A stretch of 64,000 nucleotides of DNA, from contig JAJCXT010000055.1 in the NCBI GenBank assembly GCA_029263295.1, positions 17,085 to 81,084 on the forward strand, read 5' to 3'. Shown here one piece after another: positions 1 through 64,000 of this stretch (within the stretch, counting starts at the first letter, position 1; each line of letters starts with the position of its first letter). The notes below the pieces were generated by a model. The model saw only the letters and a list, made by a program, of their open reading frames with translations, was not told the DNA's origin and made no database searches. The translations under genes were made by a program, and so were the position numbers. This DNA is from Acidobacteriota bacterium. GTDB lineage: Bacteria; Acidobacteriota; UBA890; WLXD01.

Positions 1-1
1 G

Positions 2-310
2 AATCCGTTCGCCCCCACCCTCACCGGCAGCGTGAGACTGGGGGGTGTCGTGGGCAGCACGCCGCATCCAGCCAAGCCGCTGGTGCCCGTGCACGGCGGA
101 CCACAGGCCGCGGAGATCAGCGCCGACGGCGAACGTGTGTACCTCTACAGTTCGTCCTCGACGCCCTGGGATAGTCAGTTCTATCCAGCCGGCGTGCCCG
201 GTTGGCTGGCCAGGGTGGACGTCGACCCTGATGGGACCATGAGTGTCGATCGAGGGTTCTTGCCCGACCTGGAAGGCCTGCGCCCGCGCTGCGTGCGTCT
301 CGGCAACTAG
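2..310 (+). CDS. 3' partial CDS: C-terminus of a beta-propeller (lactonase/YVTN-like) repeat protein
   Basis: The frame is open from the window start to a stop at 308-310. It carries the propeller-like repeats 'ISADGERVYLY' and 'VDVDPDGTMSV'. It is not in the ORF track because it runs off the 5' end. Confidence 0.35.
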   Translation, partial: NPFAPTLTGSVRLGGVVGSTPHPAKPLVPVHGGPQAAEISADGERVYLYSSSSTPWDSQFYPAGVPGWLARVDVDPDGTMSVDRGFLPDLEGLRPRCVRLGN

Positions 311-392
311 CGGTCCCAGGGGTAGTCACGCAGGGCCGATGCTGGGACAATCGGCGGGCTCGTGCCGTCACTCTTGGAACGCCCCTTCGCTT

Positions 393-3308
393 ATGTCCGA
401 TCTGGAACGCGCTCGACGTGTCCACACTCTGCTGATCGACGCTCTCGCCTTGTCCGAGGCGGAACGCGGCCGATTCCTGCGGGAGCAGTGCGGCGAGGAT
501 GAAGATCTCATCGGCCAAGTCAACCAGCTCCTGCAGGGGGCCGGCGACGCCGAGCAGTACTTCAACCGACTCGGCGAGGATGTCGGAGATGTACTGGAGG
601 GCACCGCAGAGCGGGCCGCGACTGCCGCCCAGAATGATCCCCCGACTGCCGCGTCACCGGAGCCCGAGCCACCCGAACTCGAAATCGGCCAGAAGCTCGG
701 ACACTTCCGCGTCTCGGGCGAACTCGGCCGCGGCGGCATGGGCACCGTGTACCGCGCCACGGATCTACGACTGGGACGCGAGGTAGCCCTCAAGGTACTG
801 CCGCTCGCGGTCAGCGACGGGTCCGAGATGGCGGAACGGTTCGCGCAAGAGGCGCGCCTGCTGGCCGCGCTCAGCCACACCAACATCGCCTCGATCTTCG
901 GTATCGAGGAAGACGGCGGGCGCCGTCTGCTCGTTCTGGAGCTCGTCGACGGACCCGGCCTCGAGGAGCGTATCGCGCGTGGTCGACTCTCGGTCCGCGA
1001 AAGCCTCGAAACAGCCAGCCAGATCGCACGGGCGCTCGAGGTGGCGCACCGGGCGGGAATCGTGCATCGCGACCTGAAGCCTTCGAACGTGAAGCTCGTG
1101 GGCTCGACCGGCGTGGCGAAGGTACTCGACTTCGGTATCGCGACGGTCTTGCCCGATGCTCGCGTCGCTTCGGCTAGTGCCCACAAGGACATCGTTTCGA
1201 CCGGAGTCGGGAGAGTGCTCGGCACGGTCGCTTACATGAGCCCAGAGCAGGCGCGCGGCGACCAGGTCGACGAACGGACGGACATCTGGGCCTGGGGCTG
1301 CGTGCTCTACGAGATGCTCTGCGGCCAGCGACCGTTCCAGGGCCGCACGGTCACCGACACGCTGGCAGCGATCATCGAACGCGAGCCCGACTGGACCCGA
1401 CTACCGGCCACACTACCGGCCGAGGTGTCCCGCATGCTGCGGCGATGCCTGAACAAGGACCCGCGCCGGCGACTACGCAACGCTGGCGACCTCTGGCTGA
1501 TCCTCGAAGAGCTTTTGCACCCGGGCACTGAGGATGAGCAACCGCTACTCGAGGCGCCGCCAGCCTCGAACTGGCATCGAGTCTTACCCTGGGCGCTCGC
1601 TATCGCCGCTGCGGGTGCGGGGATCTTGCTGGGACGAGGGCTCGACGACCCGGCGGAGGAGCCAACGCGGCGTCTGGAATTGCTGGTAGGCGGCGAGCAA
1701 CTCCGTACGGCTGCGGGCGGACGTACCGTGGCCATCTCGGCCGACGGCACCACCCTGGCTCACACTGCCGACGGGAAGTTGCATCTGCGACCCCTCGATG
1801 CGTTCGAAGACCACGAACTCGAAGGCGGATTTGGCGCCGAGTCGCCCGCATTCTCGCCCGATGGGGCGTGGCTGAGTTTCTTCCAGCGCGGACAGCTGCG
1901 GAAGATCTCGGTGTTGGGCGGTGACCCCTTCCCACTGTGCGCCGCGGCTCTGCCACGTGGGTCCGACTGGGGCGACGACAACCGCATCGTCTTCAGCGAC
2001 GGCGCGTCGCTGTTCACGGTCTCCGGAAGTGGAGGCGACTGCCGTCCGCTCCGCAGTCCCGGCCCCGCGGACGACCAGGTGAAGTTCTTGTGGCCAACCT
2101 GGCTACCTGGTGGAACGCAGGTACTGTTTCAGATGACTGGCCCGCGCTCGAACGGGATCGCTGTCCTCGATGTGGCCAGCGGCGAGATCACGCAGGTGCA
2201 ATCCTCGGGCTCCGACCCTCGCTTCGTTCAGACGGGGCACATCCTCTACACGCGACTGGGCACAGTGTTCGCCGTCTCCTACGATCCCGCTACCGGTGAG
2301 ATCGGCACGAATCCGAGACCCGTCCTCGATGGCATCTCCGCCGAGAGCACCGGCGCCTCACACATGGCGGTGTCGACCGACGGAGTGCTGGCCTATGCTC
2401 CGAGCCCGGATCCTTCACGCGACCTCGTTTGGGTCGCCCGCGACGGCTCCGAGCGTCTGGCTGCACCCGCGAGCGGCGACTACACGACGCCCCGCGTTTC
2501 CCCGGACGCGACGCGCATCGCGGTCGTGATTCGTCGGGCCGGAGAAAGGCAGATCTGGGTCTACGATCTGCGCAATGAGACCGTGCGCCAGCTGACCCAG
2601 GGCGGCACCAATATCTGGCCCGCCTGGGCTCCGGACGGCGAGCGCATCTCGTTCTCGAACGGCATCGAGGGTCCCGCGACGATCTGGTGGCAAAGCGCCG
2701 ACGGCAGCGCGGCGACGAAGATCTCGACCCAGGGCAGGCACCAGTACGCCAGTTCCTGGGCAGCCCATGAGAACGTCATCACTTGGTTCCAGCCAGGCCC
2801 GGACGGCACCCGCGACATCTGGGCGCACCGACTCGACAGCGAGGCGGGGTCCTTTCCGGTCGTGGCGACGTCGGCGCACGAACAGGGTCCCGCGCTATCG
2901 CCCGATGCCCGATGGATCGCCTACGCGGCGAATACGACCGGACGCAACGAAATCTACGTCGAAGCTTGCCCGGGGTGCCGCGGCGGCGACGATAGCGACG
3001 CGCCACAGGGCCGCTGGCAAGTGTCCACCGCGGGCGGCGGCGAAGTGGTCTGGTCACCGCGGGGAGACGAACTCTTCTACCGAGAAGGCAGCAAGGTCAT
3101 GTCGGTCAGCATCGACTTCAGTTCGGGCGTGCCCCGCGCACAGTCACCGATGGAGCTGTTCGACGGCCCCTACGTGATCGGACAATCCGGCAACAGCGAG
3201 TACGCCGTCGCACCCGATGGGGACCGCTTCCTCATGGTGAAGAACCCCGAGGAGTCGGGCGCCCAGCGGATCCGCGTGGTCCTCAACTGGTTTGCCGAGC
3301 TCCCGTAG
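393..3308 (+). CDS. Ser/Thr protein kinase with a C-terminal periplasmic TolB-like (PD40) beta-propeller; single-pass membrane protein
   Basis: The N-terminus has the 'ERxxFLxxxCxxDxxL...VxxLL' motif typical of acidobacterial and myxobacterial kinases. The kinase domain shows GxGxxG ('GRGGMGTV'), VAIK ('VALKVL'), 'HRDLKPSNV', 'DFGIA' and 'SPE'. A TM helix follows ('WHRVLPWALAIAAAGAGILLG'), then repeated 'SPDG/APDG/STDG' PD40 blades. The preferred start is the ATG at 393 (MSDLERARR...); the ORF track start at 243 is a GTG. Confidence 0.85.
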   Translation: MSDLERARRVHTLLIDALALSEAERGRFLREQCGEDEDLIGQVNQLLQGAGDAEQYFNRLGEDVGDVLEGTAERAATAAQNDPPTAASPEPEPPELEIGQKLGHFRVSGELGRGGMGTVYRATDLRLGREVALKVLPLAVSDGSEMAERFAQEARLLAALSHTNIASIFGIEEDGGRRLLVLELVDGPGLEERIARGRLSVRESLETASQIARALEVAHRAGIVHRDLKPSNVKLVGSTGVAKVLDFGIATVLPDARVASASAHKDIVSTGVGRVLGTVAYMSPEQARGDQVDERTDIWAWGCVLYEMLCGQRPFQGRTVTDTLAAIIEREPDWTRLPATLPAEVSRMLRRCLNKDPRRRLRNAGDLWLILEELLHPGTEDEQPLLEAPPASNWHRVLPWALAIAAAGAGILLGRGLDDPAEEPTRRLELLVGGEQLRTAAGGRTVAISADGTTLAHTADGKLHLRPLDAFEDHELEGGFGAESPAFSPDGAWLSFFQRGQLRKISVLGGDPFPLCAAALPRGSDWGDDNRIVFSDGASLFTVSGSGGDCRPLRSPGPADDQVKFLWPTWLPGGTQVLFQMTGPRSNGIAVLDVASGEITQVQSSGSDPRFVQTGHILYTRLGTVFAVSYDPATGEIGTNPRPVLDGISAESTGASHMAVSTDGVLAYAPSPDPSRDLVWVARDGSERLAAPASGDYTTPRVSPDATRIAVVIRRAGERQIWVYDLRNETVRQLTQGGTNIWPAWAPDGERISFSNGIEGPATIWWQSADGSAATKISTQGRHQYASSWAAHENVITWFQPGPDGTRDIWAHRLDSEAGSFPVVATSAHEQGPALSPDARWIAYAANTTGRNEIYVEACPGCRGGDDSDAPQGRWQVSTAGGGEVVWSPRGDELFYREGSKVMSVSIDFSSGVPRAQSPMELFDGPYVIGQSGNSEYAVAPDGDRFLMVKNPEESGAQRIRVVLNWFAELP

Positions 3309-3365
3309 CGCGGCCCGGCGATCTTTTTCGAAACCCGCGCGGCAACTCGCCGTATATCTTTTACT

Positions 3366-6056
3366 ATGTACGAAAAATGCCCACCGAGGCTAGCTGAGCG
3401 CATGCTGCGCTGGGCTACCGCCCGCGCCGATCGCGACTGTGTCGCCGGCGACCTGGCCGAGGAGTTTGCCGTTCGCGCGCAACGCTCCGGCCCTGGTGGA
3501 GCGCGGCGCTGGTACTGGTGGCAGGTGATGCGATCGGTGCCGACGAATCTGCTAACAGGCCGTGAGGTCCAGGCAGCCAGACGCAGCGCGATCCAACTCG
3601 ATACCCCCCTCCGTCGAGGAGACGGCGCGATGAGCAACATGCTGCAGGACATCCGTTACGGCTTCCGGACGCTCGCCAAGAGCCCCACGTTCACTGTGTT
3701 GACCATCAGCACGCTGGCACTGGCCATGGGTGTGAACACGGCGATCTTCAGCATCCTGAATCTCATCCTGATCCAGGATCTTCCGCTCAGGGACACCGAC
3801 ACGCTGGGCTTTATCTACTCGACGAATGCTCAGCTCAACTCCTCGCAGGCGCCGGTGCCCGCAGCTGACTTCCTCGACTATCGAGAAGAGGTTGGCGCCT
3901 TCGGCGACCTCGCGGCGGTCGACCGTGGCGCGTCGTTCACGCTCACCGGCACCGAAGAGCCTGTCTGGATCGAGGGCTTCCTGGCGACAGCGAACACCCT
4001 CGACATCTGGGGCCAGGCGACGATCATGGGCCGGTGGTTCACTCCCGATGAGGACCGCGAAGGCGGTGAGCGCGTGGCCGTGCTCTCGCATGGGTCCTGG
4101 GAGCGACGTTTCGGGTTCGATCCCGACATCGTCGGCCGGGTGATCGACCTCGATGGCTATCCGACCACGCTCATCGGCGTGATGCCCAAGGAGATGGAGT
4201 TCGGCTCGCTGGCGGAAGCCGAGGTATGGGTGCCGGCACGGCTGAACCGCGCCAGTGCGAGCCGTGAAGATCGCACCCTCTGGGTCATAGGCCGCCTCGC
4301 ACCCGGCGCGACGCTCGCACAGGCTCAGCAGGAGGTTGACGCGGTGCGGCAGCGGATCATCGCCGAGGAGCCAGATCTACAGGGACCCTGGGGCGCGATC
4401 GTTTACGACATGAACCGCGCGCTCGCGCCGCCGGACACCTGGATGATCATGTTCATGCTCGGACTCACCGTGACGTTCGTCATGCTGATCGCCTGCTCCA
4501 ACGTGGCCACGATGATGCTGACCCGGGCCTCCGCCCGTTCGCGTGAGATCGCCGTGCGCGCCGCACTTGGTGCGCAGCGCCGCAGACTGCTCGGCCAGCT
4601 CCTCGGCGAGAGCGCCATCCTGTCGCTGGCCGCGGGACTCCTCGGCCTGCTGATCGCGCGCGCCTCGCTCATGGGTCTGATCTGGATGGCAGGCGAAAAC
4701 AGCGGCATGAACATCTTCGGGATGGTCACACTTGATACGACCGTTCTGCTCTTCACTCTCGGGGTCGCCCTCCTGTCGCCCATGCTCTTCGGTTTCATCC
4801 CGGCGCTGCGCGCGTCGCGACCGGACCTCAACGAGACCCTGCGCGAAGGCGCGCGCGGCAGCAGCGGCGGGCCTGGTGGCCTGCGTGGACGCCGCTTCCT
4901 AGTGGCCACCCAGGTCGCGCTGGCGCTGAGTCTCATGGTGGTCGCAGGCGTGCTAATGCAGGCCATGGCGAAGAACCGCAACTATGATCCCGGCTTCGAT
5001 GTCGACAACGTAATGACGATGCGTGTGGATCTCACCGAATCGGAGTATCCGAGCGGTGTGGATCAACTACAGAACTTCTCCCGCATCCGCGCCACCCTCG
5101 CGGCATTGCCCGGCATCGAGAGTGTCACCACCATGGGGTGGCGCCTGGGCGCCAACGACGACCCGATCGTCGCACGCAGCTTCCGCATTGTGGGACAGCC
5201 GGAACCCGATGCCGCCGAGCTCCCGTCGGGGTTCCTCAACGTGGTGAGCGCCGGCACCCTAGGGGTAATGCGGCTGCCACTTCTGAGCGGTCGCGACTTC
5301 ACGGAGAGCGACAACGCAGACTCAGCGCCCGTGGTGATCGTCAATGAACGGCTGGTGGAACGCTACTGGACCGGCCAAGCGCTCGGCAGCCACATCAAGC
5401 TAGGCACCGACGACCGCTCGTTCGAGGTGGTCGGTGTGATGAAGAACATTCACTCTGGAGATTCCAGCAACCCTGCGTTCCCGATCATCTTCGCGCCCCT
5501 GGCGCAGAATCCTCAGCGGCGGATGGGAGTGCTTGCTCGCACGTCTGGTGATCCGCTGGCGATGACCAGCGCCATCCGCGAGGCTATCTGGTCGGTCGAC
5601 GCGGATCAGCCGGTCGCCGACATGCGCACGGTGCATCAGTTGATCGAGGATGCTTTCGCGGCGCCCATGACCCTGTTCTCGATCTTCGTCGCCTTCGCCG
5701 GGTTCGCCGTGGCGATGTCTGCCGCGGGTATCTACGGTGTGATCTCGTACGCGGTGAGCGCGCGCACTCGTGAGATCGGGATTCGCATGGCGCTCGGCGC
5801 GCGTGCCACCGGCGTGCTGGCGATGATCACGCGCCAAGCAATGATGCTGGTCGGGCTCGGCATGGTCGTGGGTGGCGCGGCGGGCATCCTCCTGGGGCGC
5901 CTGCTCTCCAGCGCCATCCCGGATGTTGGCAGCTTCGACCTTCCCTCGTTTCTCGGGGTGCTGGCGGTATTCGCGGCAACGACCCTATTAGCCACCTGGA
6001 TCCCGGCACGGCGCGCCGCGCGCGTCCAACCGGTTACGGCACTACGCAGCGAGTAA
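3366..6056 (+). CDS. MacB/FtsX-type duplicated orphan permease (ADOP family) with N-terminal prefix domain (module 1)
   Basis: 896 aa. The cytoplasmic prefix 'PPRLAERMLRW...GDLAEEF...RWYWWQVMRSV' is followed by a TM helix and a MacB-like periplasmic domain. FtsX block 1 is 'IACSNVATMMLTRASARSREIAVRAALGA'. A second periplasmic domain and FtsX block 2 'ISYAVSARTREIGIRMALGA' follow. The C-terminus is 'PVTALRSE'. No ATPase is adjacent. Confidence 0.85.
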   Translation: MYEKCPPRLAERMLRWATARADRDCVAGDLAEEFAVRAQRSGPGGARRWYWWQVMRSVPTNLLTGREVQAARRSAIQLDTPLRRGDGAMSNMLQDIRYGFRTLAKSPTFTVLTISTLALAMGVNTAIFSILNLILIQDLPLRDTDTLGFIYSTNAQLNSSQAPVPAADFLDYREEVGAFGDLAAVDRGASFTLTGTEEPVWIEGFLATANTLDIWGQATIMGRWFTPDEDREGGERVAVLSHGSWERRFGFDPDIVGRVIDLDGYPTTLIGVMPKEMEFGSLAEAEVWVPARLNRASASREDRTLWVIGRLAPGATLAQAQQEVDAVRQRIIAEEPDLQGPWGAIVYDMNRALAPPDTWMIMFMLGLTVTFVMLIACSNVATMMLTRASARSREIAVRAALGAQRRRLLGQLLGESAILSLAAGLLGLLIARASLMGLIWMAGENSGMNIFGMVTLDTTVLLFTLGVALLSPMLFGFIPALRASRPDLNETLREGARGSSGGPGGLRGRRFLVATQVALALSLMVVAGVLMQAMAKNRNYDPGFDVDNVMTMRVDLTESEYPSGVDQLQNFSRIRATLAALPGIESVTTMGWRLGANDDPIVARSFRIVGQPEPDAAELPSGFLNVVSAGTLGVMRLPLLSGRDFTESDNADSAPVVIVNERLVERYWTGQALGSHIKLGTDDRSFEVVGVMKNIHSGDSSNPAFPIIFAPLAQNPQRRMGVLARTSGDPLAMTSAIREAIWSVDADQPVADMRTVHQLIEDAFAAPMTLFSIFVAFAGFAVAMSAAGIYGVISYAVSARTREIGIRMALGARATGVLAMITRQAMMLVGLGMVVGGAAGILLGRLLSSAIPDVGSFDLPSFLGVLAVFAATTLLATWIPARRAARVQPVTALRSE

Positions 6057-6076
6057 CGCCGCATGGAAATACTGCG

Positions 6077-6403
6077 ATGAGTAAAGGAAACTACCTGGGC
6101 GAATTCGAGATCGTGGTGCTCTCGACCTTGCTGCACCTCGGTGAGAACGCTTACGGAATGACCATTCGCTGCGAGATCGACGAGCACACCGGTCGGTCGG
6201 TGTCGATCGGCGCGATCTACGCCACGTTGCGGCGGCTCGAACGCAAAGGACTGGTCGTCTCGCATCTCGGCGAACCGACCGCCGAGCGCGGTGGTCGTGC
6301 CAAGCGCTTCTTCGCTCTCGAGCCGGCCGGTGAAGACGCCGTCGCACGCTCACGCGCGATGTTCGCCCGTCTCTGGAACGACCTTCCTGAGGCGCGCGGC
6401 TAG
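6077..6403 (+). CDS. PadR-family transcriptional regulator (subtype A; module 1, downstream of its permease)
   Basis: 108 aa winged-HTH with 'LGENAYGMTIRCEI...IYATLRRLERKGLV...ERGGRAKRFFAL'. It starts 21 bp after the ADOP1 stop. Confidence 0.85.
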   Translation: MSKGNYLGEFEIVVLSTLLHLGENAYGMTIRCEIDEHTGRSVSIGAIYATLRRLERKGLVVSHLGEPTAERGGRAKRFFALEPAGEDAVARSRAMFARLWNDLPEARG

Positions 6404-6437
6404 CGCCAAGGCATGGTCAGCATGGATGATGCCTGCC

Positions 6438-7301
6438 CTAGGGTAGGGGATCCAGCCCGCGACGCCGTCGCAGCTTGTCGATTGCGGAGCCGCGACGAGA
6501 ACCGGGCCTCCATCTCCGAAGCCTGCGAGGGTCGATCCGCAACGCCAGCAGAACCCTCCGCAGCCAGTGATCCAGTAGCGCGCGCAGGAGGAGTCTCGTA
6601 GTAAGCCCCTGGAGCGATTCGAGACGCAAGCCGGTCAGTCGGCGTTGCTGGTCGAGCAGCAGTTTGGCGAGCTCCCGGCTTCGAAAGGCCTCCGCGTCGA
6701 CCTGCATCGCCCGGTAGATCGAGCGCTGAGGTTCATCGGGCTGCTCAATGTAGCTGTTGGGCAACGAACTCGGCGCGACCACGGTCAGGCGCGGCACCAC
6801 CACAATCTGCTTCTGCGCCCGCCACACTCGGCTGAGCCAATCCTGTGAGGGCGGGAGGTGAATGGTCCGGAATGGGCGCCAAGGTCCGACTTCATCCACC
6901 ACCGGTCGTCGAACCAACCAGGACGACGCCTCGATCCAGTTGTCGGCGCCGGGTTCGAACCGCAGGCCGCCGATCACGCCGGAGACCCTCCGGTCCCCGC
7001 CAGCCGCGATTCGCTCATCCAGGCAAATCGTCATGTCTGCGCCGCTCGATTCCAGCTTCGACAGCGCCACCTCGAGATGGTCGGGGAACCACAGATCGTC
7101 GTGGTTGAGAAAGGCGATGACGTCCGCACGTGCGCGCCGGATCCCTTCATTGTTGGGGCCCGACTGCTCGCCCACGTTCTCCGCCAAGTTGTGGAAGTGA
7201 ATGCGCGGATCATCGAAAGCACGAACGACGGCCTCGGTATCGTCAGTGCATGCATCTCCGATGACCCACATCTCCCAGTCGCTCTCCGTTTGCCACAGCA
7301 C
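6438..7301 (-). CDS. Family-2 glycosyltransferase (GT2); the N-terminus lacks a canonical start, suggesting a frameshift or fusion with the upstream dehydratase
   Basis: The track ORF starts at the GTG at 7299-7301 ('MLWQTESDWEMWVIGDACTDDTE', '...FLNHDDLWFPDHLE'). Homology continues upstream in the same frame ('SHSPKVSIITATYNRSNVLAYAIRTVLWQ', the classic GT2 N-terminus) to a stop at 7455-7457. There is no ATG/GTG/TTG in between. Confidence 0.6.
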   Translation of the reverse strand: MLWQTESDWEMWVIGDACTDDTEAVVRAFDDPRIHFHNLAENVGEQSGPNNEGIRRARADVIAFLNHDDLWFPDHLEVALSKLESSGADMTICLDERIAAGGDRRVSGVIGGLRFEPGADNWIEASSWLVRRPVVDEVGPWRPFRTIHLPPSQDWLSRVWRAQKQIVVVPRLTVVAPSSLPNSYIEQPDEPQRSIYRAMQVDAEAFRSRELAKLLLDQQRRLTGLRLESLQGLTTRLLLRALLDHWLRRVLLALRIDPRRLRRWRPGSRRGSAIDKLRRRRGLDPLP

Positions 7302-8800
7302 GGTCCGGATCGCGTACGCGAGTACGTTGCTGCGGTTATACGTAGCCGTGATGATCGAGACCTTGGGCGAGTGACTCGCGCGATCAGGGACAGACGCAGG
7401 TGGGCGAGTAGACTGCGCATCTGGTTGGTGAACACATTGCCGAATCGCAGGAGATCAGCGATCTGGCCGAACGTCATCCACCGGTACTCTGCCGGAATCT
7501 CCAAGCGATGATCTTCGTCCAGTTGCACCAGCCGGTACTCGGTCTCGTCGTGATAGAAACGGCCGCCTTCCTCGGACTGGCGAACACAGAGCAGCGTCTT
7601 GTCCTCCGCGACCGTCACCAGCGAGAAGAACGGCTCCGCGGCCAGGAGTTCGCCGGGTTCGTGATCAGATGGCACGCAGTCGACTGTAGCCGTGCACTCG
7701 ACGGAGTCGAAACTCCCGGGTTCCATGGCTGCCTTTACGAGAAAGTGCAGGAGGCCCCGGTGTCGCTGACACAGGAGTGCGACAAGGGCGCGACCGTGCG
7801 TGTGGACCAGCGGCTGGTCCCACTGGCTCACCTCGCGCACGTTGGACGACACCTTGACCTGGATGATCGAGAAGTGACGCTCCCCTTCATGCACGATGCG
7901 ATCCCGCTCGATGCGCCAACCCGCCAAATCCGAGAGAGAGACCACGCGGCGCTCGCGGCGCAGGTCGGCCCGCGCTTGTCCGAACCACGCCATCAAATCG
8001 TCCATCGAGTGCACTGCCGCCGCGTCAGCGGCATCCGACGACTCTCGGAGCGCCGGCCCAAGGTCGTTCGCTACTGCCGATTCTCCGGTGGCACCGCGGA
8101 TCGAGAGCGGCAAGCATGCCAGGACGGAGCGGGCGTCGGTGTTCACCACGTTGTCGCACCGGAGCAGTTCCGACATCTCTTCCAGCGAAATCCAGCGGAA
8201 ACCGTCTCCCGATCCCAGGTCCTCCTCCCCCGTCGTCCGCACAACCATGTTCCGGTTGCGCTTGGCGAGAAACCGCGAGCCTTGTTCGGACTGGAGTTGA
8301 TGCAAGACGACATCGTCCGGATCGGGCCTGGTGAAGCCGCTGAGAAAACGCTGCCCCGAACCACCGTGTATGCGTCGATAGTTGCTCTCGGTCGCCTGCA
8401 CGGTGGGCCCGATTTGCACGCGGCCGATATTACCGGGCTCGGCCTTCGCCTGCGCGAGCAGCTGCACCCTTCCGTCCCGAACTCGGAGCAGGAACCCGAG
8501 GATGCCAAACTCAGGCTGATCGACGATGGGCTGGTGCGCACAGAAAGGGGACCGCGCATCGCCAGCGAGCGCGAGTCCAACGACGGAGAAAAACCCGCCC
8601 GTTCGATGCGAGAGCGCTGAGCGGCCCCCGATCCACTGCCATTCGAGCGAGTCGCCGAACTCGATGCGTTCCACGTCCAGTCGCGTCGCTTCGCGCCGGT
8701 CCTCCAACCACCTCAGGGTGGCTGGCGCGGCGCGTACAGCCGCCACCTTTTGCCTCGCTTCATTGCCCATCGCCCACGAGGTTACTGCAACCGGAGACAA
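7031..8800 (-). CDS. NDP-hexose 2,3-dehydratase-like (two-domain Nudix-like deoxysugar enzyme). The homology ends near 7390; the ORF then reads ~120 codons in an alternative frame over the GT2 5' region
   Basis: It has a TTG start with duplicated halves. Half 1 is 'LSHRTGGFFSVVGL...EPGN...RFL'. Half 2 is 'IVHEGERHFSIIQVKV...EPG..FFSLV...EGGRFYHDE'. From about aa 470 onward the product turns R/S-rich and junk-like, running to the stop at 7031. Confidence 0.55.
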   Translation of the reverse strand: MSPVAVTSWAMGNEARQKVAAVRAAPATLRWLEDRREATRLDVERIEFGDSLEWQWIGGRSALSHRTGGFFSVVGLALAGDARSPFCAHQPIVDQPEFGILGFLLRVRDGRVQLLAQAKAEPGNIGRVQIGPTVQATESNYRRIHGGSGQRFLSGFTRPDPDDVVLHQLQSEQGSRFLAKRNRNMVVRTTGEEDLGSGDGFRWISLEEMSELLRCDNVVNTDARSVLACLPLSIRGATGESAVANDLGPALRESSDAADAAAVHSMDDLMAWFGQARADLRRERRVVSLSDLAGWRIERDRIVHEGERHFSIIQVKVSSNVREVSQWDQPLVHTHGRALVALLCQRHRGLLHFLVKAAMEPGSFDSVECTATVDCVPSDHEPGELLAAEPFFSLVTVAEDKTLLCVRQSEEGGRFYHDETEYRLVQLDEDHRLEIPAEYRWMTFGQIADLLRFGNVFTNQMRSLLAHLRLSLIARVTRPRSRSSRLRITAATYSRTRSGPCCGKRRATGRCGSSEMHALTIPRPSFVLSMIRAFTSTTWRRTWASSRAPTMKGSGAHVRTSSPFSTTTICGSPTISRWRCRSWNRAAQT

Positions 8801-8842
8801 GACCTCACATCGCGGGCGATCGTCCGCAGGAGCGAGACTTCG

Positions 8843-9295
8843 TTATTCCCGCGCAGCTCCGGGTCGCCATGCGGCGACGAGACCGAACAGGCCGATGACG
8901 GTCATGGTGCCCGGAGCCAGCACGGGCGTGGCGCCGGTGAGCGACTCGCGGGCCAACTCGAAGCCGGCGCGATCCGGGTACATCTCGCGCTCGAACTCAA
9001 CGTTGCCCTTGTAGTGGAGCCAGTTGCCGGCGAGGCCGCACACGATGCAAACCCACATCACGCCGGCAACCACGCGACGCAGCCCCTCGCCGGGGCGCCG
9101 CAGGTAGGCGCCCGTCACCAGGATCACCCCGCCAAGCAGGCCCAGCGGAGCGAACTGCCACGTGTCTTCGTAGTGGCCAATCAGAAGCAGCTCCGCGAGC
9201 GTTCCGAGGCTACCGAACAGCAGGACCGCCAGCACTGCACGGCGCAGTGTCCGCGCGATCAAATGCTCGCGTGCTACGCCCGGCTCATTCGTCAC
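8843..9295 (-). CDS. Hypothetical integral membrane protein (about 4 TM helices)
   Basis: 150 aa with hydrophobic segments 'AVLAVLLFGSLGTLAELLLIG', 'LGLLGGVILVTGAYL', 'VMWVCIVCGLAGNWL' and 'VIGLFGLVAAW'. No family is recognised. Confidence 0.4.
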   Translation of the reverse strand: MTNEPGVAREHLIARTLRRAVLAVLLFGSLGTLAELLLIGHYEDTWQFAPLGLLGGVILVTGAYLRRPGEGLRRVVAGVMWVCIVCGLAGNWLHYKGNVEFEREMYPDRAGFELARESLTGATPVLAPGTMTVIGLFGLVAAWRPGAARE

Positions 9296-9308
9296 TCTGA
9301 ATCCGCGC

Positions 9309-9944
9309 CTACTGGCCGATGGTCATGTAGCGCTCGAAGCGGGCAACCTCGTCCTCGTCGACATACTTGCCCATCTCGCGGCGAAACTGCTCGATGCCCG
9401 CGTAGGGTCGGTACTCTTCGAACTCGTGGATCATGCGCGGGCCCACACCCGGGATCGTCGCAAAGGCCTCGGACGATGCCGAGTTCAAGTCCAGCGGCAC
9501 GAAGACGAACTGCGCGAGCCTGGCCACCTCGTCATCGTCCACGTACTTGCCCATCTCGCGGCGAAACACCGCCAAGCCCACGTACGGCCGGTACTCCTCG
9601 AACTCGTGGGCCATGCGATTGCCGACGCCGGGGATCAGAAGAACCTCGGCCTCGGTCACGTCGTTCAGATTGATCGGCAGCCACAGCTGGCCATAGAGCT
9701 CGCTCTGCTGTTCTTCGCTCAGACCGGCGCCCACGGCGGCATGCAAGGTCGCCATGCTCAGCCAAGGCCTGCCCGCCAGGACTTTCGCGGCGCCGTCAGC
9801 TCCGAGCTGCGGCACTGCCGTCAGTTCCTCTTCCGAGGCCAGGTTCGGGTTGAGCAGGCCCTGACTATCGCCAACCTGGGCCAGCAGAGGACCAGCGATC
9901 AGTAACAACAGAACCAACGCGGGGCACAAGATACGGCGCTGCAT
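9309..9944 (-). CDS. Secreted ComEA-like helix-hairpin-helix (HhH) repeat DNA-binding protein
   Basis: Signal peptide 'ILCPALVLLLLIAGPLLAQ'. A first HhH lies at 'LNPNLASEEELTAVPQLGADGAAKVLAGRP'. Two near-identical units follow: 'IPGVG[NP]RM.HEFEEYRPY.G...FRREMGKYVD.DEVAR'. Confidence 0.6.
   Translation of the reverse strand: MQRRILCPALVLLLLIAGPLLAQVGDSQGLLNPNLASEEELTAVPQLGADGAAKVLAGRPWLSMATLHAAVGAGLSEEQQSELYGQLWLPINLNDVTEAEVLLIPGVGNRMAHEFEEYRPYVGLAVFRREMGKYVDDDEVARLAQFVFVPLDLNSASSEAFATIPGVGPRMIHEFEEYRPYAGIEQFRREMGKYVDEDEVARFERYMTIGQ
9312..9635 (-). repeat. Intragenic tandem duplication (~2 x 160-180 bp) encoding the two HhH units of the ComEA-like protein
   Basis: Near-identical DNA appears twice, about 180 bp apart. 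For example 'gtacttgcccatctcgcggcgaaac' occurs near 9365 and 9546, and 'cggtactc(t/c)tcgaactcgtgg' occurs twice. Confidence 0.6.
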
Positions 9945-10185
9945 GGGCAGGCTCCTGGACGGTGTCGGATGAGCGGAATCGATGGGCCGAGATCAATCCA
10001 CAGAAGGGGAGTCGGATATCAGTTCGAAGTATGCCAGATCGAACTGCCGCCAGACCGCGGCGCGGGAACCGCCGGACCGGCTGGCCAGTTCTGACCGCTG
10101 AGACTGATCGGCACGTTCGTCTACGTTCGTGATACTATATCCATATGTGGATATATCTAGCAGTGGGTAGAGCCGGGGTGCGGCT

Positions 10186-12861
10186 GTGAGCCCGGCAGCA
10201 CGCTGGTACGAGCGCATCCTGCGCTTGGGGCCGCGTTCGCTGCGTCGCGACTTCGGCGACGACATGGTGGCGGCATTCGACGCGATGCTCGCCGATGAGT
10301 GCGCCTCTGGGAATCCGCTACCGCGCCTGAGGGTGTGGTCGCGTGTCCTGACCGATCTGCTCGTGTCCAGCCTGAACAGCATCCGGGGCCAGTCCCCCGT
10401 GTATCGAATCCCCCGAAAGAGAACTCCCATGGAATCCCGTTTTCAGGACATTCGTTTCGCTCTGCGCACGATGCGAAGGCAGCCGCTGTTCGCCGTAGTC
10501 GCCATAGCAACGATCGCGATTGGCATCAGCGCTACCGCGACGATCTTCAGCATCGCCAACGGTCTGCTGCTTCGCGCCCCGACCGGCGTGCGCGAAAGTT
10601 CGGAACTGGTGAGCATTCACCGTGTGGCCCAGGACGAAACCGGTTTTCACTCCTTCGGACTACCCGCCTTTCGCCATCTGGCGAGCGCCGACAATGGCCT
10701 CACGAACATGGCGGCCTACGACAGCTTCGGCGGCAGCCTGGTAATCGACAGCACGCCCTATCGCGTTGCCGGCTCGATCGTATCCGCGAACTACTTCGAG
10801 ACGGTGGGCGTTCGCGCGGGCCTGGGGCGCTTCTTCTACCCCGAGGAAGACACCGTGCCCGGGCGCGACCTGGTCGCAGTGATCAGCGATCGTATGTGGC
10901 ACGAGCGCTACCGGGGGGACCCGGACATCATCGGCAGCGAGCTCGTTCTGAACGGCCGCGGGTTCGTGATTATCGGCGTGACCGAGCCTGAATTCATCGG
11001 CCACCTCGCAGCTTTCCTGAACGACGTCTGGGTCCCGTTGTCGGCTCAGGGTCTGATTCGCGGCGCGACAAACCTGTCCGAAGAAGAGGCTTCGGTCGGC
11101 CTGGAGATCGTGGCTCGTCTCGCGCCGGGGTCCAATGTGGAACTGGCCCAGGACGCCATCGACAGGGCGGGCAGCGCGTTTCATGAGCCTCGCGACGAGA
11201 AGTGGTTCGGGGCTGACGTGTACGCCTACGCGCCGATCGTGCCGATCGCACGGCAGGGGCTCAACCTGTTCCTGGCCGCCATGTTCGTGGTCGCCGGCGT
11301 GCTGCTCACCATCACCGCCGTCAACGTCGCGAACATGATGTTGTCGCGCGCCGCCGCCCGGTCGCGAGAGATCGGCGTTCGCTTGGCCCTGGGCGCCACC
11401 CGTGGCCGACTGGTCACGCAGTTGCTCACAGAGAGCGTGATTCTGTTCCTCTGCGGCGGTGTCCTCGGAACGCTCATCACGGTCTGGACAACCGGCCTGC
11501 TGGGGAGCCTCGCCCTGCCAATTCCGATCCCGATGGACCTGCATTTCGCGCCGGATTTTCGAGTCCTGGCGTTCGCGCTCACGATGGCGGCCACCACCGG
11601 CATCGCGTTCGGGTTGTCGCCCGCACTGCACGCCACGCGTGGTGACCTCACCGGCGCGCTCAAGGAGAACGGCACGCCACCACGGCGCCGTCAACGACTG
11701 CGCAGCGTTCTGGTAGTCACGCAGGTGGCCGGCTCCGCATTGCTGCTGGTCGTCGCGGGGTTGCTGATTCGCTCGGCCGGGCGCGTCACCTCACTCGACC
11801 TCGGGCTCGACACCAACGATGTCCACGCGTTCATGCTCGATACCCGCGAGGCGAATCGATCGCCGGACGAGAGTCGGCAGTTCTACGGAACCCTCCTGAA
11901 CGACGCGGCGAGCTTCTCAGGCGTCGACTCGATTGGTGCCATCGATGTCCCTCCGTTGACCGGCAGCAACCAGCAGAGCACGGTGATCCTGCCGGACATG
12001 CCGCCGGAGCCAGAGGTGGGCCTGCGCAAGGTGGAGTTCGCGCAGGTCTCCCCCAGCTACCTCGCCACAATGCGCATCCCGCTGGTGGCCGGCCGCCAGT
12101 TCAGCGACGCCGACACGGCCGACACGCCCAAGGTCGTCATCGTGAACGAGCATCTGGCGAATACCTTCTGGCCCGGTGAGAGCGCCGTCGGCAAGCGTTT
12201 CGCCTTCCGGGCAGCGAACGATCCGATCGACCTCGAGATCGTTGGGGTGGCCCGCGACAGCAAGATCCGAACGCCCGGCGATCAGGCCCGACCTCTGGTC
12301 TACGGCCACTGGGAGCAGTTCGGCGGCCGCGGGTACACGGTTGTGGCGCGCGTCGAGAGCCCGTCCGTGGCACTGATGATCCGCGACTACGTCAGCGAGA
12401 TCGACCCGGTACTGCCGCCGGCGCAGCCCATCGAGTACGCCGAACTAGTGGGCCTGTCATTGCTGCCGGCGAAGATCGCGACGATTCTCGCCACAGTGTT
12501 CGGCGCGGCGGGCCTGCTTCTCGTAGCACTGGGCCTCTACGGCCTTCTAGCCTATTCGGTAGCCCAGCGATCACACGAGATCGGCGTGCGTATGGCGCTG
12601 GGTGCTCACCAGTCCAGCGTGCGGAGCATGATCGTCGGCGACGGGCTCCGACTTACCGTGGTGGGACTCGGCATCGGTCTCCTGGCGGCCGCCGGCCTCG
12701 GCCAGCTCATTCGCTGGATGCTGTTCGGCCTGAGCCCATTCGACCCGGTCACATTCATCAGCATCGCCGTGCTGCTGTTGACCATCGCCGGCCTGGCCTG
12801 CTGGCTACCGGCGCGCCGCGCCGCGGCGACCAACCCCGTCAACGCATTGAGAGCAGAGTAA
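10186..12861 (+). CDS. MacB/FtsX-type duplicated orphan permease (ADOP family) with prefix domain (module 2)
   Basis: 891 aa with a GTG start. The prefix is 'ARWYERILRLGPRSLRRDFGDDMVAAF...LPRLRVWSRVLTDLL'. FtsX block 1 is 'NVANMMLSRAAARSREIGVRLALGA' and block 2 is 'YSVAQRSHEIGVRMALGA'. The C-terminus is 'PVNALRAE'. Confidence 0.85.
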   Translation: MSPAARWYERILRLGPRSLRRDFGDDMVAAFDAMLADECASGNPLPRLRVWSRVLTDLLVSSLNSIRGQSPVYRIPRKRTPMESRFQDIRFALRTMRRQPLFAVVAIATIAIGISATATIFSIANGLLLRAPTGVRESSELVSIHRVAQDETGFHSFGLPAFRHLASADNGLTNMAAYDSFGGSLVIDSTPYRVAGSIVSANYFETVGVRAGLGRFFYPEEDTVPGRDLVAVISDRMWHERYRGDPDIIGSELVLNGRGFVIIGVTEPEFIGHLAAFLNDVWVPLSAQGLIRGATNLSEEEASVGLEIVARLAPGSNVELAQDAIDRAGSAFHEPRDEKWFGADVYAYAPIVPIARQGLNLFLAAMFVVAGVLLTITAVNVANMMLSRAAARSREIGVRLALGATRGRLVTQLLTESVILFLCGGVLGTLITVWTTGLLGSLALPIPIPMDLHFAPDFRVLAFALTMAATTGIAFGLSPALHATRGDLTGALKENGTPPRRRQRLRSVLVVTQVAGSALLLVVAGLLIRSAGRVTSLDLGLDTNDVHAFMLDTREANRSPDESRQFYGTLLNDAASFSGVDSIGAIDVPPLTGSNQQSTVILPDMPPEPEVGLRKVEFAQVSPSYLATMRIPLVAGRQFSDADTADTPKVVIVNEHLANTFWPGESAVGKRFAFRAANDPIDLEIVGVARDSKIRTPGDQARPLVYGHWEQFGGRGYTVVARVESPSVALMIRDYVSEIDPVLPPAQPIEYAELVGLSLLPAKIATILATVFGAAGLLLVALGLYGLLAYSVAQRSHEIGVRMALGAHQSSVRSMIVGDGLRLTVVGLGIGLLAAAGLGQLIRWMLFGLSPFDPVTFISIAVLLLTIAGLACWLPARRAAATNPVNALRAE

Positions 12862-12866
12862 GCACG

Positions 12867-13175
12867 ATGAGCCAACCGTTGCGCCCGCTGGTGTTCCAGA
12901 TTCTCCTGATCCTCAACGAGGAGGAAACACACGGCTACGGAATCATGAAAGCCGTTAACGAACGCACAGGCCGTAAGACGATCCTGGGACCGGCCACGCT
13001 CTACCGCACGCTCGGACAGATGCGTGACCAGGGACTGATCGACGAGACCCCCACCGACGATGAGCGGCGCCGCGTCTACACGCTGAGCGAAGAAGGGCGC
13101 CGCATGGCCCGGGACGAGGCCGAGCGCATGGCGATGCTCGTGGAACGGGCGCGCGCCGGGCGGCTCCTTGGCTAG
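12867..13175 (+). CDS. PadR-family transcriptional regulator (subtype B; module 2, downstream of its permease)
   Basis: 102 aa with 'LVFQILLILNEEETHGYGIMKAVNERTG...LYRTLGQMRDQGLI...RRVYTLSEEG'. It lies 5 bp after the ADOP2 stop. Confidence 0.85.
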   Translation: MSQPLRPLVFQILLILNEEETHGYGIMKAVNERTGRKTILGPATLYRTLGQMRDQGLIDETPTDDERRRVYTLSEEGRRMARDEAERMAMLVERARAGRLLG

Positions 13176-13181
13176 ACGTCG

Positions 13182-14336
13182 TTAGAACGAACTCTTGAGC
13201 CAGGCGAAGACGCTACTGCCGTTGTCACCGGAGAACTGCGTTTCGGCGCCGCCAAAGAGCAACTGGCCCGCGGCCGACAGCGTGATGTTGTTCGACAGTG
13301 AATAGTCCAACCGCGGGCTGACGTAGGCAGAGTGATCGTTCGGATTGAACACCGACGCCATGCCCAGTCGAGTTAGCGGCGACAGCTGATACTGCGCCGC
13401 GACCATGACATTCCAGCGCGCCAGACTTAGCGTTCGCGCGTCGACGAAGACGGTGCCGAGAATGGGGCTGTTCCCTACCGGTTCGGTGGTCCCGAGACTG
13501 TTGTAGATGAACTCGGTAGTCAGCATGAGGCTGCTCGCGAACGTGTAGTTAGCGCCCGCCGAAGCGATGAACTGCTCGTCGGTGATCGCGCCAGTGCCCC
13601 CCGGGCCGAAGTACGTTAGCTCGCCGTTGAACCCCGCCGCGCCTAGTTGCCCGGACCACCCGAACCCGACGCCAACCGCGCCCTGGACCGACCCGGCAAG
13701 CGCCTGCACATCGTAGCCACCGACGTTGGTGCGGAACAGTCCGGCCGCTGTCACCCGGTCGTCGTAGTCCACCTTCACCGCCGCCTCGGCGGAAGACACC
13801 GGCCCAGTGTAATAGCGCACCCGCATGGAGTCGGATCCCGGCTTCTCGATATAGGTGATGTCGAAGAAGGACGCCGCGTTGAAGATGTCGTTCGGGTTCC
13901 ACACCATGTTCATGCCCCAGTTCACGCGCTGGCGGCCCGCTTGCATCTCGAGGCTGCCGCTCGTGTGCTGAATACTGAAGCGATCGAAATTCACGTAGGC
14001 GACATGATCGTTGGCCGAGCTGATCTCGTAGGTGAGATCCAGCCAGCCGGGATCGAGCGTGACGAGGTCGCCATACCCCGGAACGGACTCCACAATGCCA
14101 CCGTACGTCGTCAGGGCACGCCCCGCGGCATAGCCTTCCCAGCCATCCGTGGGATACCAGCGCAGGTCGAGCCGAGCGTTGAATTGACTGGTCAGCGGCA
14201 CCGATTCGCGCGCACCGAACACGCCAATCGCCAGGGTCTCCCAGAAACCTGACAGTTCGAAAGCCGCATTCTGGGCGTGCGCCGGCGCGGCGGCACCGAC
14301 TGCGAGCAGCAGGAACGCGAGGCGCGCTAGCCTCAT
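13182..14336 (-). CDS. Outer-membrane beta-barrel protein (porin-like), the last gene of the Lol-like ABC operon
   Basis: Signal peptide 'MRLARLAFLLLAVGAAAPAHAQ'. It has alternating amphipathic beta-strand patterns with Y/G-rich loops and a C-terminal '...AWLKSSF' with terminal Phe, typical of OMPs. Confidence 0.5.
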   Translation of the reverse strand: MRLARLAFLLLAVGAAAPAHAQNAAFELSGFWETLAIGVFGARESVPLTSQFNARLDLRWYPTDGWEGYAAGRALTTYGGIVESVPGYGDLVTLDPGWLDLTYEISSANDHVAYVNFDRFSIQHTSGSLEMQAGRQRVNWGMNMVWNPNDIFNAASFFDITYIEKPGSDSMRVRYYTGPVSSAEAAVKVDYDDRVTAAGLFRTNVGGYDVQALAGSVQGAVGVGFGWSGQLGAAGFNGELTYFGPGGTGAITDEQFIASAGANYTFASSLMLTTEFIYNSLGTTEPVGNSPILGTVFVDARTLSLARWNVMVAAQYQLSPLTRLGMASVFNPNDHSAYVSPRLDYSLSNNITLSAAGQLLFGGAETQFSGDNGSSVFAWLKSSF

Positions 14337-14337
14337 G

Positions 14338-15024
14338 TCAATGCGCCGTCGAATCGCTCACGACCTTGCCGTCGTCGAGCGCTACTACCCGTCGCGCTTT
14401 GTCGATGACGCGTTGGTCATGCGTGGCAAACACGAAGGTGACGCCGCTCTGGCGGTTCATCTCGAGCATCATGTCGAGCAGATCTTCGGTCGCGTGCGAG
14501 TCGAGATTGGCCGTGGGCTCGTCCGCGAGCACGAACTCCGGCTTCGAGGCGAGCGAGCGCGCGACCGCGACGCGTTGCTGCTGACCACCGGACATCAGCG
14601 CCGGCCGAACTTCGGCCTTCTCGGCAATGCCGACCGCTTCGAGCAGCTCGCGCGACCGCACGGAGCGATCCGCCTTGTCCACGCCCTGCAGTTCCATGAT
14701 GAACTCGATGTTCTCGCGCGCCGTCAGTACCGGGATCAGGTTGTAGGCCTGAAAGACGAACCCGATCCGGAGAAGGCGAAAGTCCGTGAGTTCACGATCG
14801 CTCATGCTGTCGATGCGCGTGCCGCCAATAAGAATCTCGCCCGACGTCACGGAATCGAGTCCACCCACCATGTTCAGGAGCGTCGTCTTGCCGCATCCGG
14901 AGGGCCCGATGATGGCCGTGAACTCGCCCTTCTCGACCTGCAGGTTGATGCCATTCACGGCGTGAACCGGCACACCGTTGCCCTCGTAGGTCTTGTACAC
15001 ATCGCGAGCGTCAATTACGGGCAC
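14338..15024 (-). CDS. ABC transporter ATP-binding protein, LolD/MacB type
   Basis: Walker A is 'GPSGCGKTT'. It has the Q-loop, the signature 'MSGGQQQRVAVARSL', Walker B 'FVLADEPT' and the H-loop 'ATHD'. It is the only ABC ATPase in the window. Confidence 0.9.
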   Translation of the reverse strand: MPVIDARDVYKTYEGNGVPVHAVNGINLQVEKGEFTAIIGPSGCGKTTLLNMVGGLDSVTSGEILIGGTRIDSMSDRELTDFRLLRIGFVFQAYNLIPVLTARENIEFIMELQGVDKADRSVRSRELLEAVGIAEKAEVRPALMSGGQQQRVAVARSLASKPEFVLADEPTANLDSHATEDLLDMMLEMNRQSGVTFVFATHDQRVIDKARRVVALDDGKVVSDSTAH

Positions 15025-15036
15025 TGCTTTCCCCTA

Positions 15037-16257
15037 TCAAGTGTCGGCTCGGATCGCCTCGGCCGGCAGCAGTTTCAGCGCGCGGCGAGCGGGATAGATA
15101 GACGCGATGAATGCGGTCACCAGGACCATGGCCGCGACCTTGAAGTAGAACGTCGTGGTGCTCTCGGGATAGACGATCGGGTCGTAGCCAATGGCCCTGA
15201 ACCCATCCGAGTAAGCCTGCAGGTTCAACCCCACTCGCTGCGTGTAACCCACCACGGCAACGCTGAGCGCGATGCCCGCGATACCACCGACCATCGACAG
15301 GAACGCGGTCTCGTACAGCAGCATCCGGAATACCCGTACGCGTGCCATTCCGAGAGCCATCAGCATGCCGATCTCACGGGTGCGCTCCATCACCACCATC
15401 AGCATCGTGTTGACGATGCCAAAGCCGAGGGCGGTCAGGATGATCGCCAGGAACCCGTACCCGAACGCTCCGGTGAAGTCAGCGGTCAACTGGAGCAGCG
15501 GCGAGAGGTCCCGCCATGTCCGCACGAGGAACTCCGGGTGGGCCTCGGCGACCGCCTCGGCGACTTCCAGCGTGGCATCACGCGGCTCCACGCGAACAAT
15601 GATCTCCGAGGCTGCGCCGGCGGCAAAACCCGTCAACTCTGCGAGATCTTGCTGCGTGACGAACACATTGGCGCCGTCGAACATACTGTTGATGGTCTCG
15701 AAGATCCCGACCACGCGAAAGGCACCGTAGACGATCTCTCCGGTCGGGCTCACGACGGACGCGACCACGCGCGACCGCAGCCGGACCTCGAGATCCTCGG
15801 CGGTCTCGCGGCTCATCAACATCGGGATGCGTTCGTCGGCGCTGAGGTACTCGCCCTCCACCAGTTTCTCCGCGAGGTCCGAGACCTCGCCAACGTGCTC
15901 GAGATCCACGCCCGCGATGCGCACGGCCGCGGTGCCCTCGGCGCTGCTGACCATCGCCGTCCCGACGATGCGCGACGACACCCCGACCACGCTGGGTAAC
16001 TGGCGAATCTCGTCCACCAGGACGTCGACATCGTCGAGTGCGTAACGCAGGTCGCGGTCGGCGGGGTACTCGGGATGGTGCACCTGGAAGTTGCCGAGCT
16101 CGGTACGGAGCGTGCCGCGAATCTGCTGGTTGGCGAGCCCCATCATGAGGGCGTAGCTGAACACACCACCAAGAAGGCCAAAGGCGATGGCCGAGGCAAT
16201 GACGAGGCTGCGCAGGCGGTTGCGCCAGACGTTGCGCCAGGCGATGTGCCACAGCAT
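15037..16257 (-). CDS. FtsX-family ABC permease (LolC/LolE-like)
   Basis: 406 aa. It has 'MLWHIAWRNVWRNRLRS' with TM1, a periplasmic domain, and C-terminal FtsX 'MERTREIGMLMALGMAR...' with 3 TM helices. Confidence 0.85.
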   Translation of the reverse strand: MLWHIAWRNVWRNRLRSLVIASAIAFGLLGGVFSYALMMGLANQQIRGTLRTELGNFQVHHPEYPADRDLRYALDDVDVLVDEIRQLPSVVGVSSRIVGTAMVSSAEGTAAVRIAGVDLEHVGEVSDLAEKLVEGEYLSADERIPMLMSRETAEDLEVRLRSRVVASVVSPTGEIVYGAFRVVGIFETINSMFDGANVFVTQQDLAELTGFAAGAASEIIVRVEPRDATLEVAEAVAEAHPEFLVRTWRDLSPLLQLTADFTGAFGYGFLAIILTALGFGIVNTMLMVVMERTREIGMLMALGMARVRVFRMLLYETAFLSMVGGIAGIALSVAVVGYTQRVGLNLQAYSDGFRAIGYDPIVYPESTTTFYFKVAAMVLVTAFIASIYPARRALKLLPAEAIRADT

Positions 16258-16260
16258 CGC

Positions 16261-17481
16261 CTACCTCCCGGTGATGGCGCGCATGATGTGCAGGCGCCGG
16301 ATGGAGACGATCGGGAAGGAGGCAACGACCAACGCCATCACCAGAACCACGAGTCCCTGCGCCACGAAGATGCCAGGATCGAGCGCAAAGGGGATGAACG
16401 GCGGGATGTTGAACTCCTCGAAGACCGTCACCAGATCGCCCGTCACCGGTATCGGATGGAGGTGAAACCAGTAGATGATCGGCATCGAGACAATCAACCC
16501 CGCCACCACGCCGACGACGACCAGCGCGATGGTCTCGATGAACAGCACCATCGCCAACCTGCTCCTGCGCAGACCCACGGCGTTCATCACGCCAAACTCG
16601 CGCCGGCGCTCCATCGTGCTCATGAGCACGGTGCCCAGCAGCCCGAATCCGGCCACCATGTAGAGAATCCCCAGCATGAAGATGCCGCCCGCGCTGTCCG
16701 ACTGAATCTGCTGCACGACCTCCTTCGACGTTTCACGCCAGGTCATCACCTCGTAGTCGGTGCCGAGTATGGCGACGAGTGCGTCCGCGGTTACCTGCAA
16801 CGCGCCGCCGTTGTCGAGCATCACGGACAGTGAGGTCACCTGGTCAGGCGGAGCGGCGTACAGCTCACGCGCCGCGGCCAGGGGCACGTACGCCATGCCG
16901 GTCTCGAGGTTGCCCATCATCGTGAGATCGAAGATCCCGATCACCGGCAGGAGGTCCGCGGCCGTCTGACCACGATACCCGGCCCCGAGTAGCACCACCT
17001 CATCGCCAACTGTCGCGCCGAGGTAGTCGGCGAGGCTGCGCAGGAGGAGCACTCCGCGCTGGCCCGCGGCAAGATAGTCCCCTTCGACCACGCGGTCGGC
17101 GAGCGAAGTGTAGCGATGCTCCACCGCCGGTTCCGTCCCGATGACGGCCGACGGCTTGGTGCGGTCACCGAACGAGATCAGAGCGAACGACTCCAGGCGC
17201 GGAATGACGTCGACCACACCCTCTACCGTCATCACCTGGCCGAGCGTCGCAGCGTCGGCGTGGATCGACCGGTCGATGGACTTGTTGTCCCAGTAGCCCT
17301 CCCCGTGCACCTGAATGTAGCCGGTCCTCGCCACCGTCGAGCCGATCATGGCGTCGTAGCTGCCGTACTGCATCGAGCGCATCAGCAAGCCGAGGACCAC
17401 TGCGAGGAGGATGGTGGCCAGAGTCAACACCGACCGGCGTCGGTTCCTCCACACATTGCGCCAGGCGAGGGTCCAGAGCAT
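16261..17481 (-). CDS. FtsX-family ABC permease (LolC/LolE-like), paralogue of the preceding gene
   Basis: 406 aa. It has 'MLWTLAWRNVWRNRRRS...' and C-terminal FtsX 'MERRREFGVMNAVGLRRSR'. Confidence 0.85.
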   Translation of the reverse strand: MLWTLAWRNVWRNRRRSVLTLATILLAVVLGLLMRSMQYGSYDAMIGSTVARTGYIQVHGEGYWDNKSIDRSIHADAATLGQVMTVEGVVDVIPRLESFALISFGDRTKPSAVIGTEPAVEHRYTSLADRVVEGDYLAAGQRGVLLLRSLADYLGATVGDEVVLLGAGYRGQTAADLLPVIGIFDLTMMGNLETGMAYVPLAAARELYAAPPDQVTSLSVMLDNGGALQVTADALVAILGTDYEVMTWRETSKEVVQQIQSDSAGGIFMLGILYMVAGFGLLGTVLMSTMERRREFGVMNAVGLRRSRLAMVLFIETIALVVVGVVAGLIVSMPIIYWFHLHPIPVTGDLVTVFEEFNIPPFIPFALDPGIFVAQGLVVLVMALVVASFPIVSIRRLHIMRAITGR

Positions 17482-17484
17482 TCC

Positions 17485-18261
17485 CTACCTCACGGTGCGC
17501 ATTCGTTGCTGCGAGAAAAAGGCCTCGTCAACGTCAATGTGGAAATCGGCCGTCTCGGTGACCATGATGGTCTGGTGGCCGGGCTTCTTCGCGTCCTCCA
17601 TCACCATGCGGGTGGGAATCTCGCGGTCGTCCATCAGCTTCACGTCGCTGGCCGTGAGCCGGTTGATGAGCTCGCCGTCTTCGTCGTAGTACTCGGCTCG
17701 CAGCATGAAGTACTCGGTCTTCGCGATCCACAGCACCACACGACCCCACACGACCGGAGCCTCCGGCAGCGGCATGAGCTCGATCTGATAGGTGTCGTGA
17801 CCCTCGACGGTCTCCTGGCCAACGATCTCCTGGGTGTAGTCGATCACCAGCGAGTCGACGCGCACGAGGTCGTTGTTGGTGAAGTCGGAGCCCATCCATG
17901 ACTGGTTCATCATCGACGGGGGGATCTTCACGGAGCGTTGAACACGCGGGACCCAGTTCCACATGTCGTTCTCACGCTTGAGAAATACCTGCCCCTTGTC
18001 GCGCGCCGGCGCCGTGATCAGGATCAGGTAGTAGTCGGTGCCCAGCGACCACGACTTCATGGCCATCTCACGGGTCCAGTCAGGCCGGACGATCTGCATG
18101 CTCGCGGTCGAGTAGCTGTTGAGCCCGCGTGCAAGGTCGTTGGCGCGGCGCACCAGTTCGCGCGCGTCGAGGTCCTGCCCGGCGATGCCGGAACTGGCCG
18201 TGGCGAAGGCGGCCAGGATGAGAGCGATCAAGCCCTTCCGCGCGGATCTGGCCAACGACAT
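17485..18261 (-). CDS. LolA-like 'outer membrane lipoprotein-sorting protein' family periplasmic protein
   Basis: The start is an ATG preceded by GGAGGA ('MSLARSARKGLIALILAAFATASSGIAGQD' signal peptide). The body 'WNWVPRVQRSVKIPPSMMNQSWMGSDFTNNDLVR...' resembles the LolA-like fold family commonly encoded with FtsX/ABC exporters. Confidence 0.55.
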   Translation of the reverse strand: MSLARSARKGLIALILAAFATASSGIAGQDLDARELVRRANDLARGLNSYSTASMQIVRPDWTREMAMKSWSLGTDYYLILITAPARDKGQVFLKRENDMWNWVPRVQRSVKIPPSMMNQSWMGSDFTNNDLVRVDSLVIDYTQEIVGQETVEGHDTYQIELMPLPEAPVVWGRVVLWIAKTEYFMLRAEYYDEDGELINRLTASDVKLMDDREIPTRMVMEDAKKPGHQTIMVTETADFHIDVDEAFFSQQRMRTVR

Positions 18262-18357
18262 GGCATCCTCCACCGTTACTCGGATCGCCGGCCGCAGACG
18301 GCCGTGCTGGTTCAAGGATAACGCCAAAGAGGTGTCGCCGCTCGGATTTAGCCGGCC

Positions 18358-19350
18358 TCAATCCTGCCCGATCAGCTCGCGATTCCAGGCGACAAAGGCT
18401 CGCTCGACGTAGTCGCCGCCGAACTGCAGGAACTCTCCCAGTGGTACCGGAATTTCGTACGCGGCGGTCGCCTCGAGCGGTGTGAGGCCCCGCTCCGCCG
18501 CCCTCCGGCCAGCGCTCTCGAGGTCCTGCAGCAGGCCGAGATAATTGGCGAGCTCCGCAGCATCGCCGATCGCACCGTGACCCGGCACGTAGCGAACGCC
18601 AGCCCGGCCCAGAATCTCCTCACAGTGCCGCACCTGGTGCGAGGGAATCGCGTCGACGAAGTTAGGGAACATCTCGTTCCAGACGAGATCGCCGCAGAAC
18701 ACCACCTGATGCTCCTGGACCTCGATGGTGATATCGCTCGCAGTGTGCCCCTTCCGCGGTGTTATCCCTACCGTGACGCCGCCAAGATCGATACGGCCGT
18801 TCGCTTCTTCGTTCAGCGTCTGCCCGGGCAGCAACGGCTCTTCACCGGCTGCCATGAGTGCCTTGGTGGTGGGTGTGGAGTACACGAACTGCGAGCTGGA
18901 TACTGCGCCGGGAAGACCGTGGCAGTGGTCGCCGTGAAAGTGGGTCACCACGACATGGGTCGGGCGCTCGCCGGTCAGGCGTTCCGAGTGCTCGGCCACC
19001 CACGCCGCACCCTCGTCGCTCATATATCCCTCGATGTGAAGCAGGCCTTGCGACCCCAGCACGATTCCGCCATTGGACGTCGTCTCAAAGTGGGTGGTGC
19101 CATTCTTCAGCGGCGTCGAGATGACCGCCCAGACGCCTTCGCCGAGCTTCTCGATCCGTGCAAAGTCCGATTCCGCGACCACTTGGCCGCTCACCCGAGA
19201 GCCATACGCGCGCCGGGCCGTCAACGGTACCGCCGCCAGTCCTGCCGCCAGATAGCCGGCGCAACTGCCCGACAGCCGCACAAAGTCACGCCGGGTCCAC
19301 TCACCCGACCCGATCGATGGCTGTTCGGCGTGCTCGATGGCGGTCTTCAA
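18358..19350 (-). CDS. MBL-fold metallo-hydrolase, Tat-secreted
   Basis: A TTG start has GGAGAG 7 nt upstream. The twin-arginine signal is 'RRDFVRLSGSCAGYLAAGLAAVPLTA'. The metal motif is 'THFHGDHCHG', followed by 'PGHG'. The longer track ORF (to 19635) would overlap the divergent PadR. Confidence 0.75.
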   Translation of the reverse strand: MKTAIEHAEQPSIGSGEWTRRDFVRLSGSCAGYLAAGLAAVPLTARRAYGSRVSGQVVAESDFARIEKLGEGVWAVISTPLKNGTTHFETTSNGGIVLGSQGLLHIEGYMSDEGAAWVAEHSERLTGERPTHVVVTHFHGDHCHGLPGAVSSSQFVYSTPTTKALMAAGEEPLLPGQTLNEEANGRIDLGGVTVGITPRKGHTASDITIEVQEHQVVFCGDLVWNEMFPNFVDAIPSHQVRHCEEILGRAGVRYVPGHGAIGDAAELANYLGLLQDLESAGRRAAERGLTPLEATAAYEIPVPLGEFLQFGGDYVERAFVAWNRELIGQD

Positions 19351-19468
19351 ATTGACTCTCCTGGCTGGCCGTGGCGGCAGTCCGGTGGCATCCGGGCTCG
19401 TGAGACGCACTCTATTGCCTCTCGAGCCCGGCCTCAATTGTGGTCGCCGGCGCCAAGATGATGTATTT

Positions 19469-19483
19469 TTCTTGAAACAAGAA
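19469..19483. promoter_or_regulatory. Perfect inverted repeat TTCTTG-AAA-CAAGAA in the AT-rich divergent intergenic region (candidate PadR-3 operator)
   Basis: 'ttcttgaaacaagaa' lies 28 bp upstream of the PadR-3 ATG. It overlaps a TTGAAA -35-like hexamer and sits in a 45-bp AT-rich island. Confidence 0.5.
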
Positions 19484-19510
19484 TAAACCCCCTCCGTATG
19501 GAGATAGACC

Positions 19511-19849
19511 ATGACTCGTTCCGCAGCACTCAATGACGTCGAACAGTTTGTTCTACTGGCACTCTTGCGCCTCGGCGAGAACGCGTACGGGGTCCCGATC
19601 CGGGCAGAGATCGAGGAGCGAGCCGACCGCGCCATCTCGATGGCTGCCGTCTACGCAGCTCTGGACCGCATGCAGCGCGGTGGACTGATCGCAGCACAAC
19701 TTTCCGAGCCGCGCCCCGAGCGTGGCGGCCGCGCCCGCAAGCATTTTCGTTTACGTCCGGCAGGCACCCGCGCACTCGAGGACGCCCGCGGCGCGATGGA
19801 TCGCATGTGGGATGGCGTCGATCTGCCAACGGACGCGGAGGCACGGTGA
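19511..19849 (+). CDS. PadR-family transcriptional regulator (subtype A; module 3)
   Basis: 112 aa with 'LGENAYGVPIRAEIEERADRAISMAAVYAALDRMQRGGLI...ERGGRARKHFRL'. It is closest to PadR-1. Confidence 0.85.
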   Translation: MTRSAALNDVEQFVLLALLRLGENAYGVPIRAEIEERADRAISMAAVYAALDRMQRGGLIAAQLSEPRPERGGRARKHFRLRPAGTRALEDARGAMDRMWDGVDLPTDAEAR

Positions 19850-22542
19850 CCGCTCGCCCACCCCGCCTCGCGTCTTGGCTGCTGCGCCGGGTTCTGGACC
19901 CGCGGCAGCGCGAGTACATCCTCGACGACCTGGCAGAGGACTACGATCGGCGCCGCCGCATGGCCGGGCTGCCGCGAACGTACTTCTGGTACTGGTCCGA
20001 AACCGTTCGCTCGATCAGGCCGAGTCTGCGCGCCCGCGCCAACAGCAACCGAAGCCGTTATCCCCACAACGGAATCAAATCGATGGACATCTTCTTCGCC
20101 GACCTGAAACAGTCTGCTCGCCGCTTGCTCAAGACACCCGCGTTTACCGTCGCCGCGGTGATCACGCTGGCGTTGGGTCTCGGCGCCAACGTCGCGATCT
20201 TCACTCTGGTCAACGGAATTGTTCTACGGCCGCTGCCGTACCCGGAGCCGGAACGCCTGGTCTCGATCCGCCATACAGCGCCCGGCCTCGGTCTTGACCT
20301 GATGGAAATGTCGATGGGCACGTACGTCCACTTCATGGCGAACGCCAACCTGGTGGAGTCTGCGGGCCTTCTGGTGAACGCCGGCGTGAACCTCACGGGC
20401 GACGGCGCCCCTGAGCGACTCGAAGGCGCGAGCGTGAACCATACCTTCCTACCGACGCTTGGCGTCAAGCCGGTGCTCGGACGCACTTTCACGGCGGAGG
20501 ACGACCGCGTCGACACGCCGTCCAACGTCATCATCAGCCATGCGCTTTGGCAGCAACGTTTCGGCGGAGATCCGGATATCGTCGGCAACCTGATCAAGCT
20601 GCAGGGGAAGACGCGCGAGATTATCGGCGTGATGCCAGAAGGGTTCGCCTACCCTTCGCGCGGCGTGTCGGTCTACTTACCGATGAAGGTGCCCGAATCG
20701 GATATTCGGTTCGGCGGCTTCTTCCGCAAGGGCATAGCCCGGCTGAAGCCGGGCGTGACTCCGGAACAGTTCGCGGCCGAACTCACGGCCCTGATCCCGT
20801 CGCTGGGCGCCGCCTATGACGTACCGGCGACGATGCTCGAGGAGGCCCAGGTCGGCGCGCTGGTCGACCCGCTCAAGGAGCGCTTTCTCGGCAACATCGA
20901 GCAGCCGCTCACGATTCTGTTCGGCACCGTCGGCTTCGTGCTCCTGATCGCCTGCGCCAACGTCGCCAATCTCTTCCTGGTACGGGCGGAGGGACGGAAC
21001 AAGGAGGTGGCCGTGCGTCGCGCTCTGGGTTCGTCGCGAGTACGGCTGAGCACGCTGTTCTTGCTCGAGGCGGTGCTGCTCGGCGGTGTGGGCGGTCTGG
21101 GCGGCCTCGCTGTGGCCTGGATCGGCGTGCGCGCGGTACAGCTATCTGGTGTGAGCCTGCCACGCATCGATCAGGTCAGCATCGACGGCCGCGTGATCCT
21201 GTTCGCTGCCGGTGCGAGCATGCTGTCGACGCTGTTGTTCGGGGCAATCCCTGCGCTTCGTCTGGCCCGGCGCGACCTGGATCGAGCCCTGAACGACGAG
21301 AGCCGTGGCACCACGCTGAGCCGCGGTCGCCACCGCGCCCGCAACCTGCTGGTCGGCGCGCAGATCGCGCTGGCGTTGATGCTCCTCGTCGGCTCGGCCT
21401 TGATGGCACAGAGTTCCTGGCGCCTCGCCAACGTCGACCCCGGCTATCGAACTGAGAACCTGCTCACCGCCCAGGTACTACTTCCCGGCGCAGACTACCC
21501 GACCGAGGAGGACGTAGTCGCCTTCTACAGCCAGGTGGTTGAGCGAGTGGAAGCCATCCCCGCTGTTGTCTCGGCGGCTGCCAGCAGCGAGGTGCCTCTG
21601 CATCCGGGCCAGGGACGCTGGGACGCGCTGTATGTCGAGGGTGCCGCCCTCGATCCCAACACCCTGCCGCCCGTGGTGATCTTCCGCTACGTGACCGCGG
21701 GGTATTTCAACACGCTCGGCATTCCGCTCGTGCGGGGCCGCGGCTTCGTGCCCACCGACGCGGTCGAAGGTAACGCTGCGGCGCTAGTCAGCGAATCGAT
21801 CGCACGCGACTTCTGGCCCGATGGCCCCGCCCTCGGCGGCCGCGCCTGGCAAGACGTGCCCCCCGACGAAGAGCCGATGCCGCACTACACCGTGGCCGGC
21901 ATCGTGGGTGACACGCTCGATCAGGATCTCGCCGACGAGCCGACATCGATCCTCTACTACCCGGTTCTGGAACAGGGCGCCGGCAACCTGCACTGGGTGC
22001 CCTCGCAGCTGACCGTGATCGCCCGCACCGACGGCGATGCGCTGGCGCAGGCCGAGGCCCTCCGCCGCGCGATCTGGTCGCTCGACTCGAATCTGCCGAT
22101 CGCCAACATCCGCACGATCGCCTCGATTGTGAACGAATCGACGCTGAACACCCGGTTCACCATGACCCTCCTGGTGCTGGCGGCCGGAATCGCGCTCTTC
22201 CTCGGCGGCATCGGCCTGTACGGAACGATCTCGTACATCGTCAGTCAACGGACCCGTGAAATTGGCGTGCGCATGGCGCTGGGCGCGGCCCGGAACGACG
22301 TAGCCAACATGGTCCTGCGGCAGGGCAGTCGCGTCGCGGTCATGGGTCTGAGCGTCGGGATGGTGGCCGCACTTGCGCTGGCCCGGGTTCTCGACAGCCT
22401 CCTGTACGAGATCAGCTCGACCGACCCTGCAACCTACATCGCGATGGCGGCCCTGCTCCTGGTCGTCGCGACGCTGGCCACCTATATCCCCGCCCGCCGG
22501 GCGGCCCGGCTCGACCCCTTGGAGGGGTTGCGTGCCGAGTAG
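19846..22542 (+). CDS. MacB/FtsX-type duplicated orphan permease (ADOP family) with prefix domain (module 3)
   Basis: The GTG start at 19846 overlaps the PadR-3 TGA stop (GTGA). The prefix 'PPRLASWLLRRVLDPRQREYILDDLAEDY...TYFWYWSETVRSI' is homologous to the ADOP1 prefix. FtsX block 1 is 'NVANLFLVRAEGRNKEVAVRRALGS' and block 2 is 'YIVSQRTREIGVRMALGA'. The C-terminus is 'PLEGLRAE'. Confidence 0.85.
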   Translation: MTARPPRLASWLLRRVLDPRQREYILDDLAEDYDRRRRMAGLPRTYFWYWSETVRSIRPSLRARANSNRSRYPHNGIKSMDIFFADLKQSARRLLKTPAFTVAAVITLALGLGANVAIFTLVNGIVLRPLPYPEPERLVSIRHTAPGLGLDLMEMSMGTYVHFMANANLVESAGLLVNAGVNLTGDGAPERLEGASVNHTFLPTLGVKPVLGRTFTAEDDRVDTPSNVIISHALWQQRFGGDPDIVGNLIKLQGKTREIIGVMPEGFAYPSRGVSVYLPMKVPESDIRFGGFFRKGIARLKPGVTPEQFAAELTALIPSLGAAYDVPATMLEEAQVGALVDPLKERFLGNIEQPLTILFGTVGFVLLIACANVANLFLVRAEGRNKEVAVRRALGSSRVRLSTLFLLEAVLLGGVGGLGGLAVAWIGVRAVQLSGVSLPRIDQVSIDGRVILFAAGASMLSTLLFGAIPALRLARRDLDRALNDESRGTTLSRGRHRARNLLVGAQIALALMLLVGSALMAQSSWRLANVDPGYRTENLLTAQVLLPGADYPTEEDVVAFYSQVVERVEAIPAVVSAAASSEVPLHPGQGRWDALYVEGAALDPNTLPPVVIFRYVTAGYFNTLGIPLVRGRGFVPTDAVEGNAAALVSESIARDFWPDGPALGGRAWQDVPPDEEPMPHYTVAGIVGDTLDQDLADEPTSILYYPVLEQGAGNLHWVPSQLTVIARTDGDALAQAEALRRAIWSLDSNLPIANIRTIASIVNESTLNTRFTMTLLVLAAGIALFLGGIGLYGTISYIVSQRTREIGVRMALGAARNDVANMVLRQGSRVAVMGLSVGMVAALALARVLDSLLYEISSTDPATYIAMAALLLVVATLATYIPARRAARLDPLEGLRAE

Positions 22543-22564
22543 CCCGTTACGAGCGTTGCGAACG

Positions 22565-22885
22565 TCAGTCCTTGGACGAGTCCATGAGCGACTTCAGCGC
22601 CACCACTAGCGCGGCAGGCCCGACGAACGCTGCTAGATTCGAGGCGATCCCACTGATCGCCCGTCCGATCTCGGGCAGCCCGCCGAGCGACGACGACGTC
22701 ATCATCAACGCTATCGCGGCAATGAGAAATCCGCCGCTTTCCTCATCGGTGATGTTCATGAAGCCGACGATCAATCCGAGGACCGCCAGGATCAGGTAGC
22801 CATTCGGAACGCTCGCGAACGCCATGATCACGGCGATGGCAACGCCACCCATGAACGCATACTTGCCGATGTTTCCCACACACAC
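22565..22885 (-). CDS. Small hypothetical membrane protein
   Basis: 106 aa, glycine-rich and hydrophobic: 'GGVAIAVIMAFASVPNGYLILAVLGLIVGF...GGFLIAAIALMM...AFVGPAALVVAL'. It converges on ADOP3. No family is recognised. Confidence 0.35.
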   Translation of the reverse strand: MCVGNIGKYAFMGGVAIAVIMAFASVPNGYLILAVLGLIVGFMNITDEESGGFLIAAIALMMTSSSLGGLPEIGRAISGIASNLAAFVGPAALVVALKSLMDSSKD

Positions 22886-23187
22886 CTCCAGGTTGGGGAG
22901 CTTGGACGTGGCCGGTGTTTACCGCGATCGTCGGAACAGCACAACCGCGAATCTCAATGGGCTCGCTCGGTGAGGCGAGTACCCGACCGTCGGGGAGCCT
23001 GGCGAAAGCCGGTCCGCAGCTATCCGATACGGTCTACCCATCCGACCTCGAGAGCGGGGGTTGAAGTTGTCGGACTGGACATTCGTCTTCGGTGTTGGAT
23101 ATATTCATGTCCGAAGATTTCAGAGCGTGGGTGCCACCGTCCCGGTCCTCTGAGAAATTGCTGCAAATCCCTCAACCGGAAGCACCC

Positions 23188-24561
23188 ATGTCCGCACATT
23201 CGAATAGACGGTTTCTTGCGCCCGCCGTCGCCCTCGTACTCCTGATCTGCGCCGCGAGCCCTACCGCCGCGCAGGAAGCGTCGGACGCGCAGGAGCGCAT
23301 CGCGATCGCCTGGGTCGACGCCTTTAACGGCGGCATTGACGCCATGGCCACGTTCCGTGCCAGCCACGTCGGCGAGCCCGACAGGGCCGGCTGGCGCGAC
23401 CAGTTCGGGACGATGCGCGAGAGCCTCGGCCAACTCGAAGTCGGCGGCATCATGATCGACCAGATGAACGAGGTCATCCTCGGCCTCGGGTCCGAGAACG
23501 AAGGGCGCATGCGTTTGGTCTTCGTGTTCAACGATGCCAACAAACTCGTGAGTCTGCGGCGCGGCGAAGGCGGCAACAACGCCGTGCCGCCGCTCGAGTT
23601 GCCGGAAGACGTCGACGACCTGGACGAACGCATCGATGCGTACCTGAAGCAACTGGAAGCCGACGGCCTGCTCTCGGGCTCGGTGCTACTCGCCCGCGAT
23701 GGAAAGATCTTCTTCGAGCGCGCCTACGGCCTCGCCTCGCGTGAGTTCAACGTGCCCAACAACATCGACACGCGGTTCGATGTTGGCTCCTTCAACAAGG
23801 ACTACACCCGGCTGGCGATCATGCAGTTGCTGCAGGGCGACCGCCTCGCGCTCACCGACAAGGTCGGCGAATACCTGCCCAACTACCCGAACGATCGCGT
23901 CCGCGACGAGGTCACGATCGAGCAACTGCTCGACCACACTTCCGGGCTCGGTGACTACTTCACGCCGGAATACCTAGAGACCCCCATGGGCAGCCTGTGG
24001 GAGATCGACGACTACATTCCGATCTGGGGCCCCAAGCCGCTCGAGTACGAGCCCGGCACGCGCAAGCAGTACTCCAACTTCGGTTACACGATTCTGGGCG
24101 CCATCCTCGAGAGCATTGCCGGTGTGAGTTATCCCGAGTACGTCGAAGAGAACGTGTTCAAGCCCGCGGGGATGGACGCCACCGGGTTCTTCTCGACCGA
24201 TGGCATCGAACCCAACGTCGCGGTCGGGTACACCACCATGGACCGCATGGGTCGGCCCGGCGACAGGGTGCGCAAGAACATCTATCACGAGCCGGTCGTA
24301 GGCGGCCCGTGGGGTAAGAGCTACTCGACGGCGCGCGATCTGTTCCGTTTCTTCGAGGCGCTGTTCGCCGGCAAGCTGATCGGCGACGATCTCAACTGGC
24401 TGCCGTCCGGCTGGAACGGTGGCATGGGACTCGCTGGGGGAGGGCCAGGTCTCAGCGCGGTTCTCCTCGTCGATGACGGCGTAGCGGTGATCGTGCTGGC
24501 CAACCATGACGAGCCCGGGGCCGAGGGCGTCGGAAGGCGCCTGTTGGACGCCATTCGTTAG
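23188..24561 (+). CDS. Secreted serine hydrolase of the beta-lactamase/transpeptidase-like family
   Basis: Signal peptide 'FLAPAVALVLLICAASPTAAQ'. An N-terminal ~100-aa extra domain precedes 'SVLLARDGKIFFERAYGLA...FDVGSFNKDYT' (SxxK motif), 'YSNFGYTILG' (YxN-like) and 'ANHDE'. Confidence 0.75.
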   Translation: MSAHSNRRFLAPAVALVLLICAASPTAAQEASDAQERIAIAWVDAFNGGIDAMATFRASHVGEPDRAGWRDQFGTMRESLGQLEVGGIMIDQMNEVILGLGSENEGRMRLVFVFNDANKLVSLRRGEGGNNAVPPLELPEDVDDLDERIDAYLKQLEADGLLSGSVLLARDGKIFFERAYGLASREFNVPNNIDTRFDVGSFNKDYTRLAIMQLLQGDRLALTDKVGEYLPNYPNDRVRDEVTIEQLLDHTSGLGDYFTPEYLETPMGSLWEIDDYIPIWGPKPLEYEPGTRKQYSNFGYTILGAILESIAGVSYPEYVEENVFKPAGMDATGFFSTDGIEPNVAVGYTTMDRMGRPGDRVRKNIYHEPVVGGPWGKSYSTARDLFRFFEALFAGKLIGDDLNWLPSGWNGGMGLAGGGPGLSAVLLVDDGVAVIVLANHDEPGAEGVGRRLLDAIR

Positions 24562-24580
24562 GAGCCAGAGGCCCGCGGGG

Positions 24581-25738
24581 TCAACGCCCGTCGTGGCCGT
24601 GGCGCTCGTAGTGCTGGCGTAGCAGGTCCTTGCCGTAGTCGTTACCGTTCGGCGTGCGTACCACCGTGTGGATGTGGTTGCGCGTTGCGCCATCGGTGTC
24701 GAGCGCGATCCCTCCCTGGTGGTCGAACTCGATCAGGATGACCGGACTGTGGACGCGGTAGTAGAAGACAGAGTCGTCGCCGGTCGCGCCCATCCAGGCA
24801 AAGTGTGTGTCGTCGAGATGCTCACGCACCTCCATCATCTTGATGGCAGCGTGGCCGTCGTCCATGTTGCCGACGTACTCATTGATGAGGTCTAACAACA
24901 TCGCCGTCTGAGGCGCGTCGAGATCTGCGGCGCAAATGCCCTCGTAGTTCATCTCGAAGTTGTCGCGGAACGCGGCGGTGTAGATGCCGCGGGGCACGAC
25001 ATCGGACAGGATCGCACTCGCTCGCTGTTCGACGGTGAGCGCCTGCGCGAGCGCCAGACCCTTGGTCTGCTCGTGTTCGAAGACCCGAGTACCGGCGTAC
25101 TTGCCAGTTTCGGCCACGACGGGCTCCGACCCCATGAAGGTCGGCGTCATCACCACCTGATCGCCGAGCACAAAGTAGTTGATTACCAGATGGTGGCCAT
25201 CGAGCTGCCAACCCCACGGCTCTACCTCTGAAGGGGTGCCCATCACCGTGAAGTGATAGAGGCCCTCGCCGTACTCATCCCAGCGCTCCGTCAACTCGCG
25301 GACTGTCTGGTTGAGCCGCATGATGTCGCGCGCGTTGGCAAAGCCGCGGGCGCTAAGGCTGGCCCGGAGGAGATCCAGGGCCGCTGCCTCCTGTTCATCG
25401 CTCATCTGCCAGCGAGCAACGCCCTGGCGCTTGTAGCGGTGGACGTTGTGCCAGTCGCGCCACTCGATGCTGTCGGCCTCGAAACTGGTGGCGGCGTGCT
25501 GTTGTTCGTCGAGGCTATCGAGAAAGGTTCGCGCTGCGCCGACCACCGCTGCGGTGGAGACGCCTGTGGCGCTAATCTCGAACAGGCCAGCCTCGAGGTT
25601 GCCACCGCGCGTGACGCCCACAAAAGGCTCGGCCAGCGCGTCGGCGGCGCTGCGACGCTGCGCATCCACCGCGAGACCGGCGATCGCGAACATGCTTACG
25701 ACGCTCGCTGCCAGCACCAGGATCTTCTTCGAAAACAT
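24581..25738 (-). CDS. DUF3500-family secreted protein
   Basis: It has a signal peptide and the family motifs 'WGWQLDGHHLVINYFVLGDQVV' and 'HSPVILIEFDHQGG'. Confidence 0.7.
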   Translation of the reverse strand: MFSKKILVLAASVVSMFAIAGLAVDAQRRSAADALAEPFVGVTRGGNLEAGLFEISATGVSTAAVVGAARTFLDSLDEQQHAATSFEADSIEWRDWHNVHRYKRQGVARWQMSDEQEAAALDLLRASLSARGFANARDIMRLNQTVRELTERWDEYGEGLYHFTVMGTPSEVEPWGWQLDGHHLVINYFVLGDQVVMTPTFMGSEPVVAETGKYAGTRVFEHEQTKGLALAQALTVEQRASAILSDVVPRGIYTAAFRDNFEMNYEGICAADLDAPQTAMLLDLINEYVGNMDDGHAAIKMMEVREHLDDTHFAWMGATGDDSVFYYRVHSPVILIEFDHQGGIALDTDGATRNHIHTVVRTPNGNDYGKDLLRQHYERHGHDGR

Positions 25739-25774
25739 CGCATCCCCCAGGGGAAAAAGGACGCGGCGACCGTA

Positions 25775-26857
25775 TCACGCGCGCCTATCCTGGAGGCGGA
25801 GCCAGGCTCCCCAGAGCTCCGCGTCGGTGAGATCCCCCAGGCAGAAGTTGTCTCGGCACGCATTGTATCGAGGGGTCTCGTGGCAGAACTGGCATGGAGC
25901 GTTGCCCAAGAGAACTTCGATGGGCCCGTCACCGCGAGGACGAAACACCGCGGGATCCGTGGGACCGAAGAACACCAGTAGCGGACATCCAACCGCAGCG
26001 GCGATGTGCGCTGGCCCGGTGTCGACCGACACCAGCGCCTCGAGCTGCGTCAGAACGGCAGGCAGGAGCGACAACCCGACGCTGGTGAGATCATGGCAAC
26101 GACTTCGCACCGACGAAGGCAACCTACTGAGCACCGCCCGCACCGCCGACTGTTCGCGCGGGCTGCCATGGAACACGACCCCGTCGGCTTGGCCGTCATC
26201 GAGCAGGCGCCGCACCAGGGCGACCCACTGCTCGTTCGACAGCGCCTTGAGATGGGGACGCGGTATCAGCGGCCAGACAGCGTTCGTGCGCTGGCTGCCC
26301 ATCTGCACCCCGACGACACGGTCGCCAATGGCGGCAACTCGCGCGCGCGCCTCCTCGCGCGCCGCAGCCGAGATCTCGAGAACGGGGTACTGCTCGTAGG
26401 AGTCCATATCGCAGCCAGCGCTCGCGGCGGCTTGCCGGTACCAGTCTGAGGCGTGGGCGCCAGGTTCCTGGGTACGAGGCATCTCCTCGACACGCCCCGG
26501 AAATAATTCGCTCAGCCAACTCTTGATGACGCCGCGCTCGGTCTCGTAGATGAGCACGCGGTCGAAGGCGACCTGGCGCAACTCGCGGCCCAGCGCTCGC
26601 CGATGGCCACCGAGAATAAACTTGCCCAGGCCGGATCTGCCGCGGTTGGGGTAGTCCAAGGCGAAGACGCGCTTGACCCACGACTGGCCCGCGAGCAGCT
26701 CGGGACCGAAGGGCCGAGTCAGGAGCGACAGCCGGGTGTCGTGGGCGAGCGCCCGGAACAAGGGGGCGCTCAGAGTCAGGTCGCCCACCCGGTTGAACAC
26801 GGCCAGGAGTGTCTGGGTCTCGCTCGGCATCGACATGGACGCCATTCTAGGCTTCAC
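25775..26857 (-). CDS. Family-9 glycosyltransferase (heptosyltransferase-like)
   Basis: 'GDLTLSAPLFRALAH' marks the N-terminal GT9 region and '...SVDTGPAHIAAAVGCPLLVFFGPTDP' the C-terminal GT9 signature. The true start is probably an internal Met (about 26830-26845). Confidence 0.7.
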   Translation of the reverse strand: MKPRMASMSMPSETQTLLAVFNRVGDLTLSAPLFRALAHDTRLSLLTRPFGPELLAGQSWVKRVFALDYPNRGRSGLGKFILGGHRRALGRELRQVAFDRVLIYETERGVIKSWLSELFPGRVEEMPRTQEPGAHASDWYRQAAASAGCDMDSYEQYPVLEISAAAREEARARVAAIGDRVVGVQMGSQRTNAVWPLIPRPHLKALSNEQWVALVRRLLDDGQADGVVFHGSPREQSAVRAVLSRLPSSVRSRCHDLTSVGLSLLPAVLTQLEALVSVDTGPAHIAAAVGCPLLVFFGPTDPAVFRPRGDGPIEVLLGNAPCQFCHETPRYNACRDNFCLGDLTDAELWGAWLRLQDRRA

Positions 26858-26901
26858 AGCCCGCGGCAGAAGTCGCAGCAGCTACCCGACGACTCGCAAC
26901 A

Positions 26902-28392
26902 TCAGCGGCCCGACGCTGCCGCGGCCTGTAGGCCGCGCACGGACAGCGTACGTCCGGGAGTACGTTCAGTCGCGCGCGTGAAGGCCTCGTGGGCGCCATC
27001 GTACCGATCGAGCCCGAGCAACTCCTCACCGAGCAACTCGAAGGTCGGCTTGACGATCGCCGGCGGCCCGAAGGCGAATGGCATCGAGTCTTCCAGCTCC
27101 GCCGCCGACCGCAGCAACTCGATCCCCTCGGGGCTGCGACCCTCGTGCAGCGCGAGCATTCCTCGCAACTCCGCCACGTACACTCGACTGCTATCGTCGT
27201 CCGGCTCGCCGACGCCGGCCAGGAAGGCGCGAGCCTGTGCCGCGTCGCCTTGCTTCAAGGTCGCGAATGCGTTGGTGAAGCCATTAACGAAGGCGGCCCG
27301 AGCGCGCCCATTCTCGCCCGCCAAGTCGGCCGGCCAGCGGTCGGCCAGGCTCCAGTCCTCCGTATCGAAGATCTGGCGGGCCCGCATGCCAGCGAAATAC
27401 GTCCGCTCACCGGGCGTCGGATCCTCCGACATGCGTTCATGGCAGCGGTCCATCATCGCCTCGGCCTCTGCCGCGTCGCCAAGCATCAGGCGACCGTAGT
27501 GGAGCCACGACGAGTAGTGGCCGCAGACGTTCGCGGGCTCGCCCCGATCGGCCAGCTGCCCATCCTGGACGCCGCTCGCCCGGATATTGCCGCTGACCAC
27601 ATCGTCCCACATGCCCATGGCGACGAAGATGTGCGTCGTCATGTGCTGCGCGTGCGACGCGCCCGGCGCGATTTCCGAGTACAGGCGGGCGGCGGGAAGG
27701 CCGAGCGGCGCGTGCACGGGATCGTCAAACGAGTGAATCAGGTAGTGCGCCGCTCCCGGATGGTCAGGGTTGGCGTCGAACACCACCTGAGCGGTCGCGG
27801 CGCCCCGCATGTACGTCGCGAAGTCGCGACTGCCATCCTTGCTGCCGAGAATCGACAGGGCGAAGAAGGCGAGCGCCTCGTGGTCATCCGGGTAGGCCTC
27901 GCTCAAGCGCCGCATGGCCCCCATGTACGCATGATCTTGCGCCACCTTGTCGCCGCGCCCGTACAGCACCTCTAGAGCTTCGAGATACATGCGCTCGCGT
28001 TCGGAGGGTGCCTTCGCCAGCCGCTCTTCGGTGGTCGCAGCGTAGCGGCCGAGCACCTCCTGGGCAGCGGCGACATCCTTCTGGCGCCACAGCGGGTGGT
28101 TGTAGCTCATCGCCTCGCCCCAGTAGGCAAGGGCGAAGTCCGGGTCGAGCTCCTGCGCCCGCCGAAAGGCCTCCGCGGACGACTCGAATTCGAAACTGTG
28201 CAGCAGCAGGACGCCGCGGTGGAAGGCCTCCTGGGCATCGTCTGCACCCGAGTTCGGAAACGAGAGACTGCCGAGCCCCTCGATATGGGTCAGACGAACG
28301 GCATCGCTGGCAGATTCCGAGGCGGACGGCGCGCAGGCTACCGAGATGACCAGCAGTAGAACAAGCGCAGTCGCGCGGAGGTGTGCAGACAT
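26902..28392 (-). CDS. Secreted or lipoprotein tetratricopeptide-repeat (TPR) protein
   Basis: The ATG at 28392 has GGAGG 4 nt upstream. The lipobox-like sequence is 'LLLVISVACAPSA'. Repeated TPR-like helices carry A/L/Y/W periodicity ('AEAFRRAQELDPDFALAYWGEAMSY', 'EAHEAFTRATERTPG'). Confidence 0.6.
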   Translation of the reverse strand: MSAHLRATALVLLLVISVACAPSASESASDAVRLTHIEGLGSLSFPNSGADDAQEAFHRGVLLLHSFEFESSAEAFRRAQELDPDFALAYWGEAMSYNHPLWRQKDVAAAQEVLGRYAATTEERLAKAPSERERMYLEALEVLYGRGDKVAQDHAYMGAMRRLSEAYPDDHEALAFFALSILGSKDGSRDFATYMRGAATAQVVFDANPDHPGAAHYLIHSFDDPVHAPLGLPAARLYSEIAPGASHAQHMTTHIFVAMGMWDDVVSGNIRASGVQDGQLADRGEPANVCGHYSSWLHYGRLMLGDAAEAEAMMDRCHERMSEDPTPGERTYFAGMRARQIFDTEDWSLADRWPADLAGENGRARAAFVNGFTNAFATLKQGDAAQARAFLAGVGEPDDDSSRVYVAELRGMLALHEGRSPEGIELLRSAAELEDSMPFAFGPPAIVKPTFELLGEELLGLDRYDGAHEAFTRATERTPGRTLSVRGLQAAAASGR

Positions 28393-28572
28393 GGGGCCTC
28401 CAGGGGATTTCACGGATCGAGAGCAAGGCGCCGATCTTACCGGGCCTCGACCCCTGGCCCAAGGGCCCTCACCGCAGCGATGCCATCGGACTCACTCTGG
28501 CGGTCCAGGACGTGAGCACCTGTACCGCGCCGTGACATCAGTCTTTGACGCCCTCAACGGTGATTGGTACTG

Positions 28573-28593
28573 TTCCTTAGACAAACTAAGGAA
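28573..28593. promoter_or_regulatory. Perfect 8-bp inverted repeat TTCCTTAG-N5-CTAAGGAA upstream of the amidohydrolase gene
   Basis: 'ttccttagacaaactaaggaa' lies about 70 bp upstream of the 28662 ATG in an AT-rich leader. Confidence 0.4.
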
Positions 28594-28645
28594 AACGCGA
28601 TTCGGCATCTCACCGTCGCCGCGGGCAGTTCAACAATCCTCTCCC

Positions 28646-28657
28646 CTTTTCGAAAAG
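28646..28657. promoter_or_regulatory. Perfect 12-bp palindrome CTTTTCGAAAAG immediately 5' of the amidohydrolase start codon
   Basis: 'cttttcgaaaag' ends 4 nt before the ATG. It shares the TTTTCGAAA core with the site upstream of ADOP1 (3326-3333). Confidence 0.4.
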
Positions 28658-28661
28658 ACTC

Positions 28662-30053
28662 ATGACCACCACCAAGACGGCACTCATCGGCACGGCCCTC
28701 ACGCTCGTACTTGGACTGCAAGTCCCATCGGCGTTCGGTACGCCCGGCAGCGCGCGCCTGGAGGGCAACACCACCGCATTCATCAACGTTCATGTCGTGA
28801 GCATGAACCCGGCCCAGAAGAAGCCGTTGCTGAGGCGACAGACCGTCATCGTGCAGGACGGTCGCATCGTGGAGATCGGCAAAGCGAAAAGGGTCACCGT
28901 GCCGGACGGCGCCGAGATCATCAACGGCAAAGGCAAGCTCTACGTCCTGCCCGGGCTCGTCGACATGCACGTACACAACCGTGACGTGCTCGCACTGCCG
29001 GAAGACGTGACGCCTGAGGACATCTACACGATGTACTTCGCCAACGGCATCACGACGGTGCTCGACATGGCGGGGTTCAAGCAGGCCTTCCAGTGGAAGA
29101 AGGACATCGACCGCGGCAAGGTCCTTGGACCAGATTTCAACTTCACCAGTCCACTAATCGACGAGAGAGACTACGCCAGCCTAGCGCAGCTGGAATCGAC
29201 GATCAGCAAGTGGGTGAAGAGAGGCTACCCGTACATCAAGTCGCACGCCATCGCCGATCCAGCAACGCTCACGGCGATCCACAGCCTGGCCAACAAACTC
29301 GAAATACCGGTAATCGGCCACGCGCTGCGGCCGGGCTCACCGATCCAGGACACCCTGGCTCACGACCCCCTCATGATCGCCCACATCGAGGAGATCCTGA
29401 GCACCAGCGTCACCTCTCAGGTCGACTTCGAGGGACAGCTCGCGACACCGCTTCGCGACGTGGCCGCGAGCCGTGTGTGGGTGACGACCACCAATACCGT
29501 GTACGAGATCATCGCCAACACGGTAGACGACGACGCTTTCGCCAGGCTGCTGGGGCGCCCCGAGATGAAGTACATCCCACCCACCGCACGGTCACTGTGG
29601 GAGTTTCAGAACAAGTTCCGAGATCCGAGTTTCGGGGGCGACCGCGACTTCTGGATGGCACAACTCGCCATCGAGTCGTACATCGCAAACCAGCTCGTCG
29701 AACTCGGCGCGCTCGATCGCCTGCTACTGGGCTCAGACGCCGGCGGCCCGGAGCTGGTGCTCCCCGGCTTCTCGATCCATGACGAACTGCGCCTGTTGGT
29801 CGAGGCCGGGCTATCCCCGTGGGAGGCGACCCTGACCGGTACCTACAACCCGTCCGTGTTCTTCGGGACGATGGACGAGGTCGGCACCGTCGAAGAAGGC
29901 AAGCGTGCCGACCTGCTCCTCGTGAAGGGCAACCCACTGAAGAAGATCGGCCGGCTGGCGAAGCCGGCGGGGCTCATGGTCAATGGAGTCTTCCTGTCCG
30001 CGGCCGATCTTGCCGACCGGCTCGAAGCGCTGGCCGCCAAGTGGGTCAGCTGA
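28662..30053 (+). CDS. Secreted amidohydrolase-family metal-dependent hydrolase
   Basis: Signal peptide 'ALIGTALTLVLGLQVPSAFG'. 'LPGLVDMHVHN' is the HxH metal-binding start of the TIM-barrel amidohydrolases. The C-terminus is 'GKRADLLLV...NPL', typical of the family. Confidence 0.8.
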   Translation: MTTTKTALIGTALTLVLGLQVPSAFGTPGSARLEGNTTAFINVHVVSMNPAQKKPLLRRQTVIVQDGRIVEIGKAKRVTVPDGAEIINGKGKLYVLPGLVDMHVHNRDVLALPEDVTPEDIYTMYFANGITTVLDMAGFKQAFQWKKDIDRGKVLGPDFNFTSPLIDERDYASLAQLESTISKWVKRGYPYIKSHAIADPATLTAIHSLANKLEIPVIGHALRPGSPIQDTLAHDPLMIAHIEEILSTSVTSQVDFEGQLATPLRDVAASRVWVTTTNTVYEIIANTVDDDAFARLLGRPEMKYIPPTARSLWEFQNKFRDPSFGGDRDFWMAQLAIESYIANQLVELGALDRLLLGSDAGGPELVLPGFSIHDELRLLVEAGLSPWEATLTGTYNPSVFFGTMDEVGTVEEGKRADLLLVKGNPLKKIGRLAKPAGLMVNGVFLSAADLADRLEALAAKWVS

Positions 30054-30170
30054 CCGCCCCGCGGCAGTGAATCCTGACTGACGGCAGTGGGTTCAGGGGT
30101 AAATAGCGCGGCTCCGGATCCAGCAGGGCACGCTCGAGGTATTCGCTTGAGTTCATGTATGTCTCTAGAC

Positions 30171-30192
30171 ATATATGATCGCGATCATATAT
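30171..30192. promoter_or_regulatory. 22-bp perfect palindrome ATATATGATCGCGATCATATAT upstream of PadR-4 (candidate operator)
   Basis: It is fully self-complementary. It lies 40 bp upstream of the PadR-4 ATG, with an adjacent TCTAGA-containing imperfect dyad at 30156-30170. Confidence 0.55.
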
Positions 30193-30231
30193 CGTGGCTG
30201 ACGTCGAATCTGGCTCCAGCGAGGACAAGTA

Positions 30232-30606
30232 ATGAGCGGGACCGCATCAGAATCCGCGATTGGCGAACTCTTACCGTTGCACACGCGCGACTTTCACATC
30301 CTGCTGACATTGCTCGACGGCGACTGTCACGGCTACGGCCTGGTGAAGGCCATCGAGCGGCGCACCGCGGGCGAGCTGAGCCTCGATCCCGCCAATCTGT
30401 ATCGTGCCCTCCAACGGCTGAAGCAGAGCCGCCTGGTTCGCGACGCTGAAGCGCCGATCGCCGGCGAGGCCGATGGTCGCACGCGTCGTTATCACGGCAT
30501 CACCGATCTCGGCAGAACCACGCTCGAGGCAGAGGCTCAGCGCATGCGCCAGCTCGCCGACGCCGTGCAGGCCCGCGGCGCAGTGGCCTCGTCGGAGGAG
30601 TCGTGA
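30232..30606 (+). CDS. PadR-family transcriptional regulator (subtype B; module 4)
   Basis: 124 aa with 'FHILLTLLDGDCHGYGLVKAIERRTAGELSLDPANLYRALQRLKQSRLV'. Confidence 0.85.
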   Translation: MSGTASESAIGELLPLHTRDFHILLTLLDGDCHGYGLVKAIERRTAGELSLDPANLYRALQRLKQSRLVRDAEAPIAGEADGRTRRYHGITDLGRTTLEAEAQRMRQLADAVQARGAVASSEES

Positions 30607-33359
30607 GCCGCGCCGGCGAAGGCATAAGGGCCGCCACGAAGCCACACGAGTGGGAGCCGCCCCGAGTCGGTTTGCGCACGTACCGTGCTGCGTACGCACT
30701 CCTGATCCGCACGCTACCGCGTCCGCTGCGACGCGACTACAGCGACGACATGCTGCGACTCGCCGACGAGTTGTACCGCGACGCCTCCGGACGCGGCCGC
30801 CGCGCCGCATTGACGCTGGCCGCAACGTCGATCACGCGGCTGCTCAGTAGCGCAATCGGCGCACGCATCCATCAACTGCGGGCCCGATTCGGATCCCGCT
30901 CCTCGCTCCCCCGTAGTCCCCGCCACGGAGGCAGTCCCTTGCACGGCCTGCACCACGACATTCGACTCGGCCTGCGCGCGCTCATCCGAGAGCCCGGGTA
31001 CGCAGCCCTCGTGATCTTCACCCTGGCCCTGGCCATCAGCGTCAACAGCACGATGTTCTCGATGGTGCGGATCCTGCTATCGCCACCAGTACCGTTCGTC
31101 GACATCGACAGGTTGGTCTTCCCGTACTCGCGCAATCAGGAACTCAACCGACAACGTGCCGGCGTCTCGCTTCCCGACATGCTGGATCTCGAAACCGCGG
31201 TGCCGGCGGTCTCGGCGCTGGTCGGACAACGTCGCGAGCGCTTCCTCGTAGCCGGATCCGAGGAGCCCGCCCGAGTCGGCGGGGCGACCGTATCGACCAA
31301 CTACTTCGAGGTGCTCGGCATTCAGCTTGAAATGGGACGCGACTTCCTGCCGGAAGAGTCGACGCCGGGGCGAGGTCGGGTCCTGTTGATCACGCATGGC
31401 AGCTGGGAGCGCCGTTTCGGGGAAGACCCGCAGATCCTGGGCCGTGAGGTGTTCCTGGACGGCATCGCTCACACCGTGGTGGGAGTACTCTCAGAGGGTC
31501 TGGAGGCGGGGCCTTCCCGCGCCATCGAGTTGTACCGACCACTGGCGCACGACGAGGCCACGCTGCGGCGAGATCTTCGTGATCTCTCCGTCATCGGCCG
31601 GCTTGCCTCCGGCGCCTCGTTCGAGCAGGCCGATGAAGGGCTCCTCGCCGCATCTCGCCAGTTACAGAGCGCCCACCCGGACAGCAATTCCGCGTGGGAG
31701 GTTGTCACCCTGGGATTCCGCCAGGCAATGGTCGGGACCAACGCGACGATGGTGTTCTCGCTCATGAGCGGCGCGGTCTTCTTCGTGCTGCTGATCGCGT
31801 GCATCAACGTCGCCAACCTCACGCTGGCGCGGGCCACCGCCCGGCGTCGCGAGTTGACCGTGCGGGTCGCCCTCGGCGCGCGCCGCTGGCGTGTGGTTCG
31901 TCAGATTCTCATCGAGAGCACCCTGCTCGCGCTGTTCGCCGCAGGCGTCGGACTGCTGCTGACCCGCGTCACTTTCGACGGCCTCGTCGCCCTGACCCGT
32001 GGGCGTGTGGGCCTGCTTACCGAGATGAACATCGATGGCGGCATGCTGGTGTTCACGTTGCTGTTGTCGCTGGCCACACCGATCCTGTTCGCGCTCTGGC
32101 CCGCTCTCAAAGCCTCGGGGGGAGACTTGAGCACGGAGCTCAGGAGCGGCGGTCGCGGTGCCAGCTTCGGGCGCTCGGAGCGTAGGCGACGCGGCGTTCT
32201 GGTAGCCACACAGATGACCCTTGCGCTGACGCTGCTGATTCTGGCCAGCCTCACCTCCCGCAGCATGTACGAGCTGCTGAGTATCGATCTCGGTTTCGAT
32301 GCAACCGACCTGCTCACCTTCCAGATCGAGCTACCGGAAGCCAACTATCCTGGCCCCGAGGTGGTCGAAGAGTTCTTCGCGTCGGCACGCGACGAGATCG
32401 CCACGATTCCCGGCGTTCAAGACGTAGCGATCGTCAGTCACCGCCCGATCGTCGGCGGCGAGCCCTCGCTGCGCCTGGTAATCGAGGGCAAGTCTGAAGG
32501 GCGAGGCGGCGACAGCGCCATGGCCGCGGTCGTGGCGGCCGACACGGGCCTCTTCGACACGGTCGGCGTCGCACTGTCGCGCGGTCGAGGTTTCGACCCC
32601 CGCGACGACGCGACCGGCGTTCCAGTTGCGATCGTTAGCCAGGCGGCGGTGGAGCGCTACTGGCCAGAGGGGGATGTGCTCGGCAGCCGCATTCAGATTG
32701 GCGCCGACTCGACGGTGGCGTGGCGCCAGGTCGTCGGCGTGGTCTCCGATCTGCGCAACCCCGACGCCAACCTCCCTCCCGAGCCTCACGTCTACCTGCC
32801 GTTCGCGCAGGATCCGCGCCCGACGATGTCATTCCTGGTCAGGACATCCGGATCGATGGACCAGTTTGCGACTGTGGTTCGCGAGCGGGTTTGGCAGATC
32901 GATCCGCTGCAACCAATCGACGACTTCCGCACCATGCAACAAATCCGCCATGACGACCTCAGCGGTGACCTGGCCATGATCGGCCTGATCGCGCTGTTCG
33001 GAGTCGTCGCGTTCGGCCTCGCTGTCGCCGGGGTCTACGGCGTCGTCTCCTACTCGGTCAGCCAGCGGCGTCGCGAAATCGGCGTGCGCATGGCGGTCGG
33101 CGCGCGCAGCCAGGACGTGCTCGGCATGGTGACCGGACAGGGCCTGACCCATGTGCTGGCTGGCGTCGTGGTCGGCCTTGCCCTCGGGCTCGGGATGTCG
33201 CGCTTGATCGCCGGAACGCTCTACGGCGTCAGCGTTGTCGACCCGGTGACGTTCCTCGGGGTTCCGCTGATGCTGCTTGGCGTGAGTCTCGTCGCCTCTA
33301 TCATCCCGGCCCGACGCGCTGCGCGACTCGACCCGGTGGATACGCTCAGGGTGGAATAG
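30603..33359 (+). CDS. MacB/FtsX-type duplicated orphan permease (ADOP family) with prefix domain (module 4)
   Basis: The GTG start overlaps the PadR-4 stop (GTGA). The prefix is 'YRAAYALLIRTLPRPLRRDYSDDMLRLADELYRD'. FtsX block 1 is 'NVANLTLARATARRRELTVRVALGA' and block 2 is 'YSVSQRRREIGVRMAVGA'. The C-terminus is 'PVDTLRVE'. Confidence 0.85.
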   Translation: MSRAGEGIRAATKPHEWEPPRVGLRTYRAAYALLIRTLPRPLRRDYSDDMLRLADELYRDASGRGRRAALTLAATSITRLLSSAIGARIHQLRARFGSRSSLPRSPRHGGSPLHGLHHDIRLGLRALIREPGYAALVIFTLALAISVNSTMFSMVRILLSPPVPFVDIDRLVFPYSRNQELNRQRAGVSLPDMLDLETAVPAVSALVGQRRERFLVAGSEEPARVGGATVSTNYFEVLGIQLEMGRDFLPEESTPGRGRVLLITHGSWERRFGEDPQILGREVFLDGIAHTVVGVLSEGLEAGPSRAIELYRPLAHDEATLRRDLRDLSVIGRLASGASFEQADEGLLAASRQLQSAHPDSNSAWEVVTLGFRQAMVGTNATMVFSLMSGAVFFVLLIACINVANLTLARATARRRELTVRVALGARRWRVVRQILIESTLLALFAAGVGLLLTRVTFDGLVALTRGRVGLLTEMNIDGGMLVFTLLLSLATPILFALWPALKASGGDLSTELRSGGRGASFGRSERRRRGVLVATQMTLALTLLILASLTSRSMYELLSIDLGFDATDLLTFQIELPEANYPGPEVVEEFFASARDEIATIPGVQDVAIVSHRPIVGGEPSLRLVIEGKSEGRGGDSAMAAVVAADTGLFDTVGVALSRGRGFDPRDDATGVPVAIVSQAAVERYWPEGDVLGSRIQIGADSTVAWRQVVGVVSDLRNPDANLPPEPHVYLPFAQDPRPTMSFLVRTSGSMDQFATVVRERVWQIDPLQPIDDFRTMQQIRHDDLSGDLAMIGLIALFGVVAFGLAVAGVYGVVSYSVSQRRREIGVRMAVGARSQDVLGMVTGQGLTHVLAGVVVGLALGLGMSRLIAGTLYGVSVVDPVTFLGVPLMLLGVSLVASIIPARRAARLDPVDTLRVE

Positions 33360-33441
33360 GCAACGGAGCCTTGCTCTGAGATCCGAAGTTCAGGGGCCCG
33401 TGGGTTTTCGGGCTGAGTCGCCGAGACTGAAGGGTAAATAA

Positions 33442-33473
33442 CTCGTATACTAGATATATACCTAGTATACGAG
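33442..33473. promoter_or_regulatory. Inverted repeat CTCGTATACTAG-N8-CTAGTATACGAG upstream of PadR-5 (candidate operator)
   Basis: It has perfect 12-bp arms and an 'atatatac' spacer. It lies about 65 bp upstream of the PadR-5 ATG in an AT-rich island. Confidence 0.55.
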
Positions 33474-33536
33474 CTAACCTTTCGACGCTTTCGCGCGTCT
33501 GACTATCTGAACGTCACCAACCCGCGAGCCCACACA

Positions 33537-33845
33537 ATGAGCAAACTCCGAATGACCTTCACGACCGGCGTGGTCCTGCAGTCTATTTCCAGCGGCCATC
33601 GTTACGGCTTCGACATCATGGACGTGTCGGGACTGCCCGACGGCACCGTCTACCCTGCCCTGCGTCGCCTCGAGGACGCGGGCATGCTCGTGTCCGAGTG
33701 GGAGTCGGAGGAGGCGGCCGGCAAGCGGCCGCCTCGCTGCTACTACGGGCTGACCGCCGACGGCGAGGAAATGCTCGCCACCGCGCGCGCGAAGTTCAGA
33801 GGGCTCGCGGGAGCCATCGCCGACCCGGACGCGGGGGCCAGGTAA
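33537..33845 (+). CDS. PadR-family transcriptional regulator (subtype C; module 5)
   Basis: 102 aa with 'GVVLQSISSGHRYGFDIMDVSGLPDGTVYPALRRLEDAGMLVSEWE...RCYYGLTADGEEML'. Confidence 0.8.
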   Translation: MSKLRMTFTTGVVLQSISSGHRYGFDIMDVSGLPDGTVYPALRRLEDAGMLVSEWESEEAAGKRPPRCYYGLTADGEEMLATARAKFRGLAGAIADPDAGAR

Positions 33846-36569
33846 GTGGGAACGTCAAATACCTTCCGTCCGGAATCTAAACTCGCGCCGAGCACCGGTA
33901 TCGCCTTGCGCGCGGGTCTCCTGGTCGTCCGCGCCGCGTCGTGGGTAGCGCCGGCCCGGGAACGCGATCGCTTTCACCGACAGTGGTGCGGCGAGCTGAG
34001 CTTCGCGGCTGAGCGCTCGACGACCTCCGGCCAAGCACTCCTGCGCCGCTCCCTCCTGGCGCTTCGTGATGCGGTCACTCTGCGCACCCGCCGAGCCCGG
34101 GGCGAGGGCCCCGCCGGCGCCACGCCTCCTGGCGGCCCCCGACCGCGGCTGCTGGAAGAATTCCTGCAGGATCTGCGCTTTGGTTTCCGCTCACTGCGGA
34201 AATCACCCGGGTTCACCGCCGTCGCGATCATGACCACCGCGCTGGGCATCGGCGCAACGACGACCATCTTCAGTCTCGTCGATGGCATCCTGCTCAAGCC
34301 GCTGCCCTACCCGGACCCCGAGCACCTGGTTGTGGTGTGGCCCGAGATGCACTTCTCCAGCGCGTTGATCGACCGCGTCGAACCGAGCCTCGAGGCCTAT
34401 GACGCGTTCTCCGGCTACGGCGACAGCTGGGAGTACACGTGGCTGAGGGACGATGGTGCCGAACGCCTGCGCGGGCCGATCGCCACGGCCGGGTTCTTCG
34501 ACGTCCTCGGAGTACCGATGACGCTCGGCCGCGGGTTCCAGGCCGGCGACGACGCTCCCGGGGCAACGAACGTTGTCCTGAGCGAACGCTTCTGGCGTGA
34601 GCGTCTCGAGGCCAGCCCCGATGTCATCGGCACTGCAATGCGAATCAACGGCCAGGAGCACGTCGTCGTTGGGGTCGGCGGACCGTCGATGAGTGCCTTC
34701 CATCCCGATGCCGACATCGTGATGCCATGGATACTCGATGCGGCGGCGCCGTCGTATCGATCGCAGGATCTGAAGCTCATCGCGCGACTGCGCGCCGGCG
34801 TCGGACCCGAGGCTGCGCTAGCCGAGTTGCGCGTCTTCATCGACGGGCTGAAAACCGAGTTCGAGTTGCCCGTCGACTTCGGCGACGACGCCGAGATCAT
34901 GCCGCTGCAGACCTACCTGGTGGGTGACAGCCGCCCGATGCTGCTACTGCTGTTCGGCGCCGTCGGCCTGACCTTGCTGATCGCCAGCGCCAACGTAGCC
35001 AACCTGTTGCTCGCGCGGGCCCTCGCACGACAGCGTGAGATCGCGGTCCGCGTCGCGCTCGGAGCCCGTGGCGGCAGGCTGGCGAGACAGATCCTCACCG
35101 AGACCTCGCTGCTCGGTTTGCTCGGTGCGATTCCGGGGGTCCTGCTCGCGGTCTTCGGGCTCAGCGTCGTGCTGTCGTTGTTGCCCGCAGACACACCGCG
35201 CCTCGCCAGCGTGGCCATCGACGGCACTGCCCTCGCTTTCTCGATCGGCATCGCCCTGCTCACCGGCTGCGCCGTGGGTGTTATTCCCGCCATCCAGGCG
35301 GCGCGCTCCGACGTGCGCGACACGCTGACCTCGGGCGGGCGTAGTGGCAGCGACAGCGCCGGGCGACAGCGCCTGCGCCGCCTCGTGGTCCTGTCCGAAA
35401 TCGCCCTGGCTGTCACGCTGGTCGCCGCCGCCGGACTCCTCGTCAAGAGTTTCCTGCGGGTCACGGACGTCGACCCTGGATTCCAGCCGGACGGACTGGT
35501 GACCTTCAACATCGACCCTGCCCGGGAGACGCTGGGTTCCGCGTCCGAGGCGCGCCAGTATTACGCGCGCCTGCGGGAGCGGCTCGACGCTCTTCCGGGA
35601 GTCGGCGAGACCTCCTCGGTCTGGAAGGTGGCCTTCAGTGAGGATGGCGGGCTCAACGGTCTGCGGCGCGCGGACAAGCCGCTGAACCCCGACGACCGGG
35701 GTGAACTCGTCCGCTGGCGTCCAGTCGCTAACAACTACTTCGCTACAGCCGGACTCCGCCTGCGGCGCGGACGCCTCTTCGCGTCGGACGACGAGGGCGG
35801 CGAACCGGTTACGGTGATCTCGCAGGCAATGACCGACGTCCTCTTCCCCGGCGAAGACCCCATCGGCCATCAGATCTTGACCACCATGGAACGAGAAGTT
35901 CCGCTGCGCATCATCGGCGTCGTGGAAGACCTGAAACTAGCCGGCCTCGATCGCGCTGGTCCGGCGGTCGCCTATCGGCCCTACGCGCAAGTTGACGAGA
36001 TCATGACGGAATACGGGATGTTCTATCGGCGCTGGATCGTCCTGCGCACGGCCGGCTCACCGGCACCCGGGATCGCTGCGACGATCCGCAACGCCGTGCG
36101 CGAGGAGGACCCCACCGCACTGTTTGCAGACTACGTCGCGATGCCTACCGCCATCAGCAACTCGCTGGCGGCGAGGCGAGCCACCATGACCCTCCTGACG
36201 GTGTTCGCCCTCTCGGCGGTCACCCTTGGCGCCATCGGCATCTATGGCGTGATGGCCTATGCGGTACGGCAACGTGCGCGGGAGATCAGCATCCGCGTGG
36301 CGCTCGGAGCGACGCAGCGACGAGTCATCCGCGATGTGATCAGCGATTCGCTCAAGGTCGCCCTCGGCGGCACTGCCCTCGGTCTTGTCCTGACTCTCGG
36401 CGCGGCGCAGTGGGTGCGAGAGTTCCTGTTCGAGGTCGACGCGTTCGATCCCGTCGTACTCGCAGCGGCGGCCGGGTCCGCGATGCTTGTCGCGGTGACG
36501 GCTTCGTTGCTGCCGGCATGGCGAGCCGCACAGGCGGATCCGGCAACGACCCTCGGAAGCGACGAGTAG
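33846..36569 (+). CDS. MacB/FtsX-type duplicated orphan permease (ADOP family) with prefix domain (module 5)
   Basis: The GTG start directly abuts the PadR-5 TAA. The prefix is 'ALRAGLLVVRAASWVAPARERDRFHRQWCGELSFAAE'. FtsX block 1 is 'NVANLLLARALARQREIAVRVALGA' and block 2 is 'YAVRQRAREISIRVALGA'. The C-terminus is 'PATTLGSDE'. Confidence 0.85.
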   Translation: MGTSNTFRPESKLAPSTGIALRAGLLVVRAASWVAPARERDRFHRQWCGELSFAAERSTTSGQALLRRSLLALRDAVTLRTRRARGEGPAGATPPGGPRPRLLEEFLQDLRFGFRSLRKSPGFTAVAIMTTALGIGATTTIFSLVDGILLKPLPYPDPEHLVVVWPEMHFSSALIDRVEPSLEAYDAFSGYGDSWEYTWLRDDGAERLRGPIATAGFFDVLGVPMTLGRGFQAGDDAPGATNVVLSERFWRERLEASPDVIGTAMRINGQEHVVVGVGGPSMSAFHPDADIVMPWILDAAAPSYRSQDLKLIARLRAGVGPEAALAELRVFIDGLKTEFELPVDFGDDAEIMPLQTYLVGDSRPMLLLLFGAVGLTLLIASANVANLLLARALARQREIAVRVALGARGGRLARQILTETSLLGLLGAIPGVLLAVFGLSVVLSLLPADTPRLASVAIDGTALAFSIGIALLTGCAVGVIPAIQAARSDVRDTLTSGGRSGSDSAGRQRLRRLVVLSEIALAVTLVAAAGLLVKSFLRVTDVDPGFQPDGLVTFNIDPARETLGSASEARQYYARLRERLDALPGVGETSSVWKVAFSEDGGLNGLRRADKPLNPDDRGELVRWRPVANNYFATAGLRLRRGRLFASDDEGGEPVTVISQAMTDVLFPGEDPIGHQILTTMEREVPLRIIGVVEDLKLAGLDRAGPAVAYRPYAQVDEIMTEYGMFYRRWIVLRTAGSPAPGIAATIRNAVREEDPTALFADYVAMPTAISNSLAARRATMTLLTVFALSAVTLGAIGIYGVMAYAVRQRAREISIRVALGATQRRVIRDVISDSLKVALGGTALGLVLTLGAAQWVREFLFEVDAFDPVVLAAAAGSAMLVAVTASLLPAWRAAQADPATTLGSDE

Positions 36570-36615
36570 GCACAGTCGTCACGGGTACTTGCGGACGGTG
36601 ATTTGCTTTTATATA

Positions 36616-36646
36616 TGTAAATCGAATATATTCACTTTGATTTACA
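36616..36646. promoter_or_regulatory. Nested dyad: TGTAAATC-N15-GATTTACA enclosing the perfect 10-bp palindrome GAATATATTC, upstream of PadR-6
   Basis: 'tgtaaatcgaatatattcactttgatttaca' ends 16 bp before the GTG start at 36662. The RBS AGGAG is at 36651-36655. Confidence 0.55.
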
Positions 36647-36661
36647 CAGAAGGAGTCTCCC

Positions 36662-37006
36662 GTGTCTGAACCGCAAGATTTGATTCCGCTTCGACCCGTT
36701 GACCTACAAATCCTGCTCGTGCTTGCCAACGCCAACCTGCATGGTTACGGCGTGATGAAGGCCGTTCGGGAAGAGTCGGGCGGCCGGGTCGGCCTCGAAG
36801 TCGGGTCGCTCTACCGCGTCATCAACCGCCTGCTGGACAGCGACCTGATCGAGCAGGTCGCGCCGGCAGCCGGCAGCGATGACCCGCGACGCAAACACGA
36901 CTACGCCATCACCGAACTCGGCCGTGCCACGGTTCGCGCCGAGAGCGAGCGCCTCGCCCAGGTGTTGGCCACCGCGCGCGCACGCGACCTGGCTGGCCGA
37001 GCGTGA
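36662..37006 (+). CDS. PadR-family transcriptional regulator (subtype B; module 6)
   Basis: 114 aa with 'VDLQILLVLANANLHGYGVMKAVREESGGRVGLEVGSLYRVINRLLDSDLI'. Confidence 0.85.
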   Translation: MSEPQDLIPLRPVDLQILLVLANANLHGYGVMKAVREESGGRVGLEVGSLYRVINRLLDSDLIEQVAPAAGSDDPRRKHDYAITELGRATVRAESERLAQVLATARARDLAGRA

Positions 37007-39732
37007 GCGACCTCCGCGTTCCCGGACTGACGCTCGCCGCGCACCTGCTGCGATCGGCTACGCTCGCGTACCCTCTCGCCTTTCGCCGCCGCTTCGCGTC
37101 CGAGATGCAGTGCGCGTTCCAGGAGCGCTGCTCGGACGCTTGGAGGGACCGCGGCAGCCGAGGACTAGCGGCGGCCGTGAGCCGCACGATTCTCGATGTC
37201 CTCCGCGCCGGATTGGGCGAACGACTCGAACACCGCCGTACCGCTCCCGCACCTGGCCCCCACCTCCGCCCCGATCCCCCAGATCGTGTGCCCATGTTCA
37301 GCTCGACTCTGCAAGACATCCGTTTCGCAGCCCGTCTGTTGCGCAAGAACCCCGGATTCACTCTGGTGGCTGTGCTCACGTTGGCCCTCGGCATCGGCGC
37401 GAACACCGCCATCTTCACGCTCGTCGACTCGCTCCTCGGCCGCCCGCTGCCCGGCATCGAGGACTCGGACAGCCTGTTCGCCCTCTACACCGCGGACAGC
37501 GGCGGCTCGCCTGGCGTCTCGTCGATCGTCGATTTCCGTGACTTCGAGGAACAACTCGACACTGTGTCCGGCGTCGCCGCCTACAAGCCACGCGGAGCCA
37601 ACGTCAGCAACGGCGGCGTGACCGAGCAATTGTCGAGCATGATGGTCACGGGCAGCTACTTCGAGGTGCTTGGTGTCGCTGCAGTCCTCGGCCGAACGAT
37701 CGGGCTGGAGGACGACATCGAGCCCGACGGCCACCCCGTAGGGCTGATCTCGTATGGCCTGTGGCAGCGACGCTTCGCCGGCGATCCGGATGCCGTAGGC
37801 AGCGAGCTTCGAGTCAACGGTCGCGCGTTCACGATCATCGGCGTCACCCCACGAGGCTTCCGAGGAACCTGGCTGGAAAGCGGACCCGACCTATTCGTCC
37901 CCATGGCAATGCAGCCAACCATGATGCCGGGTAACGGCAACCTTCTGGAGCGGCGAGGCTGGGGCGGAGTCCTGGTGCTCGGACGCAGGGCCGAGGGACA
38001 GAGCGTGGAAGCCGTCCGGGCCGAGATCGAGACCGTCGGCGCCTGGCTGCGGACGACGTTTCGTGTGGCCCAGGGACGCGACTATCAGGTCGTATCGTTC
38101 GCCGAGGGAACCATGGCCCCACAGGCGCGAACGATGGTGGTTCAGCTCAGCGCGTTGTTGTTCATCGTGGCCGGATTGGTCCTCCTGATCGCCTGTGTGA
38201 ACGTAGCGAATCTGCTACTGGCGCGAGCCGCCAGACGGACTCGCGAAATCGCGGTGCGCCAGGCACTCGGAGCTGGCCGCCGACGGATCGTCAATCAACT
38301 GATGGCCGAGAGCCTGCTGTTGAGCGGACTCGGAGGCGTCGTCGGCATAGGCGTTGGCGCCTTCCTGGCGCGCGCTGTCGGCCAGCTCCCTGTCGGCCTC
38401 ACGATGGCGACGGGCATCGACCAGCGCGCTCTGCTCTTCTGTGCGGGAGTGACTCTCCTCACCGGGCTGGCTTTCGGGCTCGTTCCGGCTCGCCGCGCCG
38501 CCCAGATCGACGTCAACAGCCGCTTGCGCGATGGCGGGCAGAACGTCTCGGCCCGCGGCGGGCTCTCGAGCGGCCTGGTCGTTGTGCAGGTGGCGATCTC
38601 TGTCGTGCTGCTGGTCACCGCGGGTCTGTTTGTGCGGACCCTCGCCAACCTGAGTCGTCTGGACCTCGGCTTCGACCCTGCTGTGGCGACCGTTGGCACG
38701 GACCCCGGCCTGCAGGGCTATTCGACTGCCGAGACGGCACAGTTCTACGCAGCGGCCCGGGAGCGGCTGGCCGCGCTGCCAGGTGTGCAGCGCGTCAGCT
38801 ACGTCAACGCGCTACCGGGCCCGGAGAACGACGGCGAGGACACCTTCTCGATCGACGGCTACGCCCCTGCCGACGGCAACCCCGTCGCGCTCTTCAGCCT
38901 CGTCGGGCCTGACTACTTCGAGCTACTCCGCATCCCGATCGTGGAGGGTCGGGGCCTGCTCGTCACGGACACAGAAGGCACTCAGGGCGTGGTAGTGATC
39001 AACCAGGCTGGCGCCGACCGACTCGAGCAACTCACCGGTCGGCCCGGGCTAGGCGCCCGCCTCAGTGTCTTCGGCAGCCCGTGGGTCGAGGTTGTCGGCG
39101 TGGTCGCTAACAGCGTGACCAGCGGTGTCGCCGACGCCCCCCGCACCACACTGTATGTGCCCCAGCAGCAGCTGGCCTCCACACCATTCGCTTCGCGAAT
39201 GACGCTGCTAGTACGAGCTGACGGCGAGCCGGCCACCATGGTCGAGGAGGTGCGGAACGTCGTGCGCTCAATCGACCCCGCGTTGCCCGTCTTCAACGTT
39301 GGCACGCTGGAAACACGGATGGCGAGCGCGCTCGCCCAGGAACGCCTCACCGCCGTGGCCATAGGCGCCGCCGCCCTTTTGGCACTGGCGCTGGCGCTCG
39401 TCGGCCTGTACGGAATCCTCGCCTATACCGTGAGTCGCCGGGCAGCGGAACTCGGAGTCCGTATGGCCCTCGGCGCCGACGCCTCGCACCTCGTACGGAT
39501 GGTGCTCCGGCAAGCCTCTGCTTTGGTCGTGCTGGGCCTGGTGTTCGGGTTAGCCGGCGCGGCCGCGCTTGCTGGGCTGGTGGAGGGCTTCCTGTTCGAT
39601 GTCGCGGCCCTCGACGTGGCCACCTACGTCGGAGTCCTGGCACTGATGTTCGCCGTCAGCCTGGCTGCCGCATGGGTACCCGCGCGGCGCGCCACGAGCC
39701 TGGACCCGGTACGCGCACTCCGCAGCGAGTAA
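37003..39732 (+). CDS. MacB/FtsX-type duplicated orphan permease (ADOP family) with prefix domain (module 6)
   Basis: The GTG start overlaps the PadR-6 stop (GTGA). The prefix is 'LTLAAHLLRSATLAYPLAFRRRFASEMQCAFQERCSD'. FtsX block 1 is 'NVANLLLARAARRTREIAVRQALGA' and block 2 is 'YTVSRRAAELGVRMALGA'. The C-terminus is 'PVRALRSE'. Confidence 0.85.
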   Translation: MSDLRVPGLTLAAHLLRSATLAYPLAFRRRFASEMQCAFQERCSDAWRDRGSRGLAAAVSRTILDVLRAGLGERLEHRRTAPAPGPHLRPDPPDRVPMFSSTLQDIRFAARLLRKNPGFTLVAVLTLALGIGANTAIFTLVDSLLGRPLPGIEDSDSLFALYTADSGGSPGVSSIVDFRDFEEQLDTVSGVAAYKPRGANVSNGGVTEQLSSMMVTGSYFEVLGVAAVLGRTIGLEDDIEPDGHPVGLISYGLWQRRFAGDPDAVGSELRVNGRAFTIIGVTPRGFRGTWLESGPDLFVPMAMQPTMMPGNGNLLERRGWGGVLVLGRRAEGQSVEAVRAEIETVGAWLRTTFRVAQGRDYQVVSFAEGTMAPQARTMVVQLSALLFIVAGLVLLIACVNVANLLLARAARRTREIAVRQALGAGRRRIVNQLMAESLLLSGLGGVVGIGVGAFLARAVGQLPVGLTMATGIDQRALLFCAGVTLLTGLAFGLVPARRAAQIDVNSRLRDGGQNVSARGGLSSGLVVVQVAISVVLLVTAGLFVRTLANLSRLDLGFDPAVATVGTDPGLQGYSTAETAQFYAAARERLAALPGVQRVSYVNALPGPENDGEDTFSIDGYAPADGNPVALFSLVGPDYFELLRIPIVEGRGLLVTDTEGTQGVVVINQAGADRLEQLTGRPGLGARLSVFGSPWVEVVGVVANSVTSGVADAPRTTLYVPQQQLASTPFASRMTLLVRADGEPATMVEEVRNVVRSIDPALPVFNVGTLETRMASALAQERLTAVAIGAAALLALALALVGLYGILAYTVSRRAAELGVRMALGADASHLVRMVLRQASALVVLGLVFGLAGAAALAGLVEGFLFDVAALDVATYVGVLALMFAVSLAAAWVPARRATSLDPVRALRSE

Positions 39733-39835
39733 AGGCTCGGCCGCCAGCTTCGACGTCGTAATCGGAGTCAGCGCTAGGAACCGGCCGTTTGATCCAACGT
39801 CGAGACGCGCGCTCGCGGTTGCATGATTCTGCTAT

Positions 39836-39859
39836 ATATGTAACTAATAAGTTACATAT
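39836..39859. promoter_or_regulatory. Inverted repeat ATATGTAAC-N6-GTTACATAT overlapping the ArsR start codon (candidate autoregulatory operator)
   Basis: It has perfect 9-bp arms. The right arm ends inside the ATG at 39858-39860. Confidence 0.5.
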
Positions 39860-40205
39860 GGAAATCGACTCGTTCGACGCCATCTTCCAGGCGCTCGCCC
39901 ACCCGGCCCGCCGCCGCATGCTCGACATCGTCAAGGACGCGCCCGGCTGCAACGTCAACGACGTTGCAGCCGCGTTCGAGATGAGCCGCATCGGCGTGAT
40001 GAAGCACCTGAGCAAGCTCGAGGATGCGGGTCTGATCCACTCGGAGAAGTCGGGGCGGGTTCGGCGACTCTACTTCAACGTGGTGCCGATCCAGCTTGTG
40101 TACGACCGCTGGACCCACGAGTACAGCGCCTGGTGGGCCGGGCGCCTGGCCGACATCAAGTACGCCGTGGAAACCGGCGCCGACACCGAGGATACCGATG
40201 GCTGA
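39858..40205 (+). CDS. ArsR/SmtB-family transcriptional regulator
   Basis: It has the 'FQALAHPARRRMLDIV...NVNDVAAAFEMSRIGVMKHLSKLEDAGLI' HTH. The track ORF starts earlier at 39789 with a GTG; the ATG at 39858 is preferred. Confidence 0.8.
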   Translation: MEIDSFDAIFQALAHPARRRMLDIVKDAPGCNVNDVAAAFEMSRIGVMKHLSKLEDAGLIHSEKSGRVRRLYFNVVPIQLVYDRWTHEYSAWWAGRLADIKYAVETGADTEDTDG

Positions 40206-40752
40206 GACCGAGACCTTCGTCGCCAAGATCTTCATTCGCGGAACGATCGACGCGGTGTGGCGCGAAATCACCAAGACTGACGCCGTGCAGGGCGCCATGT
40301 TCAACATGCGCATGCACACCAACGGACTCGCCCTGGGCGGCCACATCCAGATGCGCACGGACGATGGCAAGTACACCGGCGTCGTCGGCGAGATCCTCGA
40401 ATACGACCCGCCGCACCGGTATGCCCACACCTTCCGCTTCACTCAACACGACGACCCGCAGTGCGTGGTCACCTACGACCTCGAGGAGGTGGACGGCGGC
40501 GTTGAGTTCACGCTCACGTCCAGCGACGTGACCGTCGGCACCAAGACCGCCAAACAGATGAAGAGCGGCGGCGACTTCATCTGCAAGACCCTCAAGGCCA
40601 TCATCGAGACTGGCCGCCCCAAGCTACATGTGCGCCTTATCTACGGGATCTTCCGCTTGCTCGCCTTCACCTCGCCCGCGCACACCCGCGCGGAGCACTG
40701 GCCCCTCGAGGGCGGCGACCACGCGGACACCGCAACCACGCCACCAGCCTGA
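40198..40752 (+). CDS. SRPBCC-superfamily protein, AHSA1 (activator of Hsp90 ATPase homologue)-like
   Basis: The ATG overlaps the ArsR stop ('gATGgcTGA'). 'FVAKIFIRGTIDAVWREITK...' marks the typical AHSA1/polyketide-cyclase-like fold, canonically partnered with ArsR. Confidence 0.65.
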   Translation: MAETETFVAKIFIRGTIDAVWREITKTDAVQGAMFNMRMHTNGLALGGHIQMRTDDGKYTGVVGEILEYDPPHRYAHTFRFTQHDDPQCVVTYDLEEVDGGVEFTLTSSDVTVGTKTAKQMKSGGDFICKTLKAIIETGRPKLHVRLIYGIFRLLAFTSPAHTRAEHWPLEGGDHADTATTPPA

Positions 40753-40766
40753 ACCAGGAGTCGACC

Positions 40767-41288
40767 ATGATTCCCCGCGACACGATTCGAGCCGCCGCTC
40801 TGACCCTCACCATCGCTGCCGCCTCCGTTGGCATACTGCGCGCCAACCCGGCGACCACGTCTCCGCAGTCCGCCAACTCGCTCGAGGCCTTCGAGCGCGT
40901 CGTCGGCGGCGCCTGGACGAGTGAGGGATCAGCGGCCACCTTCGAGTGGAGCTTCGGCCATCGCTCGGTTATCGCCAAGTCCTACACGGTGGCTGCAGAC
41001 GGATCTCGGAACCTGGTCGGTCAGGGGTTCTTCTACTGGGACCCTGAAGCTGCGGCGATCAAGAGTGTCTCGGTTGCCGAAGGCATGCCGTTCGAGGTGC
41101 TCGAGATGACCTCTCGCTTCGAAGACAACGTACTCGTCAACGAGATCCGCACCATCGCCTCGGACGGCAGCATCGGCGCCTACGTCGAAACCTGGGAGTT
41201 CACCGACTCCGATACCTACGCGTGGACCCTGTACGAGGGTGACCTCGGTAGCGCCGTCTGGATGACCGACACCTACCATCGCCGATAG
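40767..41288 (+). CDS. Secreted hypothetical protein
   Basis: 173 aa with signal peptide 'AAALTLTIAAASVGILRA'. No family is recognised. Confidence 0.45.
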   Translation: MIPRDTIRAAALTLTIAAASVGILRANPATTSPQSANSLEAFERVVGGAWTSEGSAATFEWSFGHRSVIAKSYTVAADGSRNLVGQGFFYWDPEAAAIKSVSVAEGMPFEVLEMTSRFEDNVLVNEIRTIASDGSIGAYVETWEFTDSDTYAWTLYEGDLGSAVWMTDTYHRR

Positions 41289-41306
41289 GTGCCGGTCTCC
41301 TAGTCA

Positions 41307-44300
41307 CTACTGCTGCTGGTCCCGGTCCGGGTACTGGAACCGCAGGTCCGGGTACGCCGGGGCTGCCGGGATCGCACGCGGGTCTTCTGCAATCTTCTGC
41401 AGCAGGTACTCGATGGCCGTGTCGAGTTGCGCGTCTTCGCCGTTGAAGGTGGCGTGCGGCAGGTTGATCACCTCGATGTCGGGCACCACGCCCCACTGCT
41501 CGATCAGCCATTCACCTTCCGGGCCATAGACGCCGCTCATGGGCGCCCGGGCCAGGCCACCATCGCTGAGGCGGTTCGTCGACGAGAGCCAGATCTCGCC
41601 GCCCCATGTGCGGGCGCCGATCACCGGGCCCATGCCGAGGCGACGAAACCCTTCCGCGAACGCCTCACCGTCCGACGCGGTGTTCTCGTCCACCAGGACG
41701 ACCATGTGACCGCGGAAGGCGTATTGCATGTTCCAGGTCGACCGGCCAACGCGACCCTTCCAGTAGAACCACGCCGGCCGCATCAGCTTCTCGAGGATGA
41801 TGCTGTCGATGTTGCCGCCACGGTTGCGGCGCACGTCGACGATCAAGCCCGGCCGATCGTGTACGGGGTAGAACTGCCGATACCAGGCGTTGATGTCGTT
41901 GGATCCCATCGCCCGCAAATGGACGTAGCCGATCTCGCCCGCGGCCACGTCTTCGACCTCCAGCCTCCGGGTGTACTCCCAGTCGCTGTAGCGCAGGTTC
42001 AGTTCGTTGGTGGTGGGCACGACGATTAGGTCGCGACTCTCGCCGCCGGCTCCCGGCCGCACACGTAGCAACACCTGTCTGCCCTGCTGGTTGCGGAGCA
42101 AGGCGCCGATGTGTCCCACGGACAGCGTGTCGACGCCGTTGACCGCCACGATGACGTCACCGTTGGCGAGACCCAGGCCGGGGTCCGCCAGCGGCGACAG
42201 CTCGTCCGGGTAGTCCGGGTCACCCTCGTAGATGTGATCGATCCGGTACCCGCCGGCGTCCGGATCGCGAACCAGGCGCGCCCCGAGGGTCGCAACTGCC
42301 ACATCGTCATCGCCCTCGCGTAGGTCGCCGCCGCGCACGCTGGTGTGCAGCGCCGATAGTTCGCCGATCACCCGACCGATGAGCTGGTTGAGTTCAGCTC
42401 GTGTCGTCACGCGGCCGACGAGTTCGAGGTACTTCTCCAACACGACATCCCAGGCAGCCCCGTGCATGCCGGGATCGTAGAAGTAGTCGCGTTCGAGCCG
42501 CCAGGCATCGACGAAGAGTTGCCGCCAGTCGGCTGCGACGTCGATCGAGAAGGTCCAACCACTGAGGTCGACCTTGCTCTTGGCGAGACTACCGTTGGCG
42601 CTGCCAGGCCTGGCGTTGATGACGTAGATGTCGCTGCCGCGTCGCACCATCAGCTTCTTGCCGTTGGCGGACAGCTCGTACCCACCTATCCCCTCGAGCA
42701 CTTGCTCGGGCTCGGGGTCATCGTTGCCGATAGCCATGCCCATCAGATTCCCGCGGAAGCTGCCGGACTGGCGCGCGCGCCAGAATAGAGCGTCCTTCGT
42801 GACCGAGAGGCCTGAGTAGTTGCCGGGCGAGACCGGCACTTCCTTGACGCGCCGCGCGATGCCGTCGAGGTCGACGGCCATGCCGCTGGTGCCGGAGTGT
42901 CCGGGCTCGTCATCGCCGTCTGCCGACTCCGCCTTCGAGTCGTCGGCATCAGCCAGCGCCCGGCTGAGTTCGTCATCCGGCGTGAACGGCGAGCGCAGGC
43001 CTGCCTGCATGGAGATCTGGTAGACCTTCATCGTGCGATCGAAGTAAGGCTCGGGAGCCCGAGGGCCCCAGGGGCTACCGACAGACGTTCGCAGGTTGCG
43101 ATCTGAGAGGAAGTACAGCCATTCGCCGTCGGGGCTGAACGCGGGACTGACGCTGTTCACGCGGTCCGAGGTCAGCGCGGTGCGCGCGTCGGTCGCCAGC
43201 TCGTACAGCCAGAGTTGGGCGTACGTGTTCATCGCGGCCTGCACGTACGTCAGCCAACGGCTATCGGGCGACCAGGCAACGTCGCCTGTCCCCTCGCGGT
43301 TCGTCGAAACCAGGCGCTGCTGACCGGTCTCCACCTCAAGCAGCCACAGGTCGTTGTTGTTGTCCGTGTACGCAACCATATGTCCATCAGGCGACGGCGT
43401 TCCCTCGAAGCGCAGCACGGCGCCGTCATCGGTGATGGGCGTTTCCTCACCAACCCCGTTGGCAGGAATGGTCGCAAACTCGAGTTCTCCCGAGGTGTCG
43501 GTAAGCCCCAACAGCGTCTCACCGTCGGGCATGAAAACGACGTCACGGTAGCGCACGCCTTCTCGGCGTGAGGCGCGGACCAGTCGACCCGAACCGGCGG
43601 GCGCCACGAACACGCGGCCGCGCGAGGTCAGCACGACGCTCTCGCCATCGGGATGGATGTGGGCCGAACTCAGGTAGTCCATCGGTTCGGTGACCCACTT
43701 CTCACGCATCTGGTCGAAGTCGGAGGCAAGGCTGATCGGCACCAGCGCGTCCGCGTCCGCCGCGATGTCATACGTCCAGATGTCGGCGCCGACCTGGTAG
43801 GCGATGTGACCCTGGGCTATCGAGGCTTCCTTCACATCCCAGCCGCTGTGCTGGGTGTGCTGCTGCAGGTCGCTGCCGGCCTCGTTCATCGACCAGATGT
43901 TCATCGTGCCATCGCGAGGCGTCACGAAGTACACGCGGCCGTTCCACCACATCGGCGTGTGGCTCTCACCGTCATAGTCGGCGGTGAGCGGCTCGGCTTC
44001 GGGCGCACCCGACTCGTACTTCCAGATCTTGCGCGCGGTTCCGCCGGTGTAGCGCTTGGTTACGTTGCCGTGGAAACCGGGCCGAACGAAGAAGATCGTG
44101 GCGCCATCGTCGCGGTACGCGACCTCGCTCGCGTCGGCCAACGGCACAACGCTACGTGTGTTGGCGGCCAGATCGAGTTCCACCAACTGGCGCTTGGGCA
44201 AGGTGGAGTAGCTGGCCGTTGCGTAGACCAGATCCCCTGCCGGAGTCCAACCCACGGGTGTCGACGAATCGGCTTCGTAGGTCTGCCGCGTCGGCAGCCC

Positions 44301-44603
44301 GCCAGCGAACGGCATCGTATAGACCTCGGCCACACCTTCGTAGTTGCCGCGATAGGCCAGCGTTCGGCCATCCGGCGAGATCGTCGGGTAGCTCTCCTCT
44401 TCGGCATGCGTCGTCAGCCGCTGCGCGAGCCCGCCCGAGGCGGCAACCTGCCATAGGTCCCCCTCGGCGGCGAACACCAGTGTGTCGCCGTGCAAAGTTG
44501 GATAGCGATAGTACCCTTCCCTGCCACCCTGCGACCAAGCGGTGGACGAGAACAACAACACGGCAACAACTGCGAGCACGCGACGCATGGTGAGCTCCTT
44601 CAT
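41307..44603 (-). CDS. Tricorn protease homologue (N-terminal beta-propellers, PDZ, C-terminal S41 peptidase)
   Basis: 1098 aa. A signal peptide is followed by 'YRYPTLHGDTLVFAAEGDLWQV', the characteristic tricorn N-terminus, then repeated PD40/propeller blades, a PDZ-like region and a C-terminal S41-like region. Confidence 0.7.
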   Translation of the reverse strand: MKELTMRRVLAVVAVLLFSSTAWSQGGREGYYRYPTLHGDTLVFAAEGDLWQVAASGGLAQRLTTHAEEESYPTISPDGRTLAYRGNYEGVAEVYTMPFAGGLPTRQTYEADSSTPVGWTPAGDLVYATASYSTLPKRQLVELDLAANTRSVVPLADASEVAYRDDGATIFFVRPGFHGNVTKRYTGGTARKIWKYESGAPEAEPLTADYDGESHTPMWWNGRVYFVTPRDGTMNIWSMNEAGSDLQQHTQHSGWDVKEASIAQGHIAYQVGADIWTYDIAADADALVPISLASDFDQMREKWVTEPMDYLSSAHIHPDGESVVLTSRGRVFVAPAGSGRLVRASRREGVRYRDVVFMPDGETLLGLTDTSGELEFATIPANGVGEETPITDDGAVLRFEGTPSPDGHMVAYTDNNNDLWLLEVETGQQRLVSTNREGTGDVAWSPDSRWLTYVQAAMNTYAQLWLYELATDARTALTSDRVNSVSPAFSPDGEWLYFLSDRNLRTSVGSPWGPRAPEPYFDRTMKVYQISMQAGLRSPFTPDDELSRALADADDSKAESADGDDEPGHSGTSGMAVDLDGIARRVKEVPVSPGNYSGLSVTKDALFWRARQSGSFRGNLMGMAIGNDDPEPEQVLEGIGGYELSANGKKLMVRRGSDIYVINARPGSANGSLAKSKVDLSGWTFSIDVAADWRQLFVDAWRLERDYFYDPGMHGAAWDVVLEKYLELVGRVTTRAELNQLIGRVIGELSALHTSVRGGDLREGDDDVAVATLGARLVRDPDAGGYRIDHIYEGDPDYPDELSPLADPGLGLANGDVIVAVNGVDTLSVGHIGALLRNQQGRQVLLRVRPGAGGESRDLIVVPTTNELNLRYSDWEYTRRLEVEDVAAGEIGYVHLRAMGSNDINAWYRQFYPVHDRPGLIVDVRRNRGGNIDSIILEKLMRPAWFYWKGRVGRSTWNMQYAFRGHMVVLVDENTASDGEAFAEGFRRLGMGPVIGARTWGGEIWLSSTNRLSDGGLARAPMSGVYGPEGEWLIEQWGVVPDIEVINLPHATFNGEDAQLDTAIEYLLQKIAEDPRAIPAAPAYPDLRFQYPDRDQQQ

Positions 44604-45670
44604 TCAGGCTGGGGTGATGCCCCCGAATACCAGGCCGACATCACGTCGGCCGCCAGCTTGTTCTGCGGTGTGAATCCTATGTCTCCCTGGCCGCCGACGG
44701 CGGAGTGTCCGGGGAACCACTTCCACCAGTAGGCACCAGCGACCCAGTCGTGGTGCCAGAAGGTACGAAAGAAGGCCTCGTAGAGCCTCTCCTGCAGGAC
44801 GGCATCAAAACCGCTGTCGTCTTCGCGCTCAGGCCACTCCCATGGGCGCTCAGCGGCCTCTTGCCAGGAGCGGTACCCGATCTCGGTGAAGAGTATCGGC
44901 CGGCCAGCACCTGCCTGGACCTCGCGGATCGCGTCGAAGTGCGGCCGCCACCCGGCGAGCAGTGACGCCATGTCGGGATTCGGGTCCCCGCTCAGCGGGA
45001 AATAGCCCTGTAGCCCTATGTAGTCGAGCTCTTCCCAGAACGGCACGGCTTCGAATTCTTCGTACCAGTTCGCCGCGTACGTGAGTTCGCCCGAGTAGAC
45101 AGCGCGAATCTCGGTGATCAACTCGAACCACTTCTGCGGTCGGGCGACGATCGTCTTGTGCAGCTCGGTGCCGATGCACAGCAGCGGAATGTCGTTCTCT
45201 TCGGCGAAGCGTGCGTAGTGCAGGATGAAGGTCTGATAGCTGGCGAACCACTCATTCCAGGCCTCGTCGGTGCCCATGTAGATATCGCCGCGCCAGTCGT
45301 CGCGCCCCACCCAGATGTGCGGTTTGAGCATCGTCTGGACTCCCCGCGCGCGGGCCAGTTCCGTCGTTTCGCGCAGCCCCTCATCGGTCTCACCCCACAA
45401 CACCTGTCCCTCGATTACCAACCGGATTTCCGGCGAGTCGCTGGCCGTCTGCCAGCCGAAAGGTGTCTGCGCGATCCACTCAACGTTGTGCTCGACCAGC
45501 GGCGATATCGCCGCCGCGTCGATACTACGGCCGGCCACCCACGCGACGCCGTGTTGACGCGCTGGCGTAGTGGGGCCTGCGTCCTGAGCCGTCGCGCCAC
45601 CCTGCGCCAAGGCGGTCAGGAGCACCGTGGCGGCGATGAAGACGGGGGTCGGTCTCGAGTTGGCTTGCAA
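44600..45670 (-). CDS. Secreted clan GH-A (TIM-barrel) glycoside hydrolase, a paralogue of 58981-60132
   Basis: The TTG start at 45670 gives signal peptide 'PTPVFIAATVLLTALAQG'. Candidate catalytic Glu residues are in 'IGTELHK' and 'LFTEIGYRS'. Other motifs are 'LKPHIWV' and 'TYAANWYEEFE'. The stop overlaps the tricorn start (ATGA). Confidence 0.6.
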   Translation of the reverse strand: MQANSRPTPVFIAATVLLTALAQGGATAQDAGPTTPARQHGVAWVAGRSIDAAAISPLVEHNVEWIAQTPFGWQTASDSPEIRLVIEGQVLWGETDEGLRETTELARARGVQTMLKPHIWVGRDDWRGDIYMGTDEAWNEWFASYQTFILHYARFAEENDIPLLCIGTELHKTIVARPQKWFELITEIRAVYSGELTYAANWYEEFEAVPFWEELDYIGLQGYFPLSGDPNPDMASLLAGWRPHFDAIREVQAGAGRPILFTEIGYRSWQEAAERPWEWPEREDDSGFDAVLQERLYEAFFRTFWHHDWVAGAYWWKWFPGHSAVGGQGDIGFTPQNKLAADVMSAWYSGASPQPE

Positions 45671-45860
45671 GCGAGCGCGCCTGGGGATGAGTCGGAATCG
45701 ACGACTGTCCGATGGCGGCAAGCATACGCGCGCTACCCGCCCGTACGCCAATTCAGTGCGGGTCACTTCGGAAGTCGCCCGACGGCAACCGTGTGCAACG
45801 TCTCTCCGCAATGACCTCCCAGTTCGAGGTGTCGAGGCCGCGGCGCCTATAATCGCGCGG

Positions 45861-47360
45861 ATGAGAGAATCGAACGACACGCGCAACCAGCCCACCGGAC
45901 TGGTGCGTGAACTCGGCCTACTCGGACTCGCGGCCACCGGCATCTGCTCGATGCTCGGGGCGGGCATCAACGTCATGCCCTTCATGCTGCAGCGCAATGT
46001 GCCGGACATCGGGCCCTGGGTGCTGCCCGCGTTCCTCGTAGGCGCGATCCCGGCGGTACTCGCCGCCCTTGCCTACGCGGTGCTCGCCTCCGCGATGCCG
46101 CGCGCCGGCGGCAGCTATATCCACGTGAGCCGAGCGCTGAACCCGTACCTAGGCTTCATCGCCAGCTTCTCGCAGTGGTTCGGCCTTTCGATCGTGGTCG
46201 GCGTGGTGTCCTACGTGATGGTCCCGTTCCTCCGCGATGTCGCAGCAGCGGTGGGCTACGACGGGCTGGCTGGGGCGCTGGAGACCGGACCGATTCGAGT
46301 GGGACTCGCCCTCTTGTTCCTCTGGCTCTTTGTCGCGATCAACGTTCGCGGCGTGAAGCTCTACGAGCGCACGCTGGTGCCGTTGATGGCCGTGATGTTT
46401 CTGCTCGGCGGCATCGTCATCGTCGCCGGTTTCTCGTTCGACCAGGAGACCTACCTGCGTGCGATCGAGGCCTCCGGCGCCCAGGTTCCCGAGATGACCG
46501 ACATCCCGTTCCGGTGGAGCGCCTTCCTGAGCGCCTCGGTCATATTGTTCGCGAGCTTCATCGGCTTCGACTCGATAGCCCAGGCCGGCGGCGAGGCACG
46601 CAACCCGGGGCGCGCGTTGCCGGCGGCAATCGGTATCGCCATATTCGTGGTGGGAAGTTTCTACGTGCTGTTCACGATGGCCGTATATCACACGGTGCCG
46701 TGGCAATACGTTGCGCAGGAAGCGGCTCTTCGCGATGTGACCGCCCCCGGGCTGCTGGGCGTCGTGCTGTCGCCCGGGTGGACCGTCGCCATCGTCGGTG
46801 GGGCTGCCATCGCGCTGCTCAACGACCTGCCCGCCATGCTCTTGTCATTGTCGCGCCTGATGTTCGCCTGGGCCGAGGACGGTATCTTTCCGAGCCGCCT
46901 CGCCGTGGTTCACCCACAGCACCACACGCCCCACATCGCGATCATCGCCAGTGGCGCAATGGCCTCCGCCGGAGTCCTGGGCAGCCACTTCGCGGGCGAT
47001 TTCTTCCTCGGCGTGGACATCATGGTCACATCGATGCTCGTGAACTTCGCGCTCATGTGCGTCGCGGTGTTGACCCTGCCGCGGCGGAACCCGGAGATCG
47101 CAGCACGCATAGAGGTGTTCCGCGACGCCCGCCTGCGCGCGCCGCTGGCGGCGACCGGGGCCTTGATCCTCGTCGCGTTCCTGATGATCCACATCTGGAA
47201 GGACCTGAACACCGACGTGGCCGCCTGGTACTTCCACTCCACCCCTGTTTGGTTGATCGTCATGGCTGTCGGCACCCTGATCTACCTTCGTGAGCGGGCC
47301 GCACTGCAACGCGCCGGCGTCGATCTCGACCAACGCTTCCGCACCCTGCCTCCGGAGTAG
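45861..47360 (+). CDS. APC-superfamily amino acid/polyamine permease
   Basis: The ATG at 45861 gives 'MRESNDTRNQ...'. It has 12 predicted TM helices with the APC-like 'GAGINVMPFML' and 'FIGFDSIAQAGGEARNP'. Confidence 0.75.
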   Translation: MRESNDTRNQPTGLVRELGLLGLAATGICSMLGAGINVMPFMLQRNVPDIGPWVLPAFLVGAIPAVLAALAYAVLASAMPRAGGSYIHVSRALNPYLGFIASFSQWFGLSIVVGVVSYVMVPFLRDVAAAVGYDGLAGALETGPIRVGLALLFLWLFVAINVRGVKLYERTLVPLMAVMFLLGGIVIVAGFSFDQETYLRAIEASGAQVPEMTDIPFRWSAFLSASVILFASFIGFDSIAQAGGEARNPGRALPAAIGIAIFVVGSFYVLFTMAVYHTVPWQYVAQEAALRDVTAPGLLGVVLSPGWTVAIVGGAAIALLNDLPAMLLSLSRLMFAWAEDGIFPSRLAVVHPQHHTPHIAIIASGAMASAGVLGSHFAGDFFLGVDIMVTSMLVNFALMCVAVLTLPRRNPEIAARIEVFRDARLRAPLAATGALILVAFLMIHIWKDLNTDVAAWYFHSTPVWLIVMAVGTLIYLRERAALQRAGVDLDQRFRTLPPE

Positions 47361-47366
47361 CCAAGA

Positions 47367-48803
47367 ATGGTCGATCGTCACCAGCTCGCGCCGGGCCTGG
47401 AAGTCTCGCGCGTCATCACCGGACTCTGGCAGGTGGCCGACCAGGAGCGTGGCGGCAGCACCCTGGACCCGGCTGTTGCCGCCGCGGCGATGCGCCCCTA
47501 CGTTGAAGCGGGCTTCACCACCTTCGACATGGCCGATCACTACGGGTCCGCGGAGGTGATCGTCGGCGCCTACGACAATAGGCCGCCGGCCGAAGCTCTG
47601 ACGAAATGGGTTCCTGAACCCGGCGCGATCGACCGCGAGACGGTGCGTGCCGCGGTGCAGCGCGCCCTCGATCGCCTGCGGTGCGATCGCGTCGAACTGT
47701 TGCAGTTCCATTCCTGGAACTACTGGGACCCGAGTTATCTCGATGGCCTCCAGTACCTGCGGGAGCTCTGTGACGAAGGCCTGATCCGACATCTGGGTAT
47801 GACCAATACCGACGCCGCCCACATGCGGATGTTGCTGCACTCGGGCGTCCCGGTGGTCACCAACCAGGTGTGCTTCTCGCTCCTCGACCAGCGGCCGAAG
47901 CAGGCACTCACCCAACTATGCGCGGACCACGACCTGTCACTGCTCGGCTACGGCACCCTGGCCGGTGGCTTCCTCACCGACCGGTGGCTGGACGAGCCGG
48001 AGCCGGAGGCCTTAGAGACCTGGTCACAGATGAAGTACAAACGCTTCGTGGACGCGGCCGGCGGCTGGGATGGCCTGCAGACAGTGCTGCGCGCCGCTCG
48101 CGCGGTCGCCGACCGGCACGAGGTCACCATCGCCAATGTGGCCTGTCGCTACATCCTCGAGCAACCGGGAGTGGCGGCGATCATCATCGGCGCCCGGCTC
48201 GGTTACAGCGAACACATCGCGGCCACCGCGCGACTGTTCGAATTCGCGCTGAGCGAGAGCGATCACGCTGAACTCGAGGCCGCTATCGCCACGCTCGATC
48301 CCATTCCCGGCGACAGCGGCGACGAATACCGTCGCGCGCCGTTTCTGACCGCCACCGGCGACTTGAGCCACCACGTAAAGGGATTCCCGCCCGCCTACGC
48401 CGTGCAGCCGCGGAGCGCTGGCGGCCAGCAGGTTCTATCGGGCACCGTCTGGGAGGATCTCGCGGGCTTCAGTCGTGCCGTGCGCCGCGGCAACCGGGTC
48501 TGGATATCGGGAACAACCGCCACCCACGGTGACCGGGTGATCGGTGGCGCCGACCTGGCGTCGCAGACCCACTTCATCATCGACAAGATCGAGGGCGCCC
48601 TGCAGTCGGTTGGCGGCCGTCTCCAGGATGTCGTGCGGACACGCGTCTATCTGCGCAACGGCGAGGACTGGGAACCAATCTCACGGGCGCACGGCGCCCG
48701 ATTTAGAGCCATCCAGCCGGCCAACACGCTGGTCCAGGCGCCGCCGATCGGCGACGAGTACCTGGTAGAGATCGACGCCGAGGCACTGCTGACCGAGGAG
48801 TAG
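47367..48803 (+). CDS. Aldo/keto reductase fused to a C-terminal RidA/YjgF-like domain
   Basis: The N-terminal ~330 aa are AKR ('TFDMADHYGSAE', 'LLQFHSWN', 'IRHLGMTN', 'GTLAGGFL'). The C-terminal ~130 aa are RidA-like ('RVWISGTTATHGDRVIGG...QTHFIIDKIEGALQSVGG...VRTRVYL'). It starts 7 bp after the permease stop. Confidence 0.65.
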   Translation: MVDRHQLAPGLEVSRVITGLWQVADQERGGSTLDPAVAAAAMRPYVEAGFTTFDMADHYGSAEVIVGAYDNRPPAEALTKWVPEPGAIDRETVRAAVQRALDRLRCDRVELLQFHSWNYWDPSYLDGLQYLRELCDEGLIRHLGMTNTDAAHMRMLLHSGVPVVTNQVCFSLLDQRPKQALTQLCADHDLSLLGYGTLAGGFLTDRWLDEPEPEALETWSQMKYKRFVDAAGGWDGLQTVLRAARAVADRHEVTIANVACRYILEQPGVAAIIIGARLGYSEHIAATARLFEFALSESDHAELEAAIATLDPIPGDSGDEYRRAPFLTATGDLSHHVKGFPPAYAVQPRSAGGQQVLSGTVWEDLAGFSRAVRRGNRVWISGTTATHGDRVIGGADLASQTHFIIDKIEGALQSVGGRLQDVVRTRVYLRNGEDWEPISRAHGARFRAIQPANTLVQAPPIGDEYLVEIDAEALLTEE

Positions 48804-48838
48804 GCGACCAAGCCACGTACCCTCACGGAGAAATCGAA

Positions 48839-50590
48839 GTGAGCCAACCCCAGACGCGCCACGACCCATCTCGCCTATTTCACAGGACCGGTTCGACTCA
48901 CCTGCCGCGCGGCTGGCGGCCAGCACTCGCGGCGTTCTTGCTGCTGGCCATAGCCGTGGCCCTGCCAACGGCCTCCTCAGGCGCAACGCAGAACAGCTCC
49001 GCGACCGAACTCTCCGGGCTCATCGAGGAGAGCCTCGCCGTCCGAGTCCAAAGCCGCGCGGCCGAGGAATACGCGGCGGCCGTCGCCACGTACCGCAGTG
49101 TTCTGCGGCGACTCGATGCACTCGAGCGCGACTCGTTGTCACTCGACGACCAGGTGGACTACGACCTCTTGCGCGGTCACCTGCGCACTCGCATTTTTGA
49201 GTACGCCGAGATCGAGTTGTTCCGTCTGCAGCCGGTCGCGTACTTCGCGCTCGGAGCCACCAACAGCCTCTTTACGCGGCCGGGTGCGGTGGCAGACGCG
49301 GGTGTGCGCAACGCTGTTGCGGAGTTGCGGCGCCTACCCGAGATTCTCGCCAACGCCGAACTCAACCTCACGCGACCCGCGCGCGTGTGGACAGAAAACG
49401 CGATCTATCAGGCCTACTACGCGCGTATGCTGCTCGCCGACTTCCTGCCGGACGCAGTGGTCGACTCCGGCGAGTTGAAGACGGAACTGCTCGCCGCTGG
49501 CGGCGAAGCGCTGGCCGCCGTGGATACCTACGAGGCCTTCCTGCGCAACGAGTTGCTGCCGCGCTCCGATCGGTCGCCGGCGTGGAGCCCCGAGCAAATC
49601 GAGGTCTATCAGTTCGCCCACGAGTACCTCGACGACTACAGCGTCGACGAGATGCTGCGCGTGGCTAGGGAGGATGAACGCGAAACGCTGGCGGCCATGG
49701 AGGCGCTCGCGAAGAAGATCCATCCGAGCGGCGATCTGCGGACGGTCTGGGAGTTGATGAAAGAGGAAGCGCCGCCCTGGGAGGGCGTGCTTCCCATGGC
49801 ACAGCGCTTCGTCGACCTCGCCTCCGACTGGCTGCTCGATGAGGGCAGTCACGTGGTAACGATTCCCGACTACATCGACTACGGCGCCCGCATCACGACC
49901 CCGATGGCGAGGCGCACGCTCTCATTCGGCGGGGCTACCGGCGGCCCGACGGTGGCAGGACGACAGTCCGGCTACTACATCCTCACGCCACTGGAGGACC
50001 GCCTGAGTGCGGAAGAAAAAGCGAGCCGGATCAAGTCCTACAACCCCTACTGGACGCACGTCATCTCGTACCACGAGTGGCTTGGCCACAACGTGCAGAT
50101 CGCGGCCGCCAACGAGAACGTCACCCGGCCGATGCGGCGCGCGTTTCGCAGCATCTATCACAGCCAGGCGTGGTCGTTCTATCTGGAGAAACTGCTCGAG
50201 GATGAGGGTTACTACGACGATCGTCTCGACTACACCACGGCGCTCAAGACGAGCATGGCGAGGCTGCAGATGCGCATGTGGCGTATCCAGCGGATCCTCA
50301 CCAAGCTACGCATGGCCAGAGATGAAATGACGTTCGACCAAGCGGTGCAGGCCTACATCGACAAGATCGGCATGGAGTCGACGAACGCCTTCATCGAGGT
50401 GCAGCGGGACTCGCAGTCACCGTCACCGCCAGGCCGCGAGATCATCGGCGAACGCGAGATCTTGAAACTGCGTGACGAATACGCGCGCCGGATGGGCGAC
50501 CACTACACGCTCAAGCGATTCAACGACACGCTGATTTCGTACGGTGACCTGCCGTTCAGGCAGTTGCGTCGACTCATGTTCCGCGACTGA
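48839..50590 (+). CDS. DUF885-family secreted protein
   Basis: The GTG start has GGAGAAA upstream. A signal peptide is followed by the family 'SYHEWLGHNVQ' metal-motif-like region. Confidence 0.6.
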   Translation: MSQPQTRHDPSRLFHRTGSTHLPRGWRPALAAFLLLAIAVALPTASSGATQNSSATELSGLIEESLAVRVQSRAAEEYAAAVATYRSVLRRLDALERDSLSLDDQVDYDLLRGHLRTRIFEYAEIELFRLQPVAYFALGATNSLFTRPGAVADAGVRNAVAELRRLPEILANAELNLTRPARVWTENAIYQAYYARMLLADFLPDAVVDSGELKTELLAAGGEALAAVDTYEAFLRNELLPRSDRSPAWSPEQIEVYQFAHEYLDDYSVDEMLRVAREDERETLAAMEALAKKIHPSGDLRTVWELMKEEAPPWEGVLPMAQRFVDLASDWLLDEGSHVVTIPDYIDYGARITTPMARRTLSFGGATGGPTVAGRQSGYYILTPLEDRLSAEEKASRIKSYNPYWTHVISYHEWLGHNVQIAAANENVTRPMRRAFRSIYHSQAWSFYLEKLLEDEGYYDDRLDYTTALKTSMARLQMRMWRIQRILTKLRMARDEMTFDQAVQAYIDKIGMESTNAFIEVQRDSQSPSPPGREIIGEREILKLRDEYARRMGDHYTLKRFNDTLISYGDLPFRQLRRLMFRD

Positions 50591-50627
50591 GGCCGGCCGC
50601 GCCGCCGATCCCCGCCACCGGTGCAGG

Positions 50628-51878
50628 CTAGCGCTGGTCTCTCAGGATGCCCGCGGCTCGTGTCGGATCGCCATCGTTCGCGGCAGGCTCGATACCGAGA
50701 GCTGCTGCCAGGATGTTGTAGATGTCGACACCCGGTAGGCGGTCGGCTGTTGTTCCCGAGTCGAACGCGGGCCCGGCAGCGATGAAGATCCCGTGCATGT
50801 CCAAGTGAGACGGGTCCTGGCCGTGATCACCCACGACGGCCCAGCCACCTTCCATCACCGCGCGTGGCAGCACCTCCCAGCCCGGATCGGGTGAGCCCAT
50901 GATCGGCGCCAGCCGGGGATTTTCGTAGAGGTGGAATTCTGGGGGCGCCTCGTCGGGACGGAAGATCTTGAGGTTTGGGTGGGCCCCGACCAGCGCATCG
51001 TAGATCTCGTCTTCTCGGCCTTCCGCCGGAAAGATCTGCAGCAGCGCGCCGATCTCGAAGATCTCCTCGCGCGATAGCTCGACGTAGTCATCAAGGACGA
51101 TGATGCGCTCGTCGGCATTCAGTGCCATGCCGTGATCCGACACGACGACGATGTTCGTACTCTCGAGCATGCCGCGCTCCGCCAGCCCGTCGAGCAGTCT
51201 GCCCAGCGCCGCGTCTACCGCGGTGGCGGCTGCCAGCGCTTCCGCGGACTCCGGGCCGTAGTCGTGGCCGGCCGTGTTCGGTTCATCGAAGTACAGAGCG
51301 ACGAAGTCCGGCCGCTCGCCCGCCGGCTGCTCGAGCCAGCCGAGCGCGGCGTCTACTCGGTGTTCCCATGTAACGGTTCCGTCGTAGGGAAACCAGACGT
51401 CGGGCTGCATGCCCTGCACCGGCGCCTCGGAACCGGGCCAGAAGTACACGGCAGTGCCCAGTCCCTGCTTCTGGGCGGTCACCCAGATCGGTTCACCACC
51501 CCACCAGCGCGGGTTGTTCACCTGATCACGCTCGCTCAGGCCAAACGGTTCCGGCCAGCGCGGGTCGCGCATGTTGTTGGAGATGATGCCGTTGTGGCCC
51601 GGATGCAGACCAGTGGCAATGGCGTAGTGCGAAGGGAACGTCTTGCTCGGGAATACCGGGATCATCCCCTCGGCTCTTACGCCGGCCGCGATGAGTCGGT
51701 CGAGGTTGGGCGTATGGGCAAGATCTGGATAGTCCCAGCGAAAGCCATCCATCGAGATCAGGATCAGCGGGTTCGGTTCGGACGCCGGCGGCCGCTCGGC
51801 CGTTGCGCAGCCCGATGCGAACGGGGCCAGGAGCACGAGAGCCGCGGCGAAGTAGCGAAGCGCGCGTGTGACTTTCAT
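50628..51878 (-). CDS. Nucleotide pyrophosphatase/phosphodiesterase (alkaline-phosphatase superfamily, ENPP-like) lipoprotein
   Basis: 'LAPFASGCATA' is a lipobox. 'LILISMDGFRWDY', 'TFPSHYAIATGLHPGHNGII' and 'VVVSDHGM' are the type-I phosphodiesterase metal-site motifs. Confidence 0.75.
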   Translation of the reverse strand: MKVTRALRYFAAALVLLAPFASGCATAERPPASEPNPLILISMDGFRWDYPDLAHTPNLDRLIAAGVRAEGMIPVFPSKTFPSHYAIATGLHPGHNGIISNNMRDPRWPEPFGLSERDQVNNPRWWGGEPIWVTAQKQGLGTAVYFWPGSEAPVQGMQPDVWFPYDGTVTWEHRVDAALGWLEQPAGERPDFVALYFDEPNTAGHDYGPESAEALAAATAVDAALGRLLDGLAERGMLESTNIVVVSDHGMALNADERIIVLDDYVELSREEIFEIGALLQIFPAEGREDEIYDALVGAHPNLKIFRPDEAPPEFHLYENPRLAPIMGSPDPGWEVLPRAVMEGGWAVVGDHGQDPSHLDMHGIFIAAGPAFDSGTTADRLPGVDIYNILAAALGIEPAANDGDPTRAAGILRDQR

Positions 51879-51947
51879 GCCTCTCGTTGTACCAGACCCA
51901 GCAGGCACTCGGTGCCACCCACCAGGATCCGTCATCGCAGGAGTGAA

Positions 51948-53450
51948 CTACCTGATTACGAAACGGCCGTGTTGCGTGGGCACGTGGATACCCGGCCCGG
52001 TCGGCACATCCTCGTCCGCAACGTGGTGATACACCACTATCAGGCCCGCATCGATAGCCTGGCCCGCGTCCAGCACGGTCCGCAGCAACCACGGCGTTAC
52101 GAACGCCACGTCCAGATCTCGCTCCCGCAGTACTTCCTCTGTGCTCTGGGTGTCGCCGCTAAAGTAAATGCGCCGGCCGCCCCACAGCACCCGGTACGAG
52201 ATGTGGGCATCGGTGTGGGGCGTGACGACTGGCTCCACCTCGATACCACCGTAGCGAATCGAGTTCTCCCACTGCAGGACGCGGTCGGGGTCGACGACGG
52301 CCGCAATGTCTGGATGCGCGATCAGCTTCAGCTCAGTCCTGGAGAACGTCCGAGCGTCCCAGTGATCCGCATGTTCATGGGTGATCAAGGCCACACCCTG
52401 TTCGACGTCGTCCAGCGCATCCCTGGAGTACTCCATGTATCCGGAAGCCCCAGATTGGTACGGGAAGTCCGTGTACATGGTGTCGAGGCCATCGCTCAAT
52501 CGCATGGCCGCGTTGCCGATAAAGTCCACCTCGATCGGCAGCGGGTCACCCGCCAACGCCCGACTCGAGGCCACGACTCGATCCCAGTCCGTGTCAACGT
52601 AGTCGAAATCGAGAGGCACCCGGAGCCGCTGTTCGATCGCTAGAAGGTCGTCTCGTAGCGGGGAGACGCCACGCTCGGAGCGGCCCCAAGGCGAAGTGGT
52701 CACCGCGGCCGGAACTGTGACGAGCGCTTTGCGGGCCGTGGCGATCGACACCGAGGAGCCGTCATCAGCCACGGCCATGCGCACGCTGCGAATCTCCGCC
52801 AGCCCGATCACGGCAAACAGGGCCCCGAGTGAGCCCGTCAGCGGACGCACCTTCGAACCACGAATGTCGTCGTGGAAGACCTGATCGCCGAAGTCCATGA
52901 GGCGAAAGGTGACGACGCTGTCGTTGTGTACCAGCACCGCGGGTTCCGCGAGCCGGTCTTCGTAGCTGTAGCTGTCCGCGGCGCCGTCGCGCTCCTCGAA
53001 AGCGAGCCGTACGTTCATGGCGAGGTCGGGCATGCGGCCCGCCTTGAGCCGCTCGATTACGGCGCCCTCACGCAGATCGAGCAGCGCGTCCTGCCCGTGT
53101 TCGCGTATCAGGCGCATGAACTCCGGCACCTCGCCGTCGCCCAGGCCGGAGTACTGCCGGAACGCCTGGTACCAGTCCTCGTGGCCAATCAGCACAATCT
53201 CGGCGCCCAGGGCGTCTCGCGACGTCCTCGCCAGACGTAGGTAGACATTGGCCTGAAATCGTCCGCTATTCGCGGTCGTGGCGGCGTCATAGTCGCGTTC
53301 GGGACGCATCGCGGCCAGAATGTTCGCGCGCGAGGCCTTCACCACGACGCCCTGCGGCCGGGCCGATCGCGGTACCGTGCCGTCGGCAGACCCTGCCAAC
53401 AGCATCATCGCGGCGAACGCCGCCAGGACTCGAGAACTACCGATCTTCAT
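51948..53450 (-). CDS. Secreted two-domain protein: an N-terminal uncharacterised domain plus a C-terminal MBL-fold hydrolase
   Basis: Signal peptide 'VLAAFAAMMLLAGSADG'. The C-terminal 'ALITHEHADHWD' matches the HxHxDH MBL motif. The N-terminal ~300 aa ('EIVLIGHEDWYQAF') could not be placed in a family. Confidence 0.5.
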   Translation of the reverse strand: MKIGSSRVLAAFAAMMLLAGSADGTVPRSARPQGVVVKASRANILAAMRPERDYDAATTANSGRFQANVYLRLARTSRDALGAEIVLIGHEDWYQAFRQYSGLGDGEVPEFMRLIREHGQDALLDLREGAVIERLKAGRMPDLAMNVRLAFEERDGAADSYSYEDRLAEPAVLVHNDSVVTFRLMDFGDQVFHDDIRGSKVRPLTGSLGALFAVIGLAEIRSVRMAVADDGSSVSIATARKALVTVPAAVTTSPWGRSERGVSPLRDDLLAIEQRLRVPLDFDYVDTDWDRVVASSRALAGDPLPIEVDFIGNAAMRLSDGLDTMYTDFPYQSGASGYMEYSRDALDDVEQGVALITHEHADHWDARTFSRTELKLIAHPDIAAVVDPDRVLQWENSIRYGGIEVEPVVTPHTDAHISYRVLWGGRRIYFSGDTQSTEEVLRERDLDVAFVTPWLLRTVLDAGQAIDAGLIVVYHHVADEDVPTGPGIHVPTQHGRFVIR

Positions 53451-53546
53451 GATGGTTTTCTATTGTGGACGCATGTTGCGGGCGACGCACGCCGACGAGC
53501 ACGGAATGGAATCGCCGAACACGTTGTCAAAGGCCCGACCCTGTTG

Positions 53547-54146
53547 ATGACTCCCCCCGCGTCCGTCCGGCGAACTCGCGAAGACGATCTCCGACTCGTG
53601 CGGCAGGCGCATGCAGGGGATGAGAGCGCTTTCCGAGAGATCGTCGAGACCTACGAGGGTGCTGTGGCTGCCACGGTGATCGGCATGCTGGGACCTGGCG
53701 GTACCGCGGATGATGTCGGCCAGGAGGTGTTCGTCCGGCTGTGGAAGTCGTTGCACAAGTTCCGCGGCGAGGCCGCGCTAAAGACCTACCTCACCCGCAT
53801 CGCCATCAATCTCTCACTGAACGAACTCAAGCGCCGCAAGCGCTTCATCGATCGCTTCATGAGCCGCGACCGTGATGAGGGTCAAGCTCCCCTGATCGAA
53901 CCCGCGGCCGATGGAGTGGCAGCCGTGGATCGACGCGACACCAGACGTGTCGTTCAGGCGGCGATTCAGCAACTCAAGGCAGAGCACCGGGCCGTCGTCG
54001 TGCTGCGCATGCTAGAGGGGCATGACACCAACGCAGCTGCCGAGATTCTCGGTGTTCGGCCAGGCACGGTAATGTCACGTTTGTCGCGAGCCATGCAAGC
54101 CTTGAAGCCACTGCTGGCAGACCAGTTGGAGAGTCCCGATGAATGA
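53547..54146 (+). CDS. ECF (sigma-70 family) RNA polymerase sigma factor
   Basis: Region 2 is 'FREIVETYEGAVAATVIGMLG...DDVGQEVFVRLW'. Region 4 is 'RAVVVLRMLEGHDTNAAAEILGVRPGTVMSRLSRA'. The start is taken at the internal ATG. Confidence 0.85.
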   Translation: MTPPASVRRTREDDLRLVRQAHAGDESAFREIVETYEGAVAATVIGMLGPGGTADDVGQEVFVRLWKSLHKFRGEAALKTYLTRIAINLSLNELKRRKRFIDRFMSRDRDEGQAPLIEPAADGVAAVDRRDTRRVVQAAIQQLKAEHRAVVVLRMLEGHDTNAAAEILGVRPGTVMSRLSRAMQALKPLLADQLESPDE

Positions 54147-54468
54147 ACCGCACGACAAAGCGCTGGAAAAGCTGCTGCGCATAAGCCGCAGCACCAGCTT
54201 CGGGCCGGGCTTCGCTGATCGGGTGATGCGCCGCGTAGATCGCGAGCAGGCGGGCCCGTTCGCGGCGATCATGCCGACCGAGTTCTTCCGCCTGGCTGTT
54301 GTCGCGCTGGTGATCGCGGTCGCGCTGATCACGTTCAACATCGCCGGCAAGGCGGCGGACAGCTCACAGACGACGCTCGAGGCGGTACTCGGGCTGCAAC
54401 CGCTCACCGCCGACGCCGTGTACGACCCGGTGGCGGTCTTCTCGGCTGAAGGTGCGACGACATCATGA
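54139..54468 (+). CDS. Putative anti-sigma factor (single-pass membrane protein)
   Basis: 109 aa that overlaps the sigma factor stop by 8 bp. It has one TM helix 'FFRLAVVALVIAVALITF'. Confidence 0.5.
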   Translation: MNEPHDKALEKLLRISRSTSFGPGFADRVMRRVDREQAGPFAAIMPTEFFRLAVVALVIAVALITFNIAGKAADSSQTTLEAVLGLQPLTADAVYDPVAVFSAEGATTS

Positions 54469-54887
54469 CCCCGCGCACGCGCTCCTACCTGCTCCTCGGC
54501 GCCACGCTGGTGATCGGGATCGTCCTGGGGGCTCTGTTGGTCGGAGCCCTCGGCCAGTTTCGCGCCGGTCGTATCGAGGGCATGCGTGACCGGGACGGCT
54601 TCGTTCGCGACATCCAACGCATGATCCAGCCTCGCGACGACGCTCAGAGGGCAACGCTACGTCCGATCATCGAGGCCACTGCGACGCGCAATCGGCAGGT
54701 CATGGACGACTTCAACGATCAGATGCGAGCCGCGCTGGCTGAACTCGTCGCCGAACTCGAGCCGCACCTGGACGAGGAGCAGATGGCGCGTCTGCAACGC
54801 TTCGCCGACCGCCCACCGCCACCCGGAGGCCCCGAGGGCCGCGGCGGGCCAGGAGGTCGCCGGCCACCGCCCCCAAAGAGGCGCTAG
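54465..54887 (+). CDS. Periplasmic Spy/CpxP-like (LTXXQ-type) stress protein
   Basis: A signal peptide or TM is followed by helical repeats 'QRATLRPIIEATATRNRQVMDDF' and 'EEQMARLQRF', with a Pro/Gly/Arg-rich tail. It overlaps the anti-sigma stop by 4 bp. Confidence 0.45.
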   Translation: MTPRTRSYLLLGATLVIGIVLGALLVGALGQFRAGRIEGMRDRDGFVRDIQRMIQPRDDAQRATLRPIIEATATRNRQVMDDFNDQMRAALAELVAELEPHLDEEQMARLQRFADRPPPPGGPEGRGGPGGRRPPPPKRR

Positions 54888-54920
54888 CCAGACAGCCCGG
54901 ATGGACGGGATCCGCCGACC

Positions 54921-55514
54921 CTAGGAGGCCGTGTCGAACGCCATTACGCGATCCATCCAATCGACGACCTGTGGGGCCAGCTCTTCCCGGTCGCAGAATC
55001 CGTAGCCAGACCCGCGGAACACCACCGGAGCGGTCGTCACATCGGCCCCCGTCATCGATTCGCCCACGAGCCAACGACGACCCTCCAGGACAGGCGCCAA
55101 CTCAGCCGCTGCGCCCTTGAACGCTGCCTGCGCAGCATCGAATACCGCCGGATCATCGCCGCCCTCCAGACGGTGATTCACCACTCGTACCAGCGGTGCG
55201 AGCAGTTTGGCGCGACCAAATGTCTCCCAGCCCTCGATTGCAACGAGGGTTTTGCGATTCCCGGTAAACAGCCGTGGAGCCGCGGGGAAGTTGGCATCGA
55301 GGTACCGGAGGATGGCGCCGGAATCGAATAGGAGCACGTCACCGTGGCGCATGACCGGCGTGAGGGGCTGGCCGGTGAGGTTCACAACCTGATCACGGTC
55401 GTGCGGATCGATATCGTGAAAATTGTATGACAAGTCCTTATATTTCAGTGCGATACGGACCTTCATGTTGTTGCTGGTCTCGAACCCGAACACTTCGATC
55501 GCTGCCATGTGCAC
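54921..55514 (-). CDS. Glutathione S-transferase family protein
   Basis: A thioredoxin-like N-domain ('NNMKVRIALKYKDLSYNFHDID...PVMRHGDVLLFDSGAILRYL') is followed by a C-terminal helical domain. Confidence 0.7.
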   Translation of the reverse strand: MHMAAIEVFGFETSNNMKVRIALKYKDLSYNFHDIDPHDRDQVVNLTGQPLTPVMRHGDVLLFDSGAILRYLDANFPAAPRLFTGNRKTLVAIEGWETFGRAKLLAPLVRVVNHRLEGGDDPAVFDAAQAAFKGAAAELAPVLEGRRWLVGESMTGADVTTAPVVFRGSGYGFCDREELAPQVVDWMDRVMAFDTAS

Positions 55515-55724
55515 TTCTCCTGATGTCTGCGTCCGGGCGATGACTGCTCAAACGCTGGCCTGAATGTAGCCGGGGAGCGTCCCTGACGCTGCCCGACCGG
55601 CCTCTCCGATACCGGAAATCCCTTAGAGCCATATAGAAAAAAAGGCGCCAGGGGGGTCGACAATGCCGCCCTGACCGGTCAGCCTGTCATCGGGTTGTGT
55701 TTCACATTTTCTACGGGGGATTTT

Positions 55725-56018
55725 ATGACCAAGGCCGAAATGGCAACGAAGCTGTCCGCGAAGTGCGATCTGTCTCAGGCAAAAGCCGCCGAGGTAATCG
55801 ACTGCATCTTCTCGACCAAGGACCGTGAAGGCATCATCGCGATCGAACTCGACGCTGGGCGCGAAGTCTCGATCGCCGGCTTCGGCAAGTTCGAGACGCG
55901 CAACCGCGCAGCGCGCATGGGCCGTAACCCGGCTACGGGCGCGACGATTCACATCGCAGCGACCACAGTCGCCGCGTTCAAGTCCGCCAAGGGCCTGAAG
56001 GATCGCGTCGCCCAATAG
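55725..56018 (+). CDS. HU/IHF-family nucleoid-associated DNA-binding protein
   Basis: 'MTKAEMATKLSAKCDLSQAKAAEVIDCIF...GFGKFETRNRAARMGRNPATGATIHIAA' is the canonical HU fold with the beta-arm 'RNPATG'. Confidence 0.85.
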   Translation: MTKAEMATKLSAKCDLSQAKAAEVIDCIFSTKDREGIIAIELDAGREVSIAGFGKFETRNRAARMGRNPATGATIHIAATTVAAFKSAKGLKDRVAQ

Positions 56019-56129
56019 GTGGCCCTCGCGACTAGCAGCTCTTAGGGCGCCCGACGCAGACAGCGTCTGGCGCCCTTTCTGCATCAACTTCTGCATCAAC
56101 GGGGATACGAAGCACTGATCACCGACCCG

Positions 56130-57254
56130 ATGGCCATCGCTGTGATCCTGGCAGGGATCGTGTGGCTCGCCCTGCAAATGGAGCGCCGCCTGCCAGCGTT
56201 CAAGGCCCTTGGCGCCGCGCTGGTTGGCATCTTGCTGGGGATGCTGCTGTCCAACACCGGGGTGCTACCTGGCACTTCGCCTACCTACGCGTGGCTCGCC
56301 AGCACGGGTGTGAGCCTCGCTGTGGTCCTGATTCTCCTGAACGTCGACATCGCCTCCGTTCGTTCCGCCGGCCCGCGCATGTTCGGCGCTTTCGTGATCG
56401 GCGCCGTCGCCAGCGCCGTGGGCGCCATGGTCGCGTTCCTTGCCGTTGGAGCGGCTGTCGGGCCCGAGGCCTGGAAACTCGCCGGCCAGTTCACCGGCAC
56501 GTACACCGGCGGCGGCATGAACTTCGCCGCGCTCGGCCGCGCCCTCAACACCAGCAGCGACATGTTCACCGCTGGCATCGCGGCCGACGTCGCCCTGACC
56601 GCTGTCTGGATGGCGGCCTGCCTCATTGCACCCCTGGTGCTGGGTAGCGACCCTGTCGCTAAGGAGCCTGACGATGCGGGCGGCCCCGCCGCGGAGGGAG
56701 GCGTCGCGCAGGCGCTCGCGAGCAGTCTGCGACCGCTGGCTATCGCTGACCTGGCGGCGCTGGTAGCGATCGCGATTGGGACGCTGTGGCTGGCCGGACG
56801 GCTCGCCGCGGTGATGCCCTTCCTACCGGAGGTGCTGTGGCTGAGCACCATCGCGCTCGCGCTCGCTCAGATTCCAGCGATTCGCACCCTGGCAGGCGGT
56901 GCGCTGCTGGGTAACTACCTGTTGCTGCTCTTCCTGGCAGCCAACGGTGCACAGTCGGTACTGGCCAACATATTCCGCGTCGGGCCGGCGATCTTCTGGT
57001 TCGCGGCCATCACGATCACCGTGCACGGCGTGGGAATTTTCGGCATCGGCAGACTCTTCGGTATCGACGCAGGCACGCTGGCGGTTGCGTCGCAGGCAAA
57101 CGTCGGTGGGCCGGCCTCGGCGGTCGCCCTGGCTGGCGCCCGCGGCTACACCGACCGCGTCCTGCCCGGCGTGGCAGTGGGGCTCCTCGGATATGCCGTG
57201 GGCAACTACTCCGGCTTCCTGGTCGCAAACCTGGCCCGGGCGTGGCTCGGCTAG
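56130..57254 (+). CDS. DUF819-family integral membrane protein
   Basis: 374 aa with about 10 TM helices. 'FTGTYTGGGMNFAALG' is characteristic of DUF819. Confidence 0.55.
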   Translation: MAIAVILAGIVWLALQMERRLPAFKALGAALVGILLGMLLSNTGVLPGTSPTYAWLASTGVSLAVVLILLNVDIASVRSAGPRMFGAFVIGAVASAVGAMVAFLAVGAAVGPEAWKLAGQFTGTYTGGGMNFAALGRALNTSSDMFTAGIAADVALTAVWMAACLIAPLVLGSDPVAKEPDDAGGPAAEGGVAQALASSLRPLAIADLAALVAIAIGTLWLAGRLAAVMPFLPEVLWLSTIALALAQIPAIRTLAGGALLGNYLLLLFLAANGAQSVLANIFRVGPAIFWFAAITITVHGVGIFGIGRLFGIDAGTLAVASQANVGGPASAVALAGARGYTDRVLPGVAVGLLGYAVGNYSGFLVANLARAWLG

Positions 57255-57879
57255 ACGCAGCCCGAGCGCAGACGGGCTCCCGCGGCAGAAGTCCGACAGG
57301 CAAACGGCGCATACTGGGCTCCTGAGCTCACTCCCCCTACGCTGGAGAAACCTAATCTCCCGACAGCCCGTTACCGGCAACCTGAGCGGCCTGCAGACTT
57401 CGCAGCGTCGCGCTCTCGACCGGACCTTCCGCCGCAGGGTTCCACCCGACCGCGTCGTCACCAATGAACTGGCGCGACATCTGGCCGCGATCTCGCGCGA
57501 AACCGGACGCCAGATCGGCGTCCTGATAACTCGCGAAGGAGCCATCCGCCACGTCATCGTGGGCGATGCTCACGAACTCATGCTCCCCGATATCGGGCGG
57601 CTACGCGGCGGCGCGGGACGGTTCCGCGGCCTGCGGCTGGTGCACACGCATCTGCGCGGCGAGGCGCTGACCACCGACGATCTCAGCGACCTCGCGCTGC
57701 TGCGTCTCGACATGGTGGTTGTCGTCCAGGCCACCGACGAGGGCGGGGCCGGCGCGGTCGAAGCCGCCTACCTGGATCCCGCTCTCCTGGCCGGCGACGA
57801 CGACGCAGCCCCCGCCGAGCCCTTCGTTCACGTCTACGCTCCCGACGCCCGCGCGCTCGACCTCGACCTTGTAGCGACG

Positions 57880-58992
57880 ATGAACGCTCTCGAGGACGAG
57901 TTCGACAGGGTGATCGCAGCCGCCCGTGGTCCAGCCGACGCCGAGCGCGTCCTGGTAATCGGCGTGCGCATCGAGGATCGCCACTTCGAGGAAACTCTCG
58001 AACTCGTACGCTCCGCAAACGTGATCATTGCGGGTTCTCTGCGGCAGCGTCGCAAGCACGTTCATCCGCGGACAATCGTCGGGCGCGGCAAGCTGCAAGA
58101 GATCATCCTGGAGGGTATGCGCCGCAGCGCCGATGTCGCGATCTTCGACGTCGACCTCAAGCCCGCCCAGGCCCGCGCGTTCGAGGATGCCACCGGCATG
58201 AAGGCTATCGATCGCACCCAGCTGATCCTCGACATCTTCGCCCAACGCGCTCACAGTCGCGACGGCAAGCTGCAGGTCGAGCTGGCCCAGTTGCGCTACT
58301 CGCTGCCGCGACTCACCGACCAGGATGCGGGCCTGTCGCGACTCACAGGTGGCATCGGCGGCCGCGGCCCAGGTGAGACGGTGATGGAAATCGGCCGACG
58401 GCGGATTCGCGATCGCATCCGGCGACTGGAGAAGCAGGTCGCGCAGCTGTCCAAGCAGCGAAACCTGCGACGCCAGCAGCGACAACGCCAGGGTGTGCCC
58501 GTGCTCTCCATCGTCGGCTACACCAACGCCGGCAAGAGCACGCTCCTGAACGCTCTCACGTCGTCGGACATCGAGGCCTCGAGCCGCCTCTTCATGACGC
58601 TGGATCCGACGAGTCGTCGGCTGCGGTTTCCGCAGGAAGGCGAGGTGATCATCACCGACACTGTGGGGTTCATCTCCGAGCTCCCCCCTGACCTGGTCGA
58701 GGCGTTCCGCGCGACGCTCGAAGAACTCGAACATGCCAGCCTGCTGCTGCACGTCGCCGACGCCTCCGATCCACATGTCGACGACAAGATCGACGTCGTC
58801 AACGAACTCCTCACGGAACTCGATCTTGGTGATGTGCCGACGCTGTGCGTACTGAACAAGGCCGATGCGGTAGATCCGGAGGAACTACAGGCGTTGGTGG
58901 CCCGACACCAGGCTGTGGCTGTCAGCGCGCTGCGCCGCGAAGGGCTGGAGCGTCTCATCAGCGTGGCGGAGGCCCGTCTGTCAGCGCGCTGA
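57880..58992 (+). CDS. hflX: GTPase HflX (ribosome-associated). The minimal call starts at ATG 57880; the same frame stays open ~600 nt further upstream
   Basis: The N- and M-domains show 'RVLVIGV...DRTQLILDIFAQRAHSRDGKLQVELAQLRYSLPRLT'. The G-domain shows 'GYTNAGKSTLLNALT' (G1), 'DTVGF' (G3) and 'NKAD' (G4). Confidence 0.75.
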   Translation: MNALEDEFDRVIAAARGPADAERVLVIGVRIEDRHFEETLELVRSANVIIAGSLRQRRKHVHPRTIVGRGKLQEIILEGMRRSADVAIFDVDLKPAQARAFEDATGMKAIDRTQLILDIFAQRAHSRDGKLQVELAQLRYSLPRLTDQDAGLSRLTGGIGGRGPGETVMEIGRRRIRDRIRRLEKQVAQLSKQRNLRRQQRQRQGVPVLSIVGYTNAGKSTLLNALTSSDIEASSRLFMTLDPTSRRLRFPQEGEVIITDTVGFISELPPDLVEAFRATLEELEHASLLLHVADASDPHVDDKIDVVNELLTELDLGDVPTLCVLNKADAVDPEELQALVARHQAVAVSALRREGLERLISVAEARLSAR

Positions 58993-60132
58993 GAACCAGC
59001 CCGCGAGAACTCCCTCCGCCGGCTTGCCGCGAGGCGTGAAATCGCTGTTGCGCAGTCCACCCCAGGCCGGCGCCGTGTACCAGTTCCAGAAATAGACGCC
59101 GGCGATGTGGGGCTCCGGGTCCGCACCGAACACGTCGCGGATGCACCGGTAGATCAGCCCCTGACCCTCGGGGTCCGGCGCCTGGCGGTCGTGCCACTCC
59201 CATGGCTGATAGGCAGACCCGACGGCCGACTTGTATCCGACCTCGGTAAGTAAGACCGGCCGGTCGAAGCGTACGGCAACGGCCTCCAGGCGCTCCCTGA
59301 CGGCGTTCAGGCGCACACGACAGCCCGTCGTCGACAGAACGTCCTCCGGCCCGTCGAGGAGCGGCCAGAAGGCGTCCACGCCCACGAAATCGACCGCGTC
59401 CCACCAGGTCGCGGCCTCGAACTCCCGGTCCCAGTTCGCCGCGTAGGTCAGGAATCCTGGGTATACCTGCCGCAACTCGGCTGCGAGTTCACGCCAGAAC
59501 TCTGGATGTCCGATCGCGACCGCGGTGAGTTCGGAGCCGATCGAGATCCCCGCTACTCCGAGTTCGGCGGCCAGGCCCGCGTACTCCAGGAGTGCCGTCT
59601 GATAGCTCTCGGACCACGCCGGCCAGTCGGCCGCCGCAGGATCGATATCGCCACGCCAGGCACCATCGTCCCGCTCTGCCAACCACAGGTGCGGCTTGAG
59701 CAGCACCGCAAGACCACGATCATGCGCCGCGACAACGACCGCGCGTGTCTGTGCATCGATCGCTCCACGCGAGGGCTCCCAATAGAACTCGCTGTCGCCC
59801 AACCGGCGCTGAAAAAAACTCGGGATGACGGCCACATGTCCCACGCCGAGTTCGACGAGGACATCGAGAGCGCTCTCGATCTGGCTTTCGTCGAGCAGGC
59901 CGCCGTAGTCGCCGATCGGCTGGAGGTTCATACCGCGATGAAAAGCCGCGGGTAGCGGCGACGCTGCGAGATCCTGCGGGGCCGGTTCAACAGGATCGAG
60001 CGTTGGGTTGCAGCCCGCGAGAACGACCAGCGTCGCCAGGAGAAACCCTGCCGGGGTGCTGCGAAAGGCGATGCTGCAAGAGGCCGGGAGATGCCGGGCG
60101 GGCCGGGTGGTCTTTGTCATCGGCGCTGTCAT
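58981..60132 (-). CDS. Clan GH-A glycoside hydrolase lipoprotein, a paralogue of 44600-45670
   Basis: The ATG at 60132 gives lipobox 'LVVLAGC'. It shares 'LLKPHLWL', 'IGSELTA', 'TYAANWDREFE', 'LLTEVGYKS' and 'FTPRGK' with the other copy. Its 3' end overlaps the hflX 3' end by 12 bp (convergent). Confidence 0.6.
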   Translation of the reverse strand: MTAPMTKTTRPARHLPASCSIAFRSTPAGFLLATLVVLAGCNPTLDPVEPAPQDLAASPLPAAFHRGMNLQPIGDYGGLLDESQIESALDVLVELGVGHVAVIPSFFQRRLGDSEFYWEPSRGAIDAQTRAVVVAAHDRGLAVLLKPHLWLAERDDGAWRGDIDPAAADWPAWSESYQTALLEYAGLAAELGVAGISIGSELTAVAIGHPEFWRELAAELRQVYPGFLTYAANWDREFEAATWWDAVDFVGVDAFWPLLDGPEDVLSTTGCRVRLNAVRERLEAVAVRFDRPVLLTEVGYKSAVGSAYQPWEWHDRQAPDPEGQGLIYRCIRDVFGADPEPHIAGVYFWNWYTAPAWGGLRNSDFTPRGKPAEGVLAGWFSAR

Positions 60133-60205
60133 GCGCAGATGGTAGATCATCCGCGCCTCCAGCAGCCCGCCGTGCGGGCGCAAGCCGTGATTGACCCGTT
60201 GTGGG

Positions 60206-61669
60206 TCAGCGTTTCGACCCGCCTTGGGGCAGGGAACCTCCGGGCGCGGCGAAAAACGGCGCGAGCGCGCTGGCCGGCACCGGGCGCGTCAACCGGCTCA
60301 CGGCGACAAACAGGACGAGGCTCGACAGAACCCCGGCGAAGATTGGATCGATGCCCCAGGGATAGGCCGGCCCCTGCAACCGCCAGGTCATGAACGCCGT
60401 GAAGCCGCCCAGCATCGACGCGATGGCGCCGGCGGTGGTGCCGCCACGCCAGTTCAAACCGAACAACACCGGCACGAAGAAGAACGAGGCTATGATCTTG
60501 CCGTAGTCGACGACGATCTCCTGCATCAGACCCATATCGACGAACGTGAGGCCCAGCGGAATCAGCCCCACGAGCAGCACGCTCCATCGGTTGACCCTCA
60601 ACTTCTCCGCCTCACTCGCGGCTGGCCGGACGAGCTTGCCGTAGAGATCGTGCGAGAGCCCCGCGGCGCTGATGATCATGATCGAATCGCAGGTGCTCAT
60701 GATCGCGGAGATCGCGCCGACCAGCAGCAGCGATCCCGCCAGTGGCGGCAGCACCTGCAAGGCGAGCACGCTGCTAGCGAGATCAGGCGTCGGCAACATC
60801 GGGAAGAGAGCTCGGATGCCGAGTCCAGCGACAAGGGCCACGCTACCGATGACCGCCTGGAACACGAAGGCGATCCCGATAGCGAGACGCACGGTCGCTA
60901 CGTCGCGCATCGCGTAGATCCGAGCAATTTGGTACGGGGCCGTGGCCCCGCTCAGCGCGAACGCGAGCGCGAACACCGTGACTTCGCCGAAGCCGAAGTA
61001 CCAGCCGGTCAGGCGTGGGTCGAGGCCGCTCAGCAGCCGCCCCATGATCTCGAGGCCGCCGACGCGATAGAGCAGCAGCGGCACCGCCACGCAGAACGCC
61101 AGCACCATCACGAGCGCCTGCACATAGTCCGTGTACACGCTGCTGCGCATGCCGCCCATCCACGTGTACAGCAGCGTCATCAGCGCCACGACGAACACGC
61201 CGGCAAAGAACGGCCAGCGGAAGATCGCCTGGAAGATGATCCCGCCCGCTGTGTATTGCGCGGACAGGTAGACGGTATAGGCGACAACGATCAGCGTCGC
61301 GGATATGACGCGGGCCAATTCGGAGTTGTAGCGCACGGCGATGTAGTCGGGCACCGTCACGCCACCGAAGGCACGCAGCTTCGGCGCCACCCAGACCGCC
61401 GCGACGACCCATCCCATCCACATCCCCGGCCAAATCCAGACCCAGGAAACCCCCGACATGTAGTGGAACCCGATCGTCCCGACGACCGTGCCGGCGGACA
61501 ACTGCGTCGCCGCCAGTGTGGCACCGCCGACGACAGCGCCGATCGACCGTCCCGCCACGAGAAAATCGACCTCGGTATGAGTCTGGCGGTACGACCACCA
61601 TGCGATACCCATGATCACGGCGCCGTAGAGGCCGAGCACCACGAAGAACACCGTCGGCGCGTTAGCCAC
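60206..61669 (-). CDS. Sodium:solute symporter (SSF) family transporter
   Basis: 487 aa with about 13 TM helices. Motifs include 'FLVAGRSIG...GATLAATQLSAGTVVG' and 'GGMRSSVYTDYVQ'. Confidence 0.8.
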   Translation of the reverse strand: MANAPTVFFVVLGLYGAVIMGIAWWSYRQTHTEVDFLVAGRSIGAVVGGATLAATQLSAGTVVGTIGFHYMSGVSWVWIWPGMWMGWVVAAVWVAPKLRAFGGVTVPDYIAVRYNSELARVISATLIVVAYTVYLSAQYTAGGIIFQAIFRWPFFAGVFVVALMTLLYTWMGGMRSSVYTDYVQALVMVLAFCVAVPLLLYRVGGLEIMGRLLSGLDPRLTGWYFGFGEVTVFALAFALSGATAPYQIARIYAMRDVATVRLAIGIAFVFQAVIGSVALVAGLGIRALFPMLPTPDLASSVLALQVLPPLAGSLLLVGAISAIMSTCDSIMIISAAGLSHDLYGKLVRPAASEAEKLRVNRWSVLLVGLIPLGLTFVDMGLMQEIVVDYGKIIASFFFVPVLFGLNWRGGTTAGAIASMLGGFTAFMTWRLQGPAYPWGIDPIFAGVLSSLVLFVAVSRLTRPVPASALAPFFAAPGGSLPQGGSKR

Positions 61670-61772
61670 GGTCTCTCCGGTTGGCCCAGATCGCCCAGAC
61701 GAAATAGGCGACGCACCAGACTCCAGCGACCAGGAAGAAGGCCCAGAAGTTCCAGCCGAATCCGTCGTTCAT
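61662..61772 (-). CDS. Small single-TM protein translationally coupled to the SSF transporter (DUF3311/DUF4212-like)
   Basis: 'MNDGFGWNFWAFFLVAGVWCVAYFVWAIWANRRDRG' is 36 aa and overlaps the symporter start by 8 bp. The longer 73-aa track ORF is an R-rich N-extension, probably non-coding. Confidence 0.45.
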   Translation of the reverse strand: MNDGFGWNFWAFFLVAGVWCVAYFVWAIWANRRDRG

Positions 61773-62470
61773 CGGGCCGACTCCACGAGACTTCGAGCGC
61801 GGCGACGGGCCCAGTACCAGCCGGCCAGGAGCATGCCAGCCGCGACGGCGAGCGACGTCCACTCCAGAATCCGGTGCGCCCACAGCCCCACACCGGCGTC
61901 GCCGAACACGACGTGAACCTGTGCCGGCACCGCCAGAGTCGCGGTGCCGAGTTCTCCGCTGCCGGTAGCGAGCAGCGGCGGGAACGAGTTGCCCGCGAAC
62001 CTGGCCCCGTCGGGTAGCCCAACGGTCAACTGGACCGAACGTTCCTCGCCGGTCGGAGTGGCCTCGGGCACAGGCAGGGCGAATCGATAGCGCGCGGGGG
62101 CCGCGTTCCGTACGCGGTACCCGATCGCCACGACTCCGACGCCCACCCCCTTGCCGGAACGCAGCGCCCGCATCGCGCTGCTACGTCGTTCCTCGGTGAA
62201 GGGCACGCTCTCACCATCGATCTGGAACTCGAACCGGTCGAGTCGCTGGCCCGGCAGGTCCGCGAGCAACACGACAACCTCGCCCTCGCCCTCGAGCCGG
62301 AAGAACGCTGAGACCGTCGCTGCGGTCGAATCCTCGATGTCGAGAGAGATCTCGGCCGACAGGAGTCGCGTCCCTTCGCCTTGCTCCTGAGGCGAAGCAC
62401 CGGCAGCATGGGCCGGCACGAAGGTGCCGAACACCACGGCGACGAGGACGGTTTCGCGTAGGCGTTTCAC
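61769..62470 (-). CDS. Secreted hypothetical protein with a C-terminal membrane anchor
   Basis: Signal peptide 'VLVAVVFGTFVPAHAAGA'. The C-terminal TM is 'WTSLAVAAGMLLAGWYWARRR'. It overlaps the downstream small ORF by 4 bp. Confidence 0.45.
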   Translation of the reverse strand: MKRLRETVLVAVVFGTFVPAHAAGASPQEQGEGTRLLSAEISLDIEDSTAATVSAFFRLEGEGEVVVLLADLPGQRLDRFEFQIDGESVPFTEERRSSAMRALRSGKGVGVGVVAIGYRVRNAAPARYRFALPVPEATPTGEERSVQLTVGLPDGARFAGNSFPPLLATGSGELGTATLAVPAQVHVVFGDAGVGLWAHRILEWTSLAVAAGMLLAGWYWARRRARSLVESAR

Positions 62471-62520
62471 GGGTTCGGCAGCTTCGCAGAGCCCGTACAG
62501 CTATGCAACCGGAGACTGGA

Positions 62521-64000
62521 ATGCGCTGGGCAATCGACCGTTTCGACAAGGAGGCGATGGAGGCCGCCCGCGGCGCCGTTTCCATCGACGAGCCGTGGCG
62601 CCTGCTGGAGCGGTTCGCGACGTTGGTTCGCGATAGCGGCAGCGAACACGAGCGCGATGCCGCCGAGTACATGCGCGAGCGTCTGGTCGATCTCGGCCTG
62701 CAACCCGAGGTCTATCTGCCCGACCTGTACATCAGCGTGCCGCGCAGCTGCGCCCTCGAAGTCATCGACCCCGAGCCGCTGGAGCTCGAGTGCAAGGTAC
62801 CCGCCTTCTCCCTCTCCACCGGGGACCACGCGGTAGAAGGCCAGGTGGTCGAGATTGCCACAGGCGCGATCAAGGACATGGCCGAGCTGTTCAAGTCCGA
62901 GGTGACCGGCGACCTCTCGCACGTGGCGGGCAAGGTCGTCCTGACCGACGGCTACGCCATGCCCAAGGTCGTAAGGCAGCTCGAGGAAGCGGGTGCGGCC
63001 GCGGCGATCTTCGTCAATCCCGGCAACTCCCATGAGGGAATTATCACCAACATCTGGGGAACACCTGGGATCGATGATCGGGACCGTATCCCCGAGATCG
63101 TGGTGCTCTGCGTACCGACGTCGGCCGGCGACGAACTGCGCCGCCGGCTCAGCCAGGGACACTGCACGGTGCGCATCGAAACCGAGTTGTTCGAGGGCTG
63201 GGCCCCCTGCCCGGTCGTGGTGGTCGACATTCCCGGCGCCACGGATGACTTCGTCCTGCTGCACGGCCACTACGACTCCTGGCATGAGGGCATCGGCGAC
63301 AACGCGGTCGGCGATGCGGCACTTCTCGAAGTGTCGCGTGTTCTCTGGGGCGTGCGCGACAAGCTGCACCGCGGCGTGCGCGTGGCTTGGTGGCCGGCGC
63401 ACTCCACCGGACGCTACGGCGGCTCCACCTGGTTCGCCGACGAGTTCGCCATGGAACTGCGCGACCACTGTGTGGCGCAGATCGACGTCGACTCCCCCGG
63501 CTGCAAGTGGGCCACCGAGTACACCCAGGTGATGTGGATGGCAGAGGCCGAGCAACTCGCGCGCGAGTCGATCCGTGCCGGTGCCGGCGCCGAGTCCAAG
63601 GGCATGCGGCCGCTGCGTGCCGGCGACTACTCCTTCAACCAGATCGGGCTCAGCAGCTTCTTCATGCTGCTGTCGAACATTCCGGAAGAAATCGCCAAGG
63701 AGAAGGGCTTTTACCCGGTCGGTGGCTGCGGCGGCAACAGCAACGCCTGGCACACGGAGGGCGACACGCTGGACGTGGCCGACGCAGACAACCTCCTGCG
63801 TGACATCCACGTGTACGTGGAAGCGGTGGTGCGGTTGGCCACCGCCCCCTTCCTGCCGTTCGACCACCGCGCCGCGGCACGGGAGATCGGCGAAGCGGCC
63901 GCGGAGTATGCGGAGGCATGCGAGGACGCCCTCGACATGAACCCGGTGCTGGAAGAGTGCGCGGCGCTGATCGCCGACCTCGACGAGTTCTACGACGCGG
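62521..64000 (+). CDS. 5' partial CDS: M28-family metallopeptidase with a PA domain, continuing past the window end
   Basis: My own translation from the ATG at 62521 is open to the window end. The PA-domain-like region is 'GKVVLTDGYAMPKVVRQLEEAGAAAAIFVNPG'. The M28 metal ligands are 'HGHYDSWHEGIGDNAVG' and 'QIDVDSPG'. It is absent from the ORF track because it is unterminated. Confidence 0.65.
   Translation, partial: MRWAIDRFDKEAMEAARGAVSIDEPWRLLERFATLVRDSGSEHERDAAEYMRERLVDLGLQPEVYLPDLYISVPRSCALEVIDPEPLELECKVPAFSLSTGDHAVEGQVVEIATGAIKDMAELFKSEVTGDLSHVAGKVVLTDGYAMPKVVRQLEEAGAAAAIFVNPGNSHEGIITNIWGTPGIDDRDRIPEIVVLCVPTSAGDELRRRLSQGHCTVRIETELFEGWAPCPVVVVDIPGATDDFVLLHGHYDSWHEGIGDNAVGDAALLEVSRVLWGVRDKLHRGVRVAWWPAHSTGRYGGSTWFADEFAMELRDHCVAQIDVDSPGCKWATEYTQVMWMAEAEQLARESIRAGAGAESKGMRPLRAGDYSFNQIGLSSFFMLLSNIPEEIAKEKGFYPVGGCGGNSNAWHTEGDTLDVADADNLLRDIHVYVEAVVRLATAPFLPFDHRAAAREIGEAAAEYAEACEDALDMNPVLEECAALIADLDEFYDA

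Follow-up and report, generated by a model that had tools for sequence, protein, structure and literature searches.

The window analysed here, a stretch of 64,000 nucleotides, has a GC content of ~65% (the ~68% claimed in an earlier note on this DNA was slightly too high), and its closest relatives are metagenome-assembled Acidobacteriota. It carries six modules, each consisting of a small PadR-family gene and a gene encoding an ADOP permease of ~900 aa. The genes are listed in Table 1 together with the candidate regulatory sites discussed below. In Acidobacteriota, the families of the ADOP permeases and of their PadR partners rank with the most expanded ones; a literature search on the function of the PadR-ADOP pair turned up no paper.

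Table 1. Genes of the six PadR-ADOP modules, the predicted PadR4 promoter and the candidate operators (positions in the window).
Feature	Position	Strand	Remarks
ADOP1, then PadR1	3366-6056, 6077-6403	+	N-terminal perm_prefix_2 domain on ADOP1
ADOP2, then PadR2	10186-12861, 12867-13175	+	same order in orthologues
PadR3, then ADOP3	19511-19849, 19846-22542	+	ADOP3 probable GTG start overlapping PadR3 stop
PadR4	30232-30606	+	124 aa; PF03551 match; PadR subfamily-2 (LmrR-like)
ADOP4	30603-33359	+	duplicated FtsX/MacB-PCD permease; start overlaps PadR4 stop (GTGA)
PadR5, then ADOP5	33537-33845, 33846-36569	+	
PadR6, then ADOP6	36662-37006, 37003-39732	+	GTGA overlap
Predicted sigma-70-like promoter, PadR4-ADOP4 operon	30166-30195	+	consensus scan, 9/12
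Module 1 candidate operator, CGTATAT-N8-ATGTACG	3351-3372		replaces TTTCGAAA; arms kept in L112, spacer differs
Module 2 candidate operator	10136-10171		site 1 TATATCCA-N4-TGGATATA at 10136-10155
PadR3 candidate operator, TTTTTCTTGAAACAAGAATAA	19466-19486		perfect core 19469-19483; centred on TTGAAA -35-like hexamer
PadR4 candidate operator site 1, ATGTC-TCTA-GACAT	30159-30172		overlaps predicted -35; near-invariant in 7 aligned orthologous upstream regions
PadR4 candidate operator site 2, 22-bp perfect palindrome ATATATGATCGCGATCATATAT	30171-30192		fills promoter spacer, reaches -10
PadR5 candidate operator, CTCGTATACTAG-N8-CTAGTATACGAG	33442-33473		arms conserved; shuffles beaten
PadR6 conserved block, ATATATGTAAATCGAATATATTC	36611-36638		

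The six PadR proteins are 102-124 aa long and only 15-44% identical to one another, a divergence which suggests that the paralogues are old. The PadR gene precedes the permease gene in modules 3-6; the permease start shares a GTGA with the PadR stop in modules 3, 4 and 6, and PadR5 abuts ADOP5. The order is permease to PadR in modules 1 and 2, where no AT-rich island was found ahead of the PadR gene. This permease-PadR order is kept in three relatives (L111, L112 and L113).

All six PadRs match PF03551 with 42-56 bits (gathering score 27), and the best PDB matches of PadR4 include the LmrR-type chains 3f8b and 3f8c (E ~1e-7 to 1e-8). PadR subfamily-2 comprises single-domain proteins of ~11-13 kDa that dimerise through a C-terminal helix (PMC5728393), and the length of the six proteins and the PDB matches of PadR4 agree with this description. 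The DNA-binding residues reported for the family are a Tyr in helix 2, a Tyr in helix 3 and a basic residue in the wing (PMC5728393). All six PadRs show the corresponding (H/A/R)xY-G and xxxYxxL motifs and an R/K-rich wing, although the mapping to the B. subtilis numbering is putative. TIGR03433 (padR_acidobact) is the best or second-best NCBIfam match of all six, with 31-59 bits against a cutoff of 101.8, and the six therefore lie outside that curated paralogue family. In a full-length scan of ADOP1, ADOP2 and ADOP4, the three permeases scored 763-814 bits against TIGR03434 (ADOP; cutoff 622.3), and ADOP4, with 796 bits, also contains MacB_PCD twice and FtsX twice in Pfam. The modules thus resemble the TIGR03433/TIGR03434 pairs in having clear ADOP members as permeases, but differ from them in that the PadRs fall below the TIGR03433 cutoff, in an uncultured Acidobacteriota lineage.

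The arrangement of the modules differs between genomes. In the window the PadR4-ADOP4 module is inserted between an amidohydrolase gene and the PadR5 module (30054-33359 region, compared with the related loci L108 and L109). In OFTM137 (L108), PadR5 directly follows the amidohydrolase gene and the PadR4 module lies at another place (L001). On this evidence the PadR-ADOP modules move as units.

The upstream regions of the modules are conspicuously AT-rich, as the earlier note had observed. A scan of the 64 kb for 30-nt stretches in which A+T makes up 70% or more gave only 8 places: the upstream regions of the six modules, that of an ArsR-type gene, and 55411. The last (55411-55450), near the start of the minus-strand ORF 54921-55514, is the sole AT-rich island unlinked to a regulator module. 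The six dyads proposed earlier, one for each module, were all recovered letter for letter where they had been placed, and they are 66-83% A+T. Their symmetry was assessed with 2000 mono- and dinucleotide shuffles per intergenic region, counting perfect dyads with arms at least as long as observed. The 22-bp palindrome of module 4 (shuffle fraction 0.0005-0.0015) and the 12-N8-12 dyad of module 5 (≤0.0005) were rarely matched. The 8-N15-8 dyad of module 6 (0.012-0.018) and the 8-N4-8 dyad of module 2 (0.06) were marginal, the 6-N3-6 dyad of module 3 (0.32) was not significant alone, and TTTCGAAA of module 1 (0.87-0.99) was at pure chance level. The 64 kb contain only five perfect dyads whose arms reach 10 or more, and three of the five are AT-rich, namely those of PadR4 and PadR5 and one before the ArsR-type gene. 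The longest perfect dyad of the window, with 13-bp arms (CGGCTGCAACGTCaacGACGTTGCAGCCG, 39944-39972), is GC-rich and lies inside the ArsR coding sequence.

The PadR4 upstream region gave the clearest picture. A consensus scan predicted a promoter with a -35 hexamer TAGACA (30166-30171), an 18-nt spacer and a -10 hexamer TATCGT (30190-30195), and these hexamers are kept in orthologues as TAGACA/TTGACA and TATnGT. An exact-sequence look-up had no match for PadR4. PadR4 orthologues with flanking sequence showed 84, 79, 77, 74 and 53-60% protein identity, the best match among GTDB species representatives being 74% identical. Their upstream regions align over a single block, cATGTCTnTAGACATATATG-N8-CATrTATnGTGG, with invariant columns at 30159-30164 (ATGTCT), 30166, 30168-30173 (GACATA), 30175-30177 (ATG), 30185-30187 (TCA) and 30190-30191 (TA). 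The best-conserved element is therefore the ATGTC-N4-GACAT dyad (site 1; extended form TATGTCTctAGACATA / TATGTCTCTAGACATA, 30158-30173), directly next to the 22-bp palindrome, rather than the palindrome itself. The predicted -35 lies within site 1 and the predicted -10 at the right end of the palindrome. The neighbours upstream of the block vary by genome (peptidase, kinase, SelO or divergent genes), which ties the block to the PadR module rather than to the gene before it. A minus-strand ORF (29843-30172) that ends inside the palindrome was dismissed, as it overlaps the amidohydrolase gene and the neighbours of the block vary among orthologous loci.

Of the 22-bp palindrome, the outer arms alone are conserved in the orthologues, as ATATG-N8-CATrT. 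The inner 8 nt read ATCGCGAT in the window and ACTGCGAT, TCTGCGCT, TCTACGCT, CTTGCAGT or TGGGTTGT in the orthologues. By this alignment the perfect 22-bp symmetry, on which the earlier note had laid its emphasis, is specific to the genome of the window, and constraint appears to act only on the outer ATATG...CATAT arms. The palindrome nevertheless occupies the expected place of a second dyad in a two-part operator, with its core ATG-N8-CAT (30175-30188) 16 bp from site 1. The core of this site 2 would have drifted from GTC/GAC to GAT/ATC in both arms.

The other PadR-first modules also carry conserved dyads. The arms and most of the spacer of the PadR5 dyad are near-invariant in four orthologues (68-91% protein identity) while the flanks diverge, and in L108 all 32 bp form a perfect palindrome. 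Upstream of PadR6 the dyad AAAtcGAATA|TATTCacTTT (36619-36638) has a perfect core GAATATATTC at 36624-36633. L109 and L108 keep TATATGTAA(A/T)TCGAATATATTCGA ahead of PadR6, where TCGAATATATTCGA is a perfect palindrome, and they have no right arm GATTTACA of the outer dyad. The conserved PadR6 dyad is therefore the inner one, already bracketed in the earlier note, and the outer 8-N15-8 dyad (36616-36646) drawn there is window-specific. For PadR3, TTTTCTTGAAACAAGAA is kept in three orthologous loci, and an 8-3-8 perfect palindrome is present in L109/L111. A small hairpin CTCCGTATGGAG at 19491-19504 covers the GGAG ribosome-binding site of PadR3 and is absent in L109.

In module 2, the arms of site 1 are invariant and the N4 is variable in three orthologues (72-83% identity). 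A degenerate site 2, TATATCTAGCAGTGGGTAGA (10152-10171), lies sixteen bp downstream of site 1, and its TGG is kept. In module 1, TTTCGAAA (3326-3333), at chance level in the shuffles, reads TTTTGAAA in L112 and is not kept there as a palindrome; it looks like a -35 hexamer. The candidate that we put in its place spans a -10-like TATATC and the ADOP1 ATG, and this is a weak assignment, the weakest of the six. The TATATC (3353-3358) ends 7 nt ahead of the ATG at 3366, and this arrangement and the first four codons of ADOP1 are identical in L112. The ADOP1 transcript appears to be leaderless.

Taken together, the footprints on the arms of modules 2-6 and the paralogue-specific recognition helices described below support the proposal of the earlier note that each PadR has a dyad operator of its own, although several sites had been drawn wrongly. 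The dyads listed for PadR5, ADOP2 and PadR3 proved to be conserved, and PadR4 site 1 and the second site of module 2 had been missed. We consider it about 75% probable that the AT-rich dyads are autorepressor operators and that each module is an autoregulated operon under its own LmrR-like PadR.

Intergenic palindromes are typical of REP elements and terminators, and an intrinsic terminator consists of a GC-rich stem followed by a T-run. We considered REP/MITE-like repeats, terminators and structured RNA leaders as well; the PadR5 dyad, 64 nt before the ATG, could be transcribed. Within the window no dyad has a second copy, even when 3-5 mismatches are allowed, and in 1.1 Mb of related loci the dyads were found at orthologous positions only; the dispersed recurrence which the earlier note had named as grounds for rejecting its proposal was not seen in these sequences. 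The dyads are AT-rich and have no T-run, and none of the six was called as a terminator, two weak hairpin calls (3339-3353 and 19487-19505) adjoining them. An Rfam scan of the whole window gave no matches. Moreover, the dyads move with the PadR gene and not with the upstream gene. Judged from the window and the related loci, an origin as repeats, terminators or RNA leaders is thus very unlikely.

In a high-GC organism, AT-rich blocks might also be mere core promoters (-35, -10 and UP-like elements) with incidental symmetry and no repressor. The sites do overlap -35/-10-like hexamers, and some of the conservation could for this reason be promoter constraint. The ATATAT outer arms of the 22-bp palindrome are self-complementary, and the dyads of module 1 and module 3 do not exceed what shuffling gives by chance. 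The promoter of PadR4 is a consensus-scan match; those of the other modules are conserved hexamers recognised by eye or were not placed, and the consensus scan upstream of modules 1-3 found no promoter-like match. However, both arms are kept symmetrically while the central N4 or N8 varies, and the half-sites differ wholly among modules, though all of them would be read by one RNA polymerase. The type of half-site tracks the recognition helix of the adjacent regulator, and the PadR5 orthologues keep a 32-bp dyad, far beyond the size of a promoter hexamer. These observations make core promoters alone an improbable explanation.

The relation between recognition helix and half-site was surveyed in 130 non-redundant PadR genes from 113 fetched loci and the window. 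GTC-N4-GAC was present within 200 nt upstream of 72 of the 76 genes with the DPANLY helix of PadR4 and of 8 of the 54 genes with other helices; 10% of random 200-nt windows contain it. Fisher's test gave 4.5e-22, a value inflated by shared ancestry. The distance between successive GTC-N4-GAC sites was 15 bp in 38 cases and 16 bp in 3, and the sites usually formed tandem pairs. Within each orthologue group the helix is constant, save for one PadR2 orthologue (L113) with two changed positions, and in the alignment it differs between the paralogues: SIGAIYATLRRLERKG in PadR1, GPATLYRTL in PadR2, SMAAVYAALDRM in PadR3, DPANLYRALQRL in PadR4, PDGTVYPALRRLEDAG in PadR5 and EVGSLYRVINRLL in PadR6. 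In the fetched loci, the helix QPGALYRLLKQLL pairs with TATGGAC...GTCCATA upstream, and the helix RPGDVYRVIYRL with CGTATACG. When the upstream regions of different loci were compared, the proportion of pairs sharing at least one AT-rich 9-mer rose with regulator identity, from 4-7% of pairs below 50% identity to 20% at 50-60%, 31% at 60-70%, 56% at 70-80% and 70% at 80-90%. Half-sites as well as recognition helices differ from paralogue to paralogue. Probably, each regulator acts on its own module alone.

Further dyads are present near regulator and enzyme genes of the window. A seventh AT-rich perfect dyad, ATATGTAACT-aata-AGTTACATAT (39836-39859), extends to the second base of the ATG at 39858, the start of an ArsR/HTH_20 regulator gene. 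A gene for an AHSA1/SRPBCC protein follows the regulator gene in this region (39858-40752). The dyad is conserved in L109 as GTAACTAATTAGTTAC upstream of 16330. The -10-like TAATAA 6-7 nt before the ATG suggests that the ArsR mRNA is leaderless. The word TATATATGTAA occurs in both the PadR6 and the ArsR upstream regions (36609-36620 and 39832-39843), and L109 retains ATATGTAA at each of the two positions. The shared word may be coincidental or may reflect common regulation. Another dyad, TTCCTTAG-acaaa-CTAAGGAA at 28573-28593, follows a conserved promoter-like pair, TTGAC / TACTGT, and precedes the amidohydrolase gene (28662) by 69 nt; it is partly kept in L108 (TTCATTAGACAGACTAAGGAA).

The dyads might also be operators without insulation, if some PadRs cross-regulate neighbouring modules or if some of the sites are bound by another regulator such as the ArsR-type protein encoded next to them; PadR4 site 2, with its GATCGCGATC core, could then belong to another protein. 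It is consistent with this that site 2 has no GTC/GAC core like that of site 1, and that the word shared by the PadR6 and ArsR upstream regions is retained in L109. The helices of PadR1 and PadR3 are similar, and TTTTT(C)TTGAAAC-like words occur in both modules. In OFTM137, a PadR4-type site ATGTCTCTCGACATGTACAG (L001 6726-6745) precedes by ~120 nt a PadR other than a PadR4 orthologue, which hints at cross-regulation between modules in that genome and at an insulation that is not absolute. On the other hand, no half-site of one module was found in the upstream region of another in the window, even with mismatches allowed. The tandem 15-16 bp layout is the norm for this PadR clade, and site 2 is therefore where a second PadR dimer is expected. 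We regard operators without insulation as unlikely.

Under autoregulation by separate PadRs, a homodimer of a small LmrR-like PadR would bind the AT-rich dyad in or next to the promoter of its operon. The bound dimer would occlude the promoter and block RNA polymerase until a signal releases the repressor. At PadR4, one dimer would sit on ATGTC-N4-GACAT over the -35 and another 16 bp further downstream on site 2, within the spacer and around the -10. Autorepression by promoter occlusion of this kind would resemble that of LmrR, B. subtilis PadR and the Listeria PadR repressors (PMC4534193, PMC5728393, PMC6624303). We infer binding, repression, dimer stoichiometry and insulation from the footprints, the covariation of helix and half-site, and the promoter overlap at PadR4.

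PadR dimers are reported to bind palindromes (PMC5728393), and LmrR of Lactococcus lactis autorepresses via two motifs and several dimers (PMC4534193). Like LmrR, the PadRs studied here are small single-domain proteins encoded beside transporter genes, and the palindromic motifs with more than one dimer per LmrR promoter (PMC4534193) recall the arrangement proposed for PadR4. A difference is that the exporter under LmrR control is a classical ABC type, which has ATPase domains, whereas the modules encode an ATPase-less duplicated FtsX/MacB-PCD permease. LmrR also binds drugs in its dimer pocket, and in the modules the half-sites differ and the canonical box is absent. This canonical PadR box is the dyad ATGT-N8-ACAT (PMC10295242), which has 0 matches in the window; the candidate operators are non-canonical and specific to each clade. 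At the padC operator (IR1-2) of B. subtilis, a PadR dimer binds a palindrome overlapping a second dyad (PMC5728393, PMC10295242), much as proposed for PadR4. PadR4 site 1, ATGT-N6-ACAT, has the same ends as the B. subtilis box and another spacing, and the paralogues have unrelated half-sites (TGGATATA, CGTATAC, TCGAATA and TTCTTG). B. subtilis PadR, with two domains, belongs to subfamily-1 and differs in this from the PadRs studied here.

The gene pairs also resemble other regulator-membrane protein systems. Ravi et al. (2024) described HAAS-PadR dyads that include fusions to FtsX-like TM domains with MacB/PCD, and proposed that the signal passes from the membrane protein to its PadR partner (PMC11237479). 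In these dyads and in the Listeria LltR/LstR/LftR operons, the gene for a standalone PadR-like wHTH protein is paired with one for a membrane protein, as here. Listeria LftR, LltR and LstR repress their own genes, and their operons are autorepressed (PMC6624303). These descriptions give no operator motifs for the acidobacterial permease-linked systems. All six modules are adjacent or overlapping pairs of a PadR and an FtsX-like/MacB-PCD membrane protein, which is the gene pairing of HAAS-PadR dyads. In such dyads the membrane partner begins with a HAAS domain, a three-helix unit resembling DUF1700, DUF1129 or DUF1048 and kinked at a GxP (PMC11237479). A search for HAAS/DUF1700 in the N-termini of the permeases gave no Pfam match at E≤0.1, and no GxP motif was evident. 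Three long helices are seen in the AlphaFold model of the ADOP4 N-terminus, which is of low confidence (pLDDT 60.7). The NCBIfam domain perm_prefix_2 is found only on the N-termini of ADOP1 (3366-3725) and ADOP3 (19846-20235), and PadR1 and PadR3 are each other's closest paralogues (44% identity); thus, the prefix type seems to co-vary with the PadR clade. Translational coupling and the limitation of perm_prefix_2 to the PadR1 and PadR3 modules fit a protein-protein partnership, without proving one. The suggestion of the earlier note that each module may respond to a ligand of its own, in the manner of LmrR, and signalling by the permease, as in the HAAS-PadR model, would explain derepression equally well.

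A further-reaching reading is that the window holds six parallel insulated HAAS-PadR circuits, each with an ADOP permease as sensor, a coupled PadR as output and an operator code that can be read from sequence. In such a code, DPANLY may correspond to GTC-N4-GAC, QPGALY to TATGGAC and PDGTVY to CGTATAC. We hold this only tentatively and think that it is doubtful on balance.

Very probably, then, the finding is real and ordinary in kind: paralogue-specific operators of autoregulated PadR-permease operons, several of them redrawn here. Regulation by a winged-helix dimer that represses its own promoter from an overlapping dyad, with specificity that has diverged among the paralogues, is known from textbooks, and specialists would not be surprised by it. 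The operator sequences and the link between helix and half-site give testable handles on what induces each ADOP-PadR module. If the reading as six parallel circuits is true, it would allow regulons and specificities to be predicted for the large PadR-ADOP expansions of Acidobacteriota and Gemmatimonadota, and it would provide a first handle on the role of these orphan permeases.

Follow-up and report, generated by a model that had tools for sequence, protein, structure and literature searches.

In soil Acidobacteriota and Gemmatimonadota, few protein families have expanded as far as the ADOP permeases, and few are so poorly understood. They are duplicated FtsX/MacB-PCD permeases, expanded as paralogues, with no ATPase gene adjacent, and they regularly lie beside PadR genes; a literature search found no experimental studies on them. 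[quoted passage not shown] HAAS domains are fused to multi-TM or sensor modules, among which FtsX-like TM and MacB/PCD regions are explicitly listed (10.1101/2020.09.24.301986).

We analysed a 64,000-nucleotide stretch of DNA from an Acidobacteriota bacterium, hereafter the window, which carries PadR-ADOP modules 1 to 6. With a probability of roughly 0.7, modules 4, 5 and 6 are three separate padR-adop bicistronic operons in which the N-terminal prefix of each ADOP and the PadR encoded next to it are cognate partners. As PadR/ADOP pairing is already known and stop/start overlaps are typical of it, the arrangement itself is real but largely ordinary.

The array and its candidate operators

Rechecking of the open reading frames and junctions showed that the region 30232-39732 is a head-to-tail array of three PadR and ADOP-permease pairs (Table 1). 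The three tandem modules of an earlier, sequence-only reading were thus recovered, together with GTGA at 30603 and 37003, TAA followed by GTG at 33843-33848, and AT-rich 177-bp and 92-bp spacers holding palindromes. All three regulators scored above the gathering threshold of Pfam PadR (PF03551, 27 bits), with 50.4, 46.2 and 47.9 bits for PadR4, PadR5 and PadR6, respectively. Their best-matching family was TIGR03433 (acidobacterial PadR), though with scores of 59.1, 41.8 and 54.4 bits, under its curated cutoff of 101.8 bits. ADOP4, ADOP5 and ADOP6 reached 796, 779 and 800 bits against the NCBIfam ADOP model TIGR03434 (curated cutoff, 622.3 bits), and PF02687 (FtsX) and PF12704 (MacB-PCD) each matched two stretches in all of them, giving two FtsX permease and two MacB-like periplasmic domains per chain. 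ADOP1-3 were found homologous to the ADOP family by a homology search, scoring against the cutoff being applied to ADOP4-6. ADOP4 is identical to a public 918-aa gene call (P0001), and its orthologs (67-78% identity) are 916-917 aa long with full coverage. Pfam searches and inspection of neighbours revealed no ABC ATPase gene or domain in modules 4-6 or in the genes flanking the array, and no kinase gene was found adjoining it. The ADOP cores are only ~31% identical between modules, so the array does not stem from recent duplication; this divergence indicates that modules 4-6 are old paralogues standing side by side.

A repeat search found palindromes upstream of all three modules, with cores of 0.18-0.33 GC in a window of 0.65 GC. 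They are module specific and conserved in orthologs, while their flanks diverge. Upstream of module 4, an inverted repeat, TATGTCT-N2-AGACATA (30158-30173), is followed by a perfect 22-bp palindrome, ATATATGATCG/CGATCATATAT (30171-30192), and a promoter scan placed a sigma-70-like site (30166-30195) over both. The first repeat is kept between diverging flanks in two orthologous loci (L001 and L002); the 22-bp palindrome is only partly conserved. For module 5, CGTATACTAG-N8-CTAGTATACG is kept in four of four orthologous loci (L083-L086), with ADOP identity down to 56%. The module-6 core is kept in L084 and L086, where ATCGAATATATTCGAT forms a perfect palindrome. The presence of a separate palindrome in front of every module, conserved in orthologous loci, points to three operons that are probably separate and autoregulated. 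A simple promoter scan detected a promoter-like site upstream of module 4 only, and not of modules 5 and 6. No terminators were found between modules 4, 5 and 6, and read-through transcription across the whole array may therefore occur.

Table 1. Coordinates of the modules, their candidate control regions and the flanking genes in the window
Feature	Position	Strand	Description	Basis
Module 1, reverse order	3366-6403	+	ADOP1 3366-6056, then PadR1 6077-6403	
Module 2, reverse order	10186-13175	+	ADOP2 10186-12861 (C46-type prefix), then PadR2 12867-13175	
Module 3	19511-22542	+	PadR3 19511-19849; ADOP3 GTG 19846, GTGA overlap	
Amidohydrolase gene	28662-30053		One flank of array	
Module-4 control region	30158-30192		Inverted repeat, 22-bp palindrome and sigma-70-like site	
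PadR4	30232-30606	+	124-aa PadR-family winged-helix regulator, PadR2/4/6 clade	PF03551
GTGA junction, module 4	30603-30606	+	ADOP4 GTG 30603 over PadR4 TGA 30604-30606	
ADOP4	30603-33359	+	918-aa duplicated FtsX/MacB-PCD permease	TIGR03434
Spacer, modules 4/5	33360-33536		177 bp, GC 0.53	
Module-5 operator candidate	33442-33473		CTCGTATACTAG-N8-CTAGTATACGAG	Repeat search
PadR5	33537-33845	+	102 aa, own PadR clade separate from PadR2/4/6	Pfam PadR
TAA/GTG junction, module 5	33843-33848	+	PadR5 stop TAA 33843-33845, then ADOP5 GTG 33846	
ADOP5	33846-36569	+	907 aa, GTG start, C5-type prefix	TIGR03434
Spacer, modules 5/6	36570-36661		92 bp, GC 0.41	
Module-6 operator candidate	36611-36646		Core ATATATGTAAATCGAATATATTC and inverted repeat TGTAAATCGAA-N9-TTTGATTTACA	Repeat search
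PadR6	36662-37006	+	114 aa, GTG start, PadR2/4/6 clade	
GTGA junction, module 6	37003-37006	+	ADOP6 start over PadR6 stop	
ADOP6	37003-39732	+	909 aa, C46-type prefix	TIGR03434
Tricorn-like protease gene	41307-44603	-	Other flank of array	

Permease starts and PadR-permease junctions

The permeases had been assigned GTG starts rather than downstream ATGs, and this assignment is upheld by protein conservation, which already sets in ahead of all alternative start codons; orthologs with 55-83% identity retain the N-terminal prefix of ~100 aa. Codon-position GC also supports the ADOP reading frames, prefixes included. Were the overlapping GTGs false, the permeases would begin at an internal, canonical ADOP start and the ~100 upstream codons would be a chance open frame in GC-rich DNA. 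The ADOP model indeed begins only at aa ~103-117 of ADOP4-6 (aa 117 of ADOP4). In ADOP1, 2, 3 and 6, an ATG stands precisely where prefix-less ADOPs start (ATG 37294 in ADOP6), ADOP4 has TTG 30939 with GGAGG 7 nt upstream, and some public gene calls start there (P0239, 817 aa). ADOP5, however, has no start codon at the canonical position, its only in-frame start codons before TM1 being 33846 and 33906, and the internal Met is not conserved among module-6 orthologs. In ADOP6, GTG 37003 is the sole start codon from the in-frame stop up to the conserved PGL motif, and in one locus (L087) the frame of a "truncated" call stays open as far as a TTGA overlap and encodes a clear prefix. Moreover, the prefix is conserved as protein, forms defined families, is folded confidently by AlphaFold2 and occurs in thousands of other proteins, making a chance open frame very improbable. 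A minor short permease isoform may arise from an internal start. Public gene calls that choose an internal ATG cut the prefix, and so the domain is hidden from annotation.

In the other modules of the window, the GTGA overlap proposed for module 3 was present (GTG 19846 over TGA 19847-19849). A second in-frame GTG lies upstream, at 19807; as the perm_prefix_2 model begins at residue 5 of the ADOP3 that starts at 19846, both starts are compatible with it. The permease-then-PadR order described for modules 1 and 2 stood, as did the 5-nt gap in module 2; the gap in module 1 is 20 nt (6057-6076), not 21.

In orthologs, the permease start codon stays at the PadR stop. The spacing is -4 in all module-4 and module-6 orthologs, with GTGA throughout the module-4 group (3/3 with the window, the others being L001 and L002) and GTGA, ATGA, TTGA, GTGA and TTGA in the module-6 group (5/5 with the window), the starts of the four orthologs thus being ATG, TTG, GTG and TTG. 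In metagenomes, 46 of 89 PadR-to-partner-domain pairs overlap by 4 nt and 15 of 89 by 1 nt. Tight PadR-partner junctions are thus a family-wide trait. A hand count in related contigs gave a 4-nt overlap in about 4 of 44 unrelated co-directional neighbour pairs.

In module 5, PadR5 and ADOP5 share one reading frame with TAA as the sole separator, and gaps in the group are 0, 0, 1, 1 and 2 nt, the first being that of the window. Read-through of this TAA would yield a PadR-ADOP fusion, that is, a membrane-tethered regulator, and an unrelated locus (L079) has a like layout with TAG then GTG. The gaps of 1 or 2 nt in orthologs break the frame, which is thus not conserved; a PadR domain occurs in 0 of the 120 best ADOP5 homologs, and searches for recoding signals and RNA families were negative. 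We regard such a fusion as extremely improbable.

The earlier proposal that coupling is obligatory was not supported, as junction spacing across the family ranges from -8 to +15, module-5 orthologs shift frame and about half of the partners have their own Shine-Dalgarno (SD) motif. SD-like motifs precede 44-50% of partner starts versus 13% of control positions. They are strong before ADOP3 and ADOP4, where GGAGG lies 4 nt upstream of the ADOP4 start in the window sequence only, and none was found upstream of the ADOP6 start; PadR6 has AGGAG 6 nt upstream of its GTG. No junction hairpin exceeds shuffled controls. Nor is a fixed regulator-to-permease stoichiometry general, since one PadR heads two or three prefix-bearing ADOPs in other lineages and modules 1 and 2 are reversed. 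For the array, obligatory coupling and fixed stoichiometry are plausible proposals. Translationally coupled pairs normally have the SD of the second gene within the first, and an independent ribosome-binding site is therefore not decisive against coupling. The overlapping or abutting stop and start codons would make PadR and permease one translation unit: ribosomes ending PadR could begin the permease at once, which would favour co-production and local assembly of the partners. Such co-production is plausible, but overlaps of this kind are common in operons and need not make it obligatory.

The prefix domain and its probable PadR partner

The prefix is predicted to be a cytoplasmic three-helix domain of about 80-110 residues. 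AlphaFold2 models place three helices within aa 15-84 of ADOP5 (33888-34097; helices 15-34, 37-56 and 62-84; pLDDT 80-89) and within aa 9-79 of ADOP6 (37027-37239; helices 9-20, 25-50 and 52-79; pLDDT 81-89). A disordered linker follows at aa 85-100 of ADOP5, then a juxtamembrane helix and TM1; in ADOP6, the linker comprises aa 80-96. By alignment, residues ~1-110 of ADOP4 (30603-30932) form a prefix of the type shared by modules 2, 4 and 6, termed C46. Conserved prefix residues lie in a YP..FRR.FG.EM motif. A Gly is nearly invariant where helices 2 and 3 meet (G51 in ADOP6) and no Pro is conserved, though GPG, GNP and GLP occur in ADOP1-3.

At E ≤ 1e-3, the C46 type was found in 6190 protein clusters (50% identity), mostly non-ADOP and always at the N terminus. 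It heads ADOPs, small multi-TM proteins, Ser/Thr kinases and Wzz/GNVR, Clp_N, TatC-like and T2SSF proteins. The C5 type of module 5 is present in 27 homologs. Permease prefix domain 2 (perm_prefix_2, NF038404; cutoff, 35 bits) matched ADOP1 at 57 bits and ADOP3 at 44 bits, and neither it nor prefix domain 1 (NF038403) matched ADOP2, 4, 5 or 6 at E ≤ 10. Pfam HAAS (PF22564) matched none of the window prefixes or of 147 C46-type relatives. Pairwise hhalign E values between the window prefix types and perm_prefix_1 or HAAS-like profiles were only about 0.004-0.27, any homology to HAAS thus being putative, and Foldseek searches of the prefix models against the PDB gave no significant match, sigma-E region 2 and CnrH-CnrY standing at E > 2.

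The prefix goes with PadR. An N-terminal extension of 71-116 aa is present in each of the 32 ADOPs that have a PadR immediately upstream, and no PadR accompanies the prefix-less ADOPs (typical extension, 3 aa). Eleven other ADOPs bear a prefix; eight are second or third genes in PadR-headed arrays, and the remaining three are arranged in tandem at the edge of a locus (L057) in which no PadR can be seen. In genome loci, all 34 adjacent cases have the prefix gene beside a standalone PadR gene. In metagenomes, 89 of 94 C46-domain genes (95%) have PadR directly upstream and one has it downstream, and 103 of 104 PadRs beside C46-type genes belong to the PadR2/4/6 clade.

The types also correspond. 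Clustering of the PadRs and sorting by prefix type give exactly the same four groups (4, 10, 5 and 20 modules); the ADOP cores, by contrast, group across prefix types. The match extends to the reverse-order modules, in which PadR lies 2.7 kb from the prefix: PadR1 clusters with PadR3, in line with their common perm_prefix_2, and PadR2 with PadR4 and PadR6, in line with their common C46-type prefix. This co-variation could stem in part from co-inheritance of adjacent DNA.

An ordinary drug- or ligand-sensing PadR repressor might instead stand beside an efflux-type permease, the prefix being used otherwise (for ATPase docking or structurally) and the overlap reflecting operon compaction. LmrR and PadR sense small molecules directly, and the prefix occupies the position where MacB has its ATPase domain. 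Ligand-binding PadR repressors that control transporters are well established, as with LadR/mdrL (PMC6624303), and 4-nt overlaps were also seen in unrelated pairs of the window and related contigs. Nevertheless, PadR clade and prefix type match one-to-one regardless of permease core or gene order, and fusions of the C46 prefix to kinases, Wzz-like, Clp_N or small multi-TM proteins still go with the same PadR clade. Because the two travel together across fusions, a prefix that serves the permease rather than the regulator is hard to accept, and we consider this explanation unlikely.

Proposed operation and relation to known systems

Under the cognate-partner reading, each ADOP would be an 8-TM, duplicated FtsX/MacB-periplasmic-domain protein with no adjoining ATPase gene and with a disordered Arg/Pro-rich linker between its cytoplasmic three-helix prefix and TM1. 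Prefix and adjacent PadR may act as a signalling dyad of the HAAS-PadR kind. The PadR dimer of a module most likely binds its own palindrome, the candidate operator, and represses its own operon. A periplasmic or membrane signal at the ADOP might then alter the retention or release of PadR by the prefix and thereby change transcription, both this step and its direction being inferred. More tentatively, the C46 and C5 types could be large PadR-partner families beyond Pfam and NCBIfam, the modules three insulated channels and the overlap selected for co-translational pairing. If so, modular PadR-partner signalling would be broader than the catalogued HAAS set. On the cognate-partner reading itself, "orphan permeases" would be recast as one half, sensor or effector, of a small signalling module. 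The 9.5-kb stretch offers three conserved candidate operators, three prefix domains and three junctions.

In ECF sigma/anti-sigma pairs, the DNA-binding regulator shares its transcript with a membrane protein and is bound by the helical domain at that protein's cytoplasmic N terminus, often with overlapping stop and start codons and autoregulation. The stoichiometry argument gains force from this analogy; the regulator here, however, is a PadR winged-helix protein, and neither sequence nor fold comparison gave a match. Conformational information is relayed across the membrane by FtsX-type permeases that have large extracytoplasmic domains, such as those of BceAB-BceRS and MacB, and a similar relay from the periplasmic part of the ADOP to its cytoplasmic prefix is plausible by analogy. 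An ATPase and a histidine kinase take part in those systems, whereas neither gene adjoins the array. The Listeria PadR repressors LstR and LltR regulate mainly their own operons, which encode trans-membrane proteins (PMC6624303). The likeness lies in autoregulated operons with membrane proteins, overlap and stoichiometry being outside the scope of that study; the partners differ, being FtsW/RodA-like and small TM proteins of Firmicutes (PMC6624303).

Among the ADOP and perm_prefix families, the locus fits in that ADOP4-6 pass TIGR03434 and modules 1 and 3 carry perm_prefix_2; it departs in that PadR4-6 are below the TIGR03433 cutoff and neither prefix model recognises the N termini of ADOP2, 4, 5 and 6. 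A firm link to sequences that hit HAAS exists only for perm_prefix_1, a type absent from the window (hhalign E, 3e-11). Unlike HAAS, the prefixes of modules 4-6 have no PF22564 match, and of the GxP motif at the third-helix kink they show at most the conserved Gly, at the helix 2/3 turn. What the C46 type shares with HAAS-PadR is its adjacency to PadR (95%), its N-terminal position, its three helices and the diversity of its fused partners.

Layout and origin of the module 4-6 array

Modules 4, 5 and 6, each a pair of genes for a PadR regulator and an ADOP permease, had been described from the sequence alone as a head-to-tail array with joined stop and start codons. This three-module feature is real, and its description was accurate. 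The six-ORF layout, the GTGA overlaps of modules 4 and 6 (30603-30606 and 37003-37006), the TAA followed without a gap by GTG in module 5 (33843-33848), the spacers and the palindromes were all confirmed by the sequence. The two spacers are 177 bp (GC 0.53) and 92 bp (GC 0.41) long; the GC of the window as a whole is 0.65 and that of the palindromic cores 0.18-0.33. The account of modules 1-3 also held, except that the gap in module 1 is 20 nt, not 21; a second possible start in module 3 is GTG 19807. One feature had been missed, namely, that PadR5 and ADOP5 lie in one common reading frame broken by the TAA alone.

PadR4, PadR5 and PadR6 all score above the Pfam PadR threshold. ADOP4, ADOP5 and ADOP6 exceed the NCBIfam TIGR03434 cutoff, each protein containing two FtsX and two MacB-PCD stretches, and no ATPase gene adjoins modules 4-6. 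Elsewhere in the window, a row of two permease genes and a gene for a LolA-like protein represents a conventional single-FtsX system, as opposed to the duplicated ADOPs. A protein kinase gene with the orientation of ADOP1 precedes it at a distance of 57 nt, and a similar kinase is found near the module-5 ortholog in the related locus L086.

Positions of genes, palindromes and internal canonical starts in the window; the six array ORFs are as placed in the sequence-only reading
Feature	Position	Strand	Remarks
PadR4	30232-30606	+	
ADOP4	30603-33359	+	
PadR5	33537-33845	+	
ADOP5	33846-36569	+	
PadR6	36662-37006	+	
ADOP6	37003-39732	+	
Tricorn-like S41 protease gene	41307-44603	-	4-nt overlap with GH113 gene
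GH113 glycoside hydrolase gene	44600-46009	-	4-nt overlap with tricorn-like gene
Ser/Thr protein kinase gene	243-3308		1021 aa, PD40 beta-propeller repeats
Single-FtsX row	15037-18327	-	two 406-aa FtsX/MacB-PCD permeases (LolCE-like) and LolA-like protein, 3-nt gaps
Module-4 palindrome	30158-30173		TATGTCT-N2-AGACATA; conserved in orthologs
Module-5 palindrome	33442-33473		CTCGTATACTAG-N8-CTAGTATACGAG; kept in 4/4 orthologous loci examined
Module-6 palindrome	36611-36633		ATATATGTAAATCGAATATATTC; conserved in orthologs
22-bp palindrome	30171-30192		ATATATGATCGCGATCATATAT; perfect
Internal canonical start, ADOP4	30939		TTG
Internal canonical start, ADOP6	37294		ATG
Other internal canonical starts	3630, 10429, 20083		

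The ADOP cores of the modules are only ~31% identical to one another and the PadRs belong to different clades, indicating that the array consists of juxtaposed old paralogues. A recent tandem duplication was rejected on the same grounds, as the operators also differ and the tandem of modules 5 and 6 is kept in distant relatives, at 67-71% identity. The gene order module 6, tricorn protease, GH113 is conserved as well, including in the related locus L088.

Inverted repeats are present upstream of all three modules (3/3), and each module has its own palindrome, which is kept in orthologs while the flanks diverge. These palindromes probably serve as the operators of three operons, each autoregulated separately. 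There is precedent for autoregulation in Listeria, where PadR repressors mainly regulate their own membrane-protein operons (PMC6624303). Beside the repeat conserved for module 4 is the perfect 22-bp palindrome, which overlaps the sole sigma-70-like site detected and is partly conserved in the related locus L001 but not in L002. No riboswitch or leader RNA was found in the spacers with Rfam, the best match (E 0.8) lying inside ADOP5.

Permease start codons

As the ADOP model begins at residues 103-117, translation of the first ~100 codons had to be checked. The proposal that the permeases start with the GTG at the PadR stop, and not at downstream ATGs, was upheld by the starts of the orthologs and by the conservation of the prefix, i.e., the N-terminal ~80-110 residues ahead of the TIGR03434 core. 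ADOP4, ADOP5 and ADOP6 each have an identical public gene call (918, 907 and 909 aa, respectively), and orthologs with 60-83% identity have equal lengths and full coverage. In orthologous contigs the start codon is kept at the PadR stop, with GTGA three times in the module-4 group, GTGA, ATGA, TTGA, GTGA and TTGA in the module-6 group, and gaps of 0, 0, 1, 1 and 2 nt in the module-5 group including the window. In each of the six prefixes, codon-position GC agrees with the proposed frame, ADOP5 giving the weakest signal; its only in-frame starts before TM1 are GTG 33846 and TTG 33906. Every alternative start sits downstream of where protein conservation begins.

The main product might instead be a prefix-less permease made from an internal start. 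The canonical prefix-less start is kept as an ATG in ADOP1, 2, 3 and 6; in ADOP4, GGAGG is followed by a TTG. The presence of these codons explains why public gene calls occasionally cut off prefixes. The 817-aa "prefix-less" homolog P0239 is a shortened gene call, with a clear prefix in the open frame (L087:3700-4010), which extends back to a TTG overlapping the PadR TGA (TTGA overlap). Module-6 orthologs do not keep the internal Met. A prefix-less main product was therefore rejected, and the start at the PadR stop is retained; a minor short isoform from the internal start is possible. For another public protein, P0237, the call is 896 aa long, while a second call of that gene has 912 aa.

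Read-through in module 5, yielding a PadR-ADOP fusion, was also rejected. With gaps of 0, 1, 1 and 2 nt, the orthologs do not keep the common frame, and the best 120 ADOP5 homologs include no fusion.

Prefix types, PadR clades and the C46 domain

The prefix is the key feature of the modules. In 80 genome loci containing ADOP relatives, we counted 168 complete ADOP genes. All 32 ADOPs with a PadR directly upstream carry an N-terminal extension of 71-116 aa; ADOPs without PadR typically start 3 aa ahead of the core. Eight of the 11 prefix-bearing exceptions occupy the second or third ADOP position in PadR-ADOP-ADOP(-ADOP) arrays, and the other three form a tandem at the edge of locus L057, where no PadR is visible. 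In five Terriglobia- and Pyrinomonadaceae-type loci (L079, L082, L069, L040 and L021) two or three tandem ADOPs of the perm_prefix_1 type follow a shared PadR, whereas the window has one PadR per ADOP.

Four prefix sequence types were distinguished. The commonest, NCBIfam perm_prefix_1, is absent from the window; modules 1 and 3 have the perm_prefix_2 type, and the types that we named C46 (modules 2, 4 and 6) and C5 (module 5) are without a Pfam or NCBIfam model. Clustering of the adjacent PadRs gave four clusters that correspond exactly to the four prefix types (4, 10, 5 and 20 modules), and the match extends to the reverse-order modules 1 and 2, in which the PadR lies beyond the 3' end of the permease gene. 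Among ADOP cores, the prefix types are intermixed. The present work thus adds that current domain models do not cover the prefix types of modules 4-6 and that each of these types is tied to a PadR clade of its own. In AlphaFold2 models, the prefixes of ADOP5 and ADOP6 form a domain of three helices (pLDDT ~80-89), followed by a disordered Arg/Pro-rich linker up to TM1.

It also adds that C46, as a putative PadR-partner domain, is widely distributed and reaches far outside the permeases. In a set of 1.84 billion representative proteins, the C46 profile gave 6190 matches at E <= 1e-3, of which 285 have E <= 1e-10. Most of the best ones are non-ADOP proteins, 75-410 aa long, that carry the domain at their N terminus. 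The best 147 of the 6190 comprise Clp_N (6), MacB_PCD (4), Wzz/GNVR (4), TatC (2), protein kinase (1) and T2SSF (1) proteins, the remainder being unannotated multi-TM proteins. Two C46-headed genes, one for a multi-TM protein and one for a Ser/Thr kinase, each follow a PadR gene that they overlap by 1 nt (L089:2145-3370 and L090:2060-3432). We also scanned metagenomic DNA with a degenerate motif (YP..FRR.[FY]G.EM), obtaining 94 evaluable C46-domain genes, a sample biased towards genes with the core motif, not towards PadR adjacency. PadR is directly upstream in 89 of them, downstream in one and missing in four; of 104 neighbouring PadRs, 103 fall into the PadR2/4/6 clade.

Probable junction coupling and relation to HAAS-PadR dyads

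A tally of these 89 PadR-partner junctions bore out the overlap noticed in the sequence-only reading, -4 being the commonest spacing (46/89; 20/30 for ADOPs and 26/59 for others), with -1 in 15 and with ATG (22), GTG (21) or TTG (3) as the start codon of the 4-nt overlaps. Such overlaps occur in 52% of PadR-partner pairs, compared with ~9% of 44 other co-directional neighbour pairs and 22% of the 18 tight ones among them, counted by hand in related contigs. Together with the conserved start at the PadR stop, this excess supports selection for a tight junction, and PadR and permease are probably translationally coupled. The overlap is characteristic of PadR-ADOP modules yet an ordinary operon device; the GH113/tricorn overlap shows that NTGA-type overlaps are not specific to them. 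Module 6 and its orthologs have no SD and start with GTG, TTG or ATG; re-initiation by terminating ribosomes would be the simplest reading there.

The stronger proposal of "obligatory" coupling and "fixed stoichiometry" exceeds the data, because the family's PadR-partner junctions vary between -8 and +15, with changes of frame among module-5 orthologs, and because SD-like motifs precede 44-50% of partner starts versus 13% of control positions and are strong in modules 3 and 4. Furthermore, the junction RNA has no more structure than shuffled controls (z -0.34 to 0.46), no RBS-sequestering hairpin being found there, one PadR serves two or three ADOPs elsewhere, and modules 1 and 2 are reversed.

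The PadR-ADOP association and "permease prefix" domains were already known and are encoded in NCBIfam models. In the HAAS-PadR dyad, a three-helix N-terminal domain is always found beside a standalone PadR; the fusion partners of HAAS are membrane modules of many kinds, among them FtsX-like TM plus MacB/PCD, and the dyad was proposed as an alternative to two-component signalling (10.1101/2020.09.24.301986). Pfam HAAS (PF22564) matches neither the module 4-6 prefixes nor any of the best 147 C46-domain proteins (P0351-P0497). The sole significant link between a prefix type and HAAS-hitting sequences is that of perm_prefix_1 (hhalign E 3e-11). The C46, C5 and prefix_2 types have weak hhalign links (pairwise E 3e-4 to 0.27), those of C46 with prefix_2 (3e-4) and with C5 (8e-4) being suggestive at best. 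A sequence search of the PDB with prefix profiles returned nothing significant, and Foldseek against the PDB was uninformative for so small a helical domain.

The window modules behave exactly like the HAAS-PadR dyad; by sequence, modules 4-6 are candidate members. We infer the mechanism, namely, binding of PadR to the prefix, the direction of signalling and coupling. The partner-domain model provides a rationale for co-production, the regulator and its binding domain being made together as in sigma/anti-sigma pairs. The feature belongs with the PadR-ADOP modules of HAAS-PadR type, which are already known.

Follow-up and report, generated by a model that had tools for sequence, protein, structure and literature searches.

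A conserved 32-bp dyad as the probable operator of a PadR-s2 regulator and its ADOP permease gene in Acidobacteriota

A 32-bp dyad (33442–33473) in the 64-kb stretch of Acidobacteriota DNA analysed here (the window) is best explained as the operator of the adjacent PadR regulator (33537–33845), which would repress padR and the ADOP permease gene behind it from their core promoter until it is released; we put the probability of this reading at roughly 70%. The dyad is extremely conserved, is constantly linked to the padR–ADOP operon and shows no RNA-structure signal, and the AF2 model of the regulator has the PadR-s2 fold. Binding by PadR, repression, the assignment of the promoter and the existence of an inducer are what we infer from comparison of sequences. 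That the dyad is a protein-binding operator of some kind is very likely, and the adjacent PadR is probably the protein that binds it.

An exact operator, conserved across metagenomes, would provide a direct handle on what one PadR/ADOP permease module responds to. The residue at the start of helix 3 (Ser or Asp), set against the sequence of the box, is in addition a candidate specificity rule for PadR-s2 proteins, a group that also serves as scaffolds and orthogonal switches. Beyond this handle and this rule, the dyad would be a routine autoregulatory site, an ordinary bacterial switch with a non-textbook box. Acidobacteriota have a greatly expanded complement of PadR/ADOP gene pairs, and the literature that we searched yielded nothing on PadR/ADOP regulation or on an operator of the TIGR03433 or TIGR03434 family.

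The dyad, its operon and its conservation

The dyad, to which no strand is assigned, consists of CTCGTATACTAG (33442–33453), the A+T-rich centre ATATATAC (33454–33461) and CTAGTATACGAG (33462–33473). Re-reading of the window reproduced exactly the sequence and coordinates given in the original prediction, together with the GTATAC that it had noted in each arm (33445–33450 and 33465–33470); these are two of the three copies of this hexamer in the 64-kb window. The spacer is also self-complementary apart from the pair 33454 A/33461 C, the sole mismatch over the full 32 bp (15 of 16 pairs fit a palindrome). Strict 12-bp arms, as first described, are present in the window, where both are perfect over 12 nt, but the functional symmetric core comprises 10-nt arms, or 12-nt arms with a free second position. 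G+C content, which is 65% in the window, dips to 48–50% around the dyad.

The dyad had also been called the longest perfect inverted repeat in the window, a distinction that falls to CGGCTGCAACGTC-AAC-GACGTTGCAGCCG (39944–39972), which has 13-nt perfect arms. This longer repeat is G+C-rich, lies inside the HTH-coding part of an ArsR/HTH_20-type ORF and is probably due to chance. The gap before the ArsR/HTH_20-type regulator ORF holds ATATGTAACT-AATA-AGTTACATAT (39836–39859), with 10-nt perfect arms, which is likely to be the operator of that adjoining regulator. We ran 300 first-order Markov simulations of the window and counted perfect repeats with arms of at least 12 nt and a spacer of at most 40 nt. 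Because 35% of the simulated windows hold at least one such repeat (mean 0.46), the arm length of the dyad by itself is within chance and not significant; its A+T-rich composition is unusual, as only 0.7% of simulated windows contain such a repeat with at least seven A·T pairs. No further copy of the arms was found in the 64-kb window, so no regulon could be defined.

The dyad is located in the 177-bp gap between an upstream ADOP gene (30603–33359) and padR (33537–33845, + strand), which starts 64 bp downstream of it. The stop codon of padR directly abuts the GTG start of a gene (33846–36569, + strand) for a 907-aa ADOP-family duplicated permease of the MacB/FtsX type, the presumed regulated target. 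This protein scores 779 bits against TIGR03434 (cutoff 622.3), and MacB_PCD and FtsX each match it in two stretches. From their predicted starts, both this ADOP ORF and the one upstream have N-terminal extensions of about 105–117 aa outside the TIGR03434 model (33846–34160 and 30603–30950), the match beginning at residue 106 in one and at residue 117 in the other.

At least six PadR genes and seven ORFs of ADOP size occur in the window, and the other PadR/ADOP modules have their own, differing A+T-rich palindromes in their promoter regions. The PadR gene at 30232–30606 has, 40 bp upstream, a perfect 22-bp palindrome, ATATATGATCGCGATCATATAT (30171–30192); ATGTCT-CT-AGACAT (30159–30172) precedes this palindrome, and TAGACA-N16-TATATC around it resembles a sigma-70 promoter whose spacer holds the operator. 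Upstream of the PadR gene at 36662, TGTAAATC-N15-GATTTACA (36616–36646) overlaps a good sigma-70-like promoter, TTGCTT-N18-TATATT (36603–36632). ATATCCA-TATG-TGGATAT (10137–10154) stands just upstream of the ADOP ORF at 10186–12861. Gene order is reversed in that module, with the PadR gene (12867–13175) after the permease gene, and likewise in the pair at 3366–6056 and 6077–6403.

A protein search returned 1075 relatives of the window's PadR, and their DNA was drawn from three sources: a scan of a genome collection, look-ups of exact proteins and a metagenome scan with the dyad pattern. The orthologous set comprises the window and 14 other loci (L001, L002, L003, L057, L059–L064, L066, L081, L112 and L135), whose PadR proteins are 67–91% identical to the 102-aa PadR of the window and in which an ADOP gene again follows padR. 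Ahead of padR, all 15 loci carry CGTATACTAG-N8-CTAGTATACG (with N9 as the spacer in L002), within the consensus C-N-CGTATACTAG/RTAnnTAY/CTAGTATACG-A-G, and the distance from dyad to padR in the 14 others is 38–91 nt. Across the 105 pairs of loci, mean pairwise identity is 100% at the 20 positions of the arms, 33% in the 40 nt upstream of the dyad and 58% at the third codon positions of padR. In the window, the invariant left core arm spans 33444–33453 and holds TACT (33448–33451), and the invariant right core arm spans 33462–33471 and holds AGTA (33464–33467); neither is assigned a strand.

Variation is confined to a few places within the dyad. The second position of the full left arm is T in ten loci, C in four and A in one, with its partner unchanged. 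The centre (33454–33461, no strand assigned) occurs as ATATATAC, GTATATAT, GTATATAC, ATATGTAC, GTAGATAT and GTATCTAT; two TA steps are fixed throughout, and the other positions vary without preserving symmetry, although the dyad of L003 is a perfect 32-bp palindrome. The invariance is not absolute, as a 70%-identical relative (L151) has the degenerate left arm CTAGTAGACTAG. The upstream neighbour differs between orthologous loci (in the window another PadR/ADOP module; elsewhere a TPR gene that runs on the opposite strand, a gene for an amidohydrolase or one for a VWA-domain protein), and the padR–ADOP pair downstream of the dyad is constant. With arms invariant in 15 loci, randomized flanks and this constant linkage, phylogenetic footprinting strongly supports the proposal that the dyad is a site for a protein, one that PadR-5, the regulator encoded next to it, could footprint. 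Fixed arms, diverged flanks and an absence of covariation together point to sequence-specific recognition by a protein, and not to an RNA hairpin or a cruciform.

One locus of the set, L059 (2417–4309), also bears on the history of the modules. There, an amidohydrolase gene whose product is 80% identical to that of the window's 28662–30053 is directly followed by the dyad and the orthologous padR–ADOP pair; in the window, an extra PadR/ADOP module (30232–33359) lies between the amidohydrolase gene and the dyad, which suggests that PadR/ADOP modules are gained or lost as units.

Candidate promoters and the mode of regulation

The likeliest promoter of padR–ADOP is one of the ECF-sigma type, with GCTAACC (33473–33479) as the predicted −35 and CGTCT (33496–33500) as the predicted −10 element, both on the + strand. 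The former belongs to a candidate −35 region, GAGCTAACC (33471–33479), that adjoins the right arm and is asymmetric: its sequence GAGCYAACC is kept in 12 of the 15 loci and has no mirror copy to the left of the dyad. As a pattern match alone, the arrangement in the window (AAC at 33476–33478, 17 nt, CGTC at 33496–33499) agrees with the rule for ECF-sigma promoters, by which the −35 element holds AAC, the −10 element holds CGT(C/A) and the spacer measures about 14–17 nt (PMC5758882), and such ECF-like patterns occur across the whole window at chance frequency (seven found, six expected). CGTC is present in 13 of the 15 loci (L063 has GGTC; L002 has none). The spacer between AAC and CGTC is about 16–17 nt and variable in sequence in 11 loci, with CGTC[CT] after it, and CGTC lies further downstream in L003 and L066; the GAGCYAACC/CGTC motif as a whole is missing or shifted in L002, L066 and L151. 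Transcription would then start at about 33505–33508, which would place the dyad at about −65 to −33.

An ECF-type sigma gene is encoded about 20 kb away, at about 53463–54146 (tblastn with Escherichia coli RpoE and Bacillus subtilis SigW, E = 1e-19 to 1e-21). Its own upstream region (53380–53600) lacks the AACC-N-CGTC motif.

Other promoter candidates were set aside. A scan for sigma-70 promoters found none in or around the dyad; by eye, TATACT in the left arm makes a fair −10 element, but no conserved −35 element lies 16–18 nt upstream of it in the orthologues. A second ECF-like candidate, GAGAC (33423–33427) followed after 16 nt by the CGTATA of the left arm, was ranked below the downstream one, as its −35 element is found only in the closest relatives. 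It resembles the TGAAAC-N17-CGTA of L152 and L005, members of a sister group with TATATAG boxes; in these two loci the box sits inside the spacer of this ECF sigma-W-like promoter pattern. A further member, L153, has the sigma-70-like TTGACT-N17-TAGAAT, and relatives from Blastocatellia have a canonical box between TTGACA and TATAAG.

Under either of the two ECF-like candidates, the predicted operator would be in contact with core promoter elements, and the transcript would not contain both arms. We hypothesize that a PadR dimer, possibly in a higher-order assembly, recognizes the invariant arms with their TACT-N12-AGTA, the A+T-rich centre probably lending bendability. The dyad would abut or overlap the padR–ADOP core promoter, most likely the ECF-sigma-type one, so that bound PadR blocks RNA polymerase and keeps both padR and the permease gene off. 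A ligand or signal may then release PadR, as in pairs of a PadR-s2 protein and a transporter such as LmrR–LmrCD. Repression by promoter occlusion is proposed because the operator would touch the core promoter; this is the usual logic of such pairs (PMC3506622). The specific promoter and the geometry of repression that goes with it are, in our estimate, an even bet.

The same geometry leaves some room for PadR acting at the dyad as an activator or co-activator that aids an RNA polymerase holoenzyme with an alternative sigma factor, which we regard as unlikely. If the downstream promoter is right, the centre of the dyad falls at about −49, mostly upstream of the −35 element, and sites in that position are usually read as activating, according to the study of cdPadR1 (PMC5050560). 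Against activation, the right arm directly adjoins the −35 element, so that occlusion is expected, and sister clades have the box within the promoter spacer, a repressor layout. Moreover, characterized PadR-s2 proteins beside transporters, such as LmrR and LftR, are repressors (PMC3506622).

The adjacent PadR and competing readings of the dyad

The 102-aa protein encoded by padR, the presumed binder of the dyad, matches the PadR family (PF03551) over residues 13–81 with 46.2 bits (cutoff 27). It is, as the original prediction had it, the divergent one among the six PadR genes of the window that were compared, with HRYGFD in place of the HGYG of three others and the NAYG of two, and eight residues are deleted between its helices 2 and 3. 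PadR-s2 proteins are defined by a length of about 110 aa and a winged HTH followed by a single C-terminal helix (PMC3506622). The AF2 model (pLDDT 88.4) predicts just such a winged HTH with a single C-terminal helix (helices at residues 8–18, 24–31, 35–47 and 74–92; strands at 51–55 and 68–72). Its PDB fold matches are led by cdPadR1 (5dym), followed by LftR (6abt/6abq), Rv3488 (5zi8) and LmrR, all of them PadR-s2; LftR is the best PDB match by sequence. On its length of 102 aa, its modelled fold and these matches, the protein is assigned to PadR-s2.

The DNA-binding motif of PadR proteins has one conserved Tyr where helix 2 begins, another where helix 3 begins and, in strand 2 of the wing, a basic residue (PMC5728393). 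In 45 homologues of the window's PadR, Y23 is at least 90% conserved and Y39, R64 and R67 are invariant; in the AF2 model, their positions match helix 2 (Y23), helix 3 (Y39) and the wing (R64/R67). By position, these residues would be equivalent to Tyr20, Tyr42 and Lys67 of B. subtilis PadR. The subfamily shares the sequence YGFDIMDV[ST]GLP[SD]GTVYPALRRLE.

One position in helix 3 follows the type of box. The residue scored precedes the invariant Tyr of helix 3 by four positions; it is D35 in the window's PadR and the first residue of helix 3 in the AF2 model. Among 51 loci with Ser at this position, 48 carry TATGTAG (canonical ATGT-N8-ACAT), none carries TATACTAG, and five carry TATATAG, each of them together with TATGTAG. 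Among 20 loci with Asp, none carries TATGTAG, 18 carry TATACTAG and two carry TATATAG. Asp occupies the position in 114 of the 120 best protein matches. By position, D35 is equivalent to His38 of B. subtilis PadR, a residue hydrogen-bonded to the G in the CATGTA half-site (PMC5728393). The pattern suggests that the PadR protein and the box switch together, in one or two evolutionary events that carry no statistical weight. Four Gemmatimonadota-like loci (L004, L005, L152 and L153; 61–64% identical) have intermediate operators, CTATATAG-N4-CTAG..., and Asp at the start of helix 3.

Taken together, these data allow a broader account that we offer tentatively, as somewhat less probable than not. 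A PadR-s2 protein would have been naturally re-specified when Ser gave way to Asp at the base-reading start of helix 3, the box passing from TATGTAG-N4-CTACATA through TATATAG to CGTATACTAG-N8-CTAGTATACG, with half-sites 4 bp further apart. The new box would be linked to a promoter of the ECF-sigma type. This pair and at least five other modules in the window, each with a palindrome of its own, would then make up a set of mutually insulated regulator–operator pairs that control paralogous orphan permeases in Acidobacteriota.

The dyad could instead be occupied by some other protein, for instance a nucleoid protein or a second regulator, with the adjacent PadR acting elsewhere. We give this little weight. 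It is true that 33360–33536 holds no second candidate PadR box such as ATGT-N8-ACAT, so that the PadR assignment is by linkage alone. Yet the dyad co-occurs only with this PadR clade, its arms have no second copy in the 64-kb window, and the type of box switches with Ser-to-Asp at the DNA-reading end of helix 3. The metagenome scan bears on the same question. A search for GTATACTAG-N7-10-CTAGTATAC reported 83 loci, and among the 80 examined a PadR ORF stands beside the dyad only in L081, L112 and L135. These three and L134 are the only orthologous loci among the 80; L134, a short record in which no PadR ORF was detected, is identical to L112 in the dyad and its right flank. The remaining loci are low-G+C tandem repeats or unrelated contexts, some of them phage-like, with no PadR nearby. 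Because most scan loci lack a PadR, the half-site GTATACTAG/CTAGTATAC is not diagnostic alone.

Four high-G+C metagenome contigs (L126, 3683–3753; L108, 11663–11734; L127; and L144) carry two tandem GTATACTAG-N7/8-CTAGTATAC sites about 46 bp apart. A conserved ORF of about 210 aa follows the tandem sites in phage-like surroundings, with no PadR gene nearby, and the half-site of the dyad is evidently also used there by an unrelated system.

The original prediction had further allowed for an RNA hairpin in the leader, and the dyad might act as an attenuator, stabilizer or processing site, either in the leader of padR or in a transcript that reads through from the upstream ADOP gene. The sequence does fold well: the stem is 12 bp long, and a 107-nt region folds at −32.9 kcal/mol (z = −5.1 compared with shuffles). 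Read-through would be possible in the window, as no terminator-like site or U-tract is predicted between the upstream ADOP gene (end 33359) and padR. The stability follows trivially from the dyad being a palindrome, and the comparative evidence runs the other way. When a 16-pair hairpin was checked for covariation on an alignment of 14 sequences, 13 pairs were invariant, none had changed on both sides, and each of the three variable pairs loses pairing somewhere (in five, four and two of the 14 sequences). Fixed sequence with unconstrained complementarity marks a protein site rather than a stem. Furthermore, no U-tract follows the stem, no Rfam family matches at E ≤ 1, and the upstream gene is on the other strand in several orthologous loci. 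No conserved promoter element precedes the dyad; because the conserved promoter-like elements sit inside or downstream of it, the leader would not hold both arms. We therefore consider the hairpin very improbable.

Least probable of all is a cruciform-extruding structural element, also suggested originally, or a functionless chance palindrome: each single DNA strand folds at −10.4 kcal/mol and 12-nt perfect repeats are not rare in simulations, but a cruciform needs self-complementarity only, whereas here the sequence is fixed and complementarity is freely lost at the second arm position and in the centre, with no compensatory change, and chance is excluded by arms that stay perfect across loci whose neutral sites are down to 33–58% identity.

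Comparison with known PadR operators

The closest parallel to the proposed PadR operator is that of cdPadR1 (CDR20291_0991) of Clostridioides difficile, which in EMSA binds TACT(N11–12)AGTA in its own promoter and needs both the repeats and the A+T-rich spacer (PMC5050560). A motif of this type is present in the dyad, as TACT (33448–33451), the 12 nt AGATATATACCT (9 of 12 A or T) and AGTA (33464–33467). The two systems share the PadR-s2 subfamily, with 5dym as the top fold match, and an inverted repeat TACT-N12-AGTA around an A+T-rich centre with TA steps. In both, the site precedes the regulator's own gene, within its own promoter for cdPadR1 and at a predicted promoter in the window. The window's PadR, however, has only about 24% sequence identity to cdPadR1, and the conserved arms of the dyad are longer (10–12 nt), with GTATAC and CTAG sub-palindromes. 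Each locus of the dyad set has one site, in contrast to the two boxes of cdPadR1. The host is a high-G+C Acidobacteriota bacterium with an ADOP permease gene downstream, and the binder is predicted from sequence.

The canonical PadR operator is ATGT-N8–10-ACAT (PMC3506622). As with the boxes of B. subtilis PadR/padC, LmrR/lmrCD and bcPadR1, the dyad is a palindrome in or at the promoter of a regulator or transporter operon (PMC3506622, PMC5728393), and its presumed reader is likewise a winged-HTH dimer with two Tyr and a basic wing residue (Y23, Y39 and R64/R67 in PadR-5). The canonical box itself, CTATGTAG-N4-CTACATAG, occurs in more distantly related members of this Acidobacterial subfamily. 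Unlike that box, the dyad has no ATGT/ACAT pair, none being found in 33360–33536, and 8 nt, as against 4 nt, separate its TAG...CTA elements. Unlike canonical PadR proteins, the regulator has Asp, not Ser or His, at the place of B. subtilis His38.

A single B. subtilis PadR dimer reads 18 bp (C-N-T-G-N-A-N6-T-N-C-A-N-G; PMC5728393), fewer than the 28–32 bp of the dyad, which may take one or two dimers. A fit to the 18-bp pattern was rejected: CGTATA...TATACG agrees at four of the five bases that the pattern specifies, but its halves are separated by N16 where the pattern has N6. On the dyad, two overlapping 19-bp half-palindromes would clash sterically.

With the TIGR03433/TIGR03434 systems, the module shares the gene pair and its multiplicity, and its ADOP protein scores above the TIGR03434 cutoff. 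Unlike TIGR03433 (padR_acidobact) proteins, the window's PadR falls below the curated cutoff (41.8 against 101.8 bits), which indicates that a different PadR lineage was recruited to the same kind of partner. Overall, the comparison makes it likely that the dyad is a PadR-s2 autoregulatory operator of a known kind, here in an Acidobacteriota lineage and with arms that are unusually long and perfectly conserved.
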